A stretch of DNA of 64,000 nt. It comes from Spirochaetales bacterium (GTDB lineage: Bacteria > Spirochaetota > Spirochaetia > SZUA-6 > JAFGRV01). Under the pieces are notes generated by a model, which did no database searches, had not been told where the DNA came from, and worked only from the letters and a program-made list of their open reading frames with translations. Positions 1-64,000 of this stretch are shown in pieces (position 1 is the first letter of the stretch; each line of letters starts with the position of its first letter). A program made the position numbers and the translations under genes. Where the stretch lies: positions 10,386-74,385 of the forward strand of contig JAFGQK010000174.1 in the NCBI GenBank assembly GCA_016935735.1. Direction: 5' to 3'.

Positions 1-980
1 AACCCTTTGTCGGCGAAAAAGAAGACGGGCACTCGGATGGTGCTGTATTAAAACCGTGCTATGATTCGTATCGCGGAATCACCGTAACCCATGGGATATG
101 TCCCCGTTATGGGGATGTGGATACATACCACATGGCGATGTGTGCTGTCGACGAAGCCTTTCGTGCGCATATAGCCCTTGGGGGAAATCCCGAAGAGGTA
201 TCTGCACTCGATAATTTCTGCTGGCCCGACCCTCTTGAATCGGAAACGAACCCGGATGCGCGCTATAAACTGGCACAACTTGTCCGGGCATGCAGGGGCC
301 TCCATGATGCATGTATGGCGTATTCAATCCCGCTTATCTCCGGTAAGGATTCGATGAAAAACGATGCAATTGTGGGTGGAAAAAAGATATCTGTCCGTCC
401 CACCCTTTTAATTTCCCTTATGGGCATTATTCCCGATATCCGGACTGCCATTACCACAGATTTCAAAAAGCCGGGAGACACTATTGTGCTTCTTGGTTAT
501 ACAAATGGCGAACTCGGGGGAACACGGTTCGAACAACTTGTCGGAAAAGAACTCGGTAATTGCCCGGAAGTAAGACCGGCTGAAGCATATCCCCTGTATG
601 AAGCAATGTACCAGGCAAATCAAAAGGGTCTTGTATCTTCATGTCATGACCTTTCGGATGGCGGGCTTGGAATTGCCCTCTGTGAATCGGCAATCGGGGG
701 AAGACTCGGTGCAGCCATATGCCTGGATGATATCCCCGGTAACGATACGTCACAACAGGAAGATGCCCGTATTCTTTTCTGCGAATCGCCATCCCGGTTC
801 CTCGTTACGCTGGCCGGGGAAAAGAAAGACATGTTCTTTGCCTTAATGAAAGATATTCCCTGTATTGCCGTCGGGCAGGTGACAGGAACCCCCCTCATCA
901 CCATAAATCGTGCAGGGAATACCCTGCTTTCAATCGATCTCGATACAATTATACGTGCATGGAAAACCCCTTTTGAATAA
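1..980 (+). CDS. purL: Phosphoribosylformylglycinamidine synthase subunit PurL, C-terminal part. The gene is 5'-truncated by the window edge.
   Basis: The reading frame stays open from nt 3 to the stop at 980, and the GTG at 117 is only the first in-frame start the ORF tool found. The HDxSDGGL motif is present as 'SSCHDLSDGGLGIALCESAIGG', and the domain is typical of the PurM-like C-terminal domain of PurL/FGAM synthase. Confidence 0.7.
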   Translation, partial: PFVGEKEDGHSDGAVLKPCYDSYRGITVTHGICPRYGDVDTYHMAMCAVDEAFRAHIALGGNPEEVSALDNFCWPDPLESETNPDARYKLAQLVRACRGLHDACMAYSIPLISGKDSMKNDAIVGGKKISVRPTLLISLMGIIPDIRTAITTDFKKPGDTIVLLGYTNGELGGTRFEQLVGKELGNCPEVRPAEAYPLYEAMYQANQKGLVSSCHDLSDGGLGIALCESAIGGRLGAAICLDDIPGNDTSQQEDARILFCESPSRFLVTLAGEKKDMFFALMKDIPCIAVGQVTGTPLITINRAGNTLLSIDLDTIIRAWKTPFE

Positions 981-992
981 CAACAGTTTTCA

Positions 993-3900
993 TTACAGCT
1001 TCTTCAGTTTGAATAATGTCAGTATATGAAACAATGCGGCATGAAGAAGGAGAACTGCCAGATTATACCAGATTGTCCTGAAAACGAAACATCCCCATAT
1101 CTTATCGTGTGCAGGAAAGATATTGACATCCGTTACCCAGTCTGTAATTCCCGCCAGATCCCTTCTTTTAAGCATTTTAAGCCATTCAACGGTTCCTGCA
1201 TCATAAAAGTCTTTATGCACCGCCTCGTTCACTTCATAATCCAGGTATTCGGTGTAGTACCCGTTCGGTCCTGCCTTAATAAATATTTCTTTAATCTCCT
1301 CCAACTCTGTCGCAGATAATCCCTTTTTTAATTCATAAACGTTCTTCATATCATCGATCGCATAGTAGTTCTTTATCGTCTCCTTAAGTTCGGGATAATC
1401 TTTTTCCAGTTCCTTTTCAATACGATCTTCAAATTCCTTCACAGATATTTTAGGGGGAAGAGGATCCTTTACCCTGGATTTGAGTTGTGCAATCGGGGTG
1501 TAGATTATTTCATTGCTGTCCCATTGCCCCTTTTCATATTCCTGTCTGATAAGCATGATACGATCCGTATCCGTTACCTGGTAGAGAGGGTTGAAGTATT
1601 CACTTCCGGCAAGAAGCCCTTCATATGACCACCGTGCAAAGGTAATATCCGAATAGACCGGGACTACCCTGTTCATCACCTTTCCCATATCGGTAAACTG
1701 GACAAACATACCCCCGAATATGATCTGGGGTATGATGATGAGCGGGATAATATTAAAAGCAGCCAGGCCGGAGCGGAGGAGGGAGGATACGAGTATTCCC
1801 AGGGCAAAAGCGGCATACGTGGTGACAAATCCCATAAGGATAAAATAAAGGTAAAAATTTCCCATTGGAAGATGACTCAATTCCGGCGGGGGAAACACCG
1901 GTATTTTAAGGATAACAAATCCCAGTGACACAAAAACCACTACCTGGAGGAATGCGAAAAGTGAAAACGTAATCGACTTGGAAATAAGATACTGCCATGG
2001 TTTTATGTCCACAATCTTTTCCCGGATTAAAATGGGCCTGTCTTTAATGACTTCATTTACACTCGCCATAAGACCGAAAAAAATAAAAATAATGGAAGAA
2101 AGAAAGAGGTATTTGGTAAACTGGGTATTGGCAAAGAACATATAAGGGGATGTCCCCCCCTTGAGCAGGAAACTCAGGATAAGCCCCAGGATAAACGGTA
2201 CCAGGAAGGTCATGATCATATTTGTCCTGTCGTTGAGTTTTTCCACAAAATTACGCCGGAATAATGAGATGAGGATTTTTAGCCTGGTAAAAATCGTTCT
2301 CTTTTTTGCAGGGGGTAGTTCTTTTGTAACTACCTGTTCTGCCTGATCTTCCTGTTCTTCCGCTGTTGTTATTTTGGAAAGGTAAAGTTGTTTCCAGTAA
2401 TCGGGATCATATCGCCGGTGGGGAAGAAGTATTTGCCTGGGTTTACGAAATAACGTACGGATAATCTTTTCGAACCCTTTGCCCCAATCCTGTTTTCTCG
2501 TATAGAGGGGGAGCCCGTCTTTTCCCAGTTCCTTTTTTTCAAGTACATTGAATATGATTTCGGGGTTTACATTCCCGCAGGACGGACATTCGATAAAATC
2601 GTCCCGTAACGGGAAGAATTTCTTAAAGTACCGGATCGCTTTCAAACTGTTACCGTAATATGCACATTTCCCCCCGACATCCAGGAGCAGAAGCTTGTCA
2701 AATTTTTTGTAGATATCCGATCCGGGTTGGTGGATGATGACGAATACAATCTTTCCCCTTTTTGAAAGGCGTGAAAGAAGGCTTATAATCATTTCCGAAT
2801 CTTTGGAAGAAAGCCCGGATGTCGGTTCATCCAGGAAAAAGAGATCCGGGTCGGCCAGGAGTTCCAGTCCGATGTTGAGTCGCTTCCTCTGTCCCCCGCT
2901 TAACACCTTCTGCACGGGATTCCCCACTTTCAGATTCTTCTTGTCCAGCAGTCCTATATCTTTCAGCACGCTTTCGATCAGGAAATTGATTTCCTTTTTG
3001 CTTCTCCCGGGCATTCGTATTTTTGCAGCATAATACAGGTTCTGGTACACGGTTAGATTCTCGAATAAAAGATCATCCTGGGGCACATACCCGATGTAAT
3101 TTCTTACTTTATCGAAATGTTCATAAAAATCCGCCCCATTCACCAACACCTGCCCGCTGTATGGTTTCAGGTATCCGAGAAGGAGCTGGAGAAGTGTTGA
3201 TTTCCCTGCCCCGCTTGCACCCATTATCCCGATCAATTCACCGCTTTTTGCTTCAAAGGAAAGATCATCAATCCCGATTTTGTTATTTTTGAATCTATAC
3301 GTAAGATGATCCACCGTAAACCGGGAAAAATGGATAATCGATGTAATGATTTTTCCTGTATCGGTATGAAAGAGCACATGGTTTTTCCCGATAATAAGGG
3401 TTGAATCCTTTTTTATTTCTTTCTTCTCTCCCTGGTGTATTTCTTTTCCATTCAGGTATATATTATACGGCAACTTTTCTGTATGAAGGGCGAAATGTAC
3501 CCCGTCTTTCACCTTGTGTAATTTGACAGGGATATAGAGTTCTTTTTCGTTCTCGTCATCAATATAGATATCGGCGAGTTGATCCTGGTCACTGATAATG
3601 AGGACATCTTTTTCAGGGGTAAACTCCTTGAGAGTATACACATCCCGGCTTTCCGTTTTAAGAATTTCCCGCAGCGGGATCTTGAAGCTGTTTTGAAGTA
3701 CAACTGAATCCGATACATTGATAAAAGAAAAAGTATCGATCTCCTGCTGATTTACCTTTATTGAACAATTTCTCTCTGTATTTTTATATAACCGGATAAT
3801 ATTCTGTGAGACATCGATCCTGAAATCTGCCCGGGCAAAATCGATCTTTTTCACCATTTTCTGGTTTTCATAGGTAAGATACATCTGCTTGCTGTACCCG

Positions 3901-4565
3901 TTCTGTTTTAGTTTAAAAAACAGGGCAATGTCACTGGTATGGATATCCTTCTTGTTTACGGAAATAACCTTTTTCCCTTCCAGGGGGACAATCTGCCCCG
4001 TATGGATGAGTTGTTCATCAACAAACATCGAAGCTTCGGGATGTTTGTTCACCAGGTAATAATGACCGTGAATCTCAAAGATTTCACAACTGCAATTATT
4101 GTATACAATATCAACGCTTTGCGGATCTTCACCGATAGCGATCTTCCTGTTTATATTGTCTGCAAAATCAAAATCATACATATCCACAAGCAGTGATTTG
4201 ATAAGGTCTGCATCTTCTTCCTGAATGGCAAAGAAACCGCACACATTATCGAAAATTAACAGTTCGCTTTCCGTAATACCGTCTGCCCCGAGGAGTTCGT
4301 ATATCTTCATGATTAACGATATCTTCCCCATATAATCCTTGCCATAGTCCCTGTTCACATTGTCCAGAATTGATTCAAGGACCGGTTTTTCTTTGAGTGC
4401 CTTGAGGAATCCCTGGAACACATCCTCGGCAACATTTTTCGGGTAGTACTGCTTGATGTATTGAGAAAAGAAATCGATCTCCTGTTCAGACACCTTGCCA
4501 TCCGCCTGGATGACATAAGCCATAAGATTGACCAGGTTCAGGTTTTCAGGTTTTATATCCGGCAT
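993..4565 (-). CDS. Multidomain ABC transporter: N-terminal TerB-like domain, two FHA-like domains, an ABC ATPase (Walker A, signature motif) and a C-terminal ABC-2 type permease.
   Basis: A Walker A motif (GASGAGKST) and the LSGGQRKR ABC signature are present, followed by 'LFFLDEPTSGLSS' as the Walker B. About six C-terminal TM helices are predicted. The N-terminus has a 'LMAYVIQADGKVSEQEIDFF' TerB/DjlA-N-like segment. Two segments resemble FHA domains ('IAIGEDPQSVDIV...HYYLVN...' and 'LIIGKNHVLF'). The probable true start is the ATG at 4565 (protein MPDIKPEN), which is preceded by a GGGGAG ribosome-binding site. The ORF-track start at 4643 is upstream of that and in frame. Confidence 0.8.
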   Translation of the reverse strand: MPDIKPENLNLVNLMAYVIQADGKVSEQEIDFFSQYIKQYYPKNVAEDVFQGFLKALKEKPVLESILDNVNRDYGKDYMGKISLIMKIYELLGADGITESELLIFDNVCGFFAIQEEDADLIKSLLVDMYDFDFADNINRKIAIGEDPQSVDIVYNNCSCEIFEIHGHYYLVNKHPEASMFVDEQLIHTGQIVPLEGKKVISVNKKDIHTSDIALFFKLKQNGYSKQMYLTYENQKMVKKIDFARADFRIDVSQNIIRLYKNTERNCSIKVNQQEIDTFSFINVSDSVVLQNSFKIPLREILKTESRDVYTLKEFTPEKDVLIISDQDQLADIYIDDENEKELYIPVKLHKVKDGVHFALHTEKLPYNIYLNGKEIHQGEKKEIKKDSTLIIGKNHVLFHTDTGKIITSIIHFSRFTVDHLTYRFKNNKIGIDDLSFEAKSGELIGIMGASGAGKSTLLQLLLGYLKPYSGQVLVNGADFYEHFDKVRNYIGYVPQDDLLFENLTVYQNLYYAAKIRMPGRSKKEINFLIESVLKDIGLLDKKNLKVGNPVQKVLSGGQRKRLNIGLELLADPDLFFLDEPTSGLSSKDSEMIISLLSRLSKRGKIVFVIIHQPGSDIYKKFDKLLLLDVGGKCAYYGNSLKAIRYFKKFFPLRDDFIECPSCGNVNPEIIFNVLEKKELGKDGLPLYTRKQDWGKGFEKIIRTLFRKPRQILLPHRRYDPDYWKQLYLSKITTAEEQEDQAEQVVTKELPPAKKRTIFTRLKILISLFRRNFVEKLNDRTNMIMTFLVPFILGLILSFLLKGGTSPYMFFANTQFTKYLFLSSIIFIFFGLMASVNEVIKDRPILIREKIVDIKPWQYLISKSITFSLFAFLQVVVFVSLGFVILKIPVFPPPELSHLPMGNFYLYFILMGFVTTYAAFALGILVSSLLRSGLAAFNIIPLIIIPQIIFGGMFVQFTDMGKVMNRVVPVYSDITFARWSYEGLLAGSEYFNPLYQVTDTDRIMLIRQEYEKGQWDSNEIIYTPIAQLKSRVKDPLPPKISVKEFEDRIEKELEKDYPELKETIKNYYAIDDMKNVYELKKGLSATELEEIKEIFIKAGPNGYYTEYLDYEVNEAVHKDFYDAGTVEWLKMLKRRDLAGITDWVTDVNIFPAHDKIWGCFVFRTIWYNLAVLLLHAALFHILTLFKLKKL

Positions 4566-4597
4566 GGTTTTTCTCCCCTGTAATAAGTGGATTTGTA

Positions 4598-4695
4598 TTG
4601 CGTTGGCAGCCAGGTTACATAGATTAGAATAAATAATAAGCACCTGGATAGTTTGTTTATTGAATTGTGGGCCTGGCCAACGTCATGATATGAAG
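4598..4695 (+). repeat. Copy A of the conserved intergenic element family (core only, lacking the long palindrome).
   Basis: The sequence 'attgcgTTGGCAGCCAGGTTAcatag...caCCTGGATAg...ttgTGGGCctgGCCaaCGTcATGatatg' aligns with the copies at 9262-9352, 21624-21767 and 30532-30674. Confidence 0.5.
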
Positions 4696-4903
4696 TATAT
4701 GCATGACAGGGGAGAAGTCAAGGAGAGGAGAGAGCGGGAAATGAGTGTGTATTTTATGGAAACAGTATTTGACAGTGCAGAATTTTAAGATTTTTGTTTC
4801 TCCCGGGAGTAAATTCGCCCGCTCGAATCTCTTTAATTCCTTGAATGGTTGTTTGACCTCTGCTTCCCTGTCGTGAACATAAATTTGAACCACTTCCGGA
4901 ATT

Positions 4904-5404
4904 TTATACTCTTTTCCTTAAATGATATACAATTGTTCTGTCTTCCATAAGTTCCGGCCCCGCATATATCTGATAACCATTTCTCTTCCAGAATTTTATA
5001 GCTTCCCCATTATTTACCTGTACTCCGGAATAAATATATTCTATTTTTTTATTCTTAATTATTTCTGACTCGATTAATGTGACGACCCTGGTTCCAAGTC
5101 CTCTTTTCCTGTATGGTTTGGCAATCATTAAAAGTGCAAGATATGCCTGATTTGGTTTATCTGAATAATTCCCTGAACAAAAATCAATAATACCAGCCAT
5201 TATTTTATTTTCAATTATTCCACAGTAGAACCTGTTTTCTTCTTTTGAAGAGTCAATATCGGCGATTACCATATCCATAGAGGCTTTTGGTACCGGACCA
5301 AGCTCAAGGAAATCCTCACATTCCCTGTATATCTGAAAAACTGTCTCCATTTCATCTGTTTTTACCGGCCTTATTTCAAGTTCCCGATCACGTATGGGAA
5401 ACAC
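4904..5404 (-). CDS. GNAT family N-acetyltransferase.
   Basis: The protein is 166 aa and carries the acetyl-CoA-binding motif 'RKRGLGTRVV' and a typical GNAT fold signature. Confidence 0.65.
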   Translation of the reverse strand: MFPIRDRELEIRPVKTDEMETVFQIYRECEDFLELGPVPKASMDMVIADIDSSKEENRFYCGIIENKIMAGIIDFCSGNYSDKPNQAYLALLMIAKPYRKRGLGTRVVTLIESEIIKNKKIEYIYSGVQVNNGEAIKFWKRNGYQIYAGPELMEDRTIVYHLRKRV

Positions 5405-5433
5405 AGACTCACCTCACGATAAAGTGATTTTTT

Positions 5434-5916
5434 TTATAAAAAAGTATCATTCCGGGGCGGCTGCGTATTACCATCCGGTAACCACAGCTTTTTTAAACAT
5501 GGCCTTCTCTTTGCTTCAATAACAAAAGGCAAAATATCTTTATCGAACAATAGCGGATCATAGGTATCCTCATTTTCGATAGAAAACCATTTATACCCTG
5601 TTAGTTTATCAAATCCCGCTGAATCAAGTATGATATGTTGCTTCTCCTTAATTGAGGCGATTGCAACAAAATATTCTTTATATTTTCTGTCCGGATTATT
5701 ATGGGAGAAATTGAATAGCTCATGGATATCAATTTCTACACCTAATTCTTCCATTATTTCACGTCTGATTCCTTCCACCGGTTCTTCATTTTCTTCCAGT
5801 CCGCCCCCGGGCAGCCACCAGTATCTTTTCCCTTCCGGTGTTTCGTGTTCCACAAGCAGAAGTTCTTTTAATGAGTTGAGTAAAAAAGCACAGCACCGGC
5901 TATGACGATTAGACAT
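5434..5916 (-). CDS. NUDIX hydrolase.
   Basis: The Nudix box 'LPGGGLEENEEPVEGIRREIMEELGV' (GX5EX7REUXEEXGU) is present. Confidence 0.7.
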   Translation of the reverse strand: MSNRHSRCCAFLLNSLKELLLVEHETPEGKRYWWLPGGGLEENEEPVEGIRREIMEELGVEIDIHELFNFSHNNPDRKYKEYFVAIASIKEKQHIILDSAGFDKLTGYKWFSIENEDTYDPLLFDKDILPFVIEAKRRPCLKKLWLPDGNTQPPRNDTFL

Positions 5917-5921
5917 TTTTT

Positions 5922-8900
5922 CTATTCAAGTTCTTTCAAACTGGCAAGAATCCGCTCTCTGTTTGCCCTGTGTTCTGCAAGCCTGTCGCGCTGTTTCTGC
6001 ACCACATCCGCCGGCGCCCGGTTTACAAAGTTTTCGTTATTCAGTTTCTTTTCACTCGCCTCAATCTCTTTTTCAACCCGGGAAAGTGCATCGTTCAGGC
6101 GCTTTTTTTCTTCTTCATCATCGATTACATCGTGAACAAAGATCTGGCATTCTGCAACAAGTTTGTATGCTGAACCGGGTATTCTCTTTGCCCCTGTCTT
6201 TACCGTGAGTTCACCGATTCCCCCGAGTTCCTCTACAATATAGGCTTTCCGGGAAATAAACTCTTTTATCCTGTCTACCGGACTTACCGTTACCACAAGT
6301 TTTTCCTTTGGCGGCACATTCCGTTCCGAACGTATTTCCCGTACTGCACGTGTTATGTCCTGTAATAAAGCGAATTCCGCATGGATGGTTTCATTTTCAA
6401 GTCCGGGTAAGGGAACGGGCCATGGGGCATTGATAAGCTGGTCTGTCACTGTTACTGCTGCCAGGTTTCCGAGTCCGCGGACAGGGGCATATTCACCAAG
6501 TATCTGCCAGAGATGTTCTGTAATAAAAGGAATAAACGGATGGAGGAGTCTTAATATCTGGTCCAGGCAGAAGGATAGAACCTGGGTTACGACTCCCCCG
6601 GATTGTTCATTCCTGTTTCCCAGTCTCGGCTTGATAAGTTCAACGTACCAGTCGCAGAAAGATGACCAGAAAAAATCACGTACGGCGTTCAGTGCAAAGC
6701 TGGGGTTGTAATTTTCAAGTCCCCTGTTCACTTCCCGGATGGTATTACTCAAGCAGTCAAGTATCCAGAGGTCTTCAAAGGCCAGGTCATTATGCGTTCT
6801 TTCTGTGGCCAGGACATTGTGCATGTTCATGAATGCAAAGCGGGCCGAATTCCATAGTTTTGTACAAAAGGCTCTCCCGATTTCGAATCGTTCACTGGTC
6901 AATTTCGCCTGTTTCAGATGGGGCAAAGTACCAAGAACGTCAAATTCCTTTTTACACGCATTACACACATAGCAGAATATATTCCCCCCGTGCTTTGTAC
7001 CCCCCAGGTCATTATGGTGCCCGCATTCCGGGCATATGGCAGTCACCGGGAGCCGGATATCCTGTGTCCCTGTCTGCATATCGGAAAGAACATAGCGTAT
7101 TGCATCTGTTCCGTATGCATTGATAATATCCACCGGATCAATGCCGTTTCCTTTGGATTTACTCATCCGGACGCCCTTGCCATCCAGGATATTGGCATGA
7201 ATAAACACATCGGTAAAAGGGATATCCCCGAGGCAGTAAAGACCGGCAAGCACCATCCGTGCAACCCAGAGGGTAATAATGTCCCGGCCCGTAATAAGGC
7301 AGCTTCCCGGGTAATAGTATGAAAGACAGTCCTCAATGCCGTCCCGGGGCTTGCCCAGGGGGGTCTGCCCTTCATCAACCTCTGCTGTTTCCGGCTCCGG
7401 CCACCCCAGGGTGGAAAAGGGCCAGAGTGCGGATGAAAACCAGGTATCCAGCACATCCGTATCCTGTTCATACCCATGGGATTCAAGTACCTTAATAATG
7501 TCTTCTGCATCGCTTAAAAGACAGATATCCACCCTGCATTCTTCATCCTCCTGCCATACAGGAAGATTAAACCTTTCAAGTCCTGCCCCTGTAACAAGTA
7601 CTTTTTTTTCTGTTTGTATGGTATTGATACTTATAACAAACTCCCTGCCCGCTTCCTTCTGTCTTTCACATAAACAGATAAGTTCTGCAAAAAGTGCTTC
7701 TGATGAAAGCTGATCCTTTTCAAATGTTTTTGACCAGACAGGGATCCGGTGTCCCCACCAGAGTTGCCTGCTTATAGGCCAGTCCCTTTTCTCTGAAAGC
7801 CAGTCCAGGTAGGTCTTTTTATACCGCTCAGGATGGATTGTTACCCTTCCGTCGATAATAGCATCCATGGCTGCCTGTACCAGTCCGGGGCTCTTGAACT
7901 CTTTGTCCGTACCCCGCCCCATAATAATACCATCATCAACATCACCCATTTTTATGAACCACTGGTCTGATAGAAACGGTTCGATCGGTGTCTTGCTCCT
8001 GTCACTGTGCCCGATCTCTACAGTCCTGTCTTCGATACGGTTTAAAAGCTTCTGCTTATCCATATCCTGTACCACCTTTTCCCGCGCAGCAAACCGGTCC
8101 ATCCCTGTATATGGTCCTGCGTTCTCATTCAGGGTGCCGTCCTCATTCAGGATATTGATAATGTCAATCTCATCCCTGTGACGCATCCACACTGCATAAT
8201 CGTTATAATCATGGGCAGGGGTTATCTTTACACAACCCGAACCGAGTTCGGGCTTTGCCCATTCATCCAGGATAAGCGGTATGGGTCTGTTTAAAAGGGG
8301 AAGGTTTACCTTTTTCCCGGCCATAGCCATATCACGGAGTTTCAGAAGCCCGGGAAGGATCGTCTTTTTCCGTTCATAAAGCCCTTCAAGTTCTTTTTCC
8401 AGTTCAGCTTTACTCCCCGGCCCTGCATGGGAAAACTCATGTTCCGTTTCCCTTATTTTATGATTCAAGGCACCTTCCGGTTCCGGGTGTACTGCCACCG
8501 CGGTATCGCCAAGCATTGTTTCCGGCCGGGTAGTTGCAACAATCACGGCACCCGGCCCCGATTCTCCCGGATCAATCACCGGGTAAATAAGATGCCAGAA
8601 ATGCCCGTCTACTGTTTCATAATACATCTCATCATCGGATATTGTCGTATGGAGAAAAACATCCCAGTTTACCAGCCGTTTTCCCCGGTAAATAAGACCG
8701 TCCCGGAACATCCGGAAAAAAGCATACCGTACAGCCCGTGCACAGACATTATCCATGGTAAACCGCTGCCGGTCCCAGTCGCAGCTGCATCCCATACGCT
8801 GCTGCTGTTCGATAATTCGCGCCTGGTACATGTCCTTCCATTTCCATATTCGTTTTACAAGACCTTCCCGTCCGATTTCGTGGCGTGTAATATTTTCAAG

Positions 8901-9257
8901 CTCTTTGAGCCTCTTTTCAACCACAGCCTGGGTAGCAATGCCTGCATGGTCTGTACCGGGCATCCAGAGGGTATTGTCCCCCATCATCCTGTGCCAGCGT
9001 ATAAGGAGATCCTGCATACCATTGTCCATGGCATGCCCCATATGAAGTGCACCGGTGACATTGGGAAGAGGCATCATTACTACATAGCGTTTATCCCGCT
9101 TTCGTTCATCCGGTACAGCGTGAAATGCGCCTCCCTTTAACCAGAGTTTATAAATTTTTCCCTCCACTTCGGAAGGTGTATACGTTTTCGATAATTCGGC
9201 CTTTTCACTCATCTTCTTATACCTGACTTTCCTTATTATGCTATTCTGATTTACCAT
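5922..9257 (-). CDS. valS: Valine--tRNA ligase.
   Basis: The HIGH-type motif 'HMGHA' and the KMSKS motif 'KMSKSKGN' are present. The N-terminus 'TYTPSEVEGKIYKLWLKGGAFHA' is typical of ValRS, and the C-terminus is a coiled coil. An alternative start is M at 9212 (MSEKAEL...). Confidence 0.9.
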   Translation of the reverse strand: MVNQNSIIRKVRYKKMSEKAELSKTYTPSEVEGKIYKLWLKGGAFHAVPDERKRDKRYVVMMPLPNVTGALHMGHAMDNGMQDLLIRWHRMMGDNTLWMPGTDHAGIATQAVVEKRLKELENITRHEIGREGLVKRIWKWKDMYQARIIEQQQRMGCSCDWDRQRFTMDNVCARAVRYAFFRMFRDGLIYRGKRLVNWDVFLHTTISDDEMYYETVDGHFWHLIYPVIDPGESGPGAVIVATTRPETMLGDTAVAVHPEPEGALNHKIRETEHEFSHAGPGSKAELEKELEGLYERKKTILPGLLKLRDMAMAGKKVNLPLLNRPIPLILDEWAKPELGSGCVKITPAHDYNDYAVWMRHRDEIDIINILNEDGTLNENAGPYTGMDRFAAREKVVQDMDKQKLLNRIEDRTVEIGHSDRSKTPIEPFLSDQWFIKMGDVDDGIIMGRGTDKEFKSPGLVQAAMDAIIDGRVTIHPERYKKTYLDWLSEKRDWPISRQLWWGHRIPVWSKTFEKDQLSSEALFAELICLCERQKEAGREFVISINTIQTEKKVLVTGAGLERFNLPVWQEDEECRVDICLLSDAEDIIKVLESHGYEQDTDVLDTWFSSALWPFSTLGWPEPETAEVDEGQTPLGKPRDGIEDCLSYYYPGSCLITGRDIITLWVARMVLAGLYCLGDIPFTDVFIHANILDGKGVRMSKSKGNGIDPVDIINAYGTDAIRYVLSDMQTGTQDIRLPVTAICPECGHHNDLGGTKHGGNIFCYVCNACKKEFDVLGTLPHLKQAKLTSERFEIGRAFCTKLWNSARFAFMNMHNVLATERTHNDLAFEDLWILDCLSNTIREVNRGLENYNPSFALNAVRDFFWSSFCDWYVELIKPRLGNRNEQSGGVVTQVLSFCLDQILRLLHPFIPFITEHLWQILGEYAPVRGLGNLAAVTVTDQLINAPWPVPLPGLENETIHAEFALLQDITRAVREIRSERNVPPKEKLVVTVSPVDRIKEFISRKAYIVEELGGIGELTVKTGAKRIPGSAYKLVAECQIFVHDVIDDEEEKKRLNDALSRVEKEIEASEKKLNNENFVNRAPADVVQKQRDRLAEHRANRERILASLKELE

Positions 9258-9261
9258 CCTG

Positions 9262-9352
9262 CTAAAATAACAAGGTTAAATCAAAATGGCTGAACGCTGG
9301 CCACCGGGTTAAATAAACCGGGTTATGGGTGTAACCATCGTTATGATATGGT
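9262..9352 (+). repeat. Copy B of the conserved intergenic element family, carrying the core plus a half-palindrome remnant.
   Basis: The sequence 'taaaataacaaggttaaatcaaaatggctgAACGCTGGCCACCGGGTTAaataAACCGGGTTAtgggtgtaaccatCGTTATGatatgg' is homologous to copies C and D, including 'aaaataacaag' from the palindrome arm. Confidence 0.5.
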
Positions 9353-9538
9353 AGTTATATAATTAATGAAACAGGAAGTCAATGTAAAGGGTGTTCTTTC
9401 AGCGGTTCTGAATATGAGATTTATGCTATGTGAGTATTTTAAAAATTTATATTGCAATAGGTGTTTTTATCTATCATAATGTGTTATAAGGAAGGATATC
9501 CTGTATAAATGCGATAGTATATAACAAGGAGGTATTCG

Positions 9539-9931
9539 ATGAAACAAATTAAAATCCTTATCATTGTTATGAGTTTTTTGTTATTAACTTCTGTTCTTTG
9601 TGCAGATACAATGAACTGGATAATACACATAATGGCCGGTATGAAGTTTACCGTGCATTTTAACGAAAAGGATTCCAAATACAAGGGATTATTAAAAAAA
9701 GAACCCCTCGATTTTTTACGAAGCGGGGAATCATATGATGTTATTTATAAAAACGGTGAATTCTTGTGCAGCGGGTATCATAATAAAAGGAAGCAAAAGG
9801 GTACATGGGGCGATTCAAGGGGAAATCCCCTGAACAACCAGATTTCTCTCTGGGGCAGGATATTTGCATTTGACGGGGAAGGAAATATCTATGATGCCGA
9901 GCATGGTCTTGTCGGACACTTAACAAGATAA
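9539..9931 (+). CDS. Hypothetical small secreted protein.
   Basis: The N-terminal signal peptide is 'MKQIKILIIVMSFLLLTSVLCA'. I recognise no conserved domain. Confidence 0.45.
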   Translation: MKQIKILIIVMSFLLLTSVLCADTMNWIIHIMAGMKFTVHFNEKDSKYKGLLKKEPLDFLRSGESYDVIYKNGEFLCSGYHNKRKQKGTWGDSRGNPLNNQISLWGRIFAFDGEGNIYDAEHGLVGHLTR

Positions 9932-9965
9932 TAAAAAATTTTTAATTCAAATATCTTCCTCACTC

Positions 9966-9994
9966 TTGACATCCAGGTAAGTTGGGTGTACGTT
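9966..9994 (+). promoter_or_regulatory. Candidate sigma70-type promoter (TTGACA-N17-TACGTT) upstream of the LeuB-family gene.
   Basis: A 'TTGACA' at 9966-9971 and a 'TACGTT' at 9989-9994 are separated by a 17-nt spacer. An AAGGAGG ribosome-binding site lies just before the ATG at 10050. Confidence 0.3.
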
Positions 9995-10049
9995 TTCATA
10001 TCTTTTTAAAATTTCACTACTGCATACAGGGAAAGATCAAGGAGGAACC

Positions 10050-11096
10050 ATGTATAACATAGCGGTAATCGGCGGGGACGGCACAGGCCCGGAAGTAGTC
10101 CGGGAAGGAATAAAGGTATTAAAAAGTGCGGGTGATAAGTTCACTATCAAGTTTGATTTTCACTATTATGATTTTGGCGGGGACAGGTATCTCAAGACAG
10201 GGGATACACTTCCTGATACTGCAATAACTGAGTTAAAGCAATATGATGCAATCTACCTGGGCGCTATCGGACATCCGGATGTGAAGCCGGGTATCCTTGA
10301 AACCGGGATACTTCTTAAACTCCGCTTTACCCTGGATCAGTACATTAACTTAAGGCCGATAAAGCTGTATCCGAATGTGGAAACACCCCTGGCAAACAAA
10401 GGACCGGAAGACATAGATTTTATTGTCGTGCGGGAGAATACGGAAGGACTCTACTGTAGTATCGGGGGTTTTTTAAAAAAAGGAACACCGGACGAAGTGG
10501 CAACCCAGGAAATGGTCAATACAAGGAAAGGGGTTGAACGCTGTATCCGTTATGCTTTTGAAGCCACCCGGAAGCGGAATAAAAAGAAGACCCTTACCCT
10601 CTGTGCAAAGACAAATGTCCTTACCTATGCCCATGATCTCTGGTGGCGGGTGTTTATGGAAGTATCAAAAGAATATACGGACATTAAACCTGAATATGCT
10701 CATGTTGATGCAACCACCATGTGGATGGTCAAGAATCCCGAGTGGTTCGATGTCATCGTGACAACAAATATGTTCGGGGACATTATTACCGATCTCGGCG
10801 CCATGATCCAGGGAGGAATGGGAATTGCCGCGGGCGGGAACATCAATCCGGAAGGTGTTTCAATGTTTGAACCCATCGGCGGATCCGCACCAAAGTATAC
10901 AGGGAAAAATATTATCAATCCCCTTGCTGCCATCTTTGCCGCCCAGATGATGCTCGATGTACTTGGAGAAGAACAGGCAGCACGTGCAATAGAAGAATCA
11001 GCAGTAAAGACTATAAGCAGGATGAAAAGCATGGCAGCAGGGAAAATGGGATTTACCACCACAGAGATCGGGGATATGGTTGCAGATGGTGTATGA
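10050..11096 (+). CDS. 3-isopropylmalate dehydrogenase family (LeuB/tartrate/isocitrate DH-like) NAD-dependent decarboxylating dehydrogenase.
   Basis: The protein starts 'MYNIAVIGGDGTGPEVV', is 348 aa long, and has the typical Asp-rich active-site motif 'GDIITDLGAMIQGGMG'. Its stop overlaps the next gene's start by 4 nt (ATGA). Confidence 0.8.
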   Translation: MYNIAVIGGDGTGPEVVREGIKVLKSAGDKFTIKFDFHYYDFGGDRYLKTGDTLPDTAITELKQYDAIYLGAIGHPDVKPGILETGILLKLRFTLDQYINLRPIKLYPNVETPLANKGPEDIDFIVVRENTEGLYCSIGGFLKKGTPDEVATQEMVNTRKGVERCIRYAFEATRKRNKKKTLTLCAKTNVLTYAHDLWWRVFMEVSKEYTDIKPEYAHVDATTMWMVKNPEWFDVIVTTNMFGDIITDLGAMIQGGMGIAAGGNINPEGVSMFEPIGGSAPKYTGKNIINPLAAIFAAQMMLDVLGEEQAARAIEESAVKTISRMKSMAAGKMGFTTTEIGDMVADGV

Positions 11097-12061
11097 AACT
11101 GGTTATACAGATACCCTGCTATAATGAAGAGGAAAGCCTCCCCATTACCTTAAAGGAACTTCCACGTGAGGTTGATGGTTTTGATGAAGTGAAGTGGTGT
11201 GTGATTGATGACGGCAGTACGGACAAAACAGTGGAAGTGGCCAGGGCCTTCGGGGTGGATTATATTGTAAGTTTAAAACATAACAAGGGATTGGCCAGGG
11301 CCTTTATGAAAGGACTTGAGGTCTGCCTGAAGTCGAATGCCGATGTTATTGTGAATACGGATGCGGATAATCAGTATAATGCAGGTGATATCCCCAGACT
11401 CGTTCTTCCCATTATAAACGGGGAAGCCGATATGGTGATAGGCGAAAGACCGATAAACAAGATAAAGCATTTTTCTCCTTTAAAAAAATTATTGCAGAAA
11501 GTCGGCAGTTTTGTCGTAAAAGCGGTTAGCGGTACGCAAATTGCGGATGCACCAAGCGGGTTCCGGGCTATTTCCAGGTATGCTGCCATGCATCTGAATA
11601 TATTCAGCACGTATACCTATACCCTGGAGTCGATTATTCAGGCGGGGAAAAAGAATCTGAAAATCACTTCTGTTAAAATACATACAAACGATCATATCCG
11701 GCCGTCACGATTAATGAAAAGCACTTTTTCTTATATTATAAAATCGATTATCACGATTATCCGGATTTTTGTTGTATATAATCCCTTCCGTTTTTTTATG
11801 ACCCTGGCGATAATGCTGTTTATCCTGGGATTGATTCCCGGGATCCGGTATGTCATCCTTTTTATTGCCCGTGCGGAAAGCGGACATATTCAATCACTCA
11901 TTCTTTCGGCCATACTCCTTATTATGAGTGTGCAGATCGGTGTTCTTGCCTTTATCGGGGACCTTAATGCAGTGAACAGAAGTATCATGGAAGACATTCA
12001 GTATATGTTAAGGAAAAAGAATTACAAGGAGTATGATTTTGAGAAAGATGATTTTGAATGA
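11093..12061 (+). CDS. Family 2 glycosyltransferase (polyprenyl-phosphate sugar synthase, DPM1/ArnC/GtrB-like) with two C-terminal TM helices.
   Basis: The 'VIDDGSTDKT' and 'NTDADNQY' (DxD-like) motifs are present, and the C-terminus has hydrophobic helices. Confidence 0.8.
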   Translation: MKLVIQIPCYNEEESLPITLKELPREVDGFDEVKWCVIDDGSTDKTVEVARAFGVDYIVSLKHNKGLARAFMKGLEVCLKSNADVIVNTDADNQYNAGDIPRLVLPIINGEADMVIGERPINKIKHFSPLKKLLQKVGSFVVKAVSGTQIADAPSGFRAISRYAAMHLNIFSTYTYTLESIIQAGKKNLKITSVKIHTNDHIRPSRLMKSTFSYIIKSIITIIRIFVVYNPFRFFMTLAIMLFILGLIPGIRYVILFIARAESGHIQSLILSAILLIMSVQIGVLAFIGDLNAVNRSIMEDIQYMLRKKNYKEYDFEKDDFE

Positions 12062-12659
12062 TGATATTCCTGCCGGTAACTGGGAGAATAAGTACGAATC
12101 GAAAAATCCTGTTGCCAGGTTTCTCATGCAACGGTTTATGAAAACCATGAAATTAATCATATTACAAAGGAAAAGCGAGATCACTTCCATATCCGAAGTC
12201 GGCTGCGGTGAAGGATATGTAACCAGTGAAATCCATAATATGGTTCCTTTTGTAAAGATAAAAGCGAGTGATTTTTCAGGAGAAATTATAAAAACAGCAG
12301 GAGAAAAATTTCCATTCCTCGATTTTTATGTTAAAAGTATCTACGATCTGGGTCCGGAAGACAGCGCGGATTTCATTATCTGCTGCGAAGTCCTGGAACA
12401 CCTCGAATTCCCGGGAAAGGCCCTGGAAAGGCTTGCTGTTATTACAGGAAAATACTGTCTTTTAACTGTCCCGAATGAACCCCTCTGGAGATGCCTGAAT
12501 ATGATACGGGGTAAATATCTCAATGATTTCGGGAATACCCCGGGACATATACAACACTGGTCATTACATCAATTCGTAAAGCTTGTTAAAACATATATGA
12601 ATGTATTAATGGTAAAATTCATTCTCCCATGGACACTGGTATTGAGTAAAAAAAAGTGA
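12033..12659 (+). CDS. Class I SAM-dependent methyltransferase.
   Basis: The glycine-rich motif 'EVGCGEGYV' is present. The gene overlaps the upstream glycosyltransferase. Confidence 0.65.
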   Translation: MILRKMILNDDIPAGNWENKYESKNPVARFLMQRFMKTMKLIILQRKSEITSISEVGCGEGYVTSEIHNMVPFVKIKASDFSGEIIKTAGEKFPFLDFYVKSIYDLGPEDSADFIICCEVLEHLEFPGKALERLAVITGKYCLLTVPNEPLWRCLNMIRGKYLNDFGNTPGHIQHWSLHQFVKLVKTYMNVLMVKFILPWTLVLSKKK

Positions 12660-13618
12660 AAACAAAAAAATCGAATATCATCATCAGTATTGCAGGATAT
12701 AGTATTTTAATTCTTTCCTTTGGTTTTATTATTTATTCACTTAAGAATATCGATCTGAAATTCCTCTTTACTGAAAAACACATCCCCTTTCTTTTTTTCC
12801 TGATTCCTCTTTTTCTCCTTTATTCCGGGGTTGTCCTTCTTCTTGCAGTGAATTTCAGTGTTACCATGAGCAGGATCAACAAAGACAAGAAAATCAACCT
12901 TTTGATTGTTCCCGGATATTTAAAAGCCAATATCGGAAAATATCTTCCCACCAACCTGTTCCATTTTGCCGGCAGACACATTCTTTTCAATACTATGGGT
13001 TATGAAAATAAAAAAATACTGGCCGGTAATATCATCGAGTTCATAATCCTTATTGGCATTTCCCTTCTTCTTTTACTCACCGGCATACTGGGGGGCTTTA
13101 TTTCCATTCCACAAGCCGCTTTCGATATGATTCTAAGGAACAGGATACTCTTCACTGTCATTATTACAGCGGCTGTTCTCATCATCATTATCTTATTAAT
13201 AAAATTCAGAATAAAGAATTTTATTGCCCGGGTTACTTCCCTTTTGTCCGGTCTTAAACCAGGGATTGTGCTGCTTCTCGTACTCTCCTATTCCGTCTTT
13301 TTTATTGTATCCGGCACCATGTTATATAGTATTCTTACTTATTTTTCAGGGATTCCCTTTTCCATGAAGGATCTTCTCTATGCCCTTTTTTCTTTTTCTG
13401 TCTGCTGGCAGATCGGTTTTATAAGTCCCGGGGTTCCCGGGGGAATCGGGGTAAGGGAAGCATTACTGCTTTTGTTTTTTAAGGACTTTTATGGGGAGAC
13501 AATAGCATTTTATTCAGGAATTGTCTTAAGATTAATCACAATTTCCGGTGATGTTATTGCTTTTTTTTATGCATTTTTATTAAATAAGCTATTCAGAAAT
13601 ATCAGGACAGAACAATGA
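12656..13618 (+). CDS. Polytopic membrane protein of the flippase-like family (lysylphosphatidylglycerol-synthase TM region / UPF0104-like).
   Basis: About eight TM helices are predicted, and a 'PGGIGVRE' motif is present. It is translationally coupled (4-nt overlap) to the methyltransferase and to the downstream GT-C gene. Confidence 0.5.
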   Translation: MKTKKSNIIISIAGYSILILSFGFIIYSLKNIDLKFLFTEKHIPFLFFLIPLFLLYSGVVLLLAVNFSVTMSRINKDKKINLLIVPGYLKANIGKYLPTNLFHFAGRHILFNTMGYENKKILAGNIIEFIILIGISLLLLLTGILGGFISIPQAAFDMILRNRILFTVIITAAVLIIIILLIKFRIKNFIARVTSLLSGLKPGIVLLLVLSYSVFFIVSGTMLYSILTYFSGIPFSMKDLLYALFSFSVCWQIGFISPGVPGGIGVREALLLLFFKDFYGETIAFYSGIVLRLITISGDVIAFFYAFLLNKLFRNIRTEQ

Positions 13619-16014
13619 TGAGAAAAATAGTAAACAGCATTACAAAACCATTAAAGGGTACATTGATAACGGGTGGAAAGTACTTTGCTTCAAACTGGAT
13701 CGAACTTATTTTTAAACTCGTCTATATTATCATTCTTGTTATTATTGTACAGTCAATTTTCGCCTTTGGTTTCAAAGCATGGCTTTACCCGATTAAACTG
13801 TACCAGTATTATGATGAATGTTCATATATAAGTATGGGAAAATATTTCCGTCTTTTTTCCCCCTTTACTCTTTTCAAGGATTATCTTTTAAAAGACAAAC
13901 CGATTCCTCCTGTTTACCATGAATTTCACAGCCGGGCTGTTTACTGGTCGTATATTCTGTCGTTACCCATGAAACAATCCACCGATGTGGAATACCTGCA
14001 TCATTTCCGTGCGCTCTTTTTTGCATTTGCCACCCTGGTATTTTTTTTCATTGGCCATAAACTGGCGGGATTTACCGGGGGTGTTGCAGCTGCCGCTTTC
14101 TGGATCGGGACACCCATACTCAATTACTGGGGGAAATTCTTTATGACGGATGTTCCTTCGCTTGCTTTTATTGCAGCGGGATACCTCTTTTTACTCTATT
14201 CCGACCGGTCCCGGTTAAGTGCACTCCTGGGTGGTTTTCTCATAGGGTTTGGAGCATTTACCAGGTTTACGACAATTGTCCTCGCTTTTCCCGCCCCGTT
14301 TATTATACTGGCGAATTTCTTTCATCCGTTTAAACGGCGAAACTACCAGATCATTGGTGAACTGGCAAAAACCCTTTCCGGCTTTGTCTTTGCCACACTC
14401 CCTTTCCTTGTTTTAAGTACCTTATTATACAGAAATCCCCTCCAGCCTTTTAATGCAGCCAGGTATGCCGTGAACCAGTCCCCGGTAGATGATCCTGGTT
14501 ATTATATCCGTAATATCTGGATAGAGGCGGGTCTCCCCATGAAAATCGGTGCAATCCTTTCGATTCTTGCCGTGTTCATCCTTGCTCTTTCCTGGGGACT
14601 CAAACAGGTAACGGTGAATGAAAAAAAAGGAAAGACCCCGCTCATAAACCTTGTCAGTTTCCCGAAAAGCTTTGTTTCCGGTCTTCTCTACCACGGGATT
14701 ATCCTGGTTTCTCTCATTCTTACCACCTCCATTTATTTAATGGGGGTTACGGGTATTCCCCACAAACTTCCAAGGTATATTGCAGGCGGGGTCGTTCCCC
14801 TTATCATTATTGCAGCAATGGGATTCGGGGCATTTGAGAAATTGATTCTCCAGTTTTTAAGGATTCCCTTAAAACGGATTACCGATTCTTTTAACTCATT
14901 CATGCTCTCGGTTGCCCGGGAACTCAAGAGGATTTCCCCGCGAAAGGAATTCTTAAAGATAAGAAATGCAGTGGTCCGTTTTTATCTCCGGCTTAAGAGG
15001 GAAGATGTTTTATCGATTGTATCGTCCGTTATATGGTGGTTTCACCATGAAAATCTTATCCGTGTTTTCAAAAGAACAAGCCTGTATTTTCAGAAGCGCT
15101 TCCGTTTTATCTGCAATATCTGGTTTATCGTTGGTTTCCTGTTCCTTGTCATTTTAGGTATAAGCATTCATGCATTAAGGGGTGTCCCGCAGAATGTATG
15201 GGACTCCACCATGAACAGGAAGTTCGATTTTAAATACAGTATTCCCGGAGAGATTGTAAAAAATACAGCAGGCCACATTGTAAGGCGGTTACAGCCCGAA
15301 TATAACTTCGCAACGACGACACCTGCGGGAATAGACTGGGACATGAGTATTAATGAAAAATTAAGACTCGTAGAAGAAGACCCGGGAAAGGCTTACAGCA
15401 CACTGAAATATATTTATGGCTATTATCTTGACCTGTACAGTGAACTCAATAAACTGATGAAACCTACAGAGGTGTTATATGTGGACAGGTTGCTTTATAT
15501 TCCCTTTACGCCCGGCTATATAACGTATGCTTCCATATGGCTGGATGATTATGTTCAGTACGGCTACTCCCTTCAAACCCTTATTAGACGGGGATATTTC
15601 CCCTACACCGGGTATGTTGTCGTTTTTAAATACCGGGGGTCGGAGTTTTTCAAGGATGAGGAAACAGAAGAGGAAAGCGGGGGCGAAGAAGAAAGTGCCG
15701 GTGATGAGAAAAAAGAGGAAAAGGCGTATGATTACTTCCGGTCCATAAACCGGCCTGCGGTGCAGCAGCATGGAAGTTTCGAATATGTAAAGAGTGTGAG
15801 TTATTTTGAAATTTACCGGTATAAAGGGGGAAAACCGTTCCCTTATCTTACAGAAGGGGAAGGAGAAAGAGAGGAAATGACGGAATCCATTGGCGAGACG
15901 GGTGGGAAGAAAGAAAACGAAACGATGATGTTTCTGAAGGAACAGTATAAGAAGTTTTTCGAGTTCTGGCTTGCGATTTTTGAAAAGGAAAAGAAGGAAG
16001 AAGCCGCAGAGTAG
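13615..16014 (+). CDS. GT-C fold membrane glycosyltransferase (ArnT/PMT-like) with an acidic C-terminal tail.
   Basis: The protein is 799 aa. The N-terminal half is multi-TM, the C-terminal half is soluble, and it ends in a Glu-rich tail 'EETEEESGGEEESAGDEKKEEK'. Confidence 0.55.
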   Translation: MMRKIVNSITKPLKGTLITGGKYFASNWIELIFKLVYIIILVIIVQSIFAFGFKAWLYPIKLYQYYDECSYISMGKYFRLFSPFTLFKDYLLKDKPIPPVYHEFHSRAVYWSYILSLPMKQSTDVEYLHHFRALFFAFATLVFFFIGHKLAGFTGGVAAAAFWIGTPILNYWGKFFMTDVPSLAFIAAGYLFLLYSDRSRLSALLGGFLIGFGAFTRFTTIVLAFPAPFIILANFFHPFKRRNYQIIGELAKTLSGFVFATLPFLVLSTLLYRNPLQPFNAARYAVNQSPVDDPGYYIRNIWIEAGLPMKIGAILSILAVFILALSWGLKQVTVNEKKGKTPLINLVSFPKSFVSGLLYHGIILVSLILTTSIYLMGVTGIPHKLPRYIAGGVVPLIIIAAMGFGAFEKLILQFLRIPLKRITDSFNSFMLSVARELKRISPRKEFLKIRNAVVRFYLRLKREDVLSIVSSVIWWFHHENLIRVFKRTSLYFQKRFRFICNIWFIVGFLFLVILGISIHALRGVPQNVWDSTMNRKFDFKYSIPGEIVKNTAGHIVRRLQPEYNFATTTPAGIDWDMSINEKLRLVEEDPGKAYSTLKYIYGYYLDLYSELNKLMKPTEVLYVDRLLYIPFTPGYITYASIWLDDYVQYGYSLQTLIRRGYFPYTGYVVVFKYRGSEFFKDEETEEESGGEEESAGDEKKEEKAYDYFRSINRPAVQQHGSFEYVKSVSYFEIYRYKGGKPFPYLTEGEGEREEMTESIGETGGKKENETMMFLKEQYKKFFEFWLAIFEKEKKEEAAE

Positions 16015-16023
16015 AATTCGCCT

Positions 16024-16743
16024 GTGATTGCCGGAATAAACTCAAGGCTGGATATATTAATGAACATAACTGCTGAAACGATTAAAGAATTTACTATGAA
16101 TTCAGGAAGTGATCTTTGTGGAATTGCTTCGATAAATCGATTTGTTAATTTACCGCCATTATCTAATCCAAAGGATATATTAAAAACTGCAAATTCCGTA
16201 ATTGTTATCGCGAAGAAATTTCTCAGGAGCAGTATAAATCTAAACAGTACTATACCTTATACGATTATTCGTAATCATTTGAGTAAAGAAATTGATGAGA
16301 TAACAATAGGATTGTCATATTTTATTGAAGCACATAATTATATTGCTTTCCCAACAGGTGCAATTGAACCATGTAATTTTAATAAGAATTTGTTAAAAAC
16401 AGTTGGTTTAATATCATTAAAAAATGCTGCATATCTGGCAGGATTAGGTGTAATCGGGAAAAACACCCTGTTAATTACCCCAGAATTCGGTAATATGGTC
16501 TGGTTGGGAGCTGTAATTACTTCTCTGGAATTAGAGCCTGATCCAATTCTTGAAAAAAATCCATGTCACAAAAATTGTAAAATATGTATAGATAATTGTC
16601 CTGTAAAAGCGCTTGATGGGAGTAAATTTATGGATCAACAAAAATGCTGGGATTTTGCGTTTGGTGAATCAGAAGAAGGAGAATGGAGAATAAAATGTTT
16701 TAAGTGTAGACAAATATGCCCATTCTCAAATGGTTATAAATAA
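16024..16743 (+). CDS. 4Fe-4S cluster protein, possibly a short member of the epoxyqueuosine-reductase (QueG) family.
   Basis: Cys motifs 'CHKNCKICIDNCP' and 'CFKCRQICP' are present. An alternative start is the ATG at about 16061 (MNITAE...). Confidence 0.4.
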   Translation: MIAGINSRLDILMNITAETIKEFTMNSGSDLCGIASINRFVNLPPLSNPKDILKTANSVIVIAKKFLRSSINLNSTIPYTIIRNHLSKEIDEITIGLSYFIEAHNYIAFPTGAIEPCNFNKNLLKTVGLISLKNAAYLAGLGVIGKNTLLITPEFGNMVWLGAVITSLELEPDPILEKNPCHKNCKICIDNCPVKALDGSKFMDQQKCWDFAFGESEEGEWRIKCFKCRQICPFSNGYK

Positions 16744-16926
16744 TCGAGTTTACTGCGCTTACGTCCGGGGATACCAGTGAGTATAATTGATGATAACGGA
16801 TATTCTTTTCAATGGTTCCGGGAATCAACCCGGACGGGAAATTATATATCCTGGTACTTAATACAATCTCACGTTGAAGATCGGCGTCCCCAAATAGTGC
16901 AGGTGATCGGGGGGGGAGAAGGAAAA

Positions 16927-17142
16927 ATGAAGAAAGCAATAATCATTGGTGCAAGTTCCGGTATTGGAAAAGAGCTTGCAAAAATATTGTCGAATGAAAA
17001 TTATATTGTCGGTCTTGCTGCAAGAAGATTACACTTATTAGAAAATTTACAGCGTGAATTAAAAAATAAATCAATTGTTACCTATATTGATATATCAAAA
17101 TATAATGAAATTGAGGAAACGTTAGCAAGACAGTTTTTTTGA
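16927..17142 (+). pseudogene. Truncated short-chain dehydrogenase/reductase (SDR). Only the N-terminal ~70 aa are present.
   Basis: 'MKKAIIIGASSGIGKELAKIL...' contains the classical TGxxxGxG Rossmann motif of SDRs. The ORF stops after 72 codons, whereas full-length SDRs are about 250 aa. Confidence 0.5.
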
Positions 17143-17168
17143 CAGAAAAATGCTATTTCTTAAGCATA

Positions 17169-17444
17169 TCATTTGACAATATATAAAAAATCATTAAAGA
17201 ATTCTCTTAAAGTCTTTTGAATTGATTCCTTTCTCATAATTTCTTGATATCTTGAAAATTCTTCGTGTGTCATTTCCCGGCCTTCTTTATAAGCTTTCTC
17301 ATTTAAATCCAGGAGTTCTTTAATATCTTTCTGAATATTTTCCTGTTTTTCATTTTCAGTAATATACTCTTTAACCTGTCTTTCCAATTCGTTTCCTTTC
17401 ATAAAAAATTGTCCTTTCTCTAAATAATTTATGTAAAAAATCAT
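17169..17444 (-). CDS. Hypothetical small helical protein.
   Basis: A 91-aa ORF, charged and coiled-coil-like, sits in an AT-rich region. I recognise no domain. Confidence 0.25.
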   Translation of the reverse strand: MIFYINYLEKGQFFMKGNELERQVKEYITENEKQENIQKDIKELLDLNEKAYKEGREMTHEEFSRYQEIMRKESIQKTLREFFNDFLYIVK

Positions 17445-18099
17445 TTTTCTGCTTTATTTTATATACCCATTTAACACCTTACCCTTTTTTAAATTGGCGT
17501 TTTCTTGGGTAATATTGTACCCGGGTCTTATCAATAATATCACTCATGATTTTATGCCCCTGACATCATTTTTAAGACTTCCGGTTCCTCAATTTTTGTT
17601 CCGGGCATTCTCTTTTATCCTTCAAGTCTTTTCTGTTTATTTCTTCCAATTCTTGCTTTTTGTATCTTTCATTAGAAAATCCTTAACAAAATTATGCTAT
17701 ACATTAGTATAGTATAATTTTGTTATATGTCAATAGTTTTTAAATAGTTTCTTAAATAGTTCTTTAAAAATGAAACAACCTTTGCAGCATAATTCCCGCC
17801 TGTTCCTTATATAGGATTCTTTATTGCAGGAAATAAAACTGGATTTCCTCATCTTTAAGGTTATTCTCTCTTTTATCCATAAAATAATCCTGGATAAAAG
17901 ACTGCTAAAAAATGACAAACAGTATTGTAATTTTCAGAAAGATGTATTAGTGTATTTCGAATTTGCTTGCTTTTTCGTTAAAGGGATGTACGCAACAGGG
18001 TGAGACATAGCGAGGGCGCGGTTAATAGTGGCTGTTACAGGAAAAACCACTCAATTTAGACAGTAAATAATAATTGAATACGATTTAATAGAGTGAAGA

Positions 18100-18648
18100 A
18101 TGAAATTTAAGGAACTGGAAACAAATAGATTATTTCTTCGAAGATTTAAGAAAGAAGATATAAATTTTATCTATACTCATTTTTCAAATAAGGATGTTTC
18201 AAAATATCTCTATGACAGCGAACCACCCGGAAATATCGATGAAGCAAATTGTATTCTTGAATGGTGTATGGATTTTAATTCTGAAAGACATATTCGCTGG
18301 TGTATACTATTGAAAAAGGGACTTAAACCCATAGGCACTTGCGGATTTCATAATTATGATATACAGAATAATTCAGCTGAAATAGGTTACGATTTGTCTA
18401 ACATATATTGGAATAAAGGATATATGTCGGAAGCATTAAAAAAAATGTTATTATATGGATTTGACGATCTTTGTCTAAATAGAATTTATGCTTGCGTTTA
18501 TGTAGAAAACATTCGATCAAATAAATTATTAGAAAAATCGGGCTTTACCCTGGAAGGGATAATTAGGGATAAACATCTATTTCGTGGAAAATATTACGAT
18601 CACAATTTATTCTCTTTGCTTAAACGTGAGAGATCTGAATGCATATAA
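18100..18648 (+). CDS. GNAT N-acetyltransferase, RimJ/RimL-like.
   Basis: The protein is 182 aa with an Acetyltransf_3-like pattern. Confidence 0.65.
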   Translation: MKFKELETNRLFLRRFKKEDINFIYTHFSNKDVSKYLYDSEPPGNIDEANCILEWCMDFNSERHIRWCILLKKGLKPIGTCGFHNYDIQNNSAEIGYDLSNIYWNKGYMSEALKKMLLYGFDDLCLNRIYACVYVENIRSNKLLEKSGFTLEGIIRDKHLFRGKYYDHNLFSLLKRERSECI

Positions 18649-18699
18649 AAAAATCCAGGTTCCATTGTCTTTTTTTAAAATCTATGGTAATATATATAT

Positions 18700-18972
18700 G
18701 TGTTTCTAACCCTGTTTAAAGCTGGGAGGGGACGAGACAAATTCTTCACAATTCATGACTTGCAAAAGGACCTTTTTTACAAGTACACATTGGCAGTATA
18801 TTCAGGGAATGTTGGTGGATCCATCCGGGAAAAGCAATATGCGTTTGACTCAGAGGATGAAAAAAAAGCTGTTTTGCAGGCGCTTTTTAAACAAAAAATA
18901 AAAGAAGGGTATAAGGTTATCTATGAGTATCCTAAAAAACTCAAAGGTATATTGACAAGGGATACCGCTTAA
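18700..18972 (+). CDS. WGR-domain-like small protein.
   Basis: The protein is 90 aa. 'FKAGRGRDKFFTIHDLQKDLFYKYTLAVYSGNVG' resembles the WGR domain signature. Confidence 0.4.
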   Translation: MFLTLFKAGRGRDKFFTIHDLQKDLFYKYTLAVYSGNVGGSIREKQYAFDSEDEKKAVLQALFKQKIKEGYKVIYEYPKKLKGILTRDTA

Positions 18973-18988
18973 CTCTAAATAAACAGTT

Positions 18989-20278
18989 ATGAATACAATA
19001 GACGGCCTTTTCTCCTATCTTGAGTCATTTACCAATCTTGAAAAGAATCAAAAGTATTCAGGACGAACGTACAGGCTGGACAGGATGTATACCCTGCTGG
19101 ACATGTTTCAGAACCCGCATTGTGCTTTTAAAACAATACATGTAGCCGGTACCAAGGGAAAAGGTTCGACAGCTGCTTTTATTGCATCAGTATTGAAAAC
19201 CAATGGCTTTCGGACAGGTCTTTATACATCGCCGCATGTGTCCTCATATTGTGAACGGATTACGGTAAACCAGGATTTCCCGGACAGCAGGATACTTTTG
19301 TCAATCGGAAAAACAATAAAAGAAAAAGTGAGTGAATTGCATGACTTTCATCCTACGACCTTTGAACTTCTTACCCTTCTGGCCTTCTGTTATTTCCGGG
19401 AAACAGCATGCGAATATGTTGTGGCAGAGGTTGGAATCGGGGGAAGGCTTGATGCAACAAATGTCATATGTCCTTTAATAAGTGTGATTACTCCCATTGA
19501 TATTGAACATACTGATGTGCTGGGAAATACCCTGCCTGAAATAGCCCGGGAAAAAGCGGGAATAATAAAACAGGGGATACCTGTTTTTTCCGGCATTCAG
19601 CAGGAACCGGTAAAACAGGTTATAAAAAAGGTAAGTGATGAAAAAAAAACCACTGTAATTTTCCTGGATGAAGTAATAGTAGAATTGGATGTTGCCCTTT
19701 CCCCCGGATATACATTATGCAAGCTGAAACTCGAAGGCAGGGAAAGAATATCGTTTTCCCTTTCAATGCCGGGTGAATTCCAGGCAGAAAATGCAAGCCT
19801 TGCATATATAGCCCTTACATCCCTGTTCCCGGCCATTTCCCCGGAAAAGGTAAAAGCTGGGTTTATAAGCACAAAACTTCCCGGAAGGTTTGAGATTATC
19901 GGGAATAAGCCGGTAATCGTGCTTGATGGTGCACATACACCGCTTGCGGTAAGCAGGGTTCTTTCTGCCTTTCAAGCGTTGTATCCAGGAAAAGCGATAT
20001 TGATTTTCGGTTCTGCCATGGGGAAAAATCATGAAAAAATGTCTGCTATTCTTGCCCCATATTTCCATGTGATCATTATCTCGACACCTGGTTATTTCAA
20101 GGAAAGTGATCCCCATGCGGTGTATAAGGCTTTTAAGGCAAAGAATAAAAACACCATCTTAATAAAAGAGCCCCGGAAAGCGCTTTTCAAAGCTCTCCGG
20201 AAAGCGCACGGAAAGCTGCCTGTCCTGGTTACGGGCTCGTTTTATATGGTGGCGGAAATACGGAGAATTGTTCTCTGA
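18989..20278 (+). CDS. folC: Bifunctional folylpolyglutamate synthase / dihydrofolate synthase.
   Basis: The Mur-ligase P-loop 'VAGTKGKGST' is present, the protein is 429 aa, and the FolC-type central and C-terminal domains are recognisable. Confidence 0.85.
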   Translation: MNTIDGLFSYLESFTNLEKNQKYSGRTYRLDRMYTLLDMFQNPHCAFKTIHVAGTKGKGSTAAFIASVLKTNGFRTGLYTSPHVSSYCERITVNQDFPDSRILLSIGKTIKEKVSELHDFHPTTFELLTLLAFCYFRETACEYVVAEVGIGGRLDATNVICPLISVITPIDIEHTDVLGNTLPEIAREKAGIIKQGIPVFSGIQQEPVKQVIKKVSDEKKTTVIFLDEVIVELDVALSPGYTLCKLKLEGRERISFSLSMPGEFQAENASLAYIALTSLFPAISPEKVKAGFISTKLPGRFEIIGNKPVIVLDGAHTPLAVSRVLSAFQALYPGKAILIFGSAMGKNHEKMSAILAPYFHVIIISTPGYFKESDPHAVYKAFKAKNKNTILIKEPRKALFKALRKAHGKLPVLVTGSFYMVAEIRRIVL

Positions 20279-20315
20279 CAAGCCGAAAAAATTCTTATTT
20301 CTCTATAATTTTACC

Positions 20316-20343
20316 TTGACAAAAACATTTATTTTATTACATT
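20316..20343 (+). promoter_or_regulatory. Candidate sigma70-type promoter (TTGACA-N16-TACATT) upstream of the GT4 gene.
   Basis: 'ccTTGACAaaaacatttattttatTACATTag' lies immediately upstream of the ATG at 20356. Confidence 0.3.
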
Positions 20344-20355
20344 AGTAGAATCATT

Positions 20356-21543
20356 ATGCATATAGGAATTTTTACCGACACATACTATCCGGTCATTAAT
20401 GGGGTATCTGCGTCAACCCTCTATTTTACCGAGGAACTTGTACGGCGGGGCCACCATATTTCCATATTCTGCCCCCGGTACAAAGGAACAGAAAACGAGA
20501 TCCGGGATCACAGCAAACCGGGATATTCAATATACCGCTGTTTTGGGACTCCCCTGCCAACAAATAAGGAACATTATATTACCCTGCCCTGGCTCGGTTT
20601 CCGGGTGGATATTGAAAAGCTTCACCTGGATATTATACATATTCAGCATCCCCTTTTAGTGAGTGGTTATGGTGCATGGATGTCCAGAAAGCTTGGTATT
20701 CCCCTTACCCAGACATACCACACCCTGTTTGAGCAATATGGACATTATATTTTTCTTCCCGAACCTTTAATGAAGATTCTTTGCGGGAAAATAAGCAGGT
20801 TCATCTGTAACCTTTGCGACGTGACTTTTGCCCCGTCCCCCCAGATAAAAGAAATTCTTGAAGGATATAAGATAACAACTCCTATTGTACTTTGTCCCAC
20901 AGGTGTGGATATCGAAGGATCTCAAAGAAAATTTAATAAGGAACTGGTAAAAGAAAACCTCGGTATTTCAAAAGAAAAAAGAATTCTTCTTTTTGCATCC
21001 AGAATGTGCCAGGAAAAATCCGCAGATGTTGTTGTAAAAGCATTTCCCCATATCCTTAAAAAGATTCCTGATTCAGTACTTATTCTTTCAGGGGACGGCC
21101 CTGTGAAAAAGAGAATCGCATCACAAATTAAAAAGCTTAATGTAAACGGGAAAATCATCTTAAAAGGATATTTAAGCAGACCGGATCTTTATTCCCATTA
21201 CAAGCAGGCAGATTTATTCATATTCCCGTCCATATCCGAAACCCAGGGGCTGGTTGTTCTTGAAGCCCAGATGTTCAGCACGCCGGTTGTTGGCGTATCA
21301 AAAAACGGCGTGCAGATGATTATGGAAAACAACAGGGGAGGGCTCCTGGCAAAAAAGAGGAGCCCAAAGGAAATTGCAAATCTGTGTATAAATTTATTAC
21401 AGGATAAAAAACTCTATGACCGGAAATCCAGAGAAGCGTTTGAGAATGCACAAAACTGGCGCACCCAGAAGTTTACCGATATTATGGAATCCTGGTTTAC
21501 AAAATTAGTGGGAAAAAACAGTAAAAACAAAACAAATAGATAA
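20356..21543 (+). CDS. Family 4 glycosyltransferase (GT-B, 'group 1').
   Basis: The protein is 395 aa, with the EX7E-type motif 'FPSISETQGLVVLEAQMFSTPVV'. Confidence 0.8.
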   Translation: MHIGIFTDTYYPVINGVSASTLYFTEELVRRGHHISIFCPRYKGTENEIRDHSKPGYSIYRCFGTPLPTNKEHYITLPWLGFRVDIEKLHLDIIHIQHPLLVSGYGAWMSRKLGIPLTQTYHTLFEQYGHYIFLPEPLMKILCGKISRFICNLCDVTFAPSPQIKEILEGYKITTPIVLCPTGVDIEGSQRKFNKELVKENLGISKEKRILLFASRMCQEKSADVVVKAFPHILKKIPDSVLILSGDGPVKKRIASQIKKLNVNGKIILKGYLSRPDLYSHYKQADLFIFPSISETQGLVVLEAQMFSTPVVGVSKNGVQMIMENNRGGLLAKKRSPKEIANLCINLLQDKKLYDRKSREAFENAQNWRTQKFTDIMESWFTKLVGKNSKNKTNR

Positions 21544-21623
21544 ATCCGGTTTATCTGTCCTGAAAATTTCTCCCGGAATAAACAAAATCAAGATTATCCT
21601 GTGTGGACACGGTTGATACATAT

Positions 21624-21767
21624 GCTATTTTGACTTAAAATCTTGTTAAAATAACAAGATTTCAAGCAAAATAGATAAACGTTGGCCGCCAGGTTAATGA
21701 GACCAGCATAATTAAAAGAATCTGGATAGCTTGTTAATTGGGTTGTGGGCTTAAGCCTTCGTTATGG
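21624..21767 (+). repeat. Copy C of the conserved intergenic element family (degenerate palindrome plus core).
   Basis: 'ctattttgacttaaaatcttgttaaaataacaagatttcaagcaaaatag' is followed by 'ataaACGTTGGCCGCCAGGTTAatg...atCTGGATAgc...ttgTGGGCTTAAGCCttCGTTATGg'. It is about 85% identical to the copy at 30532-30674. Confidence 0.6.
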
Positions 21768-21795
21768 CATATACCCAGAAAAAGGGAGGAAAGAT

Positions 21796-23238
21796 ATGGA
21801 GAATAAATTTCCCCGGCAGCCGGTATTGTTTGTGGATGATGAAGAAGATATGCTGGACACATATGAAATGGCACTTAAGATCGATGGATTTAATAATTTT
21901 ATTTTTTTAAGTGACAGCAGAAAAGTTGCACCTGTTCTCGAGGAAGTCGAGATCTCTGTTGCTGTTATCGATCTTTTTATGCCCCATATCCGGGGAGAAG
22001 AACTGCTCAAACAATTGAAAGAAACACACCCGGAAATTCCGATTATTGTGGTAACAGGGACAAATGAGGTATGCACGGCAGTGGATTGCATGAAAGCAGG
22101 TGCTTTCGATTATATGGTGAAACCCATTGAAAATAGCCGCCTGACATCCAGCATACGAAGAGCCCTGGAAATACGTGAACTGAAAGATGAGGTCAATAAC
22201 CTTAAATTAAAAATGCTTTCACAGGAGCTACAGCACCCCGGTGTATTCAACGGGATCATTACGGTGAATTCAAAAATGAAAGCGATATTCAAATATATGG
22301 AAGCAATTGCCATTACCCCGAAACCCGTTCTCATAACCGGCGAAAGCGGTGTGGGAAAAGAATTGATTGCCCAGGCAATACATAAACTCAGTAATCGAAA
22401 TGGTGATTTTATTGCAGTGAATGTCGGCGGGCTGGATGATACGATGTTTTCCGATACGCTTTTCGGACATAAAAAGGGCGCTTTTACCGGGGCAGACAGT
22501 TCACGTCCCGGGCTTATCGAACAGGCAGCCGGGGGTACACTTTTCCTGGACGAGATCGGTGATATTGATAATGTTTCCCAGGTCAAGCTTTTAAGGCTTA
22601 TTCAGAACAGGGAATATTATCCCCTTGGTTCGGATGTGGTAAAAAGAACCGATACACGGATTGTGACCGCAACAAACTCTTTACTGGAAGCAAAACAGAA
22701 AAAGGGTCTTTTCCGTACCGATCTTTATTTCAGACTTCTTACTCATTATATAGAAATACCCCCCTTAAAGGAAAGAAGAGAGGATATCCCTTATCTGGTA
22801 AACCATTTTATAAAACAGGCTTGTGAATCAATAAGGAAAAAATCCCCGGTTGTCCCGGCAGAACTCTATACTCTCCTGTCTGCATATTATTTTCCCGGTA
22901 ATGTCCGTGAGTTACAATCGTTGATATACGATGCGGTAAGCCAGTGTGAGACACCCGTTCTTTCGCTTTCCGTGTTCAGGGAGTATTTTAAAAGAAGAAG
23001 AAAATCCATTCATGAGACGGAAGAAACCCTGCCCCGGGATTCATTCTCACTTTCCTATTCAGGCAGGTTCCCGACGATAGGGGAGGTTGAAGACTATTTA
23101 ATACCGGAAGCGATGAGGATGGCAGAAGGGAATCAATCAATTGCCGCTGTTTTCCTTGGTATCAGTCAGTCCACTTTAAGCAGACGTCTTCAGCAGAATC
23201 AGGAGAAAAATAAGGAAGAAGAAGCACCCCCCGCTTAA
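21796..23238 (+). CDS. Sigma54-dependent Fis-family response regulator (NtrC-like enhancer-binding protein).
   Basis: A receiver domain ('VAVIDLFMPH'), an AAA+ domain ('GESGVGKE') with an intact GAFTGA motif, and a C-terminal HTH are present. The start at 21796 (MENKFPRQ...) is preferred over 21745 because it follows an AAGGGAGG ribosome-binding site. Confidence 0.85.
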   Translation: MENKFPRQPVLFVDDEEDMLDTYEMALKIDGFNNFIFLSDSRKVAPVLEEVEISVAVIDLFMPHIRGEELLKQLKETHPEIPIIVVTGTNEVCTAVDCMKAGAFDYMVKPIENSRLTSSIRRALEIRELKDEVNNLKLKMLSQELQHPGVFNGIITVNSKMKAIFKYMEAIAITPKPVLITGESGVGKELIAQAIHKLSNRNGDFIAVNVGGLDDTMFSDTLFGHKKGAFTGADSSRPGLIEQAAGGTLFLDEIGDIDNVSQVKLLRLIQNREYYPLGSDVVKRTDTRIVTATNSLLEAKQKKGLFRTDLYFRLLTHYIEIPPLKERREDIPYLVNHFIKQACESIRKKSPVVPAELYTLLSAYYFPGNVRELQSLIYDAVSQCETPVLSLSVFREYFKRRRKSIHETEETLPRDSFSLSYSGRFPTIGEVEDYLIPEAMRMAEGNQSIAAVFLGISQSTLSRRLQQNQEKNKEEEAPPA

Positions 23239-23241
23239 TTT

Positions 23242-23958
23242 TTAATTTACCCATTTTTCCGAATACATTTCGGAAATATAGCTTTCCTCCATCCCATCGA
23301 GGATTTTCATCCATTCAAGGAATTTTTCCGCTTCTTTTTTATTCTGATAGGGACCAATGCGAACCCGGTAGTAGGTGGTGCTTTTAATTTCCCGTGTTTG
23401 CACCTGGCCCTGAAATCCGTGTTCTACGAGTTTTTCATTCAGCGTATCTGCTTTGTTTCTGCTTTGAAATGAACCGGCCTGGATCCAGTACTCAATAATC
23501 CTTACCAGCCGGCGTGAAGCTTTTGTCGGTTTTGGGACGGGGACCGGAGTCGGCTGTGGTTTTACAATCCAGGTTGTAGAATATTCCGGTTTATCATCCC
23601 TGGGGGCACGGATAAAGATAGTATCTTTCTCTTTTTCTGTTTTCTTTTCTGTCCCTTCTTTTTCTGCATCACTTTCCTTTTTGTCTTTATCATCTTTTTC
23701 TAACGACTTTTCCTTTTCATCATCCTTTTCCCCGTATACAATTGGCATCTTTTCAGAGGGTACTTCGGTGGGCTCAAGACCGGGGAGTTCGGTGTCATCT
23801 TTAATATGTTCGAAAATATCTGGTTTACTCCCGTTCTCGTCATCTACCGGTTTCTCCCTTTCCCTGTCCGGCAATGACCATACAAATCCAATACCGAATA
23901 TGAGTACAAGAAATGCGCAAATGCAAATGACAATTAATAGAATGTTTCTACTTTCCAT
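23242..23958 (-). CDS. SPOR-domain protein (septal peptidoglycan-binding, FtsN/DedD-like).
   Basis: An N-terminal TM segment, a charged Lys/Glu-rich linker and a C-terminal SPOR-like domain ('WIQAGSFQSRNKADTL...YYRVRIGPYQNKKEAE') are present. Confidence 0.65.
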   Translation of the reverse strand: MESRNILLIVICICAFLVLIFGIGFVWSLPDREREKPVDDENGSKPDIFEHIKDDTELPGLEPTEVPSEKMPIVYGEKDDEKEKSLEKDDKDKKESDAEKEGTEKKTEKEKDTIFIRAPRDDKPEYSTTWIVKPQPTPVPVPKPTKASRRLVRIIEYWIQAGSFQSRNKADTLNEKLVEHGFQGQVQTREIKSTTYYRVRIGPYQNKKEAEKFLEWMKILDGMEESYISEMYSEKWVN

Positions 23959-24032
23959 ATCCTGATTGTTGCTCCTCTCATCATTGTAAGTATCGACTCA
24001 AAGACGGATTGTATTGAGGTGAGTTTTATTTT

Positions 24033-26750
24033 TTAGTGGATTTCTCCCCATGTCCGGGCTTTTTCTATGGAAACAACAAGAGGTACTTTGAGTTTTATTG
24101 CATTTTCCATGGCTTGTTTTATAATCTTTTCCACTTTCCCGGTTTCGTCTTCCGGGACCTCAAAGATAAGTTCATCATGTACCTGGAGGATGAGTTGTGT
24201 TTTACTTCCGGCATCAGCCAGTTCTTTTTTTACCCGGATCATGGCGGTCTTTACAATATCAGAGGCACTTCCCTGAATCGGGGTGTTCACTGCAATTCTT
24301 TGTTCTGCCATTCTCACTGTTTTATTCGGATTCTTTATGTTGGGAACTGCCCTTTTTCTTCCCAGGATCGTTTCCACATACCCGGTCTTTTCCGCATTCT
24401 CGATGATCTGTTCTTTGAACCGTGCTACTCCTGAATATTCATTAAAATAAGCATCGATAAACCTGTCTGCATCTGTCCGTGATATTTTCAGATCTTTTGA
24501 AAGCCGGAAAGCAGACATCCCGTAAATAACGCCGAAATTGATTGTCTTTCCTATGCGCCGTTCAGGAGGGGTGACACCGGGTTCCTCCCTGGAAAAGATG
24601 AGTGATGCAGTATGTGTATGAATATCTTTTCCCTGGTTGAATGCCTGGATGAGCTTTTCATCCCCGGATAAATGGGCGAGAATAACAAGTTCGATCTGGG
24701 AATAATCCGCACTTAAAAGAATATGGCCTTTTTCTGCAATAAAGGCAGAACGGATTCTCCGCCCTTCTTCTTCCCTTACCGGGATATTCTGGAGGTTTGG
24801 CTCATTGCTGGAAAGCCTTCCGGTTGCAGTACCTGTCTGGAGAAAATGAGTGTGAATTCTCCCGGTTGCCGGGTTTATCTGTCCGGGAAGTGTATCGGTG
24901 TAGGTGGATTTGAGTTTACTTAAAAACCGGTGTTTTACCACCTTGTCTGCAACAACATCTTCCTGTGCAAGCTGTTCAAGAACATTCGAGTCGGTGGAAT
25001 ACCCGGTTTTGGTCTTTTTTAACGGTTTAAGACCACGTTCCTCGAAAAGAATCTGCTGTAGTTCCTTTGTCGAACGGATATTGAATTCATGGCCGCAGTC
25101 CTTGTATATCTTTTTTTCAATATTTTCCAGTTCACACTCGAGCTCATTCCCGTATGTTTTAAGGGTTTCTGCTTCCAGCTTTATTCCGGTAAGTTCCATA
25201 TCGGAAAGGACCGTCACAAGGGGCATTTCAACCGAATAAAAAAGGTCTTTCAGGCTTTTTTCTTCATCCAGCTTTTTTTCAAATAGTTCATAAAGCTGAT
25301 ACGTAATATCCGCATCCTCTGCTGCATAATCGGTAACATGTTGAATATCAATATCAAAGAGGGTTTTTTCTTCTCCTTTGAGGATGAGTTCCTTATAATG
25401 GATTGTCTTGAATTTAAGGTATTTTTCTGCAAGATAATCCATATTGTACCGTCCCGATGCAGAATCAAGGAGCCAGGCAGCGATCATTGTATCAAAAAAT
25501 ATATTTGTTATCTTGATGCCCCACCGTTTCATTACCTTATAGTCGTATTTTATGTTCTGCCCGACCAATCGTAACGATGAATCGGTAAGAAGACTTATAA
25601 GCCTTTTTCTTATTTCCCCTTCTGCCGGGCACTTGCAATCATGTGCCTGGATCGGTATATAACATGCTTTCCCTTTTCCTGTTGAAAGCGAGAAACCGAT
25701 TGGGGTAGCAAGCATGACATCCTTATGGGTTGTTTCAACATCAAAGGCAAAGACCTTTTCCTTTTTTACCAGGGAAATCCACTCATCGATCTCTTCCAGC
25801 CGGGTTAATGTTTTATATGTTCCTTCTTTTGTCTGCGGGAGAGATGCACGGTATAATCCTTCTTTTTCCAGATCTTTTAAGAATGATTGAAACCCCTCAT
25901 TCTTGTACAAAAAGATCAGCTTTTCATAATCCGGGAGTATCCGTTCAATGGAATCAAATCCTTTAAAAGAGGTGTCGGTTCTTAAGGTGACAAGCTTCCG
26001 GCTCAAGCTCGCACTCTCTTTCCCGTCAATTAATTTCTGTTTCTGGCTTTTGGATGTTATGTTGTCAATATCCTGGTATATCCTGTCCAGGGTTTTAAAC
26101 TGGGCGAGAAGTTTTGCCGCGGTCTTTTCCCCGATACCGGATACACCCGGGATATTGTCCGAGGTATCCCCGGAAAGGCTTAAAAAATCGACAACCTGTT
26201 CAGGATAGATCCCCTTTTTTTCATACACTTCATCTTTTCCACATACACTGAAATCCTCGAGTCCCTTTTCCGGGTAAAGAATTTTTATCTGTTCATCAAC
26301 AAGCTGTAGAAGATCTTTGTCCTTTGTAAGAATAAAGCAAGGCCGTTTTTCTTCCCTGCACTTTACCGCAATGGTGGCAATAATATCATCCGCCTCAAAA
26401 CCGTTTTCACGGAGGCAGGGAATGCCCTGCGCTTTTAGAATTTCTTCCAGTCTGGGAATCTGCGGATGGAGGTCTTCCGGCGGGTTTTCCCTGTTTGCTT
26501 TGTACCGGGAATATTCTTTATGCCGGAACGTAGGGGTAATGGAATCCATGACCACACAGAGAAACCGGGGATTTTTTAAACGGATAAGTTTGTTCAACGA
26601 AAGGATAAAACCATAGATGGCAGATGCATTTTTCCCCGCGGGATTTCTGAGCGGATTTTTTAAGAATGCATAATAAGCCCGGTAAATAAGACTATATCCA
26701 TCGATAAGATAGACCGGTTCTGTTTTTGCTTTTTCTTTCTGTTCTTTCAT
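24033..26750 (-). CDS. polA: DNA polymerase I.
   Basis: The protein is 905 aa. A 5'-3' exonuclease N-terminus, a 3'-5' exonuclease domain, and polymerase motifs 'RRIGKTINFGVIYG' and 'QVHDELIFEV' are present. Confidence 0.95.
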   Translation of the reverse strand: MKEQKEKAKTEPVYLIDGYSLIYRAYYAFLKNPLRNPAGKNASAIYGFILSLNKLIRLKNPRFLCVVMDSITPTFRHKEYSRYKANRENPPEDLHPQIPRLEEILKAQGIPCLRENGFEADDIIATIAVKCREEKRPCFILTKDKDLLQLVDEQIKILYPEKGLEDFSVCGKDEVYEKKGIYPEQVVDFLSLSGDTSDNIPGVSGIGEKTAAKLLAQFKTLDRIYQDIDNITSKSQKQKLIDGKESASLSRKLVTLRTDTSFKGFDSIERILPDYEKLIFLYKNEGFQSFLKDLEKEGLYRASLPQTKEGTYKTLTRLEEIDEWISLVKKEKVFAFDVETTHKDVMLATPIGFSLSTGKGKACYIPIQAHDCKCPAEGEIRKRLISLLTDSSLRLVGQNIKYDYKVMKRWGIKITNIFFDTMIAAWLLDSASGRYNMDYLAEKYLKFKTIHYKELILKGEEKTLFDIDIQHVTDYAAEDADITYQLYELFEKKLDEEKSLKDLFYSVEMPLVTVLSDMELTGIKLEAETLKTYGNELECELENIEKKIYKDCGHEFNIRSTKELQQILFEERGLKPLKKTKTGYSTDSNVLEQLAQEDVVADKVVKHRFLSKLKSTYTDTLPGQINPATGRIHTHFLQTGTATGRLSSNEPNLQNIPVREEEGRRIRSAFIAEKGHILLSADYSQIELVILAHLSGDEKLIQAFNQGKDIHTHTASLIFSREEPGVTPPERRIGKTINFGVIYGMSAFRLSKDLKISRTDADRFIDAYFNEYSGVARFKEQIIENAEKTGYVETILGRKRAVPNIKNPNKTVRMAEQRIAVNTPIQGSASDIVKTAMIRVKKELADAGSKTQLILQVHDELIFEVPEDETGKVEKIIKQAMENAIKLKVPLVVSIEKARTWGEIH

Positions 26751-27205
26751 GCTGTTGTATCGATAAATGAAGGATTCCCGGTTTTTCTGAAAGGAGATGG
26801 CTTTACCCTTTTTTTCTGTAAGAGTTTTTCCAATTCGCTTTTTATCGATCCCATTTGTATCTCCAATGCTTTCCTGTTTTCACTGTTCAAAACCAGAAGT
26901 TTTGTCTGCAAACTCCCGATGCTTGCCCGGAGGGTCTTTATTTCCATATCTGTGTCAGGAAATGATTCAGAGTATACTTTATTAAAAGAAGGGATAACCT
27001 TGCTGTATGCTTCGGCCTTTTTTATAAATTCACTTTCCAGTTCCCTGTAATGAAAAAGTTTTAACGCATCACCGGAAATAATTGTTTCTTTTTCTTTTTC
27101 TGCAAGAGTCAGGTATTCTTTTAATATTTTTTCCTGGGCAGAGAGTAAATCACGTAACTGGATTACAATCCTCTCCGTATCCGGGTTTTTCCTGTCAGTT
27201 TTCAT
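26747..27205 (-). CDS. Hypothetical coiled-coil protein, possibly a FliT/FlgN-like flagellar chaperone.
   Basis: The protein is 152 aa and helical. It sits between fliS and polA with a 4-nt overlap to polA. Confidence 0.3.
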   Translation of the reverse strand: MKTDRKNPDTERIVIQLRDLLSAQEKILKEYLTLAEKEKETIISGDALKLFHYRELESEFIKKAEAYSKVIPSFNKVYSESFPDTDMEIKTLRASIGSLQTKLLVLNSENRKALEIQMGSIKSELEKLLQKKRVKPSPFRKTGNPSFIDTTA

Positions 27206-27216
27206 TTCATGGTCTT

Positions 27217-27684
27217 TTAGCCGGCGATATTGATACCTCCCCCCGGCCGTGCAGTGGAATTCTCAAGATTCACCTTATCGACAATCTGATTCCATGCATC
27301 ACGAAGTTCCATAAGCATTGTTTTCACGGCCCCGAGCGGCTTGTAATCCTTTTTGATATTTGCATTAAGGAGTTCCCTGTTCATATAAATGTAGATACTG
27401 AAGAGGTTTCTCGCTATTTCCCCTCCCTGCTCAAAATCCAGGGAAACCATGAGTTCAGAGATGATATCCTGGGCTTTTATAATACCATTGCTTACCCTGT
27501 CCAGTTTTTTGCTTTTCTTTTTTAATTCTTCAATAGCAATATTGAGATTTTTAATTGCACCATCGTAGAGCATTATGATGAGTTGTCCCTGTGTTGCTGT
27601 TTTTATCTGGGTTTCTTTATAAGCTTTGAGCGGATTACTCTCCATTGACTCTCTCCTCTCTTCCCTTTGGGAATGAATATCCAT
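27217..27684 (-). CDS. fliS: Flagellar export chaperone FliS.
   Basis: 'NPLKAYKETQIKTATQGQLIIMLYDGAIKNL...KAQDIISEL...LRDAWNQI' matches FliS closely. The probable start is the M of MESNPLK at about 27645. Confidence 0.8.
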   Translation of the reverse strand: MDIHSQREERRESMESNPLKAYKETQIKTATQGQLIIMLYDGAIKNLNIAIEELKKKSKKLDRVSNGIIKAQDIISELMVSLDFEQGGEIARNLFSIYIYMNRELLNANIKKDYKPLGAVKTMLMELRDAWNQIVDKVNLENSTARPGGGINIAG

Positions 27685-27973
27685 AAATTTTTATTGCTAT
27701 CTGGGTTTCATTATTGTTCCTTACATTATATTCTCTTTTTCTTTCAATCCTCATAGTGTTCTCCGCACCTCTCTATGAAAAAGTTGTATTTCTGAATACA
27801 GACTTCCTCTTAATCTATCTCGACATAAAACCCTTTATTCTTAAGGTTTTTTTCATTATTTTTTATGTAAAAGAACTCATACCCGGTTTCCTCCCCGGTA
27901 TCCTGCAATAATACTTTCAATCGTAACTGTTTCGGGAATAGAATTCAATAGTTTTCTCTAAAAAAATATCAAT

Positions 27974-30265
27974 TTATTTTGCATGTTTTATGAGAGTAGA
28001 CACCGGAACAATGGAATACCCGCCATTAAGCAGGGCATTGATAAGGATATCGAGCTTTTTAAAGAGATAATCTTCCCTTCTCCCCCCGGGAAGACCCACA
28101 TTAACCGGGATAATTGATCCTGGCTTTTTTTCTGTCATGATTCTATTGATGAGTTCTGCAGAAGAAAGGTATATACCCCTGGTAATATCAATTTCATTCT
28201 CTGTCACCCAGTCCATTGTATCGACATCCTTGCCAATGTAGGTATAATTCATCTCCCTTGAGACTTCAATAATCTGGGAATTTACAAAGTAATAGGGGGC
28301 GTGCCAGTAAAGGGAAAGATCATACCCTGTTGCTGCAAAATATTCATCCTCGTTTATCCCGAGTCCCTTTTTAATGAACTCCCTGTCAAGGCTGTATTTC
28401 GAATCTGTCATATTAAAGTAAGCATAAAACAGGGACCCTGTTTCATGGCCTGAATTTGCTATTTCCTTTATTCCGCCAGGGTAACGGGCAATCGCTTCCC
28501 CATTAATAAAAAAGGTTGCTTTTATATGGTACTCCGAGAGTATATTCAGGATCGCAGGAAGCCCCTGGATCGAGTTAATGACATTAAAAACAATGGCGAC
28601 TTCACGTCTTCTTAAACGGGAACCGTGGTTAAATACATCAAAACTTACCGGATCATCCTTTTCCGGGAATGGTTCATACTGAATCGTCTTGTTTTCTTCA
28701 AAAAGGGGAAAGGTACCGTATGTTTCTGCTTCTATTTTCCTTACCATAATCATGTTTTTGAATATCCCGTCTGCCGATTCTGCAAAATACACCCGGTAGG
28801 ATTGGGATTCATTCGATGGTTCCCTGATCTGGAAAAGGGATGTACTGTTCCATGTTGATTCCCCGGCATTTGTTGTATAAACCTTGTTTGCCATTTTCAT
28901 AAGGATTGATTGTTCATCCTGTGAAAAACCCCATTCACCTGCTTTTGAAAGTGCGAGAAGGGTTGTTTTTTTAAGGGTAAAATTGTAGATAATAGTGGAA
29001 TGCCCCCCTGCAATAATCAGTTCCTGGTTATTCTTCCAGATCGCTTGAAGGGGCTGGGCATGCAGTACCGTTTCAAGACGCTCCCAGCTCATATAATTAC
29101 GGAGTTCCACCCTGTCTTTTTTTATGAGAATAACAGAGCGTTCATCCGGGGAAAGTACCATGTCTTTCACATCTTCATCATCCGTTTTTATGAATGCGGA
29201 AAAAGCGGTATTCTCTTTTACTGCAATCCGGAAAAGATTTATTTTCATCTGTCCGGAGACAATCTTCCGTGCCAAAACGGTAATCTGGTCTCCTTTTGAC
29301 CAGACAATGCGGGTAATTTCCGAATTTTTCGGGAGATAGAGGTAGGGGAGTGACTGGACATCCCCGACAGAGGTATAGTCATCCGATCTTAGAAAATAGA
29401 GAAAGAGGTTTCTCCCTTCCTTGCTTAAGAGTATCTTTTCCCCGTCCGGTGCGATCCAGAAATTATCGAAGTTCGGATCGAACTCGAAAGGAATTTTCCC
29501 CGATATTGTCCCTATCCGTAATATATCTTTATAAAATGACCGGGTAAAAAATTCCTTGCTCGAGATCTTCTGTACAAAGGTTCCTGCAATATAGTACAGG
29601 GAACCTGTGCCGGACCACCTCGCATTCCGGAGAATCCCTTTGCCGATTATTCTCATACTTTCTGTCAGGACCCTGTTTTCTTCCAGGTGGTCCATGGAAA
29701 AGTAATGAATATTCCCCTTTTTACTGTATACAAAATACCGTGAATCAGAAGACCAGAGGGCAGGGGGGTCTTCAAAGCTTATTTCGACATCCGTTGAAAT
29801 AAGGTGTTCTTCCATTTTATCGAGATTGCAGAGCATGAGATCCCCGTATGCATTCCGGGGATTTGAAAAGTAAACAAGATACCTCCCGTCCGGTGAACTC
29901 TGGAGCCGGGTGAGTTTCCCCTGTTTCAGAATATTATCCTGAATAAAAGACGAAAAAAGCTCAAAAGTGGCAACAGAACCGTTTTTCGTATGAATGCGAA
30001 ACACACCATATCTGTTCTGGATCTGGACCTCGTCCGAATCTTTTAAAAGCATAATCTGCTCGGGGAAATAGGTAAGCTGGTGAAGTTCGCCGGTATCAAG
30101 ATGAGTGAAAAAAAGGGTTTCATATTCTCCATAACCCGGGAAATCCGCAGACAGCTTGAAAAAAAGGATGTTGGACCGGGATATATCCATCCCGGAAAAT
30201 GTCACCTCCGGATAGGCTTTCAGGAGGAAAAATAGCAAGACTATGGCACTTATCGTTCTTTTCAC
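27974..30265 (-). CDS. Secreted polysaccharide deacetylase (CE4/NodB homology domain) with an N-terminal beta-propeller-like region.
   Basis: A signal peptide and a C-terminal NodB-like region ('HIKATFFINGEAIARYPGG', 'GHETGSLFYAYF') are present. Confidence 0.6.
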   Translation of the reverse strand: MKRTISAIVLLFFLLKAYPEVTFSGMDISRSNILFFKLSADFPGYGEYETLFFTHLDTGELHQLTYFPEQIMLLKDSDEVQIQNRYGVFRIHTKNGSVATFELFSSFIQDNILKQGKLTRLQSSPDGRYLVYFSNPRNAYGDLMLCNLDKMEEHLISTDVEISFEDPPALWSSDSRYFVYSKKGNIHYFSMDHLEENRVLTESMRIIGKGILRNARWSGTGSLYYIAGTFVQKISSKEFFTRSFYKDILRIGTISGKIPFEFDPNFDNFWIAPDGEKILLSKEGRNLFLYFLRSDDYTSVGDVQSLPYLYLPKNSEITRIVWSKGDQITVLARKIVSGQMKINLFRIAVKENTAFSAFIKTDDEDVKDMVLSPDERSVILIKKDRVELRNYMSWERLETVLHAQPLQAIWKNNQELIIAGGHSTIIYNFTLKKTTLLALSKAGEWGFSQDEQSILMKMANKVYTTNAGESTWNSTSLFQIREPSNESQSYRVYFAESADGIFKNMIMVRKIEAETYGTFPLFEENKTIQYEPFPEKDDPVSFDVFNHGSRLRRREVAIVFNVINSIQGLPAILNILSEYHIKATFFINGEAIARYPGGIKEIANSGHETGSLFYAYFNMTDSKYSLDREFIKKGLGINEDEYFAATGYDLSLYWHAPYYFVNSQIIEVSREMNYTYIGKDVDTMDWVTENEIDITRGIYLSSAELINRIMTEKKPGSIIPVNVGLPGGRREDYLFKKLDILINALLNGGYSIVPVSTLIKHAK

Positions 30266-30531
30266 CTGTACATCACCTCATGAACATCCCGGTTCCCGGG
30301 AAAAAACTATATTCCTTATGTGTAATAATTAATGTTCGGCAGATCAAGGAGTGGAGAAAAACAGGAAATGTCCATTGTTTTAAAATATAGAGCACTTTTC
30401 TGTTTTTTCAAGGTTTTTTGAGGAGAAAGGAATGTGTTTTGAATACGGTAATAAAAATATGTAGCTTTAATCAACTATATCCAGCATATATTAGTTGATT
30501 CTATAATTTTATTGTCCAGGAATCTCGATTA

Positions 30532-30674
30532 TGCTATTTTGTTAAAATCTTGTTAAAATAACAAGATTTTAACAAAATAGATAAACGTTGGCCGCCAGGT
30601 TAAATAGACCAGTATCATTAAAAGAAACCTGGATAACTCATTATTCGGGTTGTGGGCTTAAGCCTTCGTTATGG
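30532..30674 (+). repeat. Copy D of the conserved intergenic element family, with a 47-bp perfect palindrome followed by the core.
   Basis: Positions 30534-30580, 'ctattttgttaaaatcttgtt-aaa-aacaagattttaacaaaatag', form a perfect 22-bp-arm inverted repeat. The core 'ataaACGTTGGCCGCCAGGTTAaat...aaCCTGGATAac...ttgTGGGCTTAAGCCttCGTTATGg' follows. Confidence 0.6.
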
Positions 30675-30771
30675 AATTACGTGAAGGAATTCGGGAATTT
30701 ACATTACTTGACTTAAGACAATTCATTATTTAAGATAATTCAACATTTAATAATATAATAAGGAGTTTCAA

Positions 30772-31290
30772 GTGAAAAGAAAAATTATGTGTTGTATTTT
30801 ATTCCTGTTATGGGCTGTTGGATTTTTATACACCCAGGCCAGCAATACAATCGACCCGTATGAGATGACAGCAATCAGTGTATCCGGGAGAAAAGTATAT
30901 GTAACAGAACCAATATTAAAAGTTTTGGAATACGATATTGTGTATACCTTAAAGAATGCTCTCTGGGATGGATCGGTATTTACTGCTCACCGTAATGGTT
31001 TATTTGTCGTAACAGTGAGTTTTGTGAAAGACGCATACTATCATAACGGAACCCAGGATGATGTTTATGTTACAGTATATAAAGAAGATATATCCGGGGT
31101 TCGGACATCAATGGGCTTGGCCTGGAGCGGTGAGGGAACCGGGAAACGGGGAACGGGTACTTATACCGTTGTGGCGGAACTCCTGGAAGGAGAAAAAATT
31201 CTTACTGTTGCGCATGCTGCAAAGGGCGATATATGGAATTTAGAGCTTTTTAATTTAACCATCTATTCCCTGCCAAATTATGTATATTAA
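30772..31290 (+). CDS. Secreted hypothetical protein with a possible C1q/TNF-like jelly-roll domain.
   Basis: The signal peptide is 'MKRKIMCCILFLLWAVGFLYTQA'. The beta-rich C-terminal part ('FTAHRNGLFVVTVSF...VYVTVYK...GDIWNLELFNLTIYSL') resembles C1q-like domains. This is weak, pattern-only evidence. Confidence 0.35.
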   Translation: MKRKIMCCILFLLWAVGFLYTQASNTIDPYEMTAISVSGRKVYVTEPILKVLEYDIVYTLKNALWDGSVFTAHRNGLFVVTVSFVKDAYYHNGTQDDVYVTVYKEDISGVRTSMGLAWSGEGTGKRGTGTYTVVAELLEGEKILTVAHAAKGDIWNLELFNLTIYSLPNYVY

Positions 31291-31301
31291 AAGGGGGGTA
31301 T

Positions 31302-32933
31302 GTGCCGGATCAGGAAATGGTGAACGAATATAAAACATCAATTGAACTCGCATTAAGGGAACGGGTAAAGGAACTGAAATGTCTTTATATCATTAGTTCC
31401 GAAATTGAAACAGCAGAAAACCTGGAACGGGCTTTACGGAATTCCCTACAACACCTTGTGGCAGGATTCCAGTTCCCGGAAATTGCAACAGCCAATATTA
31501 CCCTGGATAATCTTTGCTTTGGTGATTGTGATACAGGAAATAAAGACAGGGATTTATGTTTAGAAGAAAATATTTTCGTAAATAAACAAAAAAGGGGTAC
31601 GGTATCCGTTTTTTACCAGAGAAAAGAAGAATTCTTACAGGAAGAAAGAAAATTACTCAAAGAAATCTCCAGCATGATAGCCCGGGCAGTTGAAAAGCAG
31701 GATTTAAAAAACAGACTTAAAGAAAATATCGAAAAGCTGGAGGTCCTTGTAAAGGAAAAAACACTGGAAGTGGAGGAATCCAACAGAAGAAACAAAGCTT
31801 TGCAGGAACTTACGGAAGCCCTTGACCGGAGCAAGAAAGAACTCCAGACCTTTTTTGCTGCTATTACGGATAGTATTGTTGTTATCGACCAGGCATATAC
31901 CATTTCCATTTCCAATAAATTATATTTTCAAAAAGGAGACAAATGCCATAAGAAATTGTTCGGGATGGATGCTGTGTGTCCTTTTTGCCCTGCAGAAAGG
32001 GCTTTTAAGGATGCATGTTCACTTAGCATAGAAACAAAAGTAGAAAACAACTATTATCTCCTCGAAGTATACCCGATTATAAATAAATCGGGTAAAGTTA
32101 TCCGTGTTCTGGAAAAATGTAGTAATATTACCAAGGAAAAGCAAATTGAATTTCAACTTGTTCAATCATATAAACTGGCATCCCTGGGCAAGCTTGTTGC
32201 AGGGGTTGCCCATGAAATAAACAACCCGAATACCTTTATCAGGGGAAATCTGAAAATCATTAAAGAAGCCCTTTCCGATATTATTCCTATCCTGGATCAT
32301 TATAATAATGGAAAAGAGAGGGACGTTACCATAGCCAGGCTTCCTTTTACTGTGTTCAAAGAGAATATCCCGGTATTGATCGATGATATGATAAACGGGG
32401 TAAACAGGATTAAAAAGATTATCGACGGCCTCAGAAACTTTGCACGAAAAAATGAAGGATTTTTAGAGGATGATATTGATATTAACAGCATTGTATATAA
32501 TTGTCTGCGATTAATAGAAAACCAGATCAGAAAGAGTGCAGAAGTAAAACTGGAACTTGCACAGGCAATTCCCGTTTTTAAGGGCAATTTCCAGAAACTC
32601 GAACAGGTACTTGTCAATATGATCATCAATGCCTCCCAGGCGATAAGCGATCAACAGGGGATTATTGCCATTAAAACGCAGTATGATGAAAAAAAGAATG
32701 AAATGATTTTATCCATCAAAGACAATGGTACAGGAATTGATGAAAGTACGTTAAAATATATATTCGATCCTTTTTTTACAACAAAAAGGGGCAAAGGGGG
32801 CACAGGACTTGGGCTTTCAATTTCCTATGGCATTATAAAAGAACATAATGGAAGAATAGAAGTGGAATCGCAAAAAGGAAAAGGAACAACATTCACTATT
32901 TTTGTTCCGGTTACACAAGGTACTATAAAATGA
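31302..32933 (+). CDS. Cytoplasmic sensor histidine kinase (coiled-coil, PAS, HisKA, HATPase_c). No TM segment is evident.
   Basis: The H-box 'HEINNPNTFIRGN', N-box 'NMIINASQA', G1 'DNGTGI' and G2 'GTGLGLSISYGII' are present. Its stop overlaps the next gene's start. Confidence 0.85.
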   Translation: MPDQEMVNEYKTSIELALRERVKELKCLYIISSEIETAENLERALRNSLQHLVAGFQFPEIATANITLDNLCFGDCDTGNKDRDLCLEENIFVNKQKRGTVSVFYQRKEEFLQEERKLLKEISSMIARAVEKQDLKNRLKENIEKLEVLVKEKTLEVEESNRRNKALQELTEALDRSKKELQTFFAAITDSIVVIDQAYTISISNKLYFQKGDKCHKKLFGMDAVCPFCPAERAFKDACSLSIETKVENNYYLLEVYPIINKSGKVIRVLEKCSNITKEKQIEFQLVQSYKLASLGKLVAGVAHEINNPNTFIRGNLKIIKEALSDIIPILDHYNNGKERDVTIARLPFTVFKENIPVLIDDMINGVNRIKKIIDGLRNFARKNEGFLEDDIDINSIVYNCLRLIENQIRKSAEVKLELAQAIPVFKGNFQKLEQVLVNMIINASQAISDQQGIIAIKTQYDEKKNEMILSIKDNGTGIDESTLKYIFDPFFTTKRGKGGTGLGLSISYGIIKEHNGRIEVESQKGKGTTFTIFVPVTQGTIK

Positions 32934-34312
32934 AAAAAATACTGGTTATTGATGATGAACAGGCAATTCTGAATTATTTAAAAATTTTTTTATTACAATC
33001 CGGGAAATTCGATATTCACCTGCTCAAAGATAGTACGAAAGCATACAAGTTACTTAAAAATGAAAACTTTGATATCTTACTCCTTGATATGGATATGCCC
33101 AAAGTTACAGGGCTGGATATCCTGTCATTTATAAACGAAAATTCCATCAATATTATTACCATTGTTCTTACCGGGGTGGAGGATATCGATCTTGCCATAA
33201 AGGCTATGAAACTTAAAACATTTGATTACCTGCTAAAACCTGTGCAGGAAGAAAAATTCACTGATATCCTGGATATGGCAATCGATAAGGCCGAGTTTAA
33301 AAAAATGAAAGATGTTTCCAATACATCGCTTTCCATGGAAAGTCTTATTCATAAACATGCTTTTTCGAATATTATTACCTGTAATGAGGAAATGCTTAAA
33401 ATATTTCATTTTGTCGAAAAGTTTGCACTTACAGACAACAGTATATTGATATGGGGGGAAAGCGGGACAGGAAAAGAACTCATAGCCCGGGCGATACATG
33501 AAATAAGCCGGAGAAAAACGAACAAGTTCATCGCAGTGAATGCAGGTTCTTTTGCTAATGAACTGTTTTTGTCCGAATTCTTCGGTCATGAAAAAGGTGC
33601 TTTTACCGGTGCAATAAAGGATAAAAGGGGGTTTATCGAAGAAGCGGCCGGGGGTACATTGTTCCTGGATGAAATCGGGGAATTATCCCTGCCCATACAG
33701 GTAAAACTGCTCCGAGTCCTGCAGGAAGAAGAGTTTTACCGGCTGGGATCAACGGAAAACAGGAAAGCGAATGTAAGGATAATTGCAGCAACCAACAAGA
33801 ACTTGTTTGAAGAAATCAACAATGGAAATTTCAGAAAAGATCTTTTCTTCCGGCTGAATATCAATTCAATATATCTCCCCCCATTACGAGAAAGAAAAGA
33901 AGATATTACTTTACTGGCTTACTATTTCCTTGAAAAATTCAATAAAAAATATGATAAAACTATAACCACTATTTCAAGTGATGTCCTTGACCTGTTAAAA
34001 ACATATGCTTACCCGGGAAACACAAGGGAATTAATGAATATTATCAACAGTGCCATTATTATAGAGACAGGTGAGGTCCTTGAGAAAAAATCACTCCCTC
34101 ATTATTTCCTGGAAAACACCTATCCGGCGGATGTTTATCCGGCGGATAAAAACAACCGGAATAATTCCCTTAAAACCCTGGAAGAAGTGGAAAAAGAGTA
34201 TATAAAAAAGGTGCTTATAAAAACGGATATGAATAAGACAAAAGCTGCAAAGATACTCGGGATTTCAAGGGTAAGCTTGATTTCCAGGATAAAGAAGTAC
34301 GAACTTGATTGA
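32930..34312 (+). CDS. Sigma54-dependent Fis-family response regulator (NtrC-like).
   Basis: A receiver domain ('ILLLDMDMPK'), 'GESGTGKE', a GAFTGA motif and a C-terminal HTH ('KTKAAKILGISRVSL') are present. Confidence 0.9.
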   Translation: MKKILVIDDEQAILNYLKIFLLQSGKFDIHLLKDSTKAYKLLKNENFDILLLDMDMPKVTGLDILSFINENSINIITIVLTGVEDIDLAIKAMKLKTFDYLLKPVQEEKFTDILDMAIDKAEFKKMKDVSNTSLSMESLIHKHAFSNIITCNEEMLKIFHFVEKFALTDNSILIWGESGTGKELIARAIHEISRRKTNKFIAVNAGSFANELFLSEFFGHEKGAFTGAIKDKRGFIEEAAGGTLFLDEIGELSLPIQVKLLRVLQEEEFYRLGSTENRKANVRIIAATNKNLFEEINNGNFRKDLFFRLNINSIYLPPLRERKEDITLLAYYFLEKFNKKYDKTITTISSDVLDLLKTYAYPGNTRELMNIINSAIIIETGEVLEKKSLPHYFLENTYPADVYPADKNNRNNSLKTLEEVEKEYIKKVLIKTDMNKTKAAKILGISRVSLISRIKKYELD

Positions 34313-34411
34313 CCATAACCTTCTATGAAATAGAATCGGACTGGTGATATTTTTACCAGCTAAAAGTTTTTGTATTGAATTGGTATATTACGAAAATGGG
34401 AGGTAAAACGA

Positions 34412-35467
34412 ATGATTACTGCAGGAATTTATGGAGGATCCGGTTATATGGGGGGCGAGGTAATCCGTATTCTCCTTGACCATCCTGAAACGGAAATAGT
34501 TTGGATTACGAGCAGGGGTGATAAACCGGTTGAGTATTTCCACCGGAATTTGACAGGCCGTGGTCTTGTGTTTGTTAAGCCGGAACAGACATCGAAATGT
34601 GATGTGGTGTTTACCGCATTACCGTCCGGTCATATCATGAGAATGGCATCTTCTTTGCTTGCTGACGGGACAAAGATCATTGACCTGGGAGCGGATTTCC
34701 GCCTGAAAAATAGGGATGATTGGGAACGAACGTATGGAATGAAGCATGAGAACTGGGATCTGGTCGCGGAAGCTGTGTACGGAATTACCGAATTGCACCG
34801 TGATGAGATTAAAAAAGCAAGGATTGTGGCAAATCCCGGGTGCTATTCTTCCGCATCAATACTGGGATTGGCGCCATTAGTAAAGAATAATATCATCGAC
34901 ACTGAACATATCATTATAGACGGACTATCCGGGACAACAGGTGCGGGTGCAGAACCGGATATGCCTTCACATCATCCGGAAATAGCGAATAATATTGTTC
35001 CGTATAATGTTATTGACCACCGCCATACTTATGAAATCGAGCAGGAATTACAGAATTTATCGGACAGCCGGGCTATTGTGCACTTTACAAGCTGTTATGT
35101 GCCGATTACAAGGGGAATCCTTGCAATATGCCATTGTTTTCCAGAGAAAAGTATTTCAAGGAATGAATTAATTGAGTTGTTCCGCCAGTTTTATACAGGG
35201 CATCCTTTTATTAACATCGTCGATATGCCGAAAGAAAAGAATGTGTCATGGCAATATCTTCCCTATCCATGGGTCGCAGCCGTTTCAGGGTCTAATTACT
35301 GCCATATCGGCCTTGATATTGACGAAAAACGAAACAGGATTGTCGTATTCAGTGTTCTGGACAGCATCGGAAAAGGAGGCGCCCAGGTAGGAGTACAGAA
35401 TATGAATCTCCTGTTCAATCTGCCGGAAGAAACAGGATTACAGAGAACCGGTTTGCATCCGTATTGA
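34412..35467 (+). CDS. argC: N-acetyl-gamma-glutamyl-phosphate reductase.
   Basis: The NAD-binding N-terminus 'ITAGIYGGSGYMGGEVIRIL' and the active-site Cys motif 'ANPGCYSSA' are present. Confidence 0.85.
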   Translation: MITAGIYGGSGYMGGEVIRILLDHPETEIVWITSRGDKPVEYFHRNLTGRGLVFVKPEQTSKCDVVFTALPSGHIMRMASSLLADGTKIIDLGADFRLKNRDDWERTYGMKHENWDLVAEAVYGITELHRDEIKKARIVANPGCYSSASILGLAPLVKNNIIDTEHIIIDGLSGTTGAGAEPDMPSHHPEIANNIVPYNVIDHRHTYEIEQELQNLSDSRAIVHFTSCYVPITRGILAICHCFPEKSISRNELIELFRQFYTGHPFINIVDMPKEKNVSWQYLPYPWVAAVSGSNYCHIGLDIDEKRNRIVVFSVLDSIGKGGAQVGVQNMNLLFNLPEETGLQRTGLHPY

Positions 35468-35680
35468 TGGTATCCTGTAAAAATGAAAGACTATAATCAA
35501 CATCGTGTGTAGTAAACCCCTTGAATTTTTATTCATTTTCTTGTAATTTAATAACAAAATAGAGGGAATTATTATTGGTAGAAAAAACCGTGATGCCATC
35601 CGGTTGCAGAAACATTCATGGCGCCAGACGAAAATATCCATTGCCGAAATAATAATTGATGAGTATGTTTAATATATAAA

Positions 35681-37177
35681 ATGAAAAGTTTAAGTTTAAA
35701 ATTAAGTGTCTTATATATATTTCTCGCTATCCTTAATATCTCGTTTTTTACTATTATTATATTTGAAAACCAGATCGATCTGATAACAGAAACATCAAAA
35801 TATCAAACTATTGATTTTGCAAATAAAATCTACTACCAATTCGAAGATCTGAAACAGGAAATAAGTGAAAGGGAAGAACCCCTCACAGAAGAAAAACTTT
35901 ATATCGATATCCGTAATGCCCTGGAAGATATTCTTTATGAGTATATTATATTCAATCAATCAGGATTGGTTCTCTATCAATCAAGTCCGGCATTCTCACT
36001 CAAAGACAAGTACAGAACAAATGGCCAGAAGGCACTGACAAAGAGCGATTTCCTGGGAGAACCTTATACCTTTGATGTTGATGAGGAAGCCCGGGAGATA
36101 CTTTTCTATATCCCGATAAACTTCCCGATACAGAACATTGAACAACTGGTACTTCTTTTTAAACTCGGGATGAAGGATATTGATAAAAAACTCACTACCC
36201 TTTACTCCCTGGTTATTGTCATTATCGTGACTATTGCCCTTTTTCATATTATCTTTGGTTTTTTCCTTCACAGGATTGTGATATCACCAATAAAGACCCT
36301 GGCCTACACAAGTACCGAGATAAGCAAAGGGGATTTATCTGCCAGGGTAAAACTCAGGAAAAAGGATGAAATAGGCCGGCTTGGTGTTGCATTCAACAAT
36401 ATGGCAGATTCTGTGCAGGAGACCATTACAAAACTCGATGAACAAAACAAGCTTATGCGCTTTGAACTTGCCATGGCGAGTGCCGTTCAAAAATCCATTT
36501 ATCCTGCTATCCGTAAAACAAAGTACTTTGATGTTGCAATTTATCACAGACCATATATGGAAGTAAGCGGGGATTATCATAACATCTATCACCTGGGAGG
36601 GAACAAATACGGGATTCTCATTGCAGATGTTGCAGGTCATGGTGTTGCCGCTGCCCTTATTACCATGCTTATAAAGGAAAGGTTCGAAGAACTTGCAGGA
36701 AAATTTGCAGATCCGAAGGAACTCCTCCAGCGGATCAATATAATATTCAAAGATTTAATGGTCGACTATGAGAAATATTTTACGGCGTTTTATCTGATTA
36801 TCAATAAAAATACCCAGGCGCTTTTCTCCAATGCCGCACACCCGAAGGCAATTCTCCTCAGGGAAAGCAATGTGTATCATCTTTCTGTAAAAGGGATACT
36901 GATAGGAGTTTCCCAGATGATGGAGGACGCATTTGAAACAAAACGAATCGCTTTAAAAACGGGGGATAAAATTATTCTTTATTCAGACGGGATAACAGAA
37001 GCGATGAATACACGGAATGAAGAATACGGGATAAAGCGGCTTACCCTGGTATCACAGAAAAATGCCCCGAAAACATGCGATGAGATAGTAAAAGCAATCA
37101 CCGCCCACTTCCACGACTTTACACAGGGAGCAAAACAGTCGGATGATGAAACCCTTCTGGTAATCGAGATTAGGTAA
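35681..37177 (+). CDS. Membrane-anchored HAMP-domain PP2C/SpoIIE-family serine phosphatase (RsbU-like).
   Basis: The N-terminal TM region is followed by a HAMP domain ('IKTLAYTSTEISKGDLSARVKL...LGVAFNNMADSV') and a PP2C domain ('EVSGDYHNI...ADVAGHGVAAAL'). Confidence 0.8.
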   Translation: MKSLSLKLSVLYIFLAILNISFFTIIIFENQIDLITETSKYQTIDFANKIYYQFEDLKQEISEREEPLTEEKLYIDIRNALEDILYEYIIFNQSGLVLYQSSPAFSLKDKYRTNGQKALTKSDFLGEPYTFDVDEEAREILFYIPINFPIQNIEQLVLLFKLGMKDIDKKLTTLYSLVIVIIVTIALFHIIFGFFLHRIVISPIKTLAYTSTEISKGDLSARVKLRKKDEIGRLGVAFNNMADSVQETITKLDEQNKLMRFELAMASAVQKSIYPAIRKTKYFDVAIYHRPYMEVSGDYHNIYHLGGNKYGILIADVAGHGVAAALITMLIKERFEELAGKFADPKELLQRINIIFKDLMVDYEKYFTAFYLIINKNTQALFSNAAHPKAILLRESNVYHLSVKGILIGVSQMMEDAFETKRIALKTGDKIILYSDGITEAMNTRNEEYGIKRLTLVSQKNAPKTCDEIVKAITAHFHDFTQGAKQSDDETLLVIEIR

Positions 37178-37183
37178 TGACAT

Positions 37184-38851
37184 ATGCCTAAGAAATTTAT
37201 AAACCTTATAACCGATCAGAAATTCATTCTTGGTATAGTACTCGCCACCCTGGTTATACTATCGGGGATGATTTTCTTAAATGATATCGTGGTCTCCATA
37301 CGCCTTCTGGAGCTCAAGGCTTATTTAAGGGATATTGACAAAAAGGCCTCGGATATGAGTACTGTAGGGATGGTAAGCAAGTTCAAACTTCACAAGAAAC
37401 TCTATGAAAATAAATTAAATGAAGATGACCTGAATAAAGAGGAGTTTAATGTAACATCCAGGCTTTTGAGTTCCGATGATCATGATGATATCCCCTTTAC
37501 AAAGTACAGAGAGCTTGCACCGCCGGTTCTTGCAGTAATGAATCTGATAAGGCTTGTGTTAAGGAAACCGCCTGTTGAATATATTCTTTCAAACAGGGAA
37601 AACTACAAACTCACCCTTGCCTACTACACTGAACGGCAAAAGAAATATAACAGGGCACTGGAGATTTACGATGACCTGTTATCGGAAGACGGGGTAAAAG
37701 CAGATCAGATTCACATTATCCTGCTCCACCAGGGATATTGCTTATCCATTATCGGTGATTATGACAGGGCAAAAGAAAAATATCTTGAAATCATAAAAAA
37801 CTTTGAAAATGAGGATGTGGCCATTACCGCAGCAAGACTTCTCCGTTTTATAGAAGAACTGGAAGCAGAGGTACGAAAGGTAAAGGAATCGGACGACAGC
37901 CCCCTTATAAAATCGGAGAAACTCTATAAACTTATTGCATTCAAGGAAGCCCTCGAAATACTGGATAAGGTGGTGGAGGAAGATGAGAAAGCATCAGACA
38001 AAGTACAGTATTTACGGGCCCGGTGCTATGAAGAAACCGGGAAAAAGGAAACATCCGTAACGATTTATCAAGACATTGTGGATAATTCCATCGAGGAAAA
38101 GCATTACGAATCGGAAACTGCAAAGCAGGCAAACCGGCGAATTTTATTAATCTCTGCAACAGAGGAAGAAGGAGAAAAAATCAAGGAATTATCCATTAAA
38201 AATCATGAACTTATCGCGGATCCTGATTTTCAGGGTCTTCTCGATACAGCGGAAAAACTGGAGACCGCTTTTACAGAAGAAGAAGAAAAATTAAAGGAAA
38301 TGGGAAAAAAAGAGTTTCCTGAAACCGGACCTACTCCCGGGAATAAGGAAGAATCCGGGGAAACCCCTTCTTCGGATGCACAGGATGAGGAACCGGGGAA
38401 AGAAATAACCGGTAAGGAACAGGAATTTAATGAATTCCTGGAAGATTCATTAAAAAATGTTGAAGAAAGAATAGACCAGTTAATAGAAGAAAAGGAAATA
38501 ACCCCTGCGCCTACACCTTTTCCAACCCCGGTTCCAGCACAGACGAAAGCAAAAGAAAGAAGAACTCCTGTCCCGACCAATGTACCGGAACCAACAGAAA
38601 AGAAAGGACCCTATAGTTTACCTTATCTGGATGATAAAGGAAATGTTGAAAAAGTGGAAGATTATAATGAAACCGGTGTCCTTACAAGGGTGAAAGAATT
38701 TAATGACAGCGGGAAGATCTTCAAACTCACCGAGTTTAATGAAACAACCGGTGAAATGAAAGGGTACTTTGTCTATGAATTCGATGAAAATGGGAATCCT
38801 GTTAAAGTGTATGCATATGATGCAGACGGGAATTTAATAAGAGATGATTAA
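37184..38851 (+). CDS. TM-anchored TPR-repeat protein with an acidic/Pro-rich linker and C-terminal YD-like repeats.
   Basis: An N-terminal TM segment is followed by TPR-like helical repeats, a 'PAPTPFPTPVPAQ' linker, and C-terminal 'YAYDADGNL'-type repeats. Confidence 0.45.
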   Translation: MPKKFINLITDQKFILGIVLATLVILSGMIFLNDIVVSIRLLELKAYLRDIDKKASDMSTVGMVSKFKLHKKLYENKLNEDDLNKEEFNVTSRLLSSDDHDDIPFTKYRELAPPVLAVMNLIRLVLRKPPVEYILSNRENYKLTLAYYTERQKKYNRALEIYDDLLSEDGVKADQIHIILLHQGYCLSIIGDYDRAKEKYLEIIKNFENEDVAITAARLLRFIEELEAEVRKVKESDDSPLIKSEKLYKLIAFKEALEILDKVVEEDEKASDKVQYLRARCYEETGKKETSVTIYQDIVDNSIEEKHYESETAKQANRRILLISATEEEGEKIKELSIKNHELIADPDFQGLLDTAEKLETAFTEEEEKLKEMGKKEFPETGPTPGNKEESGETPSSDAQDEEPGKEITGKEQEFNEFLEDSLKNVEERIDQLIEEKEITPAPTPFPTPVPAQTKAKERRTPVPTNVPEPTEKKGPYSLPYLDDKGNVEKVEDYNETGVLTRVKEFNDSGKIFKLTEFNETTGEMKGYFVYEFDENGNPVKVYAYDADGNLIRDD

Positions 38852-39252
38852 TCAATGACTTTAAAGAGTTTCTCGAAAAGGGTATCCTGAAATATTTTTC
38901 CTATTGTATCCCTTATTGATTTAAGTGCGAAATTTCTACCGCTTTTTTTTAACTGATTCTTTAAAATAATAAGCATGCAAATACCTGAAGAATCAATTGT
39001 TTTTGCTTCGGACATATCCAGAACCACGGATTTCACATTATCCGTAAGTGAATCAAGAATTTTTGTTTTTATTTTTTTTTCATTGTAAATATCAATAGCT
39101 CCCCCGATTATGAAAGTGATTTCATTTTCCTTTGTTACCAGTTTAATATGTACATCATCCGGCATTCTGTATTCTATGATATGACAATTTTGTTTTCTCT
39201 TCAAGTACCTGTAATGGATTTTTTTTTGAAAAAAAGATTTTTTTCCATGCAC
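38848..39252 (-). CDS. STAS-domain anti-sigma-factor antagonist (SpoIIAA/RsbV-like).
   Basis: The 'DMSEAKTIDSSGICMLI' motif carries a phosphorylatable Ser in the DSSG context. The probable start is the M of MPDDVHIK at about 39165. Confidence 0.6.
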   Translation of the reverse strand: MHGKKSFFQKKIHYRYLKRKQNCHIIEYRMPDDVHIKLVTKENEITFIIGGAIDIYNEKKIKTKILDSLTDNVKSVVLDMSEAKTIDSSGICMLIILKNQLKKSGRNFALKSIRDTIGKIFQDTLFEKLFKVID

Positions 39253-39393
39253 TACTTATAAAAAAAGAATATGGAATGCAGACCCATGAAATAAGTAATT
39301 TTATAAAAAGTATGGAAAAAGTGCGGAAAAGTGATATATTAAAAAAGAAATATTAACATTATTGCCGGAATTTGATATATTAACCAATGAATA

Positions 39394-39990
39394 ATGAAAC
39401 CGAAAATGTTTTATTTTTATAACCTTCATTTCCCCTCAGAAGTAAGGGTTTCCGAGTTCTCAGAAGACTGTATCAGGCTTCATGATGATTCAACACTCAT
39501 TTATGATATAAATATCCATGATCTTATACTAAGGCACTTTGTTTTTTATAATAGATGGTTTGACGTACACTCCTTTCTGGCAAAAAACGGGGATTTTGAA
39601 ATACTCCCCGGGCCTATTGATTGTTGTTTTGACTGTGACATCAGCACCCCACTCTTTAACCTGGATAATAAATTTTATAATATAGACCTGGAATATGATA
39701 TCCTTGTGGGCAAGGACGGGAAGATGCACCAGATTAAAGATGAAGAAGAGCATTTTGTTGCGATAACAAACAAGTGGATGTCCGATTTCGAGGAAAAAGG
39801 GGCCCAGAAAGGGCTTAATGATCTGAAAGAAATTCTCAATGGCCATGGGCTTATTGATTTCCTTAATACTATATACCCATTCCAGGGAATAACCTGTCCG
39901 GGGGAATCCCAGCGTTATTACAAAAAAAACATTGATGATGTGAGTATATTGAAAAAAAATGAGCGCCAGAAGTATATTGTAAAAGTATAA
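39394..39990 (+). CDS. Hypothetical protein, possibly a DUF402-like nucleoside-phosphatase family member.
   Basis: The protein is 198 aa with a 'YNIDLEYDILVGKDGKMHQIKDEEE' region. Similarity is weak. The gene abuts the HAD gene downstream. Confidence 0.3.
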   Translation: MKPKMFYFYNLHFPSEVRVSEFSEDCIRLHDDSTLIYDINIHDLILRHFVFYNRWFDVHSFLAKNGDFEILPGPIDCCFDCDISTPLFNLDNKFYNIDLEYDILVGKDGKMHQIKDEEEHFVAITNKWMSDFEEKGAQKGLNDLKEILNGHGLIDFLNTIYPFQGITCPGESQRYYKKNIDDVSILKKNERQKYIVKV

Positions 39991-40869
39991 ATGGAAGAAA
40001 TAATCAGCACCGATGTTATCAATAACCATACAGATTACAGAGGCCTGGTCATTACCGATCTTGATGGAACCCTGCTTGATTCAAATTCAAACATAAAAAC
40101 AGAAGATTACAATACCTTACTACATCTGGAACAGAACGGATTTTTAAGAGTAATCGCTACAGGCAGGAATCTCTACTCTCTTTTTAACCGGATCGATCCC
40201 GGTTTTCCTGTCGATTATATCATCTTTTCATCCGGTGCGGGGATCTGGGATCAAAAAAACAAGCGCTATATAAGAATGATTACAATGGAATCGGATGAAG
40301 TACAAAAAGCAGCTTCTTTGTTTTGTGAATTTTCTCTTGATTTCGCGGTTCATCATCCTATACCGGACAATCATCATTTCTCTTACTACCTGCAAAAAGA
40401 TAAAAACGAGGATTTTATACGCAGAGTGCAACATTACAGGGATTTTGCTTCCAGATGGGAAAACCTCCCTTCCATATACCCAAGGGCAAGCCAGGTTCTT
40501 ACTATTATTACCGGTAACAGGGATAACTCTATTTATTACGATATTCGCATGAAACTTCCCGGTTTTACTGTTATAAGAACAACATCTCCCATGGATCATA
40601 CCTCCCTCTGGATTGAAACATTCCCCCAAAACGTATCAAAAGGCCAGGCATCCGCATGGCTTGCCTCCAGGTTCGGTGTAAACAGGGAAAATACCCTGGC
40701 AATCGGGAATGACTACAATGATACCGATCTTCTTTCCTGGGCAAAAACAGCATACGTTGTTTCAAATGCCCCGGATGAATTAAAAAAAATGTTTCCTTCT
40801 GTTGTATCACACAATGAATGCGGCTTTTCGGCAGCAGTAAACAAATGGTTTCCGGCATTTACAAAGTAA
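39991..40869 (+). CDS. HAD-IIB (Cof-type) phosphatase.
   Basis: Motif I 'ITDLDGTLLD' and motif IV 'GNDYNDTDLL' are present. Confidence 0.75.
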   Translation: MEEIISTDVINNHTDYRGLVITDLDGTLLDSNSNIKTEDYNTLLHLEQNGFLRVIATGRNLYSLFNRIDPGFPVDYIIFSSGAGIWDQKNKRYIRMITMESDEVQKAASLFCEFSLDFAVHHPIPDNHHFSYYLQKDKNEDFIRRVQHYRDFASRWENLPSIYPRASQVLTIITGNRDNSIYYDIRMKLPGFTVIRTTSPMDHTSLWIETFPQNVSKGQASAWLASRFGVNRENTLAIGNDYNDTDLLSWAKTAYVVSNAPDELKKMFPSVVSHNECGFSAAVNKWFPAFTK

Positions 40870-40974
40870 AAAAATCAGGATATACGGGTTTTTTAAAAAA
40901 GGGGTGTTGAACTTTTTATAAAATGTTCTATATTATTATATAATACCGGAAAAACCGGCAATAAGGATACTGAT

Positions 40975-41316
40975 ATGAATGAAATAACGCTTGATATTAA
41001 AAGTAACCTTGGACAACGTTTAAAGAGAATCAGGAAACCGGAAAAACGGTGTCTTCTTTTTAAAAATAATATAATCCCTGCAGCAACGAAAATCACGATC
41101 GGCAGGGATAAAATGAATAATATTGTTATTTATGACAATATGATTTCACGTTTTCATGCAGTAATTCAAAAGATCAACCAGGCCTATTTTATTAAAGACC
41201 TTAACAGTACAAACGGGACATCGGTAAATGGGAAAATGGTGCCGGGGGGAAAGTACATACGCTTATATCCGAATGATATCATTCAATTAGGAAGAACCGA
41301 TTTATCGTTTATTTAA
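40975..41316 (+). CDS. Small FHA-domain protein.
   Basis: 'ITIGRDKMNNIVIYDNMISRFHAVIQ...LNSTNGTSVNGKMV...IIQLG' is an FHA signature. Confidence 0.7.
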   Translation: MNEITLDIKSNLGQRLKRIRKPEKRCLLFKNNIIPAATKITIGRDKMNNIVIYDNMISRFHAVIQKINQAYFIKDLNSTNGTSVNGKMVPGGKYIRLYPNDIIQLGRTDLSFI

Positions 41317-41535
41317 CGGGGTTCTTGCAAAAATACCATATTTACTGCAAGAACCAATATATACAAAAGTGGAGTATTTTTAATTCCTTTTAATATAATA
41401 AAAATACTCCAAAGCCAATTGTAAAAATCACCTTGTTGAAAACGACAATTGGAGTTCAACGAATGTTGAGCACTCTACAACTATTATTGGATTTTTGCAA
41501 GTGGCTATAACATAATTCAGGAAAGGATTACATTT

Positions 41536-42432
41536 ATGGGGGAAACATTTAACCAGCTTCCGGAAAATATACAGGTTCATTTAAGGAAAATAACGGAAAG
41601 CTCCGGTTTACCGAATACAGAAGAATCTGCTGAATTAATTGCTGTAAACTGGGTAGAAAAAAAGGACTTATTTAAGGAACAGATCAAATTACTTGGGATG
41701 AATGAAGTTGATATCTTTAAGAAGGACGATGAACGGCCAGTTCTTCTTCTTACCTATTCAGGAAGCCTTATATCCCTTGGTGCCCTTGCCGGAGGAAAGC
41801 GATGGATTGAATATGCCAGTATAAAACTAAGAAGTGATGTACCGAACGTGGTAAATGTGCCTGAATCTGCCCTGGAAGATGATATACAGACAGATGCTGA
41901 AGCGGTTTTTACACAGGGAAAGATAAAGCAGACTTCTTCTCTCTTGAAAATAGCAGTATGCAGCGAAGAAATTCCTGTAGAAGAACAGGAGAAACGGATA
42001 AGAGAGGCAATGATATTCCTTACAAACAGCTTTACAAAAGCAAACAGGAAAATAACCGCTTCCAGGGGTGAAACCCCGGATAACTTTACCATGAAATCGA
42101 TTATCCGGTATATTGCAAGCAAAAACAATATAACCCAGAAACTTACCGGTCAGATACTTGATGATTTCCTTTTTATCCTCGAATCCGGGATGCTCCTTGG
42201 AGAAAGGATTCCCCTTGGCCGTATGGGCAAGCTTTTTATAAAAAAACGCGCTGCACAAAAAGCACGGGTAAGTATCAATCCCCACACCCAGGAAGAGATG
42301 CTTATCCCTGCAAAACCGGAAATGTTCGTGCCAAAGATATCTTTCAGTAAAATGATAAAGGAAAAAGTAAAGACAGTAGATATCGATGATATTGAAGATG
42401 CCGGAGATGAAAAAGAATCGGAAGAAGAATAA
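41536..42432 (+). CDS. Hypothetical protein with a C-terminal HU/IHF-fold DNA-binding domain and an acidic tail.
   Basis: The C-terminal ~90 aa, 'LTGQILDDFLFILESGMLLGERIPLGRMGKLFIKKRAAQKARVSINPHTQEEMLIPAKPEMFVPKISFSKMIKEKV', match the HU/IHF pattern (G-x-F, R-x-x-R-x-G-R-N-P-x-T-x-E-x-I-x-I-P-A). The N-terminal ~190 aa are unrecognised. Confidence 0.45.
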   Translation: MGETFNQLPENIQVHLRKITESSGLPNTEESAELIAVNWVEKKDLFKEQIKLLGMNEVDIFKKDDERPVLLLTYSGSLISLGALAGGKRWIEYASIKLRSDVPNVVNVPESALEDDIQTDAEAVFTQGKIKQTSSLLKIAVCSEEIPVEEQEKRIREAMIFLTNSFTKANRKITASRGETPDNFTMKSIIRYIASKNNITQKLTGQILDDFLFILESGMLLGERIPLGRMGKLFIKKRAAQKARVSINPHTQEEMLIPAKPEMFVPKISFSKMIKEKVKTVDIDDIEDAGDEKESEEE

Positions 42433-42462
42433 AAAATCGTGTGATTCTTTTTTCCCTGTTTT

Positions 42463-42957
42463 TCAAATAAACCGGAATGATTCGAAAAAATGGAGTGCAT
42501 CCGGTTCACTTAATCCGGATTCGGAAATTGTTACCACCTCCAGTTGATACTGCTTATCCTTGTTAATACAGAACAGAATATCCATATATGTCTTCACTTT
42601 ATTTTCTACCCGTGAAACACGAAGGGTTAAAGCCGGGAGGTCCAGGAATTCGATATTTCCAGAAGCAATAACGGTAGAAACCTTGACGACATTTGAACGG
42701 GCATAATCCATTACCTGGAGAGATGATTCCCTGTCAAGGATAACACCCAGATCGGTGATTCCCAGCATAAATGCCTTCTCACTATTTTCCGTGATGTAAC
42801 TTTTTAATAGTCCTGAACCAGATGCTGTAGGTATTTTCTGCTCGGAAAACATAACTTCCCTGCAATTAAAAGGCACTTCAAAACTAAAACCGGCTTCCTC
42901 ATTTTTGTAAATCCTGTATCCGGAATCCCGGATACCTTCCTGAGTTTCCATAGGCAT
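42463..42957 (-). CDS. Hypothetical protein.
   Basis: A 164-aa ORF. I recognise no motif. Confidence 0.3.
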   Translation of the reverse strand: MPMETQEGIRDSGYRIYKNEEAGFSFEVPFNCREVMFSEQKIPTASGSGLLKSYITENSEKAFMLGITDLGVILDRESSLQVMDYARSNVVKVSTVIASGNIEFLDLPALTLRVSRVENKVKTYMDILFCINKDKQYQLEVVTISESGLSEPDALHFFESFRFI

Positions 42958-43082
42958 AAGAATGATAGGAATATCCTGTTAAGTCAAGGGGAGATACATG
43001 AAATATCGCAGATTCTTTTCGTGGATTTTTTTCATTTGACATTACGCATGGGAGGTAATATGATGTAAGAAATATAAAAAAA

Positions 43083-44999
43083 GTGAGGACAAATAATATG
43101 GAAATGACGGTACTTTCTTTATTCAGGGAAAAGGTAAAACAATTCCGTGATATCGCAGCTCTTTACTACAAGGATAAAGATAACCAGTTTCAGCCCGTTT
43201 CTTTTACAGAGCTTTTCAATCTTGCAGGTCAATTCGGGACAGGACTTACGGCAATTGGTATTAAGCGGGGGGATCACATTGGCATTATATCCAATAACAG
43301 AAAGGAATGGATGATATCCAGTTTCGGCATTATGGGTATAGGCGCTCTTGATGTTCCAAGGGGATCTGACTCAACGGCAGCCGAAATAAAATATATTCTT
43401 GGTCATGCAGAATGCCCGGTCTGTATTGTCGAAGACAAAGATCAACTGGAAAAGGTATTATCCGTAAAAAAGGGGCTTTTGAAACTTGCTTCTTTTATTG
43501 TCCTGGACGAAGACTATAAAAAGGCATCGAAGAAAGAAGGTGGTGTGGAAGTTTTTACTTTTTTGGAAATACTGGAAAAGGGGAAAACCATACTGGAAAA
43601 GGATCCGGATTTTTTCAATAAAGAAATAGACATGGGAAAAGCAGACGATCTTGCCACCATTATTTATACCTCCGGTACAACCGGTGAACCCAAGGGAGTG
43701 ATGCTTACCCATGATAATTTCCTTCATCAAATACGGGCACCACTGGCTCATCTGGATGTGAGAGTAAATGATTTTTTTCTTTCTGTTCTTCCCATATGGC
43801 ATGTTTTTGAGCGTTCGGCAGAATATGTCGGTCTTTTTGCCGGTTGTTCCATTATTTATTCAAAACTTATAGGAAAAGTAATTCTTGCAGATATGGAAAC
43901 CATGAAACCGACCATCTTTCCCTCCGTACCCAGGATCTGGGAATCGGTCAGGGCGGGAATATATAAAAAAGTGAATTCCGAAGGCGGGATAAAAAAAACC
44001 CTTTTTCACTTTTTTGTATCGGTTGGCACCATTCATGTTTATTTCCTTAATATGATGAGGGGATTACTCCCGGAATTCAAAAAACGCATCCGTTTATTTG
44101 ATATCGTTATAAGCCTTTTTCCCCTTCTTGTCTTTACCCCCTTAAAACTTCTCGGCGATCTCCTGGTCTTCGGACAAATAAAGAAAAAACTTGGGGGCAG
44201 ATTCAAATTCGGTATATCCGGTGCCGGGGCCCTTCCCCCGCACATTGACAAATTCTTTGCTGCTGCGGGTATCCATCTTTTTGAAGGATATGGGCTTACC
44301 GAAGCTGCACCAATTGTTTCGGTAAGAAAACAAAAAACTCCTGTAACAGGTACGATCGGGCCGCCCCTCCCGGAAATTTCAGTAAAGATATGCGATCCGG
44401 AAGGAAATGAATTACCTCCCGGGAAAAAGGGAATACTTTTTATTAAAGGACCGAATGTAATGCAAGGGTATTATAAAAAACCCGAGGAAACAAAGAAAGT
44501 CCTTTCAGACGATGGATGGCTTAATACCGGGGACCTCGCTATGGCCACCTATAATGGAGAGCTTAGAATAATGGGACGGGTAAAAGAGACGATTGTACTT
44601 CTGGGTGGCGAAAATGTTGAACCCGGTCCCATTGAGGATACCATACTGCAATCCCCATATATAGACCAGGTGATGGTCGTTGGCCAGGATCAGAAATATC
44701 TTGGAGTGCTGGTAATACCGAATTTCGAGAACCTTGAAATTTATGCGAGAAAGAACGGCTTGTACTACCCCAAATCCGAAGATCTTACTGATCTGCCGGA
44801 AATTGAAGCCTTAATTAAAGACGAAATCAACTCAAAAGTAAATATAAAAAAGGGGTTCAAAGCATTTGAAAGAATCTTTAAATTGACCCTATTAAAGGTC
44901 CCTTTTGAAGCAGGTAGAGAACTTACCAATACACTTAAACTTAAAAGAGATGTTATAAATAATATGTATAAGAAAGAGATTGAAGAGCTTTTTTCATAA
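43083..44999 (+). CDS. Long-chain fatty-acid--CoA ligase (AMP-dependent synthetase/ligase).
   Basis: The AMP-binding motif 'IYTSGTTGEPKGVMLTH' and the later 'GYGLTE' and 'TGDL' motifs are present. Confidence 0.85.
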   Translation: MRTNNMEMTVLSLFREKVKQFRDIAALYYKDKDNQFQPVSFTELFNLAGQFGTGLTAIGIKRGDHIGIISNNRKEWMISSFGIMGIGALDVPRGSDSTAAEIKYILGHAECPVCIVEDKDQLEKVLSVKKGLLKLASFIVLDEDYKKASKKEGGVEVFTFLEILEKGKTILEKDPDFFNKEIDMGKADDLATIIYTSGTTGEPKGVMLTHDNFLHQIRAPLAHLDVRVNDFFLSVLPIWHVFERSAEYVGLFAGCSIIYSKLIGKVILADMETMKPTIFPSVPRIWESVRAGIYKKVNSEGGIKKTLFHFFVSVGTIHVYFLNMMRGLLPEFKKRIRLFDIVISLFPLLVFTPLKLLGDLLVFGQIKKKLGGRFKFGISGAGALPPHIDKFFAAAGIHLFEGYGLTEAAPIVSVRKQKTPVTGTIGPPLPEISVKICDPEGNELPPGKKGILFIKGPNVMQGYYKKPEETKKVLSDDGWLNTGDLAMATYNGELRIMGRVKETIVLLGGENVEPGPIEDTILQSPYIDQVMVVGQDQKYLGVLVIPNFENLEIYARKNGLYYPKSEDLTDLPEIEALIKDEINSKVNIKKGFKAFERIFKLTLLKVPFEAGRELTNTLKLKRDVINNMYKKEIEELFS

Positions 45000-45000
45000 A

Positions 45001-45030
45001 AAAAAGGGGCAAAAAAGCCCCTACTTATTA
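45001..45030. terminator. Bidirectional Rho-independent terminator between the convergent acyl-CoA ligase and rpsU genes.
   Basis: 'aaaaaaGGGGCaaaaaaGCCCCtactt' is a GC stem flanked by an A-run upstream and T-rich sequence downstream (the reverse holds on the other strand). Confidence 0.55.
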
Positions 45031-45031
45031 T

Positions 45032-45262
45032 CTAAAAACCTTTTGAAATGCCTCCCCTGCGCTGTTTTTTCATTTGTTTCCGTTTAAGCGCCTGCCTTCT
45101 TCTGCTTCTGATCTTGGATGGTTTTTCGTAGTATTCACGCTTTTTCCATTCGCGGATAATACCTTCTTTTTCAACCTGTCTTTTAAAACGTTTAATCGCT
45201 TTTTCCAGTTCCTCTTCCGTATTAACAATAACGTAAGCGATATGAATCACCTCCTTTCGCAC
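45032..45262 (-). CDS. rpsU: 30S ribosomal protein S21.
   Basis: '[46 protein letters not shown]' matches the S21 pattern (RFKR..EK.G...E..RE.YEKP). Confidence 0.7.
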
Positions 45263-45424
45263 GATCTTACATGTTTAGACTTTATAATACCAGGAAACAG
45301 GGATGTATGTCAAGATTAAATTTTAACAGGGTATTATTTTATCCCGGTTTTTTTAAAATAACTTTTATAGATACAAATATCCGGGTCTTGCATCATTACT
45401 CTTTATATATTACTCTCACACAAG

Positions 45425-46222
45425 ATGAAAAAGCTTATAATAAATCCGGAATTCGGGATGGCGGGAGACATGCTTTCTGCAGCCCTGATTTCTGCCGGTG
45501 TACCGGAATCACCGCTTATAGAGGTAATGAAAAGCGCTGCCTCTCTTCTCGGTTTTTGTAAAATCAATGTAAAAAGAGAGCAAAGGGGAAAAGCAACAGG
45601 AGTGTCTCTACGTATTTCACTGGATGAACATATTCATGGAATTGAAATTCCTCGGGCACGTGAGTACTTAAAAAAAACATTTCTTGATTACGGCATTAAA
45701 GGAGAATATAAGGATTTTGCTTACCGGGCACTTACTATCCTGGGGCAGGCAGAACAAAAAGTCCATGCAGAAAAAGCCATGGGAGTACATCACCATCATA
45801 CACCCCATCTTCATGAAGCCCAGGATATTATTATTGATCTTGCAGGAGCTGCATTCGGTTTGCAGGAACTGGACATACATGTATCATCAGTTTTATGCCT
45901 TTCACCTGTTTGTGTTGGCGGGGGTAAAATAACCTTTTCTCACGGAACACTGGATATACCTGCACCTGCAACAGCACAGATCATAGAGGACTATGCTATT
46001 CCTTTTAAAAAAGGCCCCGTGGAATATGAGCTTTTTACTCCTACCGGGGCAGCAATTCTCGCTGCCCTGAAACCGGAATATGTAAAGCGGGATACCTATC
46101 GAAATACCCTTTCCGGTCAGGAAATAATAGCCGGGACAGGATTCGGGAGTCTTAATATATCCGGGGAGGAGACGGGGGGACCGAATGCCCTCTACATTTT
46201 TCTTATGGACACCCGGGTATGA
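45425..46222 (+). CDS. LarC N-terminal domain (DUF111, nickel-pincer cofactor nickel-insertion protein family). The LarC C-terminal domain is absent.
   Basis: 'GMAGDMLSAAL', 'ILGQAEQKVH', 'HLHE', 'DIIIDLAG', 'GKITFSHGTLDIPAPATAQI' and 'TPTGAAILAAL' match the LarC1 region. The protein is 265 aa, whereas full LarC is about 400 aa or more. Confidence 0.65.
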   Translation: MKKLIINPEFGMAGDMLSAALISAGVPESPLIEVMKSAASLLGFCKINVKREQRGKATGVSLRISLDEHIHGIEIPRAREYLKKTFLDYGIKGEYKDFAYRALTILGQAEQKVHAEKAMGVHHHHTPHLHEAQDIIIDLAGAAFGLQELDIHVSSVLCLSPVCVGGGKITFSHGTLDIPAPATAQIIEDYAIPFKKGPVEYELFTPTGAAILAALKPEYVKRDTYRNTLSGQEIIAGTGFGSLNISGEETGGPNALYIFLMDTRV

Positions 46223-46944
46223 ACAGATTACCACTTCTTTTTCTCGATTTTGATGGTGTCATCTGTGATTCTCTTGATGAATGCATCGCAAGCTCACTTT
46301 ATGCCTATTTCAATCTGTTATTGAATAAGGGAATAACAAGCCTTCCCATTGATTATAAAAAACGGTTTGCATTACTCCGGCCATATGTCCGGAATGGCGA
46401 GGATTATCTTGTTATTCAGCAGATACTCAAGGATAACATTCATATAAAAGATCAAATACATTTTGACGATATCCTTTTAAAATACAGAGACAAAATGGCA
46501 TTTTATAAGGAGCTTTTTTATAAAGCAAGAAGCCTTTTTATTGAAAAAGATCCCGGTTTCTGGTTCAGCCTTAACAGGATATACCCTCATATACTCCATT
46601 CCCTTTCAAAAGCCTCCGCATCACCTTATTGTTTTATACTCTCGACAAAACGATCCGATTTTATTCATACCATTCTTAAACAAAACAGGATAAGTATGCC
46701 GGAAGATCATATCCTTGTTGCATGGAACATAAAAAAACTCGATCTTATTTCATCTCTTCTTGATAAAGGAAACTATCCTGCTGCTCTTTTTGTCGATGAC
46801 CAGATCGATCATCTTAAAAAAAACAACGATGTAAGGATTACCACTTACCTGGCGAAATGGGGCTATATTCAAAAGGAGTGGCTTGACCGGGAAGTAAAGA
46901 CAATAGATGAAGAAGAGATGGCGGAAATCATGATGAGGTATTGA
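46219..46944 (+). CDS. HAD-superfamily hydrolase.
   Basis: Motif I is 'LFLDFDGVICDS'. The start overlaps the stop of the LarC-N gene by 4 nt. Confidence 0.5.
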   Translation: MNRLPLLFLDFDGVICDSLDECIASSLYAYFNLLLNKGITSLPIDYKKRFALLRPYVRNGEDYLVIQQILKDNIHIKDQIHFDDILLKYRDKMAFYKELFYKARSLFIEKDPGFWFSLNRIYPHILHSLSKASASPYCFILSTKRSDFIHTILKQNRISMPEDHILVAWNIKKLDLISSLLDKGNYPAALFVDDQIDHLKKNNDVRITTYLAKWGYIQKEWLDREVKTIDEEEMAEIMMRY

Positions 46945-46962
46945 AAGATACCTTGTATAAAG

Positions 46963-48210
46963 CTATATTATATGATGTTTTTTCCCGACTTCCTCGAGGA
47001 CGTCCAGGGCCTTATCCAGGCAGGATTTTGTCAGGGTGGACATAAGACTCAGGCGGATACGTGCCTGACCTTGCGGGACAGCCGGATAAAAAACAGAATT
47101 AAGGAAAATTTCTTTTTCATGAATTTCTGTTGCCATTTTTCGTAATGTAATTTCCTCCCCGACATGAATGGGTATTATTGCCGAATGTGATTGACCAATA
47201 TTGAAACCGAGTGATGTGAGATTTTCCTTCATATAATTGATATTCTTCCAGAGGTTCTCCCGTAATTGGGGTTCCTTTTCCAGGATATCGATGGCCTTTG
47301 AAACACAGGCAGCAATGACCGGGGAAAGCGAAGCGGAAAAGAAATAAGACCGTGAATAAAAACGGAGGTAATTTATCACTTCTTTTGTCGAGCAAATAAA
47401 TCCGCCCATCGCCCCGAGGGTCTTGCTGAAAGTACCCATCACGATATCTATTTTTCCTTCCAGGTCAAAGTACTCAATAGTACCACGCCCGCGTTTACCC
47501 AGGATACCGGTTGCATGTGCCTCATCGACCATAAGCCGGGCATTATACACATCGGTCAAATTTTTTATTTTATCAAGGAGTGAAAGATCGCCATCCATAC
47601 TATACACTCCTTCCACAACAACCAGTTTTCCCTTATCTCTCGTGTTTTTTAATATGCTTTCCAGTTTGTTTGTATTATTATGCCCAAAACTCCTGAATTG
47701 TGCACCGGAAAAAAGCGCACCGTCTATTATACTCGCATGATTGAACCGGTCCGAAATAACAACATCATCTTTCCTTAAAAGTGCTGTAATTACCCCGATA
47801 TTGGTGGAAAAACCTGTCGGGAAAACCATCGCATCCTCGCAGGATTTATATGCAGCGAGTTTCTCTTCCAGTTCCCTGTGAAGTGCGGAATATCCGCAAA
47901 GAAGAGGGGAGCCGCCCAACCCCGGACCATACTGACCCAGCGCTTCCTGTCCTGCTTTTATTACTTCCGGGTGTGAAGACAACCCCAGGTAATTATTTGA
48001 AGCGAGCATAATCATTTTTTTCTTTTTCCCGGTGTACCTGTCCAGGATTGTCACCTCCGGATTACAGGAGGTAAGAAGGGTGCGAAAATAAGTAAAATAT
48101 TTCTTTGCTATATAATCTTCTGCATATTCATAAAAAAAATGTGCCTTTTTAAAAATATCAGGATCATTATACTCTATAAAATCGACCAGTGAATAGTTAT
48201 CCGAATCCAT
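46963..48210 (-). CDS. PLP-dependent alpha-oxoamine synthase family acyltransferase (BioF/Kbl/serine palmitoyltransferase-like).
   Basis: The PLP-lysine motif is 'GTFSKTLGAMGGF'. The protein is 415 aa with a fold-type I aminotransferase pattern. Confidence 0.75.
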   Translation of the reverse strand: MDSDNYSLVDFIEYNDPDIFKKAHFFYEYAEDYIAKKYFTYFRTLLTSCNPEVTILDRYTGKKKKMIMLASNNYLGLSSHPEVIKAGQEALGQYGPGLGGSPLLCGYSALHRELEEKLAAYKSCEDAMVFPTGFSTNIGVITALLRKDDVVISDRFNHASIIDGALFSGAQFRSFGHNNTNKLESILKNTRDKGKLVVVEGVYSMDGDLSLLDKIKNLTDVYNARLMVDEAHATGILGKRGRGTIEYFDLEGKIDIVMGTFSKTLGAMGGFICSTKEVINYLRFYSRSYFFSASLSPVIAACVSKAIDILEKEPQLRENLWKNINYMKENLTSLGFNIGQSHSAIIPIHVGEEITLRKMATEIHEKEIFLNSVFYPAVPQGQARIRLSLMSTLTKSCLDKALDVLEEVGKKHHII

Positions 48211-48294
48211 AATTTACCATCTTCCTTTCATCACCTGTTTATAGTATCCGTCTTTCGATTTATTACCCTTTTCCGGGCTTTGAGGATAGTGCTG

Positions 48295-48660
48295 TTAACA
48301 GAACCAGCCATAAATATGGTTCAGATTAAAAAATTCCTCTAACCGTTCTTTATCTGTATTGTTGATTTTAGCCGTGTCTATCTGTATCCCCATGCCGCCG
48401 ATTGCAGTATCATCAGGAATGACATTTCTCACCTCTCCTTCCAGGTGGAGGGGTAATTTTTCTTCCGGAAGATACACATCGATGTAGACCTGTGTACTTA
48501 CCGGGAAAACGAATTCTGTCTCGACATAAAGCCCGGTGCGTGAAAAATTGGTAACAATACCATCTTTCTGCCGGTCATCCGATTTTAGTTTTCTGAAAGA
48601 TGCGGTAACAGCAGTCCGTATACGCGGATCTTTCCTGCTCTTAAACACATTATTTTCCAT
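48295..48660 (-). CDS. PilZ-domain protein (putative c-di-GMP receptor).
   Basis: 'RKDPRIRTAV' (an RxxxR-like motif) and 'TNFSRTGLYVET' (D/NxSxxG-like) are present in a 121-aa protein. Confidence 0.45.
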   Translation of the reverse strand: MENNVFKSRKDPRIRTAVTASFRKLKSDDRQKDGIVTNFSRTGLYVETEFVFPVSTQVYIDVYLPEEKLPLHLEGEVRNVIPDDTAIGGMGIQIDTAKINNTDKERLEEFFNLNHIYGWFC

Positions 48661-48670
48661 ATCCCTCCTT

Positions 48671-50020
48671 TTAGCTTCCGATTGAAAATGGATGATTTCC
48701 CTTTTTGTTCACTACAAACCAGGTATAAAAAGAGAAAAAAAGCTCTTCATGAAAGAGATCCCTGGGAAAGAATTTTATATATTCCCGCTTGAAATTCCAC
48801 AACCGTCCGAAACTGGCCTTTAAACTGTAGAACTTGCGGTAGGCTTCCCAGTAACTATTCATAAGTTCTTCCGGGGTTATTTTTTCCGGCTGGATAGTAA
48901 CATGAACACCATCATAGTGAGACCAATCATAATCCATTATCCTGCCTGCTTTTTCCATATCCTCCCGGAGTTTTGTGCCCGGAAAGGGAGTGATAAGAAA
49001 AATAAAAAGGTAGTTGATATCCCATTCTAAAATCGTATCGATCGTTCGTTTAAGAGTATCCACCGTATCATTATCAAGTCCAAACATCATGGAAACCTGG
49101 GCAAGGATGCCCACGTCTTTAAGCATTTTGAAGAGATTTTTATATTCTTCCACTTTATTAAAACTTTTATTTACATTACTCAAGTTAACAGGATCAATTG
49201 ACTCGATGCCCATGAAATTCTCATGGCACCCTGCTTTTGCCGCCAATTCAATCATGTCCGGGTATTTTCCTATACCTGTACTCATCTGGCAGGCCCACCG
49301 TTTTTTCAGGGGAATCAGTGCTTTCATCAATTCCCTGGCATAGCCGGGATCTGCAAAAACATTATCATCAACAAAAAGAAATCTGGAAGGATCATTACTT
49401 ATAATCTCATTAATAACAGACGCAATAGGTTTTTTTCTTATTATACGGCCCATAAATTTATGAACAACGCAGAAAGAACAATTATGGGGACAACCTCTTG
49501 TGGTCTGAATCGGAAGGATGGGCGTTTTCGCAAAGGGCGCGATAACATAGTTTTTATAGTTCAATTTATGAAAGCATGGTATAACCGGATTGGAAAGATC
49601 GGTGAAATCTTTTGATTGATATTTCCTTTTTAATTTCTTTTTTTCCGCATCCCGGAGTATATCCTCCCAGATATTTTCCGCTTCACCAATTGCAACAGCA
49701 TCAAAATGCTTGAGGGCTTCATCCGGACACATGGAAGCATGAACCCCGCCTATGATGGTCTGGATTCCTCTTTCCCGAAATTCATCTCCAATTCTATACG
49801 CACCAGTGGCCTGGCTTGTCTGACTGGTCACTGCTACCAGATCCACCTGTTCATTAAAGTCAATATCTTCCACGAATCCTTCCGTAATTCGGAGGTCTAC
49901 ATCTGAAGGGGTTAATCCGGCCAGGGTTGGGAGTGTTAAAGTAGGAAGAAAAAGCTTTTTATACCTGATAAATTCACCATTATTTCCCAGTTGTGGAGCC
50001 TGTATTAATCGAACCTTCAT
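48671..50020 (-). CDS. B12-binding-domain radical SAM enzyme.
   Basis: The CxxxCxxC motif is 'GCPHNCSFC'. An N-terminal cobalamin-binding-like Rossmann region ('DLVAVTSQTSQ...IIGGVHAS') is present. Confidence 0.8.
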   Translation of the reverse strand: MKVRLIQAPQLGNNGEFIRYKKLFLPTLTLPTLAGLTPSDVDLRITEGFVEDIDFNEQVDLVAVTSQTSQATGAYRIGDEFRERGIQTIIGGVHASMCPDEALKHFDAVAIGEAENIWEDILRDAEKKKLKRKYQSKDFTDLSNPVIPCFHKLNYKNYVIAPFAKTPILPIQTTRGCPHNCSFCVVHKFMGRIIRKKPIASVINEIISNDPSRFLFVDDNVFADPGYARELMKALIPLKKRWACQMSTGIGKYPDMIELAAKAGCHENFMGIESIDPVNLSNVNKSFNKVEEYKNLFKMLKDVGILAQVSMMFGLDNDTVDTLKRTIDTILEWDINYLFIFLITPFPGTKLREDMEKAGRIMDYDWSHYDGVHVTIQPEKITPEELMNSYWEAYRKFYSLKASFGRLWNFKREYIKFFPRDLFHEELFFSFYTWFVVNKKGNHPFSIGS

Positions 50021-50315
50021 AGTTTCCTTTCCGTAAAAAAATTGATATTGGGCCTCCCCTGAAATAATCCAGTACTAATAAAAGTATAATAAATAAGAAA
50101 ATAATTCGCAAATAAATTTCTCCGGGAGAGTGAACAAACCCTGTTTTATAAAAAAAAATATTACTTCATTTGCTTTTTACCTCCAAAATTCATTATTATT
50201 TACAATGATAATTAGTTTTAAAGGCCAAAAGAGATTGTATTATTAAAGTGAGAAGGCCGAAATTGTTACTGGTTTTGAAAATATAAGAATATCTGAAATA
50301 GAATTTTGAAGAGTT

Positions 50316-52730
50316 GTGACGACAATGAAGAATATAGATTTTACTAAAATTGATAAAAAGAAAGCCGAACTCTCGGTCGGATTAATTAAGCCTTTCTTAC
50401 TCTACCTGGAATATAAATATAACCGTAAATTTCTCGAAGAATTTATTGCTGAAACGGATATGGATCTGGAATTTCTGGAAAATAGCGGCAACTGGATATC
50501 TTTTGAATATTATACAAAGTTTTTAGAGAAAATAGTACAATTTACCGGGAGTCAACGGGTTTTCAATGAAGCTGCCAAATATATCCTCACAGGGAAAACA
50601 TTTGGTCTGCTTTCTCCTCTTCTTATTGTGACCAAATTTTTCGGGCACCCGGGTATGGCATATAAACAATTGGGAAAAATAGGAGGGGCGATAAATAACG
50701 TTGGGAAATACAGTGTATTATTATTATCAAAGCGTAAGGTCCTTGTTAAATGCACCACCTTCCCCGGTTATAAACAGACCAAGTATAATTGTAATACAAT
50801 GAAAAGCTTTTTTTCCGTTGTTCCCTGTTTCTGGAATCTCCCGGCTGCAAAAGTAAGAGAACTCCAGTGTGCAGTGCGCAGCGGTGATACATGTGTTTAT
50901 GAGATAAGCTGGATTCCAAGGCCGATAAGCACATTTCTCTTTGCATTTATAAGCAGTTTTGTTCTTGCAGCAGAGATTGTGTATTTCTTTTTACAGAAAA
51001 ACAATTTATTTAAGCTGGATTATATTTTTTTTACGGTATTCGGACTTTTTATCTACTATCTCTTGAGGCGGATTTTCCATTACAAAAATATGATAAAAGA
51101 AATACAGGAGGTCCAGGAATTAAGGACCACGGATCTGGAGAGAGCGATAGCAAACAGCAAAAGAGAATACATGGAACTCCGGGAAGCAAATGTACAGATT
51201 ATTGAGAAAGCAAATAAACTCTCTATCCTGAATTATATCTCTGAAGAAATCAGTAAAATAGATTCAGAGGAAGAACTCCTTTTTCTTATCATTAAAATAC
51301 TTATTGATTGTATAGGTTTTGAACGTGGATACTTTTTCTGTTTTAACTCCAACTTTACTTTAGTGGATGAACCAGGGTTTTTTGATAAAGTAACGCATAA
51401 AAAGCAAAAAAAACCGGATCTGGGGACAAACTTGAAAAACCATTCAGTGATTCAGAGTATTTTTACGGATAGAAGACCCCAGGTATTGAGTTCTTCACGG
51501 ATTTTTGAAAATGAAGGAAAAAACGATGAAATTCTCGTGATTCCGCTTTCCATTCATAAAATCTTTTTTTACCTTGTTATTTTTGATAATGCATCCTCGG
51601 GGCAGAATATAAAAGAAAAGAATCTGCAATTCTTTGCTACCGTTGGAAGACAGCTGGAAATTGCTTTGAATAATATCTATGCTACCAAAGCAGCACACAA
51701 TGTTCTTTCAAGCATTCCCTCCACCATTGTCGTATTTGACAGGAATTCATTAAAGATTTCCTATGTGAATACTGCTTACTTAAGACGTTTCCAGGTAACA
51801 AAGAAACAGGTTTTGGGTGAAAATGTTCTTTCAGTCCTGGAAATACCGGAACATTATAAGGAAAAATTCCTATCCCAGGTTGAAAATATCCAGATGATCG
51901 ATTTTATTCACGATCAAGAGTTCCAGACCGGTCTAAGGATTATCGGTTATACAATCTTCAAAATGCCGGAGGGTATCGGGGGAAAAAATGAAATCGGTAT
52001 TATTATGAAGGATATAACCAAGCAGAAGGATTTACAGGAACAACTTATAAGGGGGGAAAAACTGGCTGCATTGGGCACTCTTGCATCGGGGATAGCACAT
52101 GAGATAAACAATCCGCTTTATGGTATTCTTGGTACAGCAGAGGTCATTGTTGATGAATCGAAATCCGAAGAGGTAAAGGATCTGGCAAAGGAGATTATCG
52201 ATTTTACGATGCAGTGTTCAGATATTGTGAAAGATCTTTCTGCATACTCCCGGAGTCTGCGGGAGGAAAAGAAAATGGAAATAGATGTTAATAATATTCT
52301 TGACGAGACAATAAGGATTATCAGATATAGTCCCCAATTCATTAATATAGAAATAAAGAAAGAATTTGATAATATCCCTGTGCTTTATGCACTGGGCGGT
52401 GAGATACGCCAGATATTTATGAATATCATCAACAATGCAATCCAGGCTATGCAGGGAAGAGGAAAACTTGTTATTAGTACACATTTTGTCGATGGTTTTA
52501 TTCAAATCCTGATTAAAGATACAGGTCCGGGAATTCCCAGGAATCTGCTTTCAAAGATATTTGATCCTTTTTTTACTACCAAAGCAACAGGAGAAGGAAC
52601 AGGAATAGGGTTGAATATTGTTTACAGGCTTGTAACGAAATACAATGGGTTTATATCGGTAAACAGTGAAAAAGGGGAAGGTGCGGAATTTATTATAAAA
52701 TTTCCGGCAAAGGTAAAAGAGCCGGCATAA
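50316..52730 (+). CDS. Multidomain sensor histidine kinase (N-terminal unknown sensor domain, two TM helices, GAF-like, PAS, HisKA, HATPase_c).
   Basis: The H-box 'HEINNPLYGILG', 'NIINNAIQA', 'DTGPGI' and 'GTGIGLNIVYRLV' are present, with hydrophobic helices near residues 205-245. Confidence 0.85.
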   Translation: MTTMKNIDFTKIDKKKAELSVGLIKPFLLYLEYKYNRKFLEEFIAETDMDLEFLENSGNWISFEYYTKFLEKIVQFTGSQRVFNEAAKYILTGKTFGLLSPLLIVTKFFGHPGMAYKQLGKIGGAINNVGKYSVLLLSKRKVLVKCTTFPGYKQTKYNCNTMKSFFSVVPCFWNLPAAKVRELQCAVRSGDTCVYEISWIPRPISTFLFAFISSFVLAAEIVYFFLQKNNLFKLDYIFFTVFGLFIYYLLRRIFHYKNMIKEIQEVQELRTTDLERAIANSKREYMELREANVQIIEKANKLSILNYISEEISKIDSEEELLFLIIKILIDCIGFERGYFFCFNSNFTLVDEPGFFDKVTHKKQKKPDLGTNLKNHSVIQSIFTDRRPQVLSSSRIFENEGKNDEILVIPLSIHKIFFYLVIFDNASSGQNIKEKNLQFFATVGRQLEIALNNIYATKAAHNVLSSIPSTIVVFDRNSLKISYVNTAYLRRFQVTKKQVLGENVLSVLEIPEHYKEKFLSQVENIQMIDFIHDQEFQTGLRIIGYTIFKMPEGIGGKNEIGIIMKDITKQKDLQEQLIRGEKLAALGTLASGIAHEINNPLYGILGTAEVIVDESKSEEVKDLAKEIIDFTMQCSDIVKDLSAYSRSLREEKKMEIDVNNILDETIRIIRYSPQFINIEIKKEFDNIPVLYALGGEIRQIFMNIINNAIQAMQGRGKLVISTHFVDGFIQILIKDTGPGIPRNLLSKIFDPFFTTKATGEGTGIGLNIVYRLVTKYNGFISVNSEKGEGAEFIIKFPAKVKEPA

Positions 52731-52766
52731 TATCCCTTTATTTCAGATGCAAAGGAAGTATCTGTT

Positions 52767-53135
52767 ATGAAAAATTTGCTTATAATTGACGATGACGAGC
52801 GAATCAGAAAAATAATGAGGATTCAATTGCATACTGAATATAATGTGTACGATGCAGAAAAAAAGGATATTGCATTCCAAATTCTTACAACTGTTCCTGT
52901 TGATGTTATTATATGTGATATAAAAATGAAGGATTCGAATGGATTTGTAATCCTGAAAGAGTTAAAGGAAAAATATCCCGATATTCCGGTTATTATGCTT
53001 ACCGGTTTTATTGATAAGAGTATGTCTGATAAAGCAAAGAAAATGGGATGTTTTGATTTTATTACAAAACCGGTAAGAAGAGAAAAGTTGAAAATGACGA
53101 TAAACAAAGCCTTGCAGAAGGAAATGTTGCATTAA
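52767..53135 (+). CDS. Single-domain response regulator (CheY-like receiver).
   Basis: The receiver fold is recognisable, and Asp is in 'VIICDIKMKDSNG'. Confidence 0.75.
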   Translation: MKNLLIIDDDERIRKIMRIQLHTEYNVYDAEKKDIAFQILTTVPVDVIICDIKMKDSNGFVILKELKEKYPDIPVIMLTGFIDKSMSDKAKKMGCFDFITKPVRREKLKMTINKALQKEMLH

Positions 53136-53156
53136 GAAATGCTATGGAGGTAGGGA

Positions 53157-53582
53157 ATGGCTGATTCAGACAGGTATGATTTTTTTGAAGAACCGCCTTT
53201 GCATGTGCCCGGACCGGAAACAAAAAAGGTACTTGTCATCGATGATATTACGTATGTCGTCAGGTCAATTTCACGTATATTGCGTTCCCAGGGCTATTAT
53301 GTAATTACTGCCATGACAGGAAAAGAGGCTTTAAGTAAATTTGAAAAATATAGACCGGATCTCCTGACCGTCGATCAGAAACTCCCTGATATGTCGGGGC
53401 TCCAACTCGTTGAAAAAATAAGAAAGCTCTTCGGGGGTGAAAGAGTGAAGGTTATTTTTATTTCTGCGGTTCAGGAAAAAGAGGAGATCAGAGCGATTCT
53501 TAATTCCGGTATTGATAATTACCTGCTGAAACCCTTTAAAAAGGAAATCCTTCTTACCGCAGTAAGAAAATTAATAGGGTAA
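53157..53582 (+). CDS. Single-domain response regulator with a short N-terminal extension.
   Basis: 'VLVIDDITYVVRSI...LLTVDQKLPDMSG' is a receiver domain. Confidence 0.7.
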   Translation: MADSDRYDFFEEPPLHVPGPETKKVLVIDDITYVVRSISRILRSQGYYVITAMTGKEALSKFEKYRPDLLTVDQKLPDMSGLQLVEKIRKLFGGERVKVIFISAVQEKEEIRAILNSGIDNYLLKPFKKEILLTAVRKLIG

Positions 53583-53776
53583 CGGGAGAGGAATCATATC
53601 ATCAGCATTATCCGGCAGATTCTTCATTATGAGCATACATGCACAGCAAAATCACAAAAAAATTCAAACAGCAGATCTGTATTGGAATTTACGATTTTTA
53701 ATAGAGAATCTCTGCCTGAAATGGAATTTCGTTTTTTTCTTAATTTGTATATACTATATAAAGAATAACGAATTAT

Positions 53777-55918
53777 ATGAAGGACAAAGCAGGAGTCTGT
53801 ATGAAAAAACATACCCTAAATCACACACCATTTATTTTGTTCACAATTATATTTATCTTTTCCGGGTGCATGACAGTCCGGGATCCTTTATTTCTGCAAA
53901 AATCCAGAGAAAACAGGAAGGACGGTAAAACCACTACCTATTTTAAAGAACACCCGGTATTACATTCCATTTATGAACTCCATGAAATAGATGAATTACC
54001 CGGTGTTGCAGGGCAAAAATTCGTAACACTCTATCTCCTTACTCTAAAAGAAGAATACCTGCCCATAGGAAACATGACCTTTTGTACCAGGTTTTTCTAC
54101 GATTATTTTACGGAAATCGGATACAGCGAACTTCTCGATAAAATAAAACAGACAGAAGGAAAAAACATGGTGGAAAAGGCCATGAACTATGCAGAAGAAA
54201 CCGGCGAAATTATGGTACTCCTGTCCGGGTATGAAGCGCAGAAACTGGCAAATAAAGGCAGGGATGTGGGGGTGCTGGGAGAATACTATTATGATAAAGC
54301 AGAACAAAAGTACACTGTCCATTACAGTGTTGTCCAGGCATCTAATATCGCATTTGACGAAGAAGGAAATATGGTCCCCTATTGGGTAACAGGTCTTATT
54401 ACAAAACGGAAAGATGCAAACGACCGGTATGGGACAGGCACTTTTCTTGCCCAGGCAGGGATTGCCAATGGACTTATTGATTTTCGCTGGGCATATAATA
54501 CAAAGCTGAACGGTATTATACAGAAGGACAGCAAGGGAAACTTCCGTGGCGGTATTATTTTTATCGTATTCCCGGAAAAAAAGATACCCATACTGGGGCT
54601 TCCCGGCATACCTGTATATTCCCTTACTGTTATGACTGAACCAGCAGAAGCCCTGGTTTATATTGATGGGGTATACAGGGGAACAGGTCCCTGTACAGTC
54701 CAGTTATTAAGAAAAGGAAAGCGTACAGTGGCGGTGACATATCCCGGGTATAAAGAAAAGCTAAAAGAGATTATCCTGGGAGAAATGAAAAAACCTACTT
54801 TATATATAAAACTCGAAGAACAGAAGGGGAGTATCCATATCACAACAGAACCGGAAAAAGCGAAAGTATTTATAAGCGGAAAAGAAGCAGGAACAACTCC
54901 CTGCGATATCCCCGGCCTGCCGGTCGGGGAGTATAAGATAAGCATTCAGCTTCCCGGGTATGTGAGTGTAGGTAAAATCGTGAACGTGGAACAGGATATG
55001 AAAACTGATGTACATTGCATACTGGATAAATATGAAATGATTATGGTAAAAGGCGGGAATTTCCAGCAGGGCGGTAACGGGATTTTGCCTGCCCGTACTG
55101 TTCATGTTGATGATTTCTATATTAATAAGTATGAAATAACTTATGAGCAATATGAATCCTTCTGTACTGATACCGGAAAATTAATGCCCGGTACAGGTGA
55201 ATGGGGAAACCGGAGCAGACCTGTTACCGGTGTAGATTGGTATGATGCAGTCGAGTATTGTAACTGGCTCAGTCTTAAAGAAAACCTGACACCTTGTTAT
55301 GAAATAAAGAAAAATGAACCGGATCCGGATAATAAAAATGCCAATGATACAAAGAAATGGACTGTCACGGCGGTAAAAGATGCAAATGGATACCGGCTCC
55401 CGACAGAAGCAGAATGGGAATATGCTGCAAAAGGCGGGGCTGCGGGCAAGGGATATTTATATGCCGGGAGTAATGAGATCGATCCGGTTGCCTGGTATAA
55501 CGGCAATTCCGGGAAAAAGATTCAACCGGTTGGACAGAAGCAGCCGAACGAGCTTGGACTTTATGATATGAGCGGAAATGTATGGGAATGGTGCGGGGAT
55601 TGGTATGAGGAGATGTATTCTGAACAGTCTTCAGGGGAAAGTAAGTCTGAAGTTTCAAGGGAAAGTCAGTCTGAAGTTCCAGGGGAAAAGCAAGCGGGAA
55701 CCCCGGGAGAAAATCAATCCGGGAACCTGGTAGAAAACCCGTCCGGTCCCGGGGAAGGGACATACCGTGTCCGAAAAGGCGGATCGGCATTCAATACGGA
55801 TGATGAAAACGGGTATCTCCGGGTTTCATCCAGGAATTACCTGGAACCGGATCGCGGGAATGGCTATACTGGATTCAGGGTTGTGCGGCGGATTGATGCG
55901 AAGAAAGCGGATGGGTAA
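53777..55918 (+). CDS. Lipoprotein with two PEGA domains and a C-terminal formylglycine-generating-enzyme (FGE/SUMF1) family domain.
   Basis: The lipobox 'FIFSGC' is present; the likely start is MKKHTL at about 53801. PEGA-like 'VYIDGVYRGTGPCTV' and 'VFISGKEAGTTPCDI' are followed by an FGE-like 'MIMVKGGNFQQGG...RVRKGGSAFN...GYTGFRVVRR'. A Ser/Glu-rich insert is 'SGESKSEVSRESQSEVPGEKQ'. Confidence 0.7.
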   Translation: MKDKAGVCMKKHTLNHTPFILFTIIFIFSGCMTVRDPLFLQKSRENRKDGKTTTYFKEHPVLHSIYELHEIDELPGVAGQKFVTLYLLTLKEEYLPIGNMTFCTRFFYDYFTEIGYSELLDKIKQTEGKNMVEKAMNYAEETGEIMVLLSGYEAQKLANKGRDVGVLGEYYYDKAEQKYTVHYSVVQASNIAFDEEGNMVPYWVTGLITKRKDANDRYGTGTFLAQAGIANGLIDFRWAYNTKLNGIIQKDSKGNFRGGIIFIVFPEKKIPILGLPGIPVYSLTVMTEPAEALVYIDGVYRGTGPCTVQLLRKGKRTVAVTYPGYKEKLKEIILGEMKKPTLYIKLEEQKGSIHITTEPEKAKVFISGKEAGTTPCDIPGLPVGEYKISIQLPGYVSVGKIVNVEQDMKTDVHCILDKYEMIMVKGGNFQQGGNGILPARTVHVDDFYINKYEITYEQYESFCTDTGKLMPGTGEWGNRSRPVTGVDWYDAVEYCNWLSLKENLTPCYEIKKNEPDPDNKNANDTKKWTVTAVKDANGYRLPTEAEWEYAAKGGAAGKGYLYAGSNEIDPVAWYNGNSGKKIQPVGQKQPNELGLYDMSGNVWEWCGDWYEEMYSEQSSGESKSEVSRESQSEVPGEKQAGTPGENQSGNLVENPSGPGEGTYRVRKGGSAFNTDDENGYLRVSSRNYLEPDRGNGYTGFRVVRRIDAKKADG

Positions 55919-55974
55919 GAAAAACAAAGGCTGTATTCATGTAAATGCACACAGCCTTTTTATTCCGCACGATA

Positions 55975-57342
55975 TTATAAAGTCATATCGAGAACAAATT
56001 CAATATTACTTATACCCATGGTATCCATGACAAATGACTGAACCATCTCATATCCATCCTTCATCACCTTTACCTGGTGTTCTCCTTTAACAAGGTACAC
56101 TTTCAAATAGCCCGCGGTTCCAAATACACCACTGCCTGTCAAACCGGCAAGCACCTCATCACTATACACACTCACCCCCTCAACAGGCTTCCTGTCCGCA
56201 TCCACAACAAAAACACCCACTACCCCCATAAGATGCCCTGTTATTAAAGCCCTTCTGTACAAAACAAGGGGAAGCACGACATTCCTTGTATTCATGTCCA
56301 ATACAATTTCATCTTTGCCGCATGCCCCGATAGTCTCCAGATTCCTCTGATCTATGAAGGTAAGCGTTATCGTTACAGTATCGTAGTGGAATTGTTCAAG
56401 AAGAACTTCTCCTTTATATTCTGTCCCCGAAGGATAATATGTTATTTCTTCTTCCCTCAATCCATTGTTAAAGCCGTATAACATGAAATACGTTGTAAGA
56501 TTTTCAGTACCGTCCACCTCTTCGACAATTTCCGCCGGGATAGTGAAAGCGAAAAGGGCTTCCCCGCCATCCATTGTCAGTTCAAAGGCGGTTTCTCCAT
56601 ACAATGGAACAATATCCATTGTAATGTTTCGGGCAGGAACAACATTGATAGTTTCCTGCAAAGGAACGGACTTTCCCTTTTGCGTATTCCCGTCATAAAG
56701 CTTTAACTGCAATGTATGTGCTCCCGGTTCAAGGACAATATACGTATCGGTCACCCCCGTGGCAGGGTTGAAAAAAAGGATCATCTCGTTGTTCCCGTCA
56801 AGAATATACCCGAGCCGGGGGAATTCCAGTATAGCGATTTCCTCCGGGGGGTATGCGAATCGCAAAGAAGCCAATTCTTCAAGGTCGATAGCGATAGTTG
56901 TATCGCCAATTACCGGTCTGACTGTCACGGGAACACTGTTCTCACCATCGACGATAACAACATCCGTAACCGAGCCGGCATATTGATAGTTATGAATAGG
57001 CAAATCAAACAGAAAATGATAGGTTCCCGGCGAAAGCACAATTGTTTTTTCAGATGTCATTTCAAATGTATCAACATCAACAGTAAAGTACCAGGAATAT
57101 ACCTCTTCGGTTCCTGAACCGGCATGTATTACTGTCAATTGACCGGACCCGTAATCAATCGATCGCTGTGCTCCCGGGTTTTTCAAACCGGGAGCTTTTA
57201 TGTCCTGCATCAGCATACCGGTCAGGTGATACTCAAAGCAGATACGCGGGATGTTATCGTTTTCATGAGGCAAAGGCTGGTAACATCCGGAAAAAATGGC
57301 CAATAAGAGCAAACATTTCATCATAAAAATAGATTGTTTCAT
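55975..57342 (-). CDS. Hypothetical lipoprotein.
   Basis: 'MKQSIFMMKCLLLLAIFSGC' is a lipobox. The protein is 455 aa with no recognised domain. It is the last gene of a minus-strand cluster. Confidence 0.45.
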   Translation of the reverse strand: MKQSIFMMKCLLLLAIFSGCYQPLPHENDNIPRICFEYHLTGMLMQDIKAPGLKNPGAQRSIDYGSGQLTVIHAGSGTEEVYSWYFTVDVDTFEMTSEKTIVLSPGTYHFLFDLPIHNYQYAGSVTDVVIVDGENSVPVTVRPVIGDTTIAIDLEELASLRFAYPPEEIAILEFPRLGYILDGNNEMILFFNPATGVTDTYIVLEPGAHTLQLKLYDGNTQKGKSVPLQETINVVPARNITMDIVPLYGETAFELTMDGGEALFAFTIPAEIVEEVDGTENLTTYFMLYGFNNGLREEEITYYPSGTEYKGEVLLEQFHYDTVTITLTFIDQRNLETIGACGKDEIVLDMNTRNVVLPLVLYRRALITGHLMGVVGVFVVDADRKPVEGVSVYSDEVLAGLTGSGVFGTAGYLKVYLVKGEHQVKVMKDGYEMVQSFVMDTMGISNIEFVLDMTL

Positions 57343-57435
57343 TGTACACCTCCATTTTAAAAATAATAGGGGCCGGGAAAAGTCTCCCGGCCTCCTGTGT
57401 TTTCATTATCCGATTAGCGGATACCGTTTCTACTA

Positions 57436-60400
57436 TTATTCCAGCATGCAGGGACATACATCAAAACCGTGGAATGAATCATCATCATCCAGAAAACCCT
57501 GTTCGATCGCATCATCAACTTCCCGGCTTGTATAGGGTATTCCCGTTTGTTCGACACTGTGCTGGCTTAATTCCCGTGCCCGGTACCACCCCGTTTTATG
57601 GCAGACTTCCCAGCCAAGTATGTTCAGACAAATTTTGTCTCTCTGGATAACATCCAGATCCAGTTTCCCGTACGCATCGTTAAAAATGAGCGGGTTTATG
57701 TAAAAGCCCGGCGCCATGCTGTAGATCATATCCGCTTTGCCTGTAGCAGTTATATCGAGATGCCCGCGGTATTCTTTTCCTATGCCGAATGGCCAGGTAA
57801 ACGGGAAATACACACTTATGTCCGCATCAAATAGCCTTTCATCATGCCTGATCGATAGATCCAGATGCGTATGAACCGGATAAACGCCTATTTCCCCATT
57901 GGAAAGAATGATCCGGCTTCTTAAGGAAAGGTTGAACGGGATAATAAAATTCTGGGGATGCAATTCAAAATTGAACCGGGTATAGACGATCGGGAAGAAA
58001 ATATAATGCAGGAAATTCGCCCCGATGAGTACATGCCCCTGCACATCACTTGAATGGGTGGAAATCCCGATTCTGCTGTGACAGGTAAGGGAAAAATCGA
58101 CCTTTCCTTCTATGTTTAGCGGATTTCCCGGTTCCGAAGGAGTATCATACACAAAATATTCACATTCGTCAAAGCAGGCATGTATACTCAGATCCTTTGC
58201 AGTAACATGAACGGTATCGTTTATCGAGTATCGCAAGAATCCCAGGGCAAAGACACTCGCTATCCCGCAGAAATTCTTACGGATAAAGAACCAGTCGCCG
58301 AATCTGAACTTGTCCATCTCATTTTCCTTTTTCGAGAAATAATCGGTAAGTGAAGTATCCAGGGCATGTTCTATCGTTATCTGCTCGTTCAATGTTTCAT
58401 CAATCCCTTCGATAAGGTCCTGCCACATGCCATTCAGGATTGAGGTATATTGCGTGCCGCCGTCCAGAACCGGGATAACGCCGTCCGCACTCGCTGTTTT
58501 GCGGAGCGTATCTATCGTACTCACCTGGATATACCCTTTTCCGTTCGGAAGATTATACAACCCACCTATGACAGGAACATTTCCCATATCCACGCCCGTT
58601 GTTAGATCGTTAAGCGATTCATCTGCACTTATCGATACGATCTTGTAGGTAAGATTCCTTTTTTCATCCAATACCGGGATAATTCCCGGGGGCATCAAAA
58701 AGGCTTTTCGTATAACCCTGCTGTGGGAAACCAGGAGCTCCTCTGTATCAAGCTCATTCATATAGATTCGTTTAAAGGAATTATCCGTTAACGAGACGAA
58801 GTTTGCCCAGGGAAACTCGGTTTTCCCGAGATCCGGGGGAAGCTTTTTGACATGGAAGTCGTAGTTTTTGCTGTCCAGAATGATACCGTTTTCACCATAG
58901 GCGAGTATTTTCACGGAACTATTCTCTGTGGTCAGCAATCCCATATCCACGATAGAAAAGAACCCGTTTTCCGGGGTATCATCGATAAATATCTTATCCG
59001 GGGTGTGATATTCGACCCTGGCAAACGGCCCTGCGGTTTGAACATGGATGACATTCAGCAGACTTACCTTTTCGATGTATACATTTTCATCTGCAAGCAG
59101 CGAGTTCACACCGGTAATCTGGCCTGTCTGGAATACCAGTTTATGAAAATTATCCCCCGTATATTCTCCCGTAAGCCGCCCATCCGGGTCGACCGTCAAA
59201 AGAAAGGTATCCCCGAAATGCGCTGTGATGCCGGTAATTGTGATACCGGCCTTTTCATTTATTTTCATACCGGAAATTTCCCGTACCCGGGTATGCATGT
59301 TCCCGTCCGGCGTTATGTGATCGAACCTGACCGGTATTCGTTCATCGAGGTCAAGATGCCCGGTATTACGCAATGAAAGAAAAACGGTTACATCATAAAG
59401 ATCGTCAAAAGCCAGTTCCTCGTACCGGTAATCGATACTCCCCTCATCTGCGGTAATGTTTTTCCTCCCTATCTGGAAATTTACCCATCTGGTAAAATGA
59501 TCGTTATTCCGGTACCCGCTTACGGCAAGCTCCCTGTCGCCGGCATCCACAGTAAGCGGAATTCTTGTACGCGGCGGTTCGGTAACGAGATGCTCGTTCA
59601 TCCCGTCGATCGATCGTGTAACATACTGAAAACTATTGCCGGCATCGTACTCAAAAAGGACAACCGGCGGGGTATCGTACGATACGATCCGGTCTCCCCC
59701 TTCCGGTGAAAGAATTTCAAGGAGAACGACCTGGAAATAGACCCGTTTTGTAATCTTCCTGCCGGTAACATCCTCTGCTTCTATCCTGAACTCATGGCTG
59801 CCGTGAGAAAGGTTGGCAAGCTCCCGGGTCTCTTCATTATCCAGGAACATCCGGATGGTCTTCATCTCCTTATTGAACCTGTATTCGACAGGTATGTCCG
59901 TATACGCATACATGTGCGGTCCCGGTGAAAGAATCTCCAGTCCGGGTTCGATCGTATCGATGGTAAAGGGAACCGATTTACGGATAACATTCCCGCTTAC
60001 CGGGTGAACGGCGGTAAAAAGGATGGTATATTCCCCGTCACCGGGAAGTTCGATGGTTTCACCCGGCAGGATGCCTGTTGTCGTTTCTCCCAATGTATAG
60101 GATACCTCCGCATTTGAAATAAACGATACTTCGATTGTTTTCCCCGGATACACCATTCCGCGGGACGGGGTAAGAACCGACAATGTGGGAAACTTTTCCG
60201 AAACCGAAAATGCCGTTTCTGTCGAGGTTATTACTCCCCTCTCGTCTTCTGCAAAAAGCTCGATGGTGTACTTTCCATCCGGGAGACCGGCAAGGACAGG
60301 ATCATCCAGCGCTTCCCCGTCATCAAGGGTGTACCAGACCCTGCTTAACGGCCGGTTACTCCGGTAATCAAGAGGGATGGTGTTTGTGCCATATTCTTTA

Positions 60401-62790
60401 TCCGAAGGAGAAAGAAGGATGACGCTGAATGCATCATATTTTTTCCTGAAATCAACCGATTGCTCCAGCCATTCACCGGTTCCGGTTTCAGCTTTTACGG
60501 ATAATGTATGTACCCCGTCTTCCAGGCCTGCAATCCCTATCGTGATATTGCCGTTACTATCTTCAAGCGGGTACACCCCGGCTGCATCGATAAAGAATTG
60601 TATCTGCATGAGGGGAACATTGGAGGTATAACGGAAGACAAGTTTATCATCGTATTCCATGCTGCTGTTCACCCCGGTAATATGCAACTCCGGGGTAATG
60701 ATTTCCAGGGTCTTGAACAGATGCTTTACGGTGTTGTTCAATGCCCTGTCGAATACGGACAAGCGGATATGATTACTCCCGTTTACCAGGGGGATGATGA
60801 GATTTGCATCATCAACCGCCACCTCGGGATTGATATTCAACTGATAGCTTTTTTTCAGCACGCCGCTCGCTTCATCCGTGATATCGACTTCCAGGTGTAA
60901 TGCATTGTCTGCAATATATTGATTCGTTATCCGGATGTCAGGTGCAGACCGGTCACACATCACCATATTGTCATTCACATACTCATACCTGATGTCTGCA
61001 TAATTGGTAATCCTGCATTGAAACTGGAAGGAGTAACCGTCTTCGATGGGGAAGGTATAAACCTGGGAAACGGGATCGAGTTCCCCGGCAGGATACCATT
61101 CGGAAAACTGTCCGGTTTCCCCATTGACAAGCGGGGCCTTTCTCTGGAGAAGTAGAAGCTCTGCATAGTTTCCTTCAGGGACGGTAATATCGAGATCGAC
61201 ACTCTCCGTTGAACAGTAACCGTCTGCATACCCGATTGAACCATCATGTCCTTCTGTCGCGTCTGCCTGCTTATAATGAGTCACGGGGCTATACCAGGAT
61301 TCCCCGGAAACAGGGTCCACCACCTTGAACTGGATGCCGATATCCTTTGCAGGGGAGAGGTGTTCCACCACTAATCGTTTCTCCCCGTCAAATATCTTTG
61401 CGTTCACCGTAAAAAGGCTTTCCGTTACCTTTTCCAGAGGCCGGGATAATAGCACCGTCCCGTTTGAAAGCTCCTTGAACAGGAGGGTATATACAGGATC
61501 GGCCGTGGATTCGAATATTCCGGTCCCGGTACAAACAATAGTTGTATCATAGTCATGTGTATACAGCCGGTATGAACCTGTTTCAACATCCAGATTCATG
61601 CTTCCGGCCATAAAACCGGAATCTCCAACCGGCAGTAAAAAGGGGTACTCCCGTGTCATGACCGGCAGGATATAGCCCGGGTCTGCCGGTATCTGTACCC
61701 CATCACTTGCCGGGTTCATGGCAGCATCAAATTTTCTTAGATAAAGCTGCGGCATGGTATTCTGCATCTGTGTATAGCAGACGACAAAACCGTCATCGTT
61801 CATTTGTAGAATGTTGTATTCATTCAATGCACCCTGGTGAATCGACCGGGCAGAACAGACCGGATCAAATCCGTAAATGGTTTTTTTATAAACAGCCCCG
61901 TAGAGTGCATTATTCACCTTCCATGTTGCGAGTATGGCAGTATCCGGGAGCTGGGTAAGTTTTACCCCGTACAATTGATTTGTATTCGATGTCGTGTAGA
62001 GCGAGACCGGTTCGGTCGTTATCTCTATTCCTTCAAAATCGTATAACATCAACTTCATGACACTGCTGGTTCCTGCGGTATCGCACCATGCAACCGCATA
62101 ACAATTGTCTACGGACAGCACATCGAAAATGAATTGTCCATGCTGGGTGGAGGTGAATTCGTTCCGTTCTCCTGCTGTGTAGACATCGAAAACATCTTCT
62201 TCGTGTGTGTATATCTGCCCATAGATATAATAGTTATTTTCAATCGGGTTAAAATATCTCCAGTGTACGGCAAAGTTGTCGTTCCTCAGGATAGTGATGT
62301 GCGGGGGCTCGAACCGGAACGATTCAAAAGCAGCATCACTGGTAAAGAGCGTCATCTTTTCCGTAATATCTGCCCCGGTATTATCAACTATCTGGTAACA
62401 GACGGTATACCTGTTATTTTCCATAAACGACGATACGAGGAGTATGTTCCCGTTATGAAAATACCGGATATCGTAAAAAGGTTCCCTGTTAACAGTAAGC
62501 CATTCATAAACCCGGGGCTTGTCATTCAGCCCTCCCGGGGGGACGGGTTCCCAGGTGACTCCTCCATCTATCGAATAGTACGCTTCCTTATCCTGTCCGG
62601 CCAACGGTTTTTCCCCGGTATATGTTGCGGTTATAGATATTTCGCCATAATAATAGCTGTTATTCACCACATGCCCTTCTGAAATATACGGTTCAGTTAA
62701 AACAAGCAAGGGATCTTCCCGGGGAAAAAGATTGAACAGGGTAACGATAAATAAGGAAAGAAGGAATATCCATCGTTTCCATTTTTTCAT
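57436..62790 (-). CDS. Very large secreted protein (about 1785 aa) with tandem beta-sandwich (Ig-like) repeats and a beta-rich, Cys-containing C-terminal region.
   Basis: The signal peptide is 'MKKWKRWIFLLSLFIVTLFNLF', and the start at 62790 follows a perfect AAGGAGGT ribosome-binding site. Repeated ~85-aa modules have the pattern 'L..LSP..G..Y....I...Y.....L.....DG.HTL.V.A.D'. The last ~350 aa are rich in alternating hydrophobics and end in '...DVCPCMLE'. Confidence 0.6.
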   Translation of the reverse strand: MKKWKRWIFLLSLFIVTLFNLFPREDPLLVLTEPYISEGHVVNNSYYYGEISITATYTGEKPLAGQDKEAYYSIDGGVTWEPVPPGGLNDKPRVYEWLTVNREPFYDIRYFHNGNILLVSSFMENNRYTVCYQIVDNTGADITEKMTLFTSDAAFESFRFEPPHITILRNDNFAVHWRYFNPIENNYYIYGQIYTHEEDVFDVYTAGERNEFTSTQHGQFIFDVLSVDNCYAVAWCDTAGTSSVMKLMLYDFEGIEITTEPVSLYTTSNTNQLYGVKLTQLPDTAILATWKVNNALYGAVYKKTIYGFDPVCSARSIHQGALNEYNILQMNDDGFVVCYTQMQNTMPQLYLRKFDAAMNPASDGVQIPADPGYILPVMTREYPFLLPVGDSGFMAGSMNLDVETGSYRLYTHDYDTTIVCTGTGIFESTADPVYTLLFKELSNGTVLLSRPLEKVTESLFTVNAKIFDGEKRLVVEHLSPAKDIGIQFKVVDPVSGESWYSPVTHYKQADATEGHDGSIGYADGYCSTESVDLDITVPEGNYAELLLLQRKAPLVNGETGQFSEWYPAGELDPVSQVYTFPIEDGYSFQFQCRITNYADIRYEYVNDNMVMCDRSAPDIRITNQYIADNALHLEVDITDEASGVLKKSYQLNINPEVAVDDANLIIPLVNGSNHIRLSVFDRALNNTVKHLFKTLEIITPELHITGVNSSMEYDDKLVFRYTSNVPLMQIQFFIDAAGVYPLEDSNGNITIGIAGLEDGVHTLSVKAETGTGEWLEQSVDFRKKYDAFSVILLSPSDKEYGTNTIPLDYRSNRPLSRVWYTLDDGEALDDPVLAGLPDGKYTIELFAEDERGVITSTETAFSVSEKFPTLSVLTPSRGMVYPGKTIEVSFISNAEVSYTLGETTTGILPGETIELPGDGEYTILFTAVHPVSGNVIRKSVPFTIDTIEPGLEILSPGPHMYAYTDIPVEYRFNKEMKTIRMFLDNEETRELANLSHGSHEFRIEAEDVTGRKITKRVYFQVVLLEILSPEGGDRIVSYDTPPVVLFEYDAGNSFQYVTRSIDGMNEHLVTEPPRTRIPLTVDAGDRELAVSGYRNNDHFTRWVNFQIGRKNITADEGSIDYRYEELAFDDLYDVTVFLSLRNTGHLDLDERIPVRFDHITPDGNMHTRVREISGMKINEKAGITITGITAHFGDTFLLTVDPDGRLTGEYTGDNFHKLVFQTGQITGVNSLLADENVYIEKVSLLNVIHVQTAGPFARVEYHTPDKIFIDDTPENGFFSIVDMGLLTTENSSVKILAYGENGIILDSKNYDFHVKKLPPDLGKTEFPWANFVSLTDNSFKRIYMNELDTEELLVSHSRVIRKAFLMPPGIIPVLDEKRNLTYKIVSISADESLNDLTTGVDMGNVPVIGGLYNLPNGKGYIQVSTIDTLRKTASADGVIPVLDGGTQYTSILNGMWQDLIEGIDETLNEQITIEHALDTSLTDYFSKKENEMDKFRFGDWFFIRKNFCGIASVFALGFLRYSINDTVHVTAKDLSIHACFDECEYFVYDTPSEPGNPLNIEGKVDFSLTCHSRIGISTHSSDVQGHVLIGANFLHYIFFPIVYTRFNFELHPQNFIIPFNLSLRSRIILSNGEIGVYPVHTHLDLSIRHDERLFDADISVYFPFTWPFGIGKEYRGHLDITATGKADMIYSMAPGFYINPLIFNDAYGKLDLDVIQRDKICLNILGWEVCHKTGWYRARELSQHSVEQTGIPYTSREVDDAIEQGFLDDDDSFHGFDVCPCMLE

Positions 62791-62807
62791 ATATAACCTC
62801 CTTTTTA

Positions 62808-64000
62808 TTATCTTGATACGGTTGCCTGGCAACTGTTGTATTGATTTTCACTCACCTGGTATGTCAGTTTGACTCGATAGTCCCCGGCGGATACATGGGG
62901 AAAGGTGACAGTGTCCCAGCGAAACGGCTTTACTACCGGTACTGTCTTCCTGGCAAGCAGGAGAGAATCCTTATAAAGCTCCACCACCGGGACAATTCCC
63001 GGTGTACTCCCTAAATTGATGATGGGGGCGACAATATCCTGTCCCCGGAAATAGACCTTGCCTAAAGTGAGTTTACACCCTGCACCGGCTGGCGGGGTAG
63101 TATTACCAAAGATACCGGCAGTTTCCGTATTGTTATTGTAATTCACTTCACCTGTAGCCTTTGAGGGATTTACCATCGCATATAACCGTTTGTTATGTAA
63201 TGCAGCGATTCCTTCATCGTACAGAACAACGTCTGTTTTTTTCGATCCCGTACAGGTGATTGATTCTTCAATATGGATTACCCCCGGCTCCGCATCCGGT
63301 AGGAGGGCTGCAATTTCCGGGTTATCGGTCACAAGCACCTCAACAGTACCATTATAATCAGCACCTTTATTCACTAAAGACAGAGAGATATGGTTTCCGG
63401 TAACAGCGAGATTCTCGATACAGAAATCGGGAAGGGGTTCGAAGATGTATGAGCCTTTATTATTCGAATAATCATCTTCCTTTACGGCCCGGTCCTGGTT
63501 CACCGCCACCACCACCTGGAAAGGTTCATATATTTCCTCCATTTGTTCCCAGGTAAAGAAAACATGAATATCGGAATTCGGATCAAAAACCGTTGTGCCC
63601 AATGCATCAGTGTGGTCACCGGTAACCGAATAAAAATCGACCTGCACAGGGAGTGCTGCTATCCTTTTCATTTCCACGATTCTTGCACAGATCGTCTTTT
63701 CATCACTCCTCACAACCGAATCGACTTTATAATCAGGAAGGATTTTTAACGTATGTGTGGTGATATTGTTTTCACAGTTTCTTTCCGGGAAGGATGCCTC
63801 GATCCTGTGGTCCAGAAACACCTTGGGCTTACTGATTGTTACAGGATGCTCAAGAACAACAGACTCACCCGGTAAAAGGCCATCGACTTCCTGCGGTGCT
63901 GTTGCCGTTCCGTTTATCGACAGGCAGGTGCTGAATCGATAGGCCGGGAAAAAACCTGTATTGATTATCCTGAACCCGCACGTTACTGTTTGCTGCAGGG
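62808..64000 (-). CDS. CARDB-like repeat protein, 5'-truncated by the window edge.
   Basis: The minus-strand frame stays open from 63822 to 64000 with no stop, so the gene extends beyond the window. 'EDDYSNNKGSY' and 'EVNYNNNTETAG' match the CARDB E-x-N-N signature. Its stop is 18 nt upstream of the next gene's start. Confidence 0.5.
   Translation of the reverse strand, partial: LQQTVTCGFRIINTGFFPAYRFSTCLSINGTATAPQEVDGLLPGESVVLEHPVTISKPKVFLDHRIEASFPERNCENNITTHTLKILPDYKVDSVVRSDEKTICARIVEMKRIAALPVQVDFYSVTGDHTDALGTTVFDPNSDIHVFFTWEQMEEIYEPFQVVVAVNQDRAVKEDDYSNNKGSYIFEPLPDFCIENLAVTGNHISLSLVNKGADYNGTVEVLVTDNPEIAALLPDAEPGVIHIEESITCTGSKKTDVVLYDEGIAALHNKRLYAMVNPSKATGEVNYNNNTETAGIFGNTTPPAGAGCKLTLGKVYFRGQDIVAPIINLGSTPGIVPVVELYKDSLLLARKTVPVVKPFRWDTVTFPHVSAGDYRVKLTYQVSENQYNSCQATVSR

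Follow-up and report, generated by a model that had tools for sequence, protein, structure and literature searches.

A Spirochaetota HU-superfamily protein with an uncatalogued N-terminal domain and contextual ties to a Ser/Thr-phosphorylation gene cluster

The gene described here lies within a 64-kb window (the whole stretch of DNA that was analysed), where it occupies positions 41536..42432 of the forward strand, stop codon included. It begins with an ATG, is preceded by a purine-rich ribosome-binding site (AGGAAAGGA) and encodes a two-domain HU-family protein of 298 aa. An identical MAG protein at NCBI (P0001) is labelled 'HU family DNA-binding protein [Spirochaetales bacterium]'. From its N terminus, the protein comprises an uncatalogued alpha/beta module (aa 1-175; 41536..42060), an inter-domain linker (aa 176-184; 42061..42087), an HU/IHF domain (aa 185-279; 42088..42372) from which a beta-ribbon DNA-binding arm extends (aa 236-266; 42241..42333), and an acidic, disordered C-terminal tail (aa 280-298; 42373..42429), all encoded on the forward strand. 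The full-length AF2 model, built on 32 homologs, has a pLDDT of 82.7 and leaves the domain-to-domain geometry uncertain (pTM 0.57). The linker, which is variable in alignment A1, coincides with a dip in confidence (pLDDT 62-74 in blocks spanning aa 171-190). The tail (DIDDIEDAGDEKESEEE) contains 11 Asp or Glu among its 19 residues, and a pLDDT below 50 over aa 285-298 predicts disorder; a comparable tail, defined as at least 10 aa with at least 5 Asp or Glu, is present in 37 of 81 family members. The layout given in the original prediction, an unknown domain followed by a C-terminal HU/IHF domain and an acidic tail, is therefore borne out by profile, fold and sequence.

Directly upstream, a gene on the same strand (40975..41316) encodes a small FHA-domain protein of 113 aa (PF00498, E=3.2e-22), in which the canonical GR, SxxH and NG motifs can be read. 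FHA domains are phospho-threonine readers. The two genes are separated by a structured spacer of 219 nt (41317..41535, forward strand), whose inverted repeats form three hairpins at 41320-41355 (10 bp), 41370-41411 (13 bp) and 41415-41452 (8 bp). Folded as RNA, the spacer has a minimum free energy of -62.2 kcal/mol and folds far better than shuffled controls (z=-7.4). Both the FHA neighbour and the triple hairpins had been reported in the original prediction and are confirmed here. The spacer matched no Rfam family at E<=1, and its hairpin arms are not repeated elsewhere within the 64-kb window. Relatives with 88% and 77% identity carry an orthologous 113-aa FHA gene only 29-31 nt upstream of the fusion gene, and the hairpin-rich insertion is absent from loci L087 and L088; the approximately 190 extra nucleotides of hairpins are a lineage-specific insertion between the FHA and fusion genes. 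A sigma-70-like promoter candidate (TTTATA-18-TATAAT, 10/12 matches, a consensus match only) lies at 40915..40944 on the forward strand and is a possible promoter of an FHA-fusion transcript; no promoter-like site was found on the forward strand of the 219-nt spacer. The surrounding gene order is common to the window and the 88% and 77% relatives, with TPR, STAS, DUF402-like, HAD phosphatase, FHA and fusion genes followed by a gene of about 175 aa on the opposite strand and an AMP-binding enzyme.

The C-terminal region was assigned to the HU superfamily by several searches. PF00216 (Bac_DNA_binding) scores 47.3 bits over aa 185-279 (E=2.6e-12; gathering score 22.4 bits) and is matched from position 2 to position 90 of its 90 positions, in agreement with the original prediction, which had placed the HU region at nt 42088-42390 (aa 185-285). 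Thermotoga HU (1riy/1b8z) was matched at E about 1e-5 by phmmer against PDB sequences. Foldseek matched the AF2 model to HU, IHF and Borrelia Hbb with a probability of 1.00 and target-normalised TM-scores of 0.63-0.86, the matches including 3rhi, 1p71, 2np2 and 1ihf. Its predicted secondary structure, with helices at 186-197 and 201-220, strands over 231-270 and a last helix at 272-279, follows the helix-helix-sheet-arm-helix topology. A non-HU fold, which the original prediction had allowed for in this region, finds no place in these results, as profile and fold searches alike return HU. In the alignment to 1riy, the HU dimer-core residues F47 and F50 are replaced by the hydrophobic M230 and L233. 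The equivalog models for HU-alpha/beta and IHF-alpha/beta (TIGR00988, NF001222, NF007945, NF001401) gave scores of 16-22.4 bits against cut-offs of 111-157. The protein is a member of the HU superfamily, and not an ortholog of HU or IHF.

Compared with canonical HU/IHF proteins such as Thermotoga maritima HU (1B8Z/1RIY), Anabaena HU-DNA (1P71) and Borrelia Hbb (2NP2), the fusion family has the same fold and domain length, and a conserved arm with basic residues and an Asn-Pro at its tip. In contrast, the canonical proteins are stand-alone and measure about 90-100 aa, whereas the fusion adds a folded N-terminal domain of 175 aa and often an acidic tail. Its arm is also longer than theirs by 3+3 residues; relative to Thermotoga HU, the phmmer alignment to 1riy places two 3-residue insertions, one per strand. 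We take N248-P249 at the arm tip to be at the position of HU's intercalating proline. Conservation along the arm is high in the 81 family members, with K242 present in 77, A243 in 81, R244 in 80, N248 in 78, P249 in 74 and P266 in 81, and K275 is also nearly invariant. The window protein retains R238, K242, R244, N248 and P249, each of which is kept in 69-80 of the 81. Judged by this conservation, the DNA-contacting arm residues are under purifying selection across the family. The HU motifs quoted in the original prediction are found in the window protein, although its arm tip (KARVSINPHTQE) departs from the family consensus (KARVGRNPATGE) at S246, I247 and Q252. The consensus tip, KARVGRNPATGEEITI, is close to the HU motif RxGRNPxTGE. 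In the window copy, I247 stands at the R61-equivalent arginine of HU and Q252 at a conserved glycine; because both are lost, DNA binding by this copy may be weaker than in typical members.

The N-terminal domain (N-domain) is of a different kind. Modelled by itself with AF2, it reached a pLDDT of 89.3 and a pTM of 0.84, with helices at 10-22 and 29-52, a seven-stranded sheet over 56-141 and a long helix at 148-175. The original prediction had recognised nothing in the N-terminal ~190 residues, and aa 1-184 indeed gave no Pfam, NCBIfam or PDB-sequence match. More specifically, no Pfam or NCBIfam family was found for the N-domain of the window protein or of all 43 members of alignment A2 (only scattered single-member noise), a profile of these 43 sequences matched no PDB sequence at E<=10, and a Foldseek search against the PDB returned nothing convincing (best E 0.054, TM about 0.2). 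On the model, the N-domain is predicted to be an independent, confidently folded module outside catalogued families.

This module is also found apart from HU. A phmmer search with aa 1-184, exhaustive over 1.84 billion representatives, returned about 144 cluster representatives, and many of the matches are stand-alone proteins of 173-180 aa with 26-43% identity to the query. Two further architectures were found: P0190, a 701-aa protein in which a VWA domain and a transmembrane (TM) segment precede the N-domain and a further C-terminal domain, and P0223, a 297-aa protein that joins the N-domain to the further C-terminal domain also present in P0190. No Pfam or NCBIfam family covers the N-domain region of P0190, P0223 or the stand-alone forms. 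The window N-domain scores E=2e-73 against an HMM derived from A2, partly by construction, as the window sequence is itself in A2. A weak match of 1798 aa (P0239) has the same length as an ORF of the window; the two are unrelated.

Neighbour-joining places the N-domains of the fusions and of the stand-alone proteins in separate clades, with 76 of the 81 fusions in a clade free of paralogs. N-domain identity is 50% and 55% within the clades and 38% between them, and the duplication is therefore old. A set of residues is invariant in both clades, namely H15, S23-G24-L25, W39, K42, F46, S75-G76-S77, R89, Y93, S95, I96, R99-x-D-V-P103, S134, F166 and N170; the window N-domain has W39, K42, F46, S75-G76-S77, R89, Y93, S95, R99-x-D-V-P103, S134, F166 and N170. 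Invariants specific to the fusions include Q151, R154, R156, E157, A158, T163 and N164, which lie in the helix leading into the HU domain. As a speculative reading of the alignments, T73 and T133, the latter with a conserved Ile, Leu or Val at +3 (T133-x-x-[ILV]), are candidate phospho-acceptors.

The fusion itself is widespread among the Spirochaetota. A search covering 5.8 billion proteins gave 330 matches, the best 120 of which are nearly all 258-312 aa long, all contain PF00216 and share 51-100% identity with the query. The same two-domain layout is kept in more than 300 Spirochaetota homologs of 283-305 aa, so the gene is one gene rather than a frameshifted pair, an artefact that the original prediction had considered; the full length of nearly all of the best 120 of 330 homologs, each with PF00216, likewise excludes it. 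The family-wide spread in Spirochaetota thus indicates that the fusion is ancient. Where a source names these proteins, they are labelled 'HU family DNA-binding protein' or 'nucleoid DNA-binding protein' and come from Spirochaetales, Spirochaetaceae or Spirochaetota MAGs; no named cultured organism is among the matches listed. A scan with one genome per GTDB species yielded 153 loci, the best 80 of which are almost all labelled as Spirochaetota MAGs. Both domains are conserved about equally, with mean pairwise identities across 81 proteins of 49% for the N-domain and 55% for the HU domain, which rules out a better conservation of the N-domain.

Gene neighbourhoods connect the fusion to a recurring set of signalling genes. 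At locus L001 (CP070696.1), the fusion gene shares 8 nt with an overlapping 123-aa FHA gene and is divergent from an operon headed by a 176-aa stand-alone N-domain paralog. After the paralog come a Metallophos (PPP-like) protein of 346 aa, in which GDxH and GNHE motifs are present, a Ser/Thr kinase of 633 aa that has a TM segment and an extracytoplasmic C-terminal region, a multi-TM protein of 296 aa with a C-terminal FHA domain, and a VWA protein (the VWA proteins of the cluster being noted as VWA(-FHA)). Pfam searches on the cluster gave Pkinase at E=8e-55 and Metallophos at 22.8 bits, as well as FHA and VWA. HMM scans of the locus ORFs found an adjacent paralog in 52 of 81 loci; it usually lies on the opposite strand, 80-1000 nt upstream of the fusion gene. 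Of the 51 loci whose upstream flank reaches 5.8 kb or more, 37 have all five cluster genes no further than 6 kb from the fusion gene, usually in divergent orientation. A few loci place the cluster downstream or on the same strand, which shows that the linkage has persisted through rearrangement; it is also kept among proteins that are only 45-55% identical. About 30% of the loci lack an adjacent cluster, including those of the window's subclade (L003, L005-L009, L012). Within the 64-kb window, there is no paralog, kinase, phosphatase or VWA gene and one FHA gene only; if the source genome has a kinase cluster, it lies outside this window. Membership of a known anti-phage defence system was also considered and rejected: when the fusion, small FHA, paralog, phosphatase, kinase, TM-FHA and VWA proteins were compared with PADLOC-DB 2.0, only the kinase was matched, by the generic models PD-T4-6 and mad6, and the other six proteins matched none.

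The small FHA gene is a further, partial element of this context. In 17 of 81 loci, among them that of the window, it is the immediate neighbour of the fusion gene, 14 times upstream and 3 times downstream, once on the opposite strand, so that three different arrangements occur; the two genes overlap or are 29-31 nt apart. The FHA link put forward in the original prediction holds to this extent, while the stronger link is to the paralog-phosphatase-kinase-FHA-VWA cluster. P0190, whose gene adjoins a TM-FHA gene, is an independent Rosetta-stone link, as in this one lineage the N-domain is fused to the VWA protein itself, and its predicted layout sets the N-domain on the cytoplasmic side of a VWA membrane protein. 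As genomic context, the neighbourhood linkage shows a functional association, with direction and mechanism left unspecified. In many loci, the divergent intergenic regions are very short (70-110 nt); a motif resembling GAAATTCCA / GGAATTCC recurs in such regions and was seen by eye, without statistics.

Fusions of HU-superfamily domains have been described in other lineages, and the original prediction had pointed to HU-CCDC81 as a likeness. In the 2017 survey by Burroughs et al. (PMC5499826), HU-CCDC81 proteins of Bacteroidota have an N-terminal HU domain with a truncated hairpin tip, a disordered segment with a TM helix, and C-terminal SPOR/LysM. HU-HIG proteins are described there as having an additional beta-hairpin at the N terminus, plus a strand at the C terminus, followed by a C-terminal wHTH, Ig or Gly-rich module. 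Like the fusion family, both place an HU-superfamily domain within larger, multi-domain, lineage-specific and little-studied proteins (PMC5499826). As far as these descriptions go, the fusion family differs in its C-terminal HU domain, its longer arm, its lack of a TM segment and its different N-terminal partner (PMC5499826). The window protein has no TM, SPOR or LysM Pfam match, and its arm is lengthened by the two 3-residue insertions; with HU C-terminal, the arm longer and no TM, the likeness does not hold as a family assignment to HU-CCDC81 as described. The C-terminal modules described for HU-HIG are likewise absent, which sets the family apart by described architecture and not as a sequence-level clade. 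The N-domain-HU arrangement is absent from the main text of the survey (PMC5499826), and no description of the fusion architecture or of the spirochaete cluster was found in the literature.

Together, we propose at about even odds (roughly 0.5) that the fusion is a Spirochaetota HU-type DNA-binding protein whose N-terminal domain serves as a regulatory or adaptor domain of a Ser/Thr-phosphorylation signalling system. We favour a signalling role because the N-domain is repeatedly tied to FHA, VWA, kinase and phosphatase genes, both by neighbourhood and by fusion. In such a mechanism, the fusion protein would bind and bend DNA as an HU-type dimer, while the kinase and phosphatase of the cluster would determine whether the N-domain or a partner is phosphorylated. 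The small FHA protein encoded alongside could read this state, for example by binding a phospho-acceptor of the N-domain; alternatively, the stand-alone paralog might compete for the same partner, or the N-domain adaptor might exchange with the paralog. The phospho-state would then alter how the HU module binds DNA or oligomerises, and thereby transcription or local nucleoid structure. The genomic evidence suggests that phosphorylation could control DNA binding of the fusion protein. A more detailed version is put forward tentatively: the N-domain may be an unrecognised Spirochaetota phospho-signalling module, acting as a cytoplasmic substrate or adaptor of a transmembrane VWA/FHA/receptor-kinase/PPP-phosphatase system, with the HU fusion as a one-protein route to DNA bending.

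Other explanations have to be weighed against a role in phosphorylation signalling. The protein might be a constitutive nucleoid-associated HU variant, in which the N-domain is a lineage-specific oligomerisation or DNA-bridging module and the cluster link merely hitch-hikes from the old duplication. A complete and conserved HU domain, the plain 'HU family' and 'nucleoid DNA-binding protein' labels, the window and the ~30% of loci without a cluster nearby, and the existence of extended HU proteins such as mycobacterial HupB (PMC5676037) fit this explanation. It is nevertheless somewhat unlikely, given that the cluster stays adjacent in 37 of 51 well-flanked loci at only 45-55% identity, that a separate VWA-N-domain fusion exists, that the small FHA gene remains a neighbour through rearrangements, and that the polar invariants common with the paralog point to a specific binding site, not to a generic oligomerisation surface. 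These invariants (H15, K42, S75, S77, R89, Y93, S95, R99, D101, S134 and N170) bear equally on a one-component regulator, in which the N-domain would gate the HU domain by sensing a small anionic ligand (a nucleotide second messenger, for instance, or a phosphorylated metabolite), the paralog sensing the same ligand for the kinase operon. On the model, they map to one face of strand beta4, to the beta2-beta3 turn and to flanking helices, invariant Ser, Arg, Tyr, Lys, His and Asn residues are what phosphate-binding sites typically contain, and a sensor joined to a DNA-binding domain is the classic one-component layout. But the N-domain resembles no known ligand-binding fold in the Pfam, PDB and Foldseek searches, and such a sensor would not account for why FHA, VWA and kinase genes in particular are linked, so that we consider a pure ligand sensor unlikely. 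Such a sensor is also compatible with phospho-signalling and does not exclude it.

The fusion could instead act locally, as a site-specific, IHF-like transcription factor that controls the divergent paralog-kinase operon in an autoregulatory manner, the window copy having been orphaned. The divergent layout with its 70-110-nt intergenic regions in many loci would suit such a regulator, as would the recurring intergenic motif, if its recognition by eye and without statistics is accepted. This is quite improbable, as the fusion is retained and equally conserved where the operon is not adjacent, and the NCBIfam IHF equivalog scores are far below threshold. Furthermore, the HU-like domain might no longer bind DNA and act as a protein- or RNA-binding clasp, which the N-domain or the acidic tail might occlude. 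Such a role has been proposed for some HU-HIG and HU-CCDC81 proteins in a survey that also discusses non-DNA-binding HU clades (PMC5499826). Two canonical tip residues are missing from the window copy, and its acidic tail could mimic DNA. To this clasp we give very little credence, since the arm is lengthened rather than truncated, K242, R244, N248, P249 and K275 are nearly invariant family-wide, and more than half of the family has no acidic tail.

HU/IHF proteins are usually seen as small, constitutive architectural proteins. To our knowledge, the route from bacterial Ser/Thr kinase pathways to DNA is known in only a few cases, and we know of almost no characterised regulators from environmental spirochaetes. 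The 190 residues left as unknown in the original prediction are, on sequence comparison, a distinct, widespread and uncatalogued domain with strong contextual ties to a phospho-threonine signalling cluster. One conserved domain recurs in three settings, encoded by the first gene of a kinase-phosphatase-FHA-VWA operon, joined to a VWA membrane protein and joined to HU, which provides a concrete, testable link from kinase to DNA. The fusion is a new architectural variant of the HU superfamily, for which the regulatory mechanism proposed is plausible. If the coupling to phosphorylation is true, it would add a new domain family, possibly with a new fold, and a new output mechanism of phospho-threonine signalling in spirochaetes; if the N-domain is a signalling module, the fusions would form a new class of kinase-responsive nucleoid or transcription regulators with a fold absent among solved structures. 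Should the coupling prove false, the family nonetheless stands as a clear case of an HU-superfamily architecture so far undescribed, to which databases give no more than the name 'HU family DNA-binding protein'.

Partial precedents exist for both sides of the proposed mechanism. DrHU of Deinococcus is an HU protein regulated by phosphorylation (PMC9900698), and mycobacterial HupB is an HU with an added region (PMC5676037). In these proteins, DNA binding is modulated by or linked to Ser/Thr phosphorylation (PMC9900698, PMC5676037), which for the fusion family is only proposed. Their phosphorylated sites are found in the HU core or in a C-terminal tail that is basic and of low complexity, whereas the candidate element of the fusion is a globular N-terminal domain that has a paralog. 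On the signalling side, the archaeal network of ArnA (FHA), ArnB (vWA), ArnC and ArnD (kinases) and PP2A controls transcription (PMC6509490), and Deinococcus DRA0331-0334 is a vWA-STPK-FHA-PP2C operon (bioRxiv 10.64898/2026.01.23.701218). Both contain the same kit as the spirochaete cluster, with an FHA reader, a vWA protein, a eukaryote-like Ser/Thr kinase and a phosphatase, and the output of the Arn network is gene expression (PMC6509490). None of the Arn or DRA components was found to be homologous to the N-domain. Compared with these systems, the spirochaete cluster has a PPP-like Metallophos enzyme and membrane-anchored FHA and VWA proteins, and it adds the uncatalogued N-domain protein together with its HU-domain paralog.

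The arm tip of the HU/IHF domain in the window fusion protein reads S-I-N-P-H-T-Q (window 42274-42294, about residues 247-253), and its counterpart G-R-N-P-A-T-G is present in 45-77 of the 81 family members. The window arm tip carries neither an arginine equivalent to R61 of HU nor the conserved glycine. The closest relatives likewise depart from the consensus at this site, within the same subclade that is without an adjacent kinase cluster.

The fusion gene is separated from the upstream FHA gene by a spacer of 219 nt (window 41317-41535) that holds three perfect hairpins of 10, 13 and 8 bp and, taken as RNA, folds with a z-score of -7.4 against shuffled controls. In contrast, the spacer measures just 29-31 nt in the 88% and 77% relatives, indicating that approximately 190 nt were inserted in the window lineage. 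A search of Rfam with the spacer returned no match, and no second copy was found elsewhere within the 64-kb window. Candidate origins of the insert include a MITE-like remnant, an attenuator or an RNA-stability element.

Downstream, a 164-aa ORF without a Pfam match (window 42463-42957, minus strand) converges on the fusion gene, its stop-to-stop zone beginning 31 nt past the end of the latter. Genes for proteins of 164-184 aa occupy the same position and strand in loci L004, L087 and L088, identifying the ORF as a conserved neighbor in this subclade. On the other side, the upstream block (window 37184-40869) shares synteny with L088, the 77% relative. It encodes a 555-aa TPR-like protein, a protein with a STAS domain, a 198-aa protein with a weak DUF402-like match and a HAD/Cof-type hydrolase. 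The STAS gene lies on the minus strand, and its assignment was taken from L088. STAS, a domain of the anti-sigma antagonist type, itself functions in partner-switching phospho-signaling.

The cluster phosphatase of locus L001 (3951-4991, minus strand) has no precomputed Pfam match and exceeds the Pfam Metallophos cut-off of 21.5 only marginally, with 22.8 bits, yet contains both GDxH and GNHE motifs. Together, these sequence features suggest that it may represent a divergent lineage of PPP-family Ser/Thr phosphatases.

Where the paralog and the fusion gene are divergent, the intergenic regions are very short, spanning 70-110 nt (L034, L038, L040, L041, L046, L048, L056, L059, L063, L065 and others). 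Many of them contain, as read by eye and without statistics, a semi-palindrome resembling GAAATTCCA / GGAATTCC, located about 20-35 nt 5' of the ribosome-binding site of the fusion gene. This motif may represent a common operator or promoter element.

The N-domain also occurs in other fusions. In proteins P0190 (locus L085, 7001-9106) and P0223, it is joined to a further conserved stretch at the C-terminus, about 120 aa long (WIILEWFRIG...DFDIGL...), for which no Pfam family was found. In P0190, the N-domain with this stretch comes after a TM helix and a VWA domain on the extracytoplasmic side, and the gene adjoins a TM-FHA gene in a genome of 30% GC.

Follow-up and report, generated by a model that had tools for sequence, protein, structure and literature searches.

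The synthesis of sphingolipid-type lipids in bacteria, like that of alpha-hydroxyketone signals, begins with an alpha-oxoamine synthase (AOS). In the alpha-hydroxyketone signalling systems CqsA/CqsS (Vibrio, CAI-1) and LqsA/LqsS/LqsR (Legionella, LAI-1), the AOS gene adjoins that of a sensor kinase (and regulators). To our knowledge, neither a radical SAM enzyme nor a dedicated sensor of the H-NOX/V4R type is known from either kind of pathway. The bacterial ceramide pathway, Spt-bCerS-CerR, has been described in Caulobacter and Bacteroidetes (PMC11087976, PMC11334938), and, within the literature collection searched, no paper pairs a radical SAM enzyme with bacterial ceramide or sphingolipid synthesis.

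The 64-kb stretch of spirochaete DNA analysed here (the window) carries an undescribed, multi-phylum cassette that contains such an enzyme, in its smallest form observed to date. We estimate a probability of roughly 0.5 that this cassette combines an AOS resembling serine palmitoyltransferase (SPT) with radical-SAM tailoring of a sphingoid-like amino lipid, sensing by a kinase and, in this lineage, a link to c-di-GMP through a PilZ protein.

Operon structure

Three minus-strand open reading frames (ORFs) encode, in this order, a radical SAM protein of 449 residues (50020–48671), a PilZ protein of 121 residues (48660–48295) and an AOS of 415 residues (48210–46963). The first two are 10 nt apart (48661–48670) and the last two 84 nt (48211–48294); an AGGAGG Shine-Dalgarno sequence lies 5' of the PilZ start codon, and neither gap contains a terminator-like site. 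The short gaps, the Shine-Dalgarno sequences and the lack of terminators in the gaps fit a single transcript, and on these features the three genes are judged to be a genuine operon. The first-pass annotation had reported the three ORFs, both gaps and the domain calls exactly, and its view of the genes as one functional unit agrees with the operon structure and with the synteny described below. No Rfam family matched the whole window at gathering threshold or positions 46800–50500 at E ≤ 1; thus, no cobalamin or c-di-GMP riboswitch is present in these ranges.

An acyl-CoA ligase gene (43083–44999; Pfam AMP-binding, 278 bits) lies on the strand opposite to the AOS gene, from which it is separated by two unrelated genes (a LarC-like gene and a HAD-motif ORF). 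All three were dropped as cassette members, since no related locus carries them. Among distant Bacteroidales analogues, an AMP-ligase gene is found directly upstream of an AOS-like gene, together with a radical-SAM homologue.

Conservation of the cassette across phyla

An AOS orthologue (44–83% identity) lies less than 6 kb from a radical-SAM orthologue (at least 52% identity) in 10 of 11 distinct loci, with distances of 1.3–5.6 kb in all orthologous loci with enough flank, one lineage excepted. The loci in which both genes fall within 6 kb (the window, L003, L006 and L009–L015) represent Spirochaetota, Omnitrophota, Planctomycetota and Verrucomicrobiota/Lentisphaerae. In the exceptional lineage (L007/L008; radical-SAM identity 58%), neither an AOS gene nor the kinase gene described below is nearby, and none of the ~65 loci with radical-SAM homologues below 45% identity has an orthologous AOS within 6 kb of them. 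The pairing of the two genes is more than chance. All cassette loci come from uncultured organisms.

Additional genes recur in relatives. A FemAB-like/BioF2-like GNAT acyltransferase, weakly matching the PEP-CTERM FemAB model of NCBIfam, is encoded in L003, in L009–L014 and on the spirochaete-lineage contigs L090 and L099; six PVC loci carry a gene for an outer-membrane channel of FadL type (FadL/TodX); and an ATC_hydrolase-family gene is likewise found in relatives' cassettes. GNAT and/or ATC_hydrolase genes lie between the radical-SAM and PilZ genes in relatives. The window has neither a GNAT nor a FadL gene, and its pathway may therefore be incomplete or lead to a different product.

The AOS resembles serine palmitoyltransferase

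The AOS (Pfam Aminotran_1_2, 188 bits) is placed by NCBIfam in the alpha-oxoamine synthase group and has H158, D229 and H232 in addition to the PLP lysine K263. It misses the NCBIfam cut-offs for all three curated SPT types (score/cut-off: CFB 393/640, beta-proteobacterial 328/500 and alpha-proteobacterial 264/670), as well as those for Kbl (397/460), BioF (382/426) and the alpha-hydroxyketone autoinducer synthase CqsA/LqsA (227/428). Against PDB sequences it scores 297.5 bits with S. multivorum SPT, 287.5 bits with E. coli KBL, 222 bits with BioF and 126 bits with CqsA. In a tree with three reference sequences only, it groups with the PVC orthologues in a clade of their own, the sister of which is S. 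multivorum SPT (Bacteroidetes-type).

The S. multivorum SPT residues N52, Y54, G80, S81, H138, S185, D210, H213, T241, S243, K244, S273 and A274, whose catalytic and substrate-pocket roles are taken from PMC10196870, are all identical in the window enzyme. The SPT-type active-site motifs T-F-S-K and F-S-A are present; Kbl and BioF have other residues at positions 243 and 274. A tblastn search with E. coli BioA, BioB, BioC and BioD revealed no counterpart in the 64-kb window, and no tdh homologue was found there. Given the SPT-type motifs and the lack of bio genes and tdh in the window, a lipid-like, possibly sphingoid, product is reasonable. Neither bCerS nor CerR was found in the window, no reductase is conserved in relatives, and no homologues of CerR, ACP or AasR (acyl-ACP synthetase) were seen. 

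The first-pass annotation had called this protein an SPT-like acyltransferase of the SPT/BioF family and had proposed to place it against BioF, Kbl and SPT and to look for adjacent bioA/bioD. Both comparisons favour an SPT-like enzyme over BioF or Kbl: it occupies a separate clade nearest the Bacteroidetes-type SPT, it falls below the BioF cut-off, and bioA and bioD are absent from the 64-kb window. The SPT-like label is therefore upheld by motifs and tree position, although not by the three curated SPT models; its suggestion of an unusual, possibly sphingoid lipid is likewise reasonable from the nature of the AOS, but is tempered by those missed cut-offs and by the lack of any visible CerR-type reductase.

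The radical SAM enzyme falls outside curated families

The radical SAM protein (Pfam Radical_SAM, 54.3 bits) has a B12-binding-like Rossmann domain at its N-terminus, with a marginal match to the Pfam B12-binding family (PF02310; 34.4 bits, gathering score 32.1). Its CxxxCxxC motif (C177/C181/C184) is invariant in the homologue alignment. The search recovered 3536 homologues, which come from uncultured organisms wherever these are named. All tested NCBIfam cut-offs are missed by a wide interval (BchE 104/481, HpnJ 102/578, rSAM_ladder_B12 80/360 and HpnR 55/650), and by these scores the enzyme is outside all curated families.

An AF2 model (pLDDT 93.4) has as its top structural match AprD4 (6fd2; TM 0.74). 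AprD4 is a cobalamin-free diol dehydratase, the equivalent N-terminal domain of which is not known to hold cobalamin. With such an enzyme as the nearest structure, methylation is not safe to assume. The first-pass call of a B12-binding radical SAM enzyme is sound as to architecture (two domains and CxxxCxxC), whereas its cobalamin part meets a marginal score and a cobalamin-free nearest structure; methylation or rearrangement of lipids or cofactors, which was proposed with it, is not established, given the distance from the HpnR, HpnJ, BchE and ladderane models and the match to AprD4.

A divergent sensor kinase is the most conserved partner

A sensor histidine kinase gene (50316–52730, plus strand; 804-residue ORF with a probable start at 50325) diverges from the operon. 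The protein comprises a cytoplasmic N-domain (residues 4–206), two predicted membrane helices, PAS, HisKA and HATPase_c domains. It is followed on the same strand by genes for two single-domain response regulators without a DNA-binding domain: one of 122 residues (52767–53135; Pfam Response_reg, 87 bits), which has orthologues 3' of the kinase in L006, L009, L010 and L011, and one of 141 residues (53157–53582; 91 bits), whose L006 counterpart is 86% identical. In these genomes, genes of two-component systems are often found as neighbours.

The N-domain has no Pfam match, and its profile gives only non-significant matches to PDB sequences. Its predicted structure has the H-NOX/V4R fold in a heme-less form: the conserved heme-ligating His and the YxSxR motif are absent, and no His or Arg column is at least 70% conserved among 22 family members, while C156, C182 and C190 are invariant. 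An exhaustive phmmer search found 685 relatives, and the family amounts to ~700 sequence clusters with hundreds of members, mostly kinases. Of 85 loci, 14 have an ORF that matches an HMM of the domain and lies less than 8 kb from the radical-SAM gene; among them are all eight radical-SAM-orthologue loci with enough flank, and L090 was added by tblastn. In L040, the same domain is fused to GAF-PAS-HD-GYP and adjoins a radical-SAM homologue. The divergent kinase with its two response regulators, which does not figure in the first-pass annotation, is the most conserved partner of the cassette.

The 295-nt region between operon and kinase (50021–50315, assigned to no strand) contains two blocks, 50213–50161 and 50120–50075, that are conserved in two relatives (alignment of the window, L006 and L090). 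In a promoter scan, the second block has promoter-like elements (-35 TTGCGA, -10 TATACT) facing the radical-SAM gene. A candidate sigma-54 promoter in a conserved block was dropped, its GG/GC spacing being off by one.

A lineage-specific PilZ protein

The PilZ protein is a stand-alone domain (Pfam PilZ, 37.9 bits; gathering score 22.5) with both c-di-GMP motifs intact: RxxxR as R9-K-D-P-R13 and [D/N]xSxxG as N38-F-S40-R-T-G43. A protein search found six close relatives and a metagenome scan none; both motifs are invariant in all members of the resulting subfamily (n = 7). So is the C-terminal tail, ...EFF(D/N)LN(H/N)IYGWFC, which is the most conserved stretch of the subfamily. By its motifs, the protein is a candidate c-di-GMP receptor. 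All five relatives with visible context lie in the same operon, between radical-SAM/GNAT/ATC_hydrolase genes and the AOS gene, and PilZ is absent from 15 related loci outside this spirochaete lineage. The notion of a dedicated PilZ partner is thus well founded within the lineage, and the c-di-GMP-binding residues on which it was to be judged are in place; control by c-di-GMP, in turn, would be an add-on rather than the core logic of the cassette, PilZ being lineage-specific.

Proposed mechanism and alternatives

For the product of the cassette, the likeliest candidate is a sphingoid-like amino lipid that undergoes tailoring and is sensed by the kinase. The AOS would join a fatty-acyl thioester to a small amino acid, with serine the likeliest, to give a sphingoid-type alpha-amino ketone, and the radical SAM enzyme may tailor this skeleton, either by dehydration or rearrangement as in AprD4 or, if cobalamin is bound, by C-methylation. 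In relatives, the FemAB-like/BioF2-like GNAT could N-acylate the product and the FadL-type channel could move it across the outer membrane. The cytoplasmic N-domain of the kinase, with its predicted heme-less fold, would bind the hydrophobic product or a precursor, and the kinase would signal via the two single-domain response regulators; alternatively, the kinase might do no more than adjust operon transcription to some other cue, despite the regulators lacking a DNA-binding domain. In the spirochaete lineage, PilZ would couple the module to c-di-GMP, and its invariant tail probably mediates docking to one or the other enzyme. Taken to its full extent, this scheme would be a new kind of lipid signalling, in which a radical-SAM-tailored sphingoid-like amino ketone is the ligand of an unrecognised heme-less H-NOX/V4R family and a spirochaete PilZ adaptor, with a tail that docks on or is modified by the enzymes, connects it to c-di-GMP; in so specific a form the proposal is tentative, and we would expect it to fail in at least some part.

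Quorum sensing in the style of CAI-1 and LAI-1 overlaps with this scheme, differing in that the product would be secreted as a signal instead of residing in the envelope as a lipid: the AOS would be the autoinducer synthase, the radical SAM enzyme would perform the tailoring, FadL the crossing of the outer membrane, and the kinase would be the receptor. In CqsA/CqsS and LqsA/LqsS/LqsR, too, an AOS gene lies next to those of a sensor kinase and response regulators; in addition, a ligand-binding-type domain accompanies the biosynthetic genes across phyla, the PVC loci encode a FadL/TodX-type channel for hydrophobic small molecules, and single-domain response regulators are what a relay would use. 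However, the AOS is far nearer to SPT than to CqsA and reaches about half of the autoinducer synthase cut-off, the sensor domain is cytoplasmic and H-NOX/V4R-like where CqsS is a multi-pass membrane receptor, and the presence of a GNAT N-acyltransferase points to a ceramide-like product with two chains and little tendency to diffuse. We consider a secreted signal possible but unlikely.

The original interpretation of the locus, a c-di-GMP-gated pathway for a membrane sphingolipid in which the acyl-CoA ligase feeds an SPT and a cobalamin radical SAM methylase decorates the product, is more doubtful. It draws on the SPT-like active-site residues, on the intact motifs of PilZ and its retention in the operon, on the GNAT acyltransferases of relatives' cassettes and on the position of the AMP-ligase in the Bacteroidales analogues. 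Its assignment of the ligase to the pathway founders on that gene's strand, on the two genes in between and on its absence from all related loci; the gating element is missing from the 15 related loci outside the lineage, the status of the radical SAM enzyme as a methylase is unsupported, no CerR, ACP or AasR homologues accompany an AOS that misses the curated SPT cut-offs, and the conserved kinase is left out altogether.

Small proteins encoded next to a radical SAM enzyme are often its substrates, and the PilZ gene begins 10 nt past the radical-SAM stop codon; the invariant YGWFC tail, ending in a cysteine, could accordingly mark PilZ as the substrate or carrier of a protein- or peptide-modifying enzyme, with the AOS in a separate metabolic role. 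This is very improbable: radical-SAM/AOS/kinase cassettes without PilZ occur in four phyla, so that PilZ cannot be the ancestral substrate, intervening GNAT and/or ATC_hydrolase genes separate the two genes in relatives, and Pfam and NCBIfam detected no SPASM or RiPP-recognition domain in the enzyme. Finally, a chance adjacency of unrelated housekeeping genes (an AOS that is BioF or Kbl, a radical SAM enzyme without partners and an isolated PilZ protein) may be set aside, for although the AOS scores against the Kbl and BioF models nearly equal its SPT score, synteny across four phyla contradicts it, all curated cut-offs are missed, the window contains neither bioA/B/C/D nor tdh, and every PilZ subfamily member with visible context belongs to this operon.

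If the tailored amino lipid is indeed made and sensed as proposed, the cassette, present in four or more phyla of anaerobes that are mostly uncultured, would add new tailoring chemistry to amino-lipid biosynthesis and provide the first candidate ligand class for a Pfam-unmatched sensor family of ~700 clusters. The cassette of this lineage also lends itself to testing how c-di-GMP may act, via a stand-alone PilZ protein, on a pair of enzymes that make a lipid or a signal, and an operon of just three genes makes expression and reconstitution practical.

Comparison with known systems

Like the Spt-bCerS-CerR pathway, the cassette has a soluble AOS with SPT-type active-site residues, the nearest solved relative of which is the Sphingobacterium SPT, and in relatives this AOS is clustered with an N-acyltransferase. 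Unlike that pathway, its AOS lies below all three curated SPT cut-offs and it showed no sign of CerR, ACP or acyl-ACP synthetase; moreover, it includes as integral parts a sensor kinase of its own and a radical SAM enzyme, which are described for no sphingolipid locus. With CqsA/CqsS and LqsA/LqsS/LqsR it shares the placement of a gene for an AOS-family enzyme next to genes for a sensor histidine kinase and response regulators. By contrast, its AOS is distant from CqsA (126 bits, versus 297 for SPT), its sensor is a cytoplasmic domain of predicted H-NOX/V4R fold rather than a polytopic membrane receptor of the CqsS/LqsS kind, and radical SAM, GNAT, FadL and PilZ components are added.

The individual proteins show the same mixture of likeness and departure. 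The PilZ protein has the PilZ call and both canonical motifs for c-di-GMP, spaced as usual, as do single-domain receptors of the PA4608/YcgR C-domain type, but belongs to a seven-member, operon-confined subfamily with an invariant C-terminal ...IYGWFC tail; we know of no such feature in other PilZ proteins. The radical SAM enzyme shares its architecture, a B12-like Rossmann domain at the N-terminus and a radical SAM TIM barrel carrying CxxxCxxC, with AprD4, MgmA, CysS, TsrM, OxsB and TokK and with the lipid-acting HpnR, HpnJ and ladderane-associated family, yet scores 55–104 bits where curated B12-binding families have cut-offs of 360–650. Lastly, the sensor domain differs from H-NOX sensors and from V4R/XylR-type domains (PoxR, DmpR and the N-domain of M. 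tuberculosis VirS) in having no conserved heme-ligating His, no YxSxR motif and no Pfam match, and in being fused to a membrane hairpin and kinase and genetically tied to a radical-SAM cassette.

A minus-strand operon with a divergent intergenic region

Three closely spaced genes on the minus strand of the window form an operon encoding a radical SAM enzyme (rSAM; 50020-48671, 449 amino acids, Pfam Radical_SAM plus a marginal B12-binding match), a PilZ protein (48660-48295, 121 amino acids, Pfam PilZ) and an alpha-oxoamine synthase (AOS; 48210-46963, 415 amino acids, Pfam Aminotran_1_2, and among the alpha-oxoamine synthases in NCBIfam). The gaps are 10 nt (rSAM/PilZ) and 84 nt (PilZ/AOS); ORF calls reproduce the coordinates and spacing of the first-pass annotation, and its domain identities agree with Pfam and NCBIfam, the B12-binding call being the marginal one. 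An AGGAGG Shine-Dalgarno sequence lies in the region of the 10-nt gap, neither gap contains a terminator-like site, and no Rfam family matched at E ≤ 1. The contig is chromosomal and belongs to a metagenome-assembled genome of an uncultured Spirochaetales bacterium, with housekeeping genes (ValRS, PolA, IPMDH, glycosyltransferases) around the operon.

A divergent intergenic region of 295 nt separates the rSAM gene from a histidine kinase gene and has two blocks conserved with the related loci L006 and L090. In minus-strand sense, the first (50213-50161) includes the inverted repeat ATTAT-N8-ATAAT with TGGAGGTAAAAAGCAAAT after it, and the second (50120-50075) includes a promoter-like site, TTGCGA-17-TATACT, facing the rSAM gene.

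Identity of the two enzymes

The AOS reaches no cut-off among the curated models, scoring 397 against Kbl (cut-off 460), 393 against serine palmitoyltransferase (SPT) of the CFB type (640), 382 against BioF (426) and 227 against the CqsA/LqsA type (428). Among solved structures, its best match is the SPT of S. multivorum (SmSPT; 297.5 bits), followed by E. coli KBL (287.5), BioF (222), S. paucimobilis SPT (218) and CqsA (126). In a small neighbour-joining tree, the rSAM-linked AOSs form a single clade, sister to SmSPT; they are 38-44% identical to SmSPT, against 34-37% for Kbl and 30-33% for BioF. This clade carries every catalytic residue at the SmSPT active-site positions described in PMC10196870, and shares with SPT the motifs T-F-S-K and F-S-A, where the corresponding residues are T-L-G-K and F-S-N in Kbl, and T-F-G-K and Y-S-T in BioF. 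Homologues of E. coli BioA, BioB, BioC, BioD and Tdh are absent from the window. The sequence comparisons point to an SPT-like clade outside every curated family, and the earlier SPT-like reading is supported over BioF or Kbl.

The rSAM enzyme carries the cluster motif C177-x3-C181-x2-C184. Against the equivalog models, including those of the HpnR- and BchE-type lipid or cofactor families, it scores far below every cut-off: 104 for BchE (cut-off 481), 102 for HpnJ (578), 80 for the ladderane model (360) and 55 for HpnR (650). The predicted structure (pLDDT 93.4) is matched best by AprD4 (TM 0.74), followed by the cobalamin-dependent methylases MgmA, CysS, TsrM and TokK, and also by OxsB.

Linkage of rSAM and AOS across phyla

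Homologues of the rSAM enzyme number in the thousands, nearly all unnamed and metagenomic. A scan with one genome per species gave 80 loci, every one from metagenome-assembled genomes (MAGs), which were compared by tblastn and clustering of ORFs within 8 kb of the rSAM gene. Orthologues, defined by at least 52% identity, occur in the spirochaete lineage (the window and L006), Omnitrophota (L009), Planctomycetia (L010, L011), Lentisphaerae (L012), Victivallales (L013), Spartobacteria (L014) and Verrucomicrobiota (L015, L003). At all these loci an AOS with 44-83% identity to that of the window lies 1.3-5.6 kb from the rSAM gene; such an AOS is present at none of the ~65 loci whose rSAM homologue falls below 45% identity. 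The PVC cassettes run in the order FadL-type channel, AOS, rSAM, FemAB_like/Acetyltransf_6 GNAT (~375 amino acids), histidine kinase and response regulator, some loci adding a second rSAM paralogue; no FemAB-like or FadL gene was found across the entire 64-kb window. The rSAM enzyme, the SPT-like AOS and a kinase with an H-NOX/V4R-like domain constitute a cross-phylum module.

The sole orthologous rSAM lineage without a nearby AOS, L007 (5840-9379) and L008, also lacks the kinase; its rSAM neighbours are a 1180-amino-acid BNR/YCF48-repeat and KAP-NTPase protein and TRAP-transporter/KduI/SDR genes. Separately, in four Desulfobacterota-type MAGs (L019, L022, L031, L037), the neighbours of rSAM homologues of 39-40% identity include beta-ketoacyl synthases, a conserved 263-amino-acid protein without a Pfam match and a class I SAM methyltransferase, together with kinases at some loci; for the wider rSAM family, such a setting resembles that of fatty-acid or polyketide-like genes.

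A sensor kinase beside the operon

The first-pass annotation missed the divergently encoded 804-amino-acid histidine kinase and the two single-domain response regulators that follow it. Residues 1-300 of the kinase match no Pfam model, but this N-terminal region is common to the PVC-cassette kinases (22-34% identity) and recurs in signalling proteins adjoining more distant rSAM homologues. In 14 of 85 loci, a profile of the domain matches an ORF no more than 8 kb from the rSAM gene; these comprise each of the eight orthologous loci whose flanks are long enough among others, and L090 comes in addition. An exhaustive search returned 685 cluster representatives, with the domain nearly always N-terminal; among 70 sampled, 62 carry HATPase_c, 13 also V4R, 19 Arabinose_bd and three GGDEF. 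W57, C156, C182 and C190 are invariant and E179 nearly so. A heme H-NOX identity was ruled out because no His or Arg is conserved in the alignment. With two predicted helices after it, the domain is read as a putative cytoplasmic, membrane-tethered binder of a hydrophobic ligand.

At L040 (6686-9028), a gene directly adjoining an rSAM homologue of 41% identity encodes a fusion of the same N-terminal H-NOX/V4R-like domain with GAF-PAS-HD-GYP (HD_5), an output of the c-di-GMP phosphodiesterase type; this is a second, independent tie of the rSAM family to c-di-GMP.

A lineage-specific PilZ protein

The PilZ protein has the motifs R9xxxR13 and N38xS40xxG43, both retained in every one of the only six relatives (55-72% identity) found among 5.8 billion proteins. 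Its C terminus, EFF(D/N)LN(H/N)IYGWFC-COOH, is invariant across the seven-member subfamily (last 13 codons, 48333-48295), is more conserved than the remaining protein and ends in Cys. Such a tail is not known to be a PilZ feature; it may serve for docking or as a site of modification.

Gene orders, as far as the contigs show them, are rSAM-ATC_hydrolase-PilZ-AOS in L006, PilZ-AOS in L096, ATC_hydrolase-PilZ-AOS in L097 and L098, GNAT-ATC_hydrolase-PilZ in L099 and, in L090 (same sample as L096), rSAM-GNAT divergent from the kinase. The lineage operon is therefore rSAM-(GNAT)-(ATC_hydrolase)-PilZ-AOS, of which the window holds the most reduced form. ATC_hydrolase (PF14196) recurs directly upstream of PilZ (L006:8419-8901, L097:142-618, L099:866-1339) and the window lacks it. 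At 15 other loci, 71 small ORFs close to the rSAM gene were scanned with Pfam, and no PilZ was detected. The dedicated PilZ partner proposed earlier thus stands as an operon-bound subfamily with its motifs kept, but one confined to the cassette in a single lineage.

Other neighbouring genes

The nearby acyl-CoA ligase gene, previously drawn into the pathway, is real, but it lies on the opposite strand, separated from the operon by two genes, one LarC-like and one a HAD-motif ORF; no ligase-like gene flanks the related operons. Six Bacteroidales MAGs (L065, L068, L075, L077, L080, L088) have a parallel four-gene set from about -2.7 to +3.5 kb around an rSAM homologue: AMP-binding ligase (~454 amino acids), AOS-like PLP enzyme (~400 amino acids; 23-26% identity to the window AOS), rSAM homologue (35-37%) and 7TMR-DISM hybrid histidine kinase. 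This distant analogue shows that the theme recurs, and does not imply that the window ligase belongs to the cassette.

The LarC-like nickel-insertion ORF (45074-46222; 265 amino acids) covers the first ~206 of 375 Pfam model positions, with short overlapping ORFs ahead of it (45074-45561), and may be split or frameshifted. Just past the response regulators lies a 713-amino-acid PEGA and FGE-sulfatase-domain protein (53777-55918) and, further on and on the minus strand, a 1798-amino-acid protein (57436-62832) whose match to a bacterial Ig-like domain (Big_13) is weak; the close relative L006 has EF-G and FliG after its response regulators, and neither of these proteins. The window is rich in further signalling genes (21745-23238, 31302-34312, 35681-37177, 40975-41316), which encode an FHA-domain protein, a HAMP-SpoIIE phosphatase and two sigma-54-dependent response regulators, one of them paired with a kinase; no GGDEF or EAL gene occurs among the scanned window ORFs of at least 220 amino acids.

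Proposed function

In the proposed pathway, the AOS would make a sphingoid-type amino ketone that the rSAM enzyme may tailor; in relatives, the GNAT would N-acylate the product and FadL move it. The kinase would sense this product, and PilZ may couple the enzymes to c-di-GMP. The product could be either a diffusible signal or a lipid of the envelope, and both the linked kinase and the FadL channel lean towards a molecule that is sensed. Searches of the available literature for these component combinations found nothing, and we rate the cassette as a variant among the AOS-initiated amino-lipid or signal pathways.
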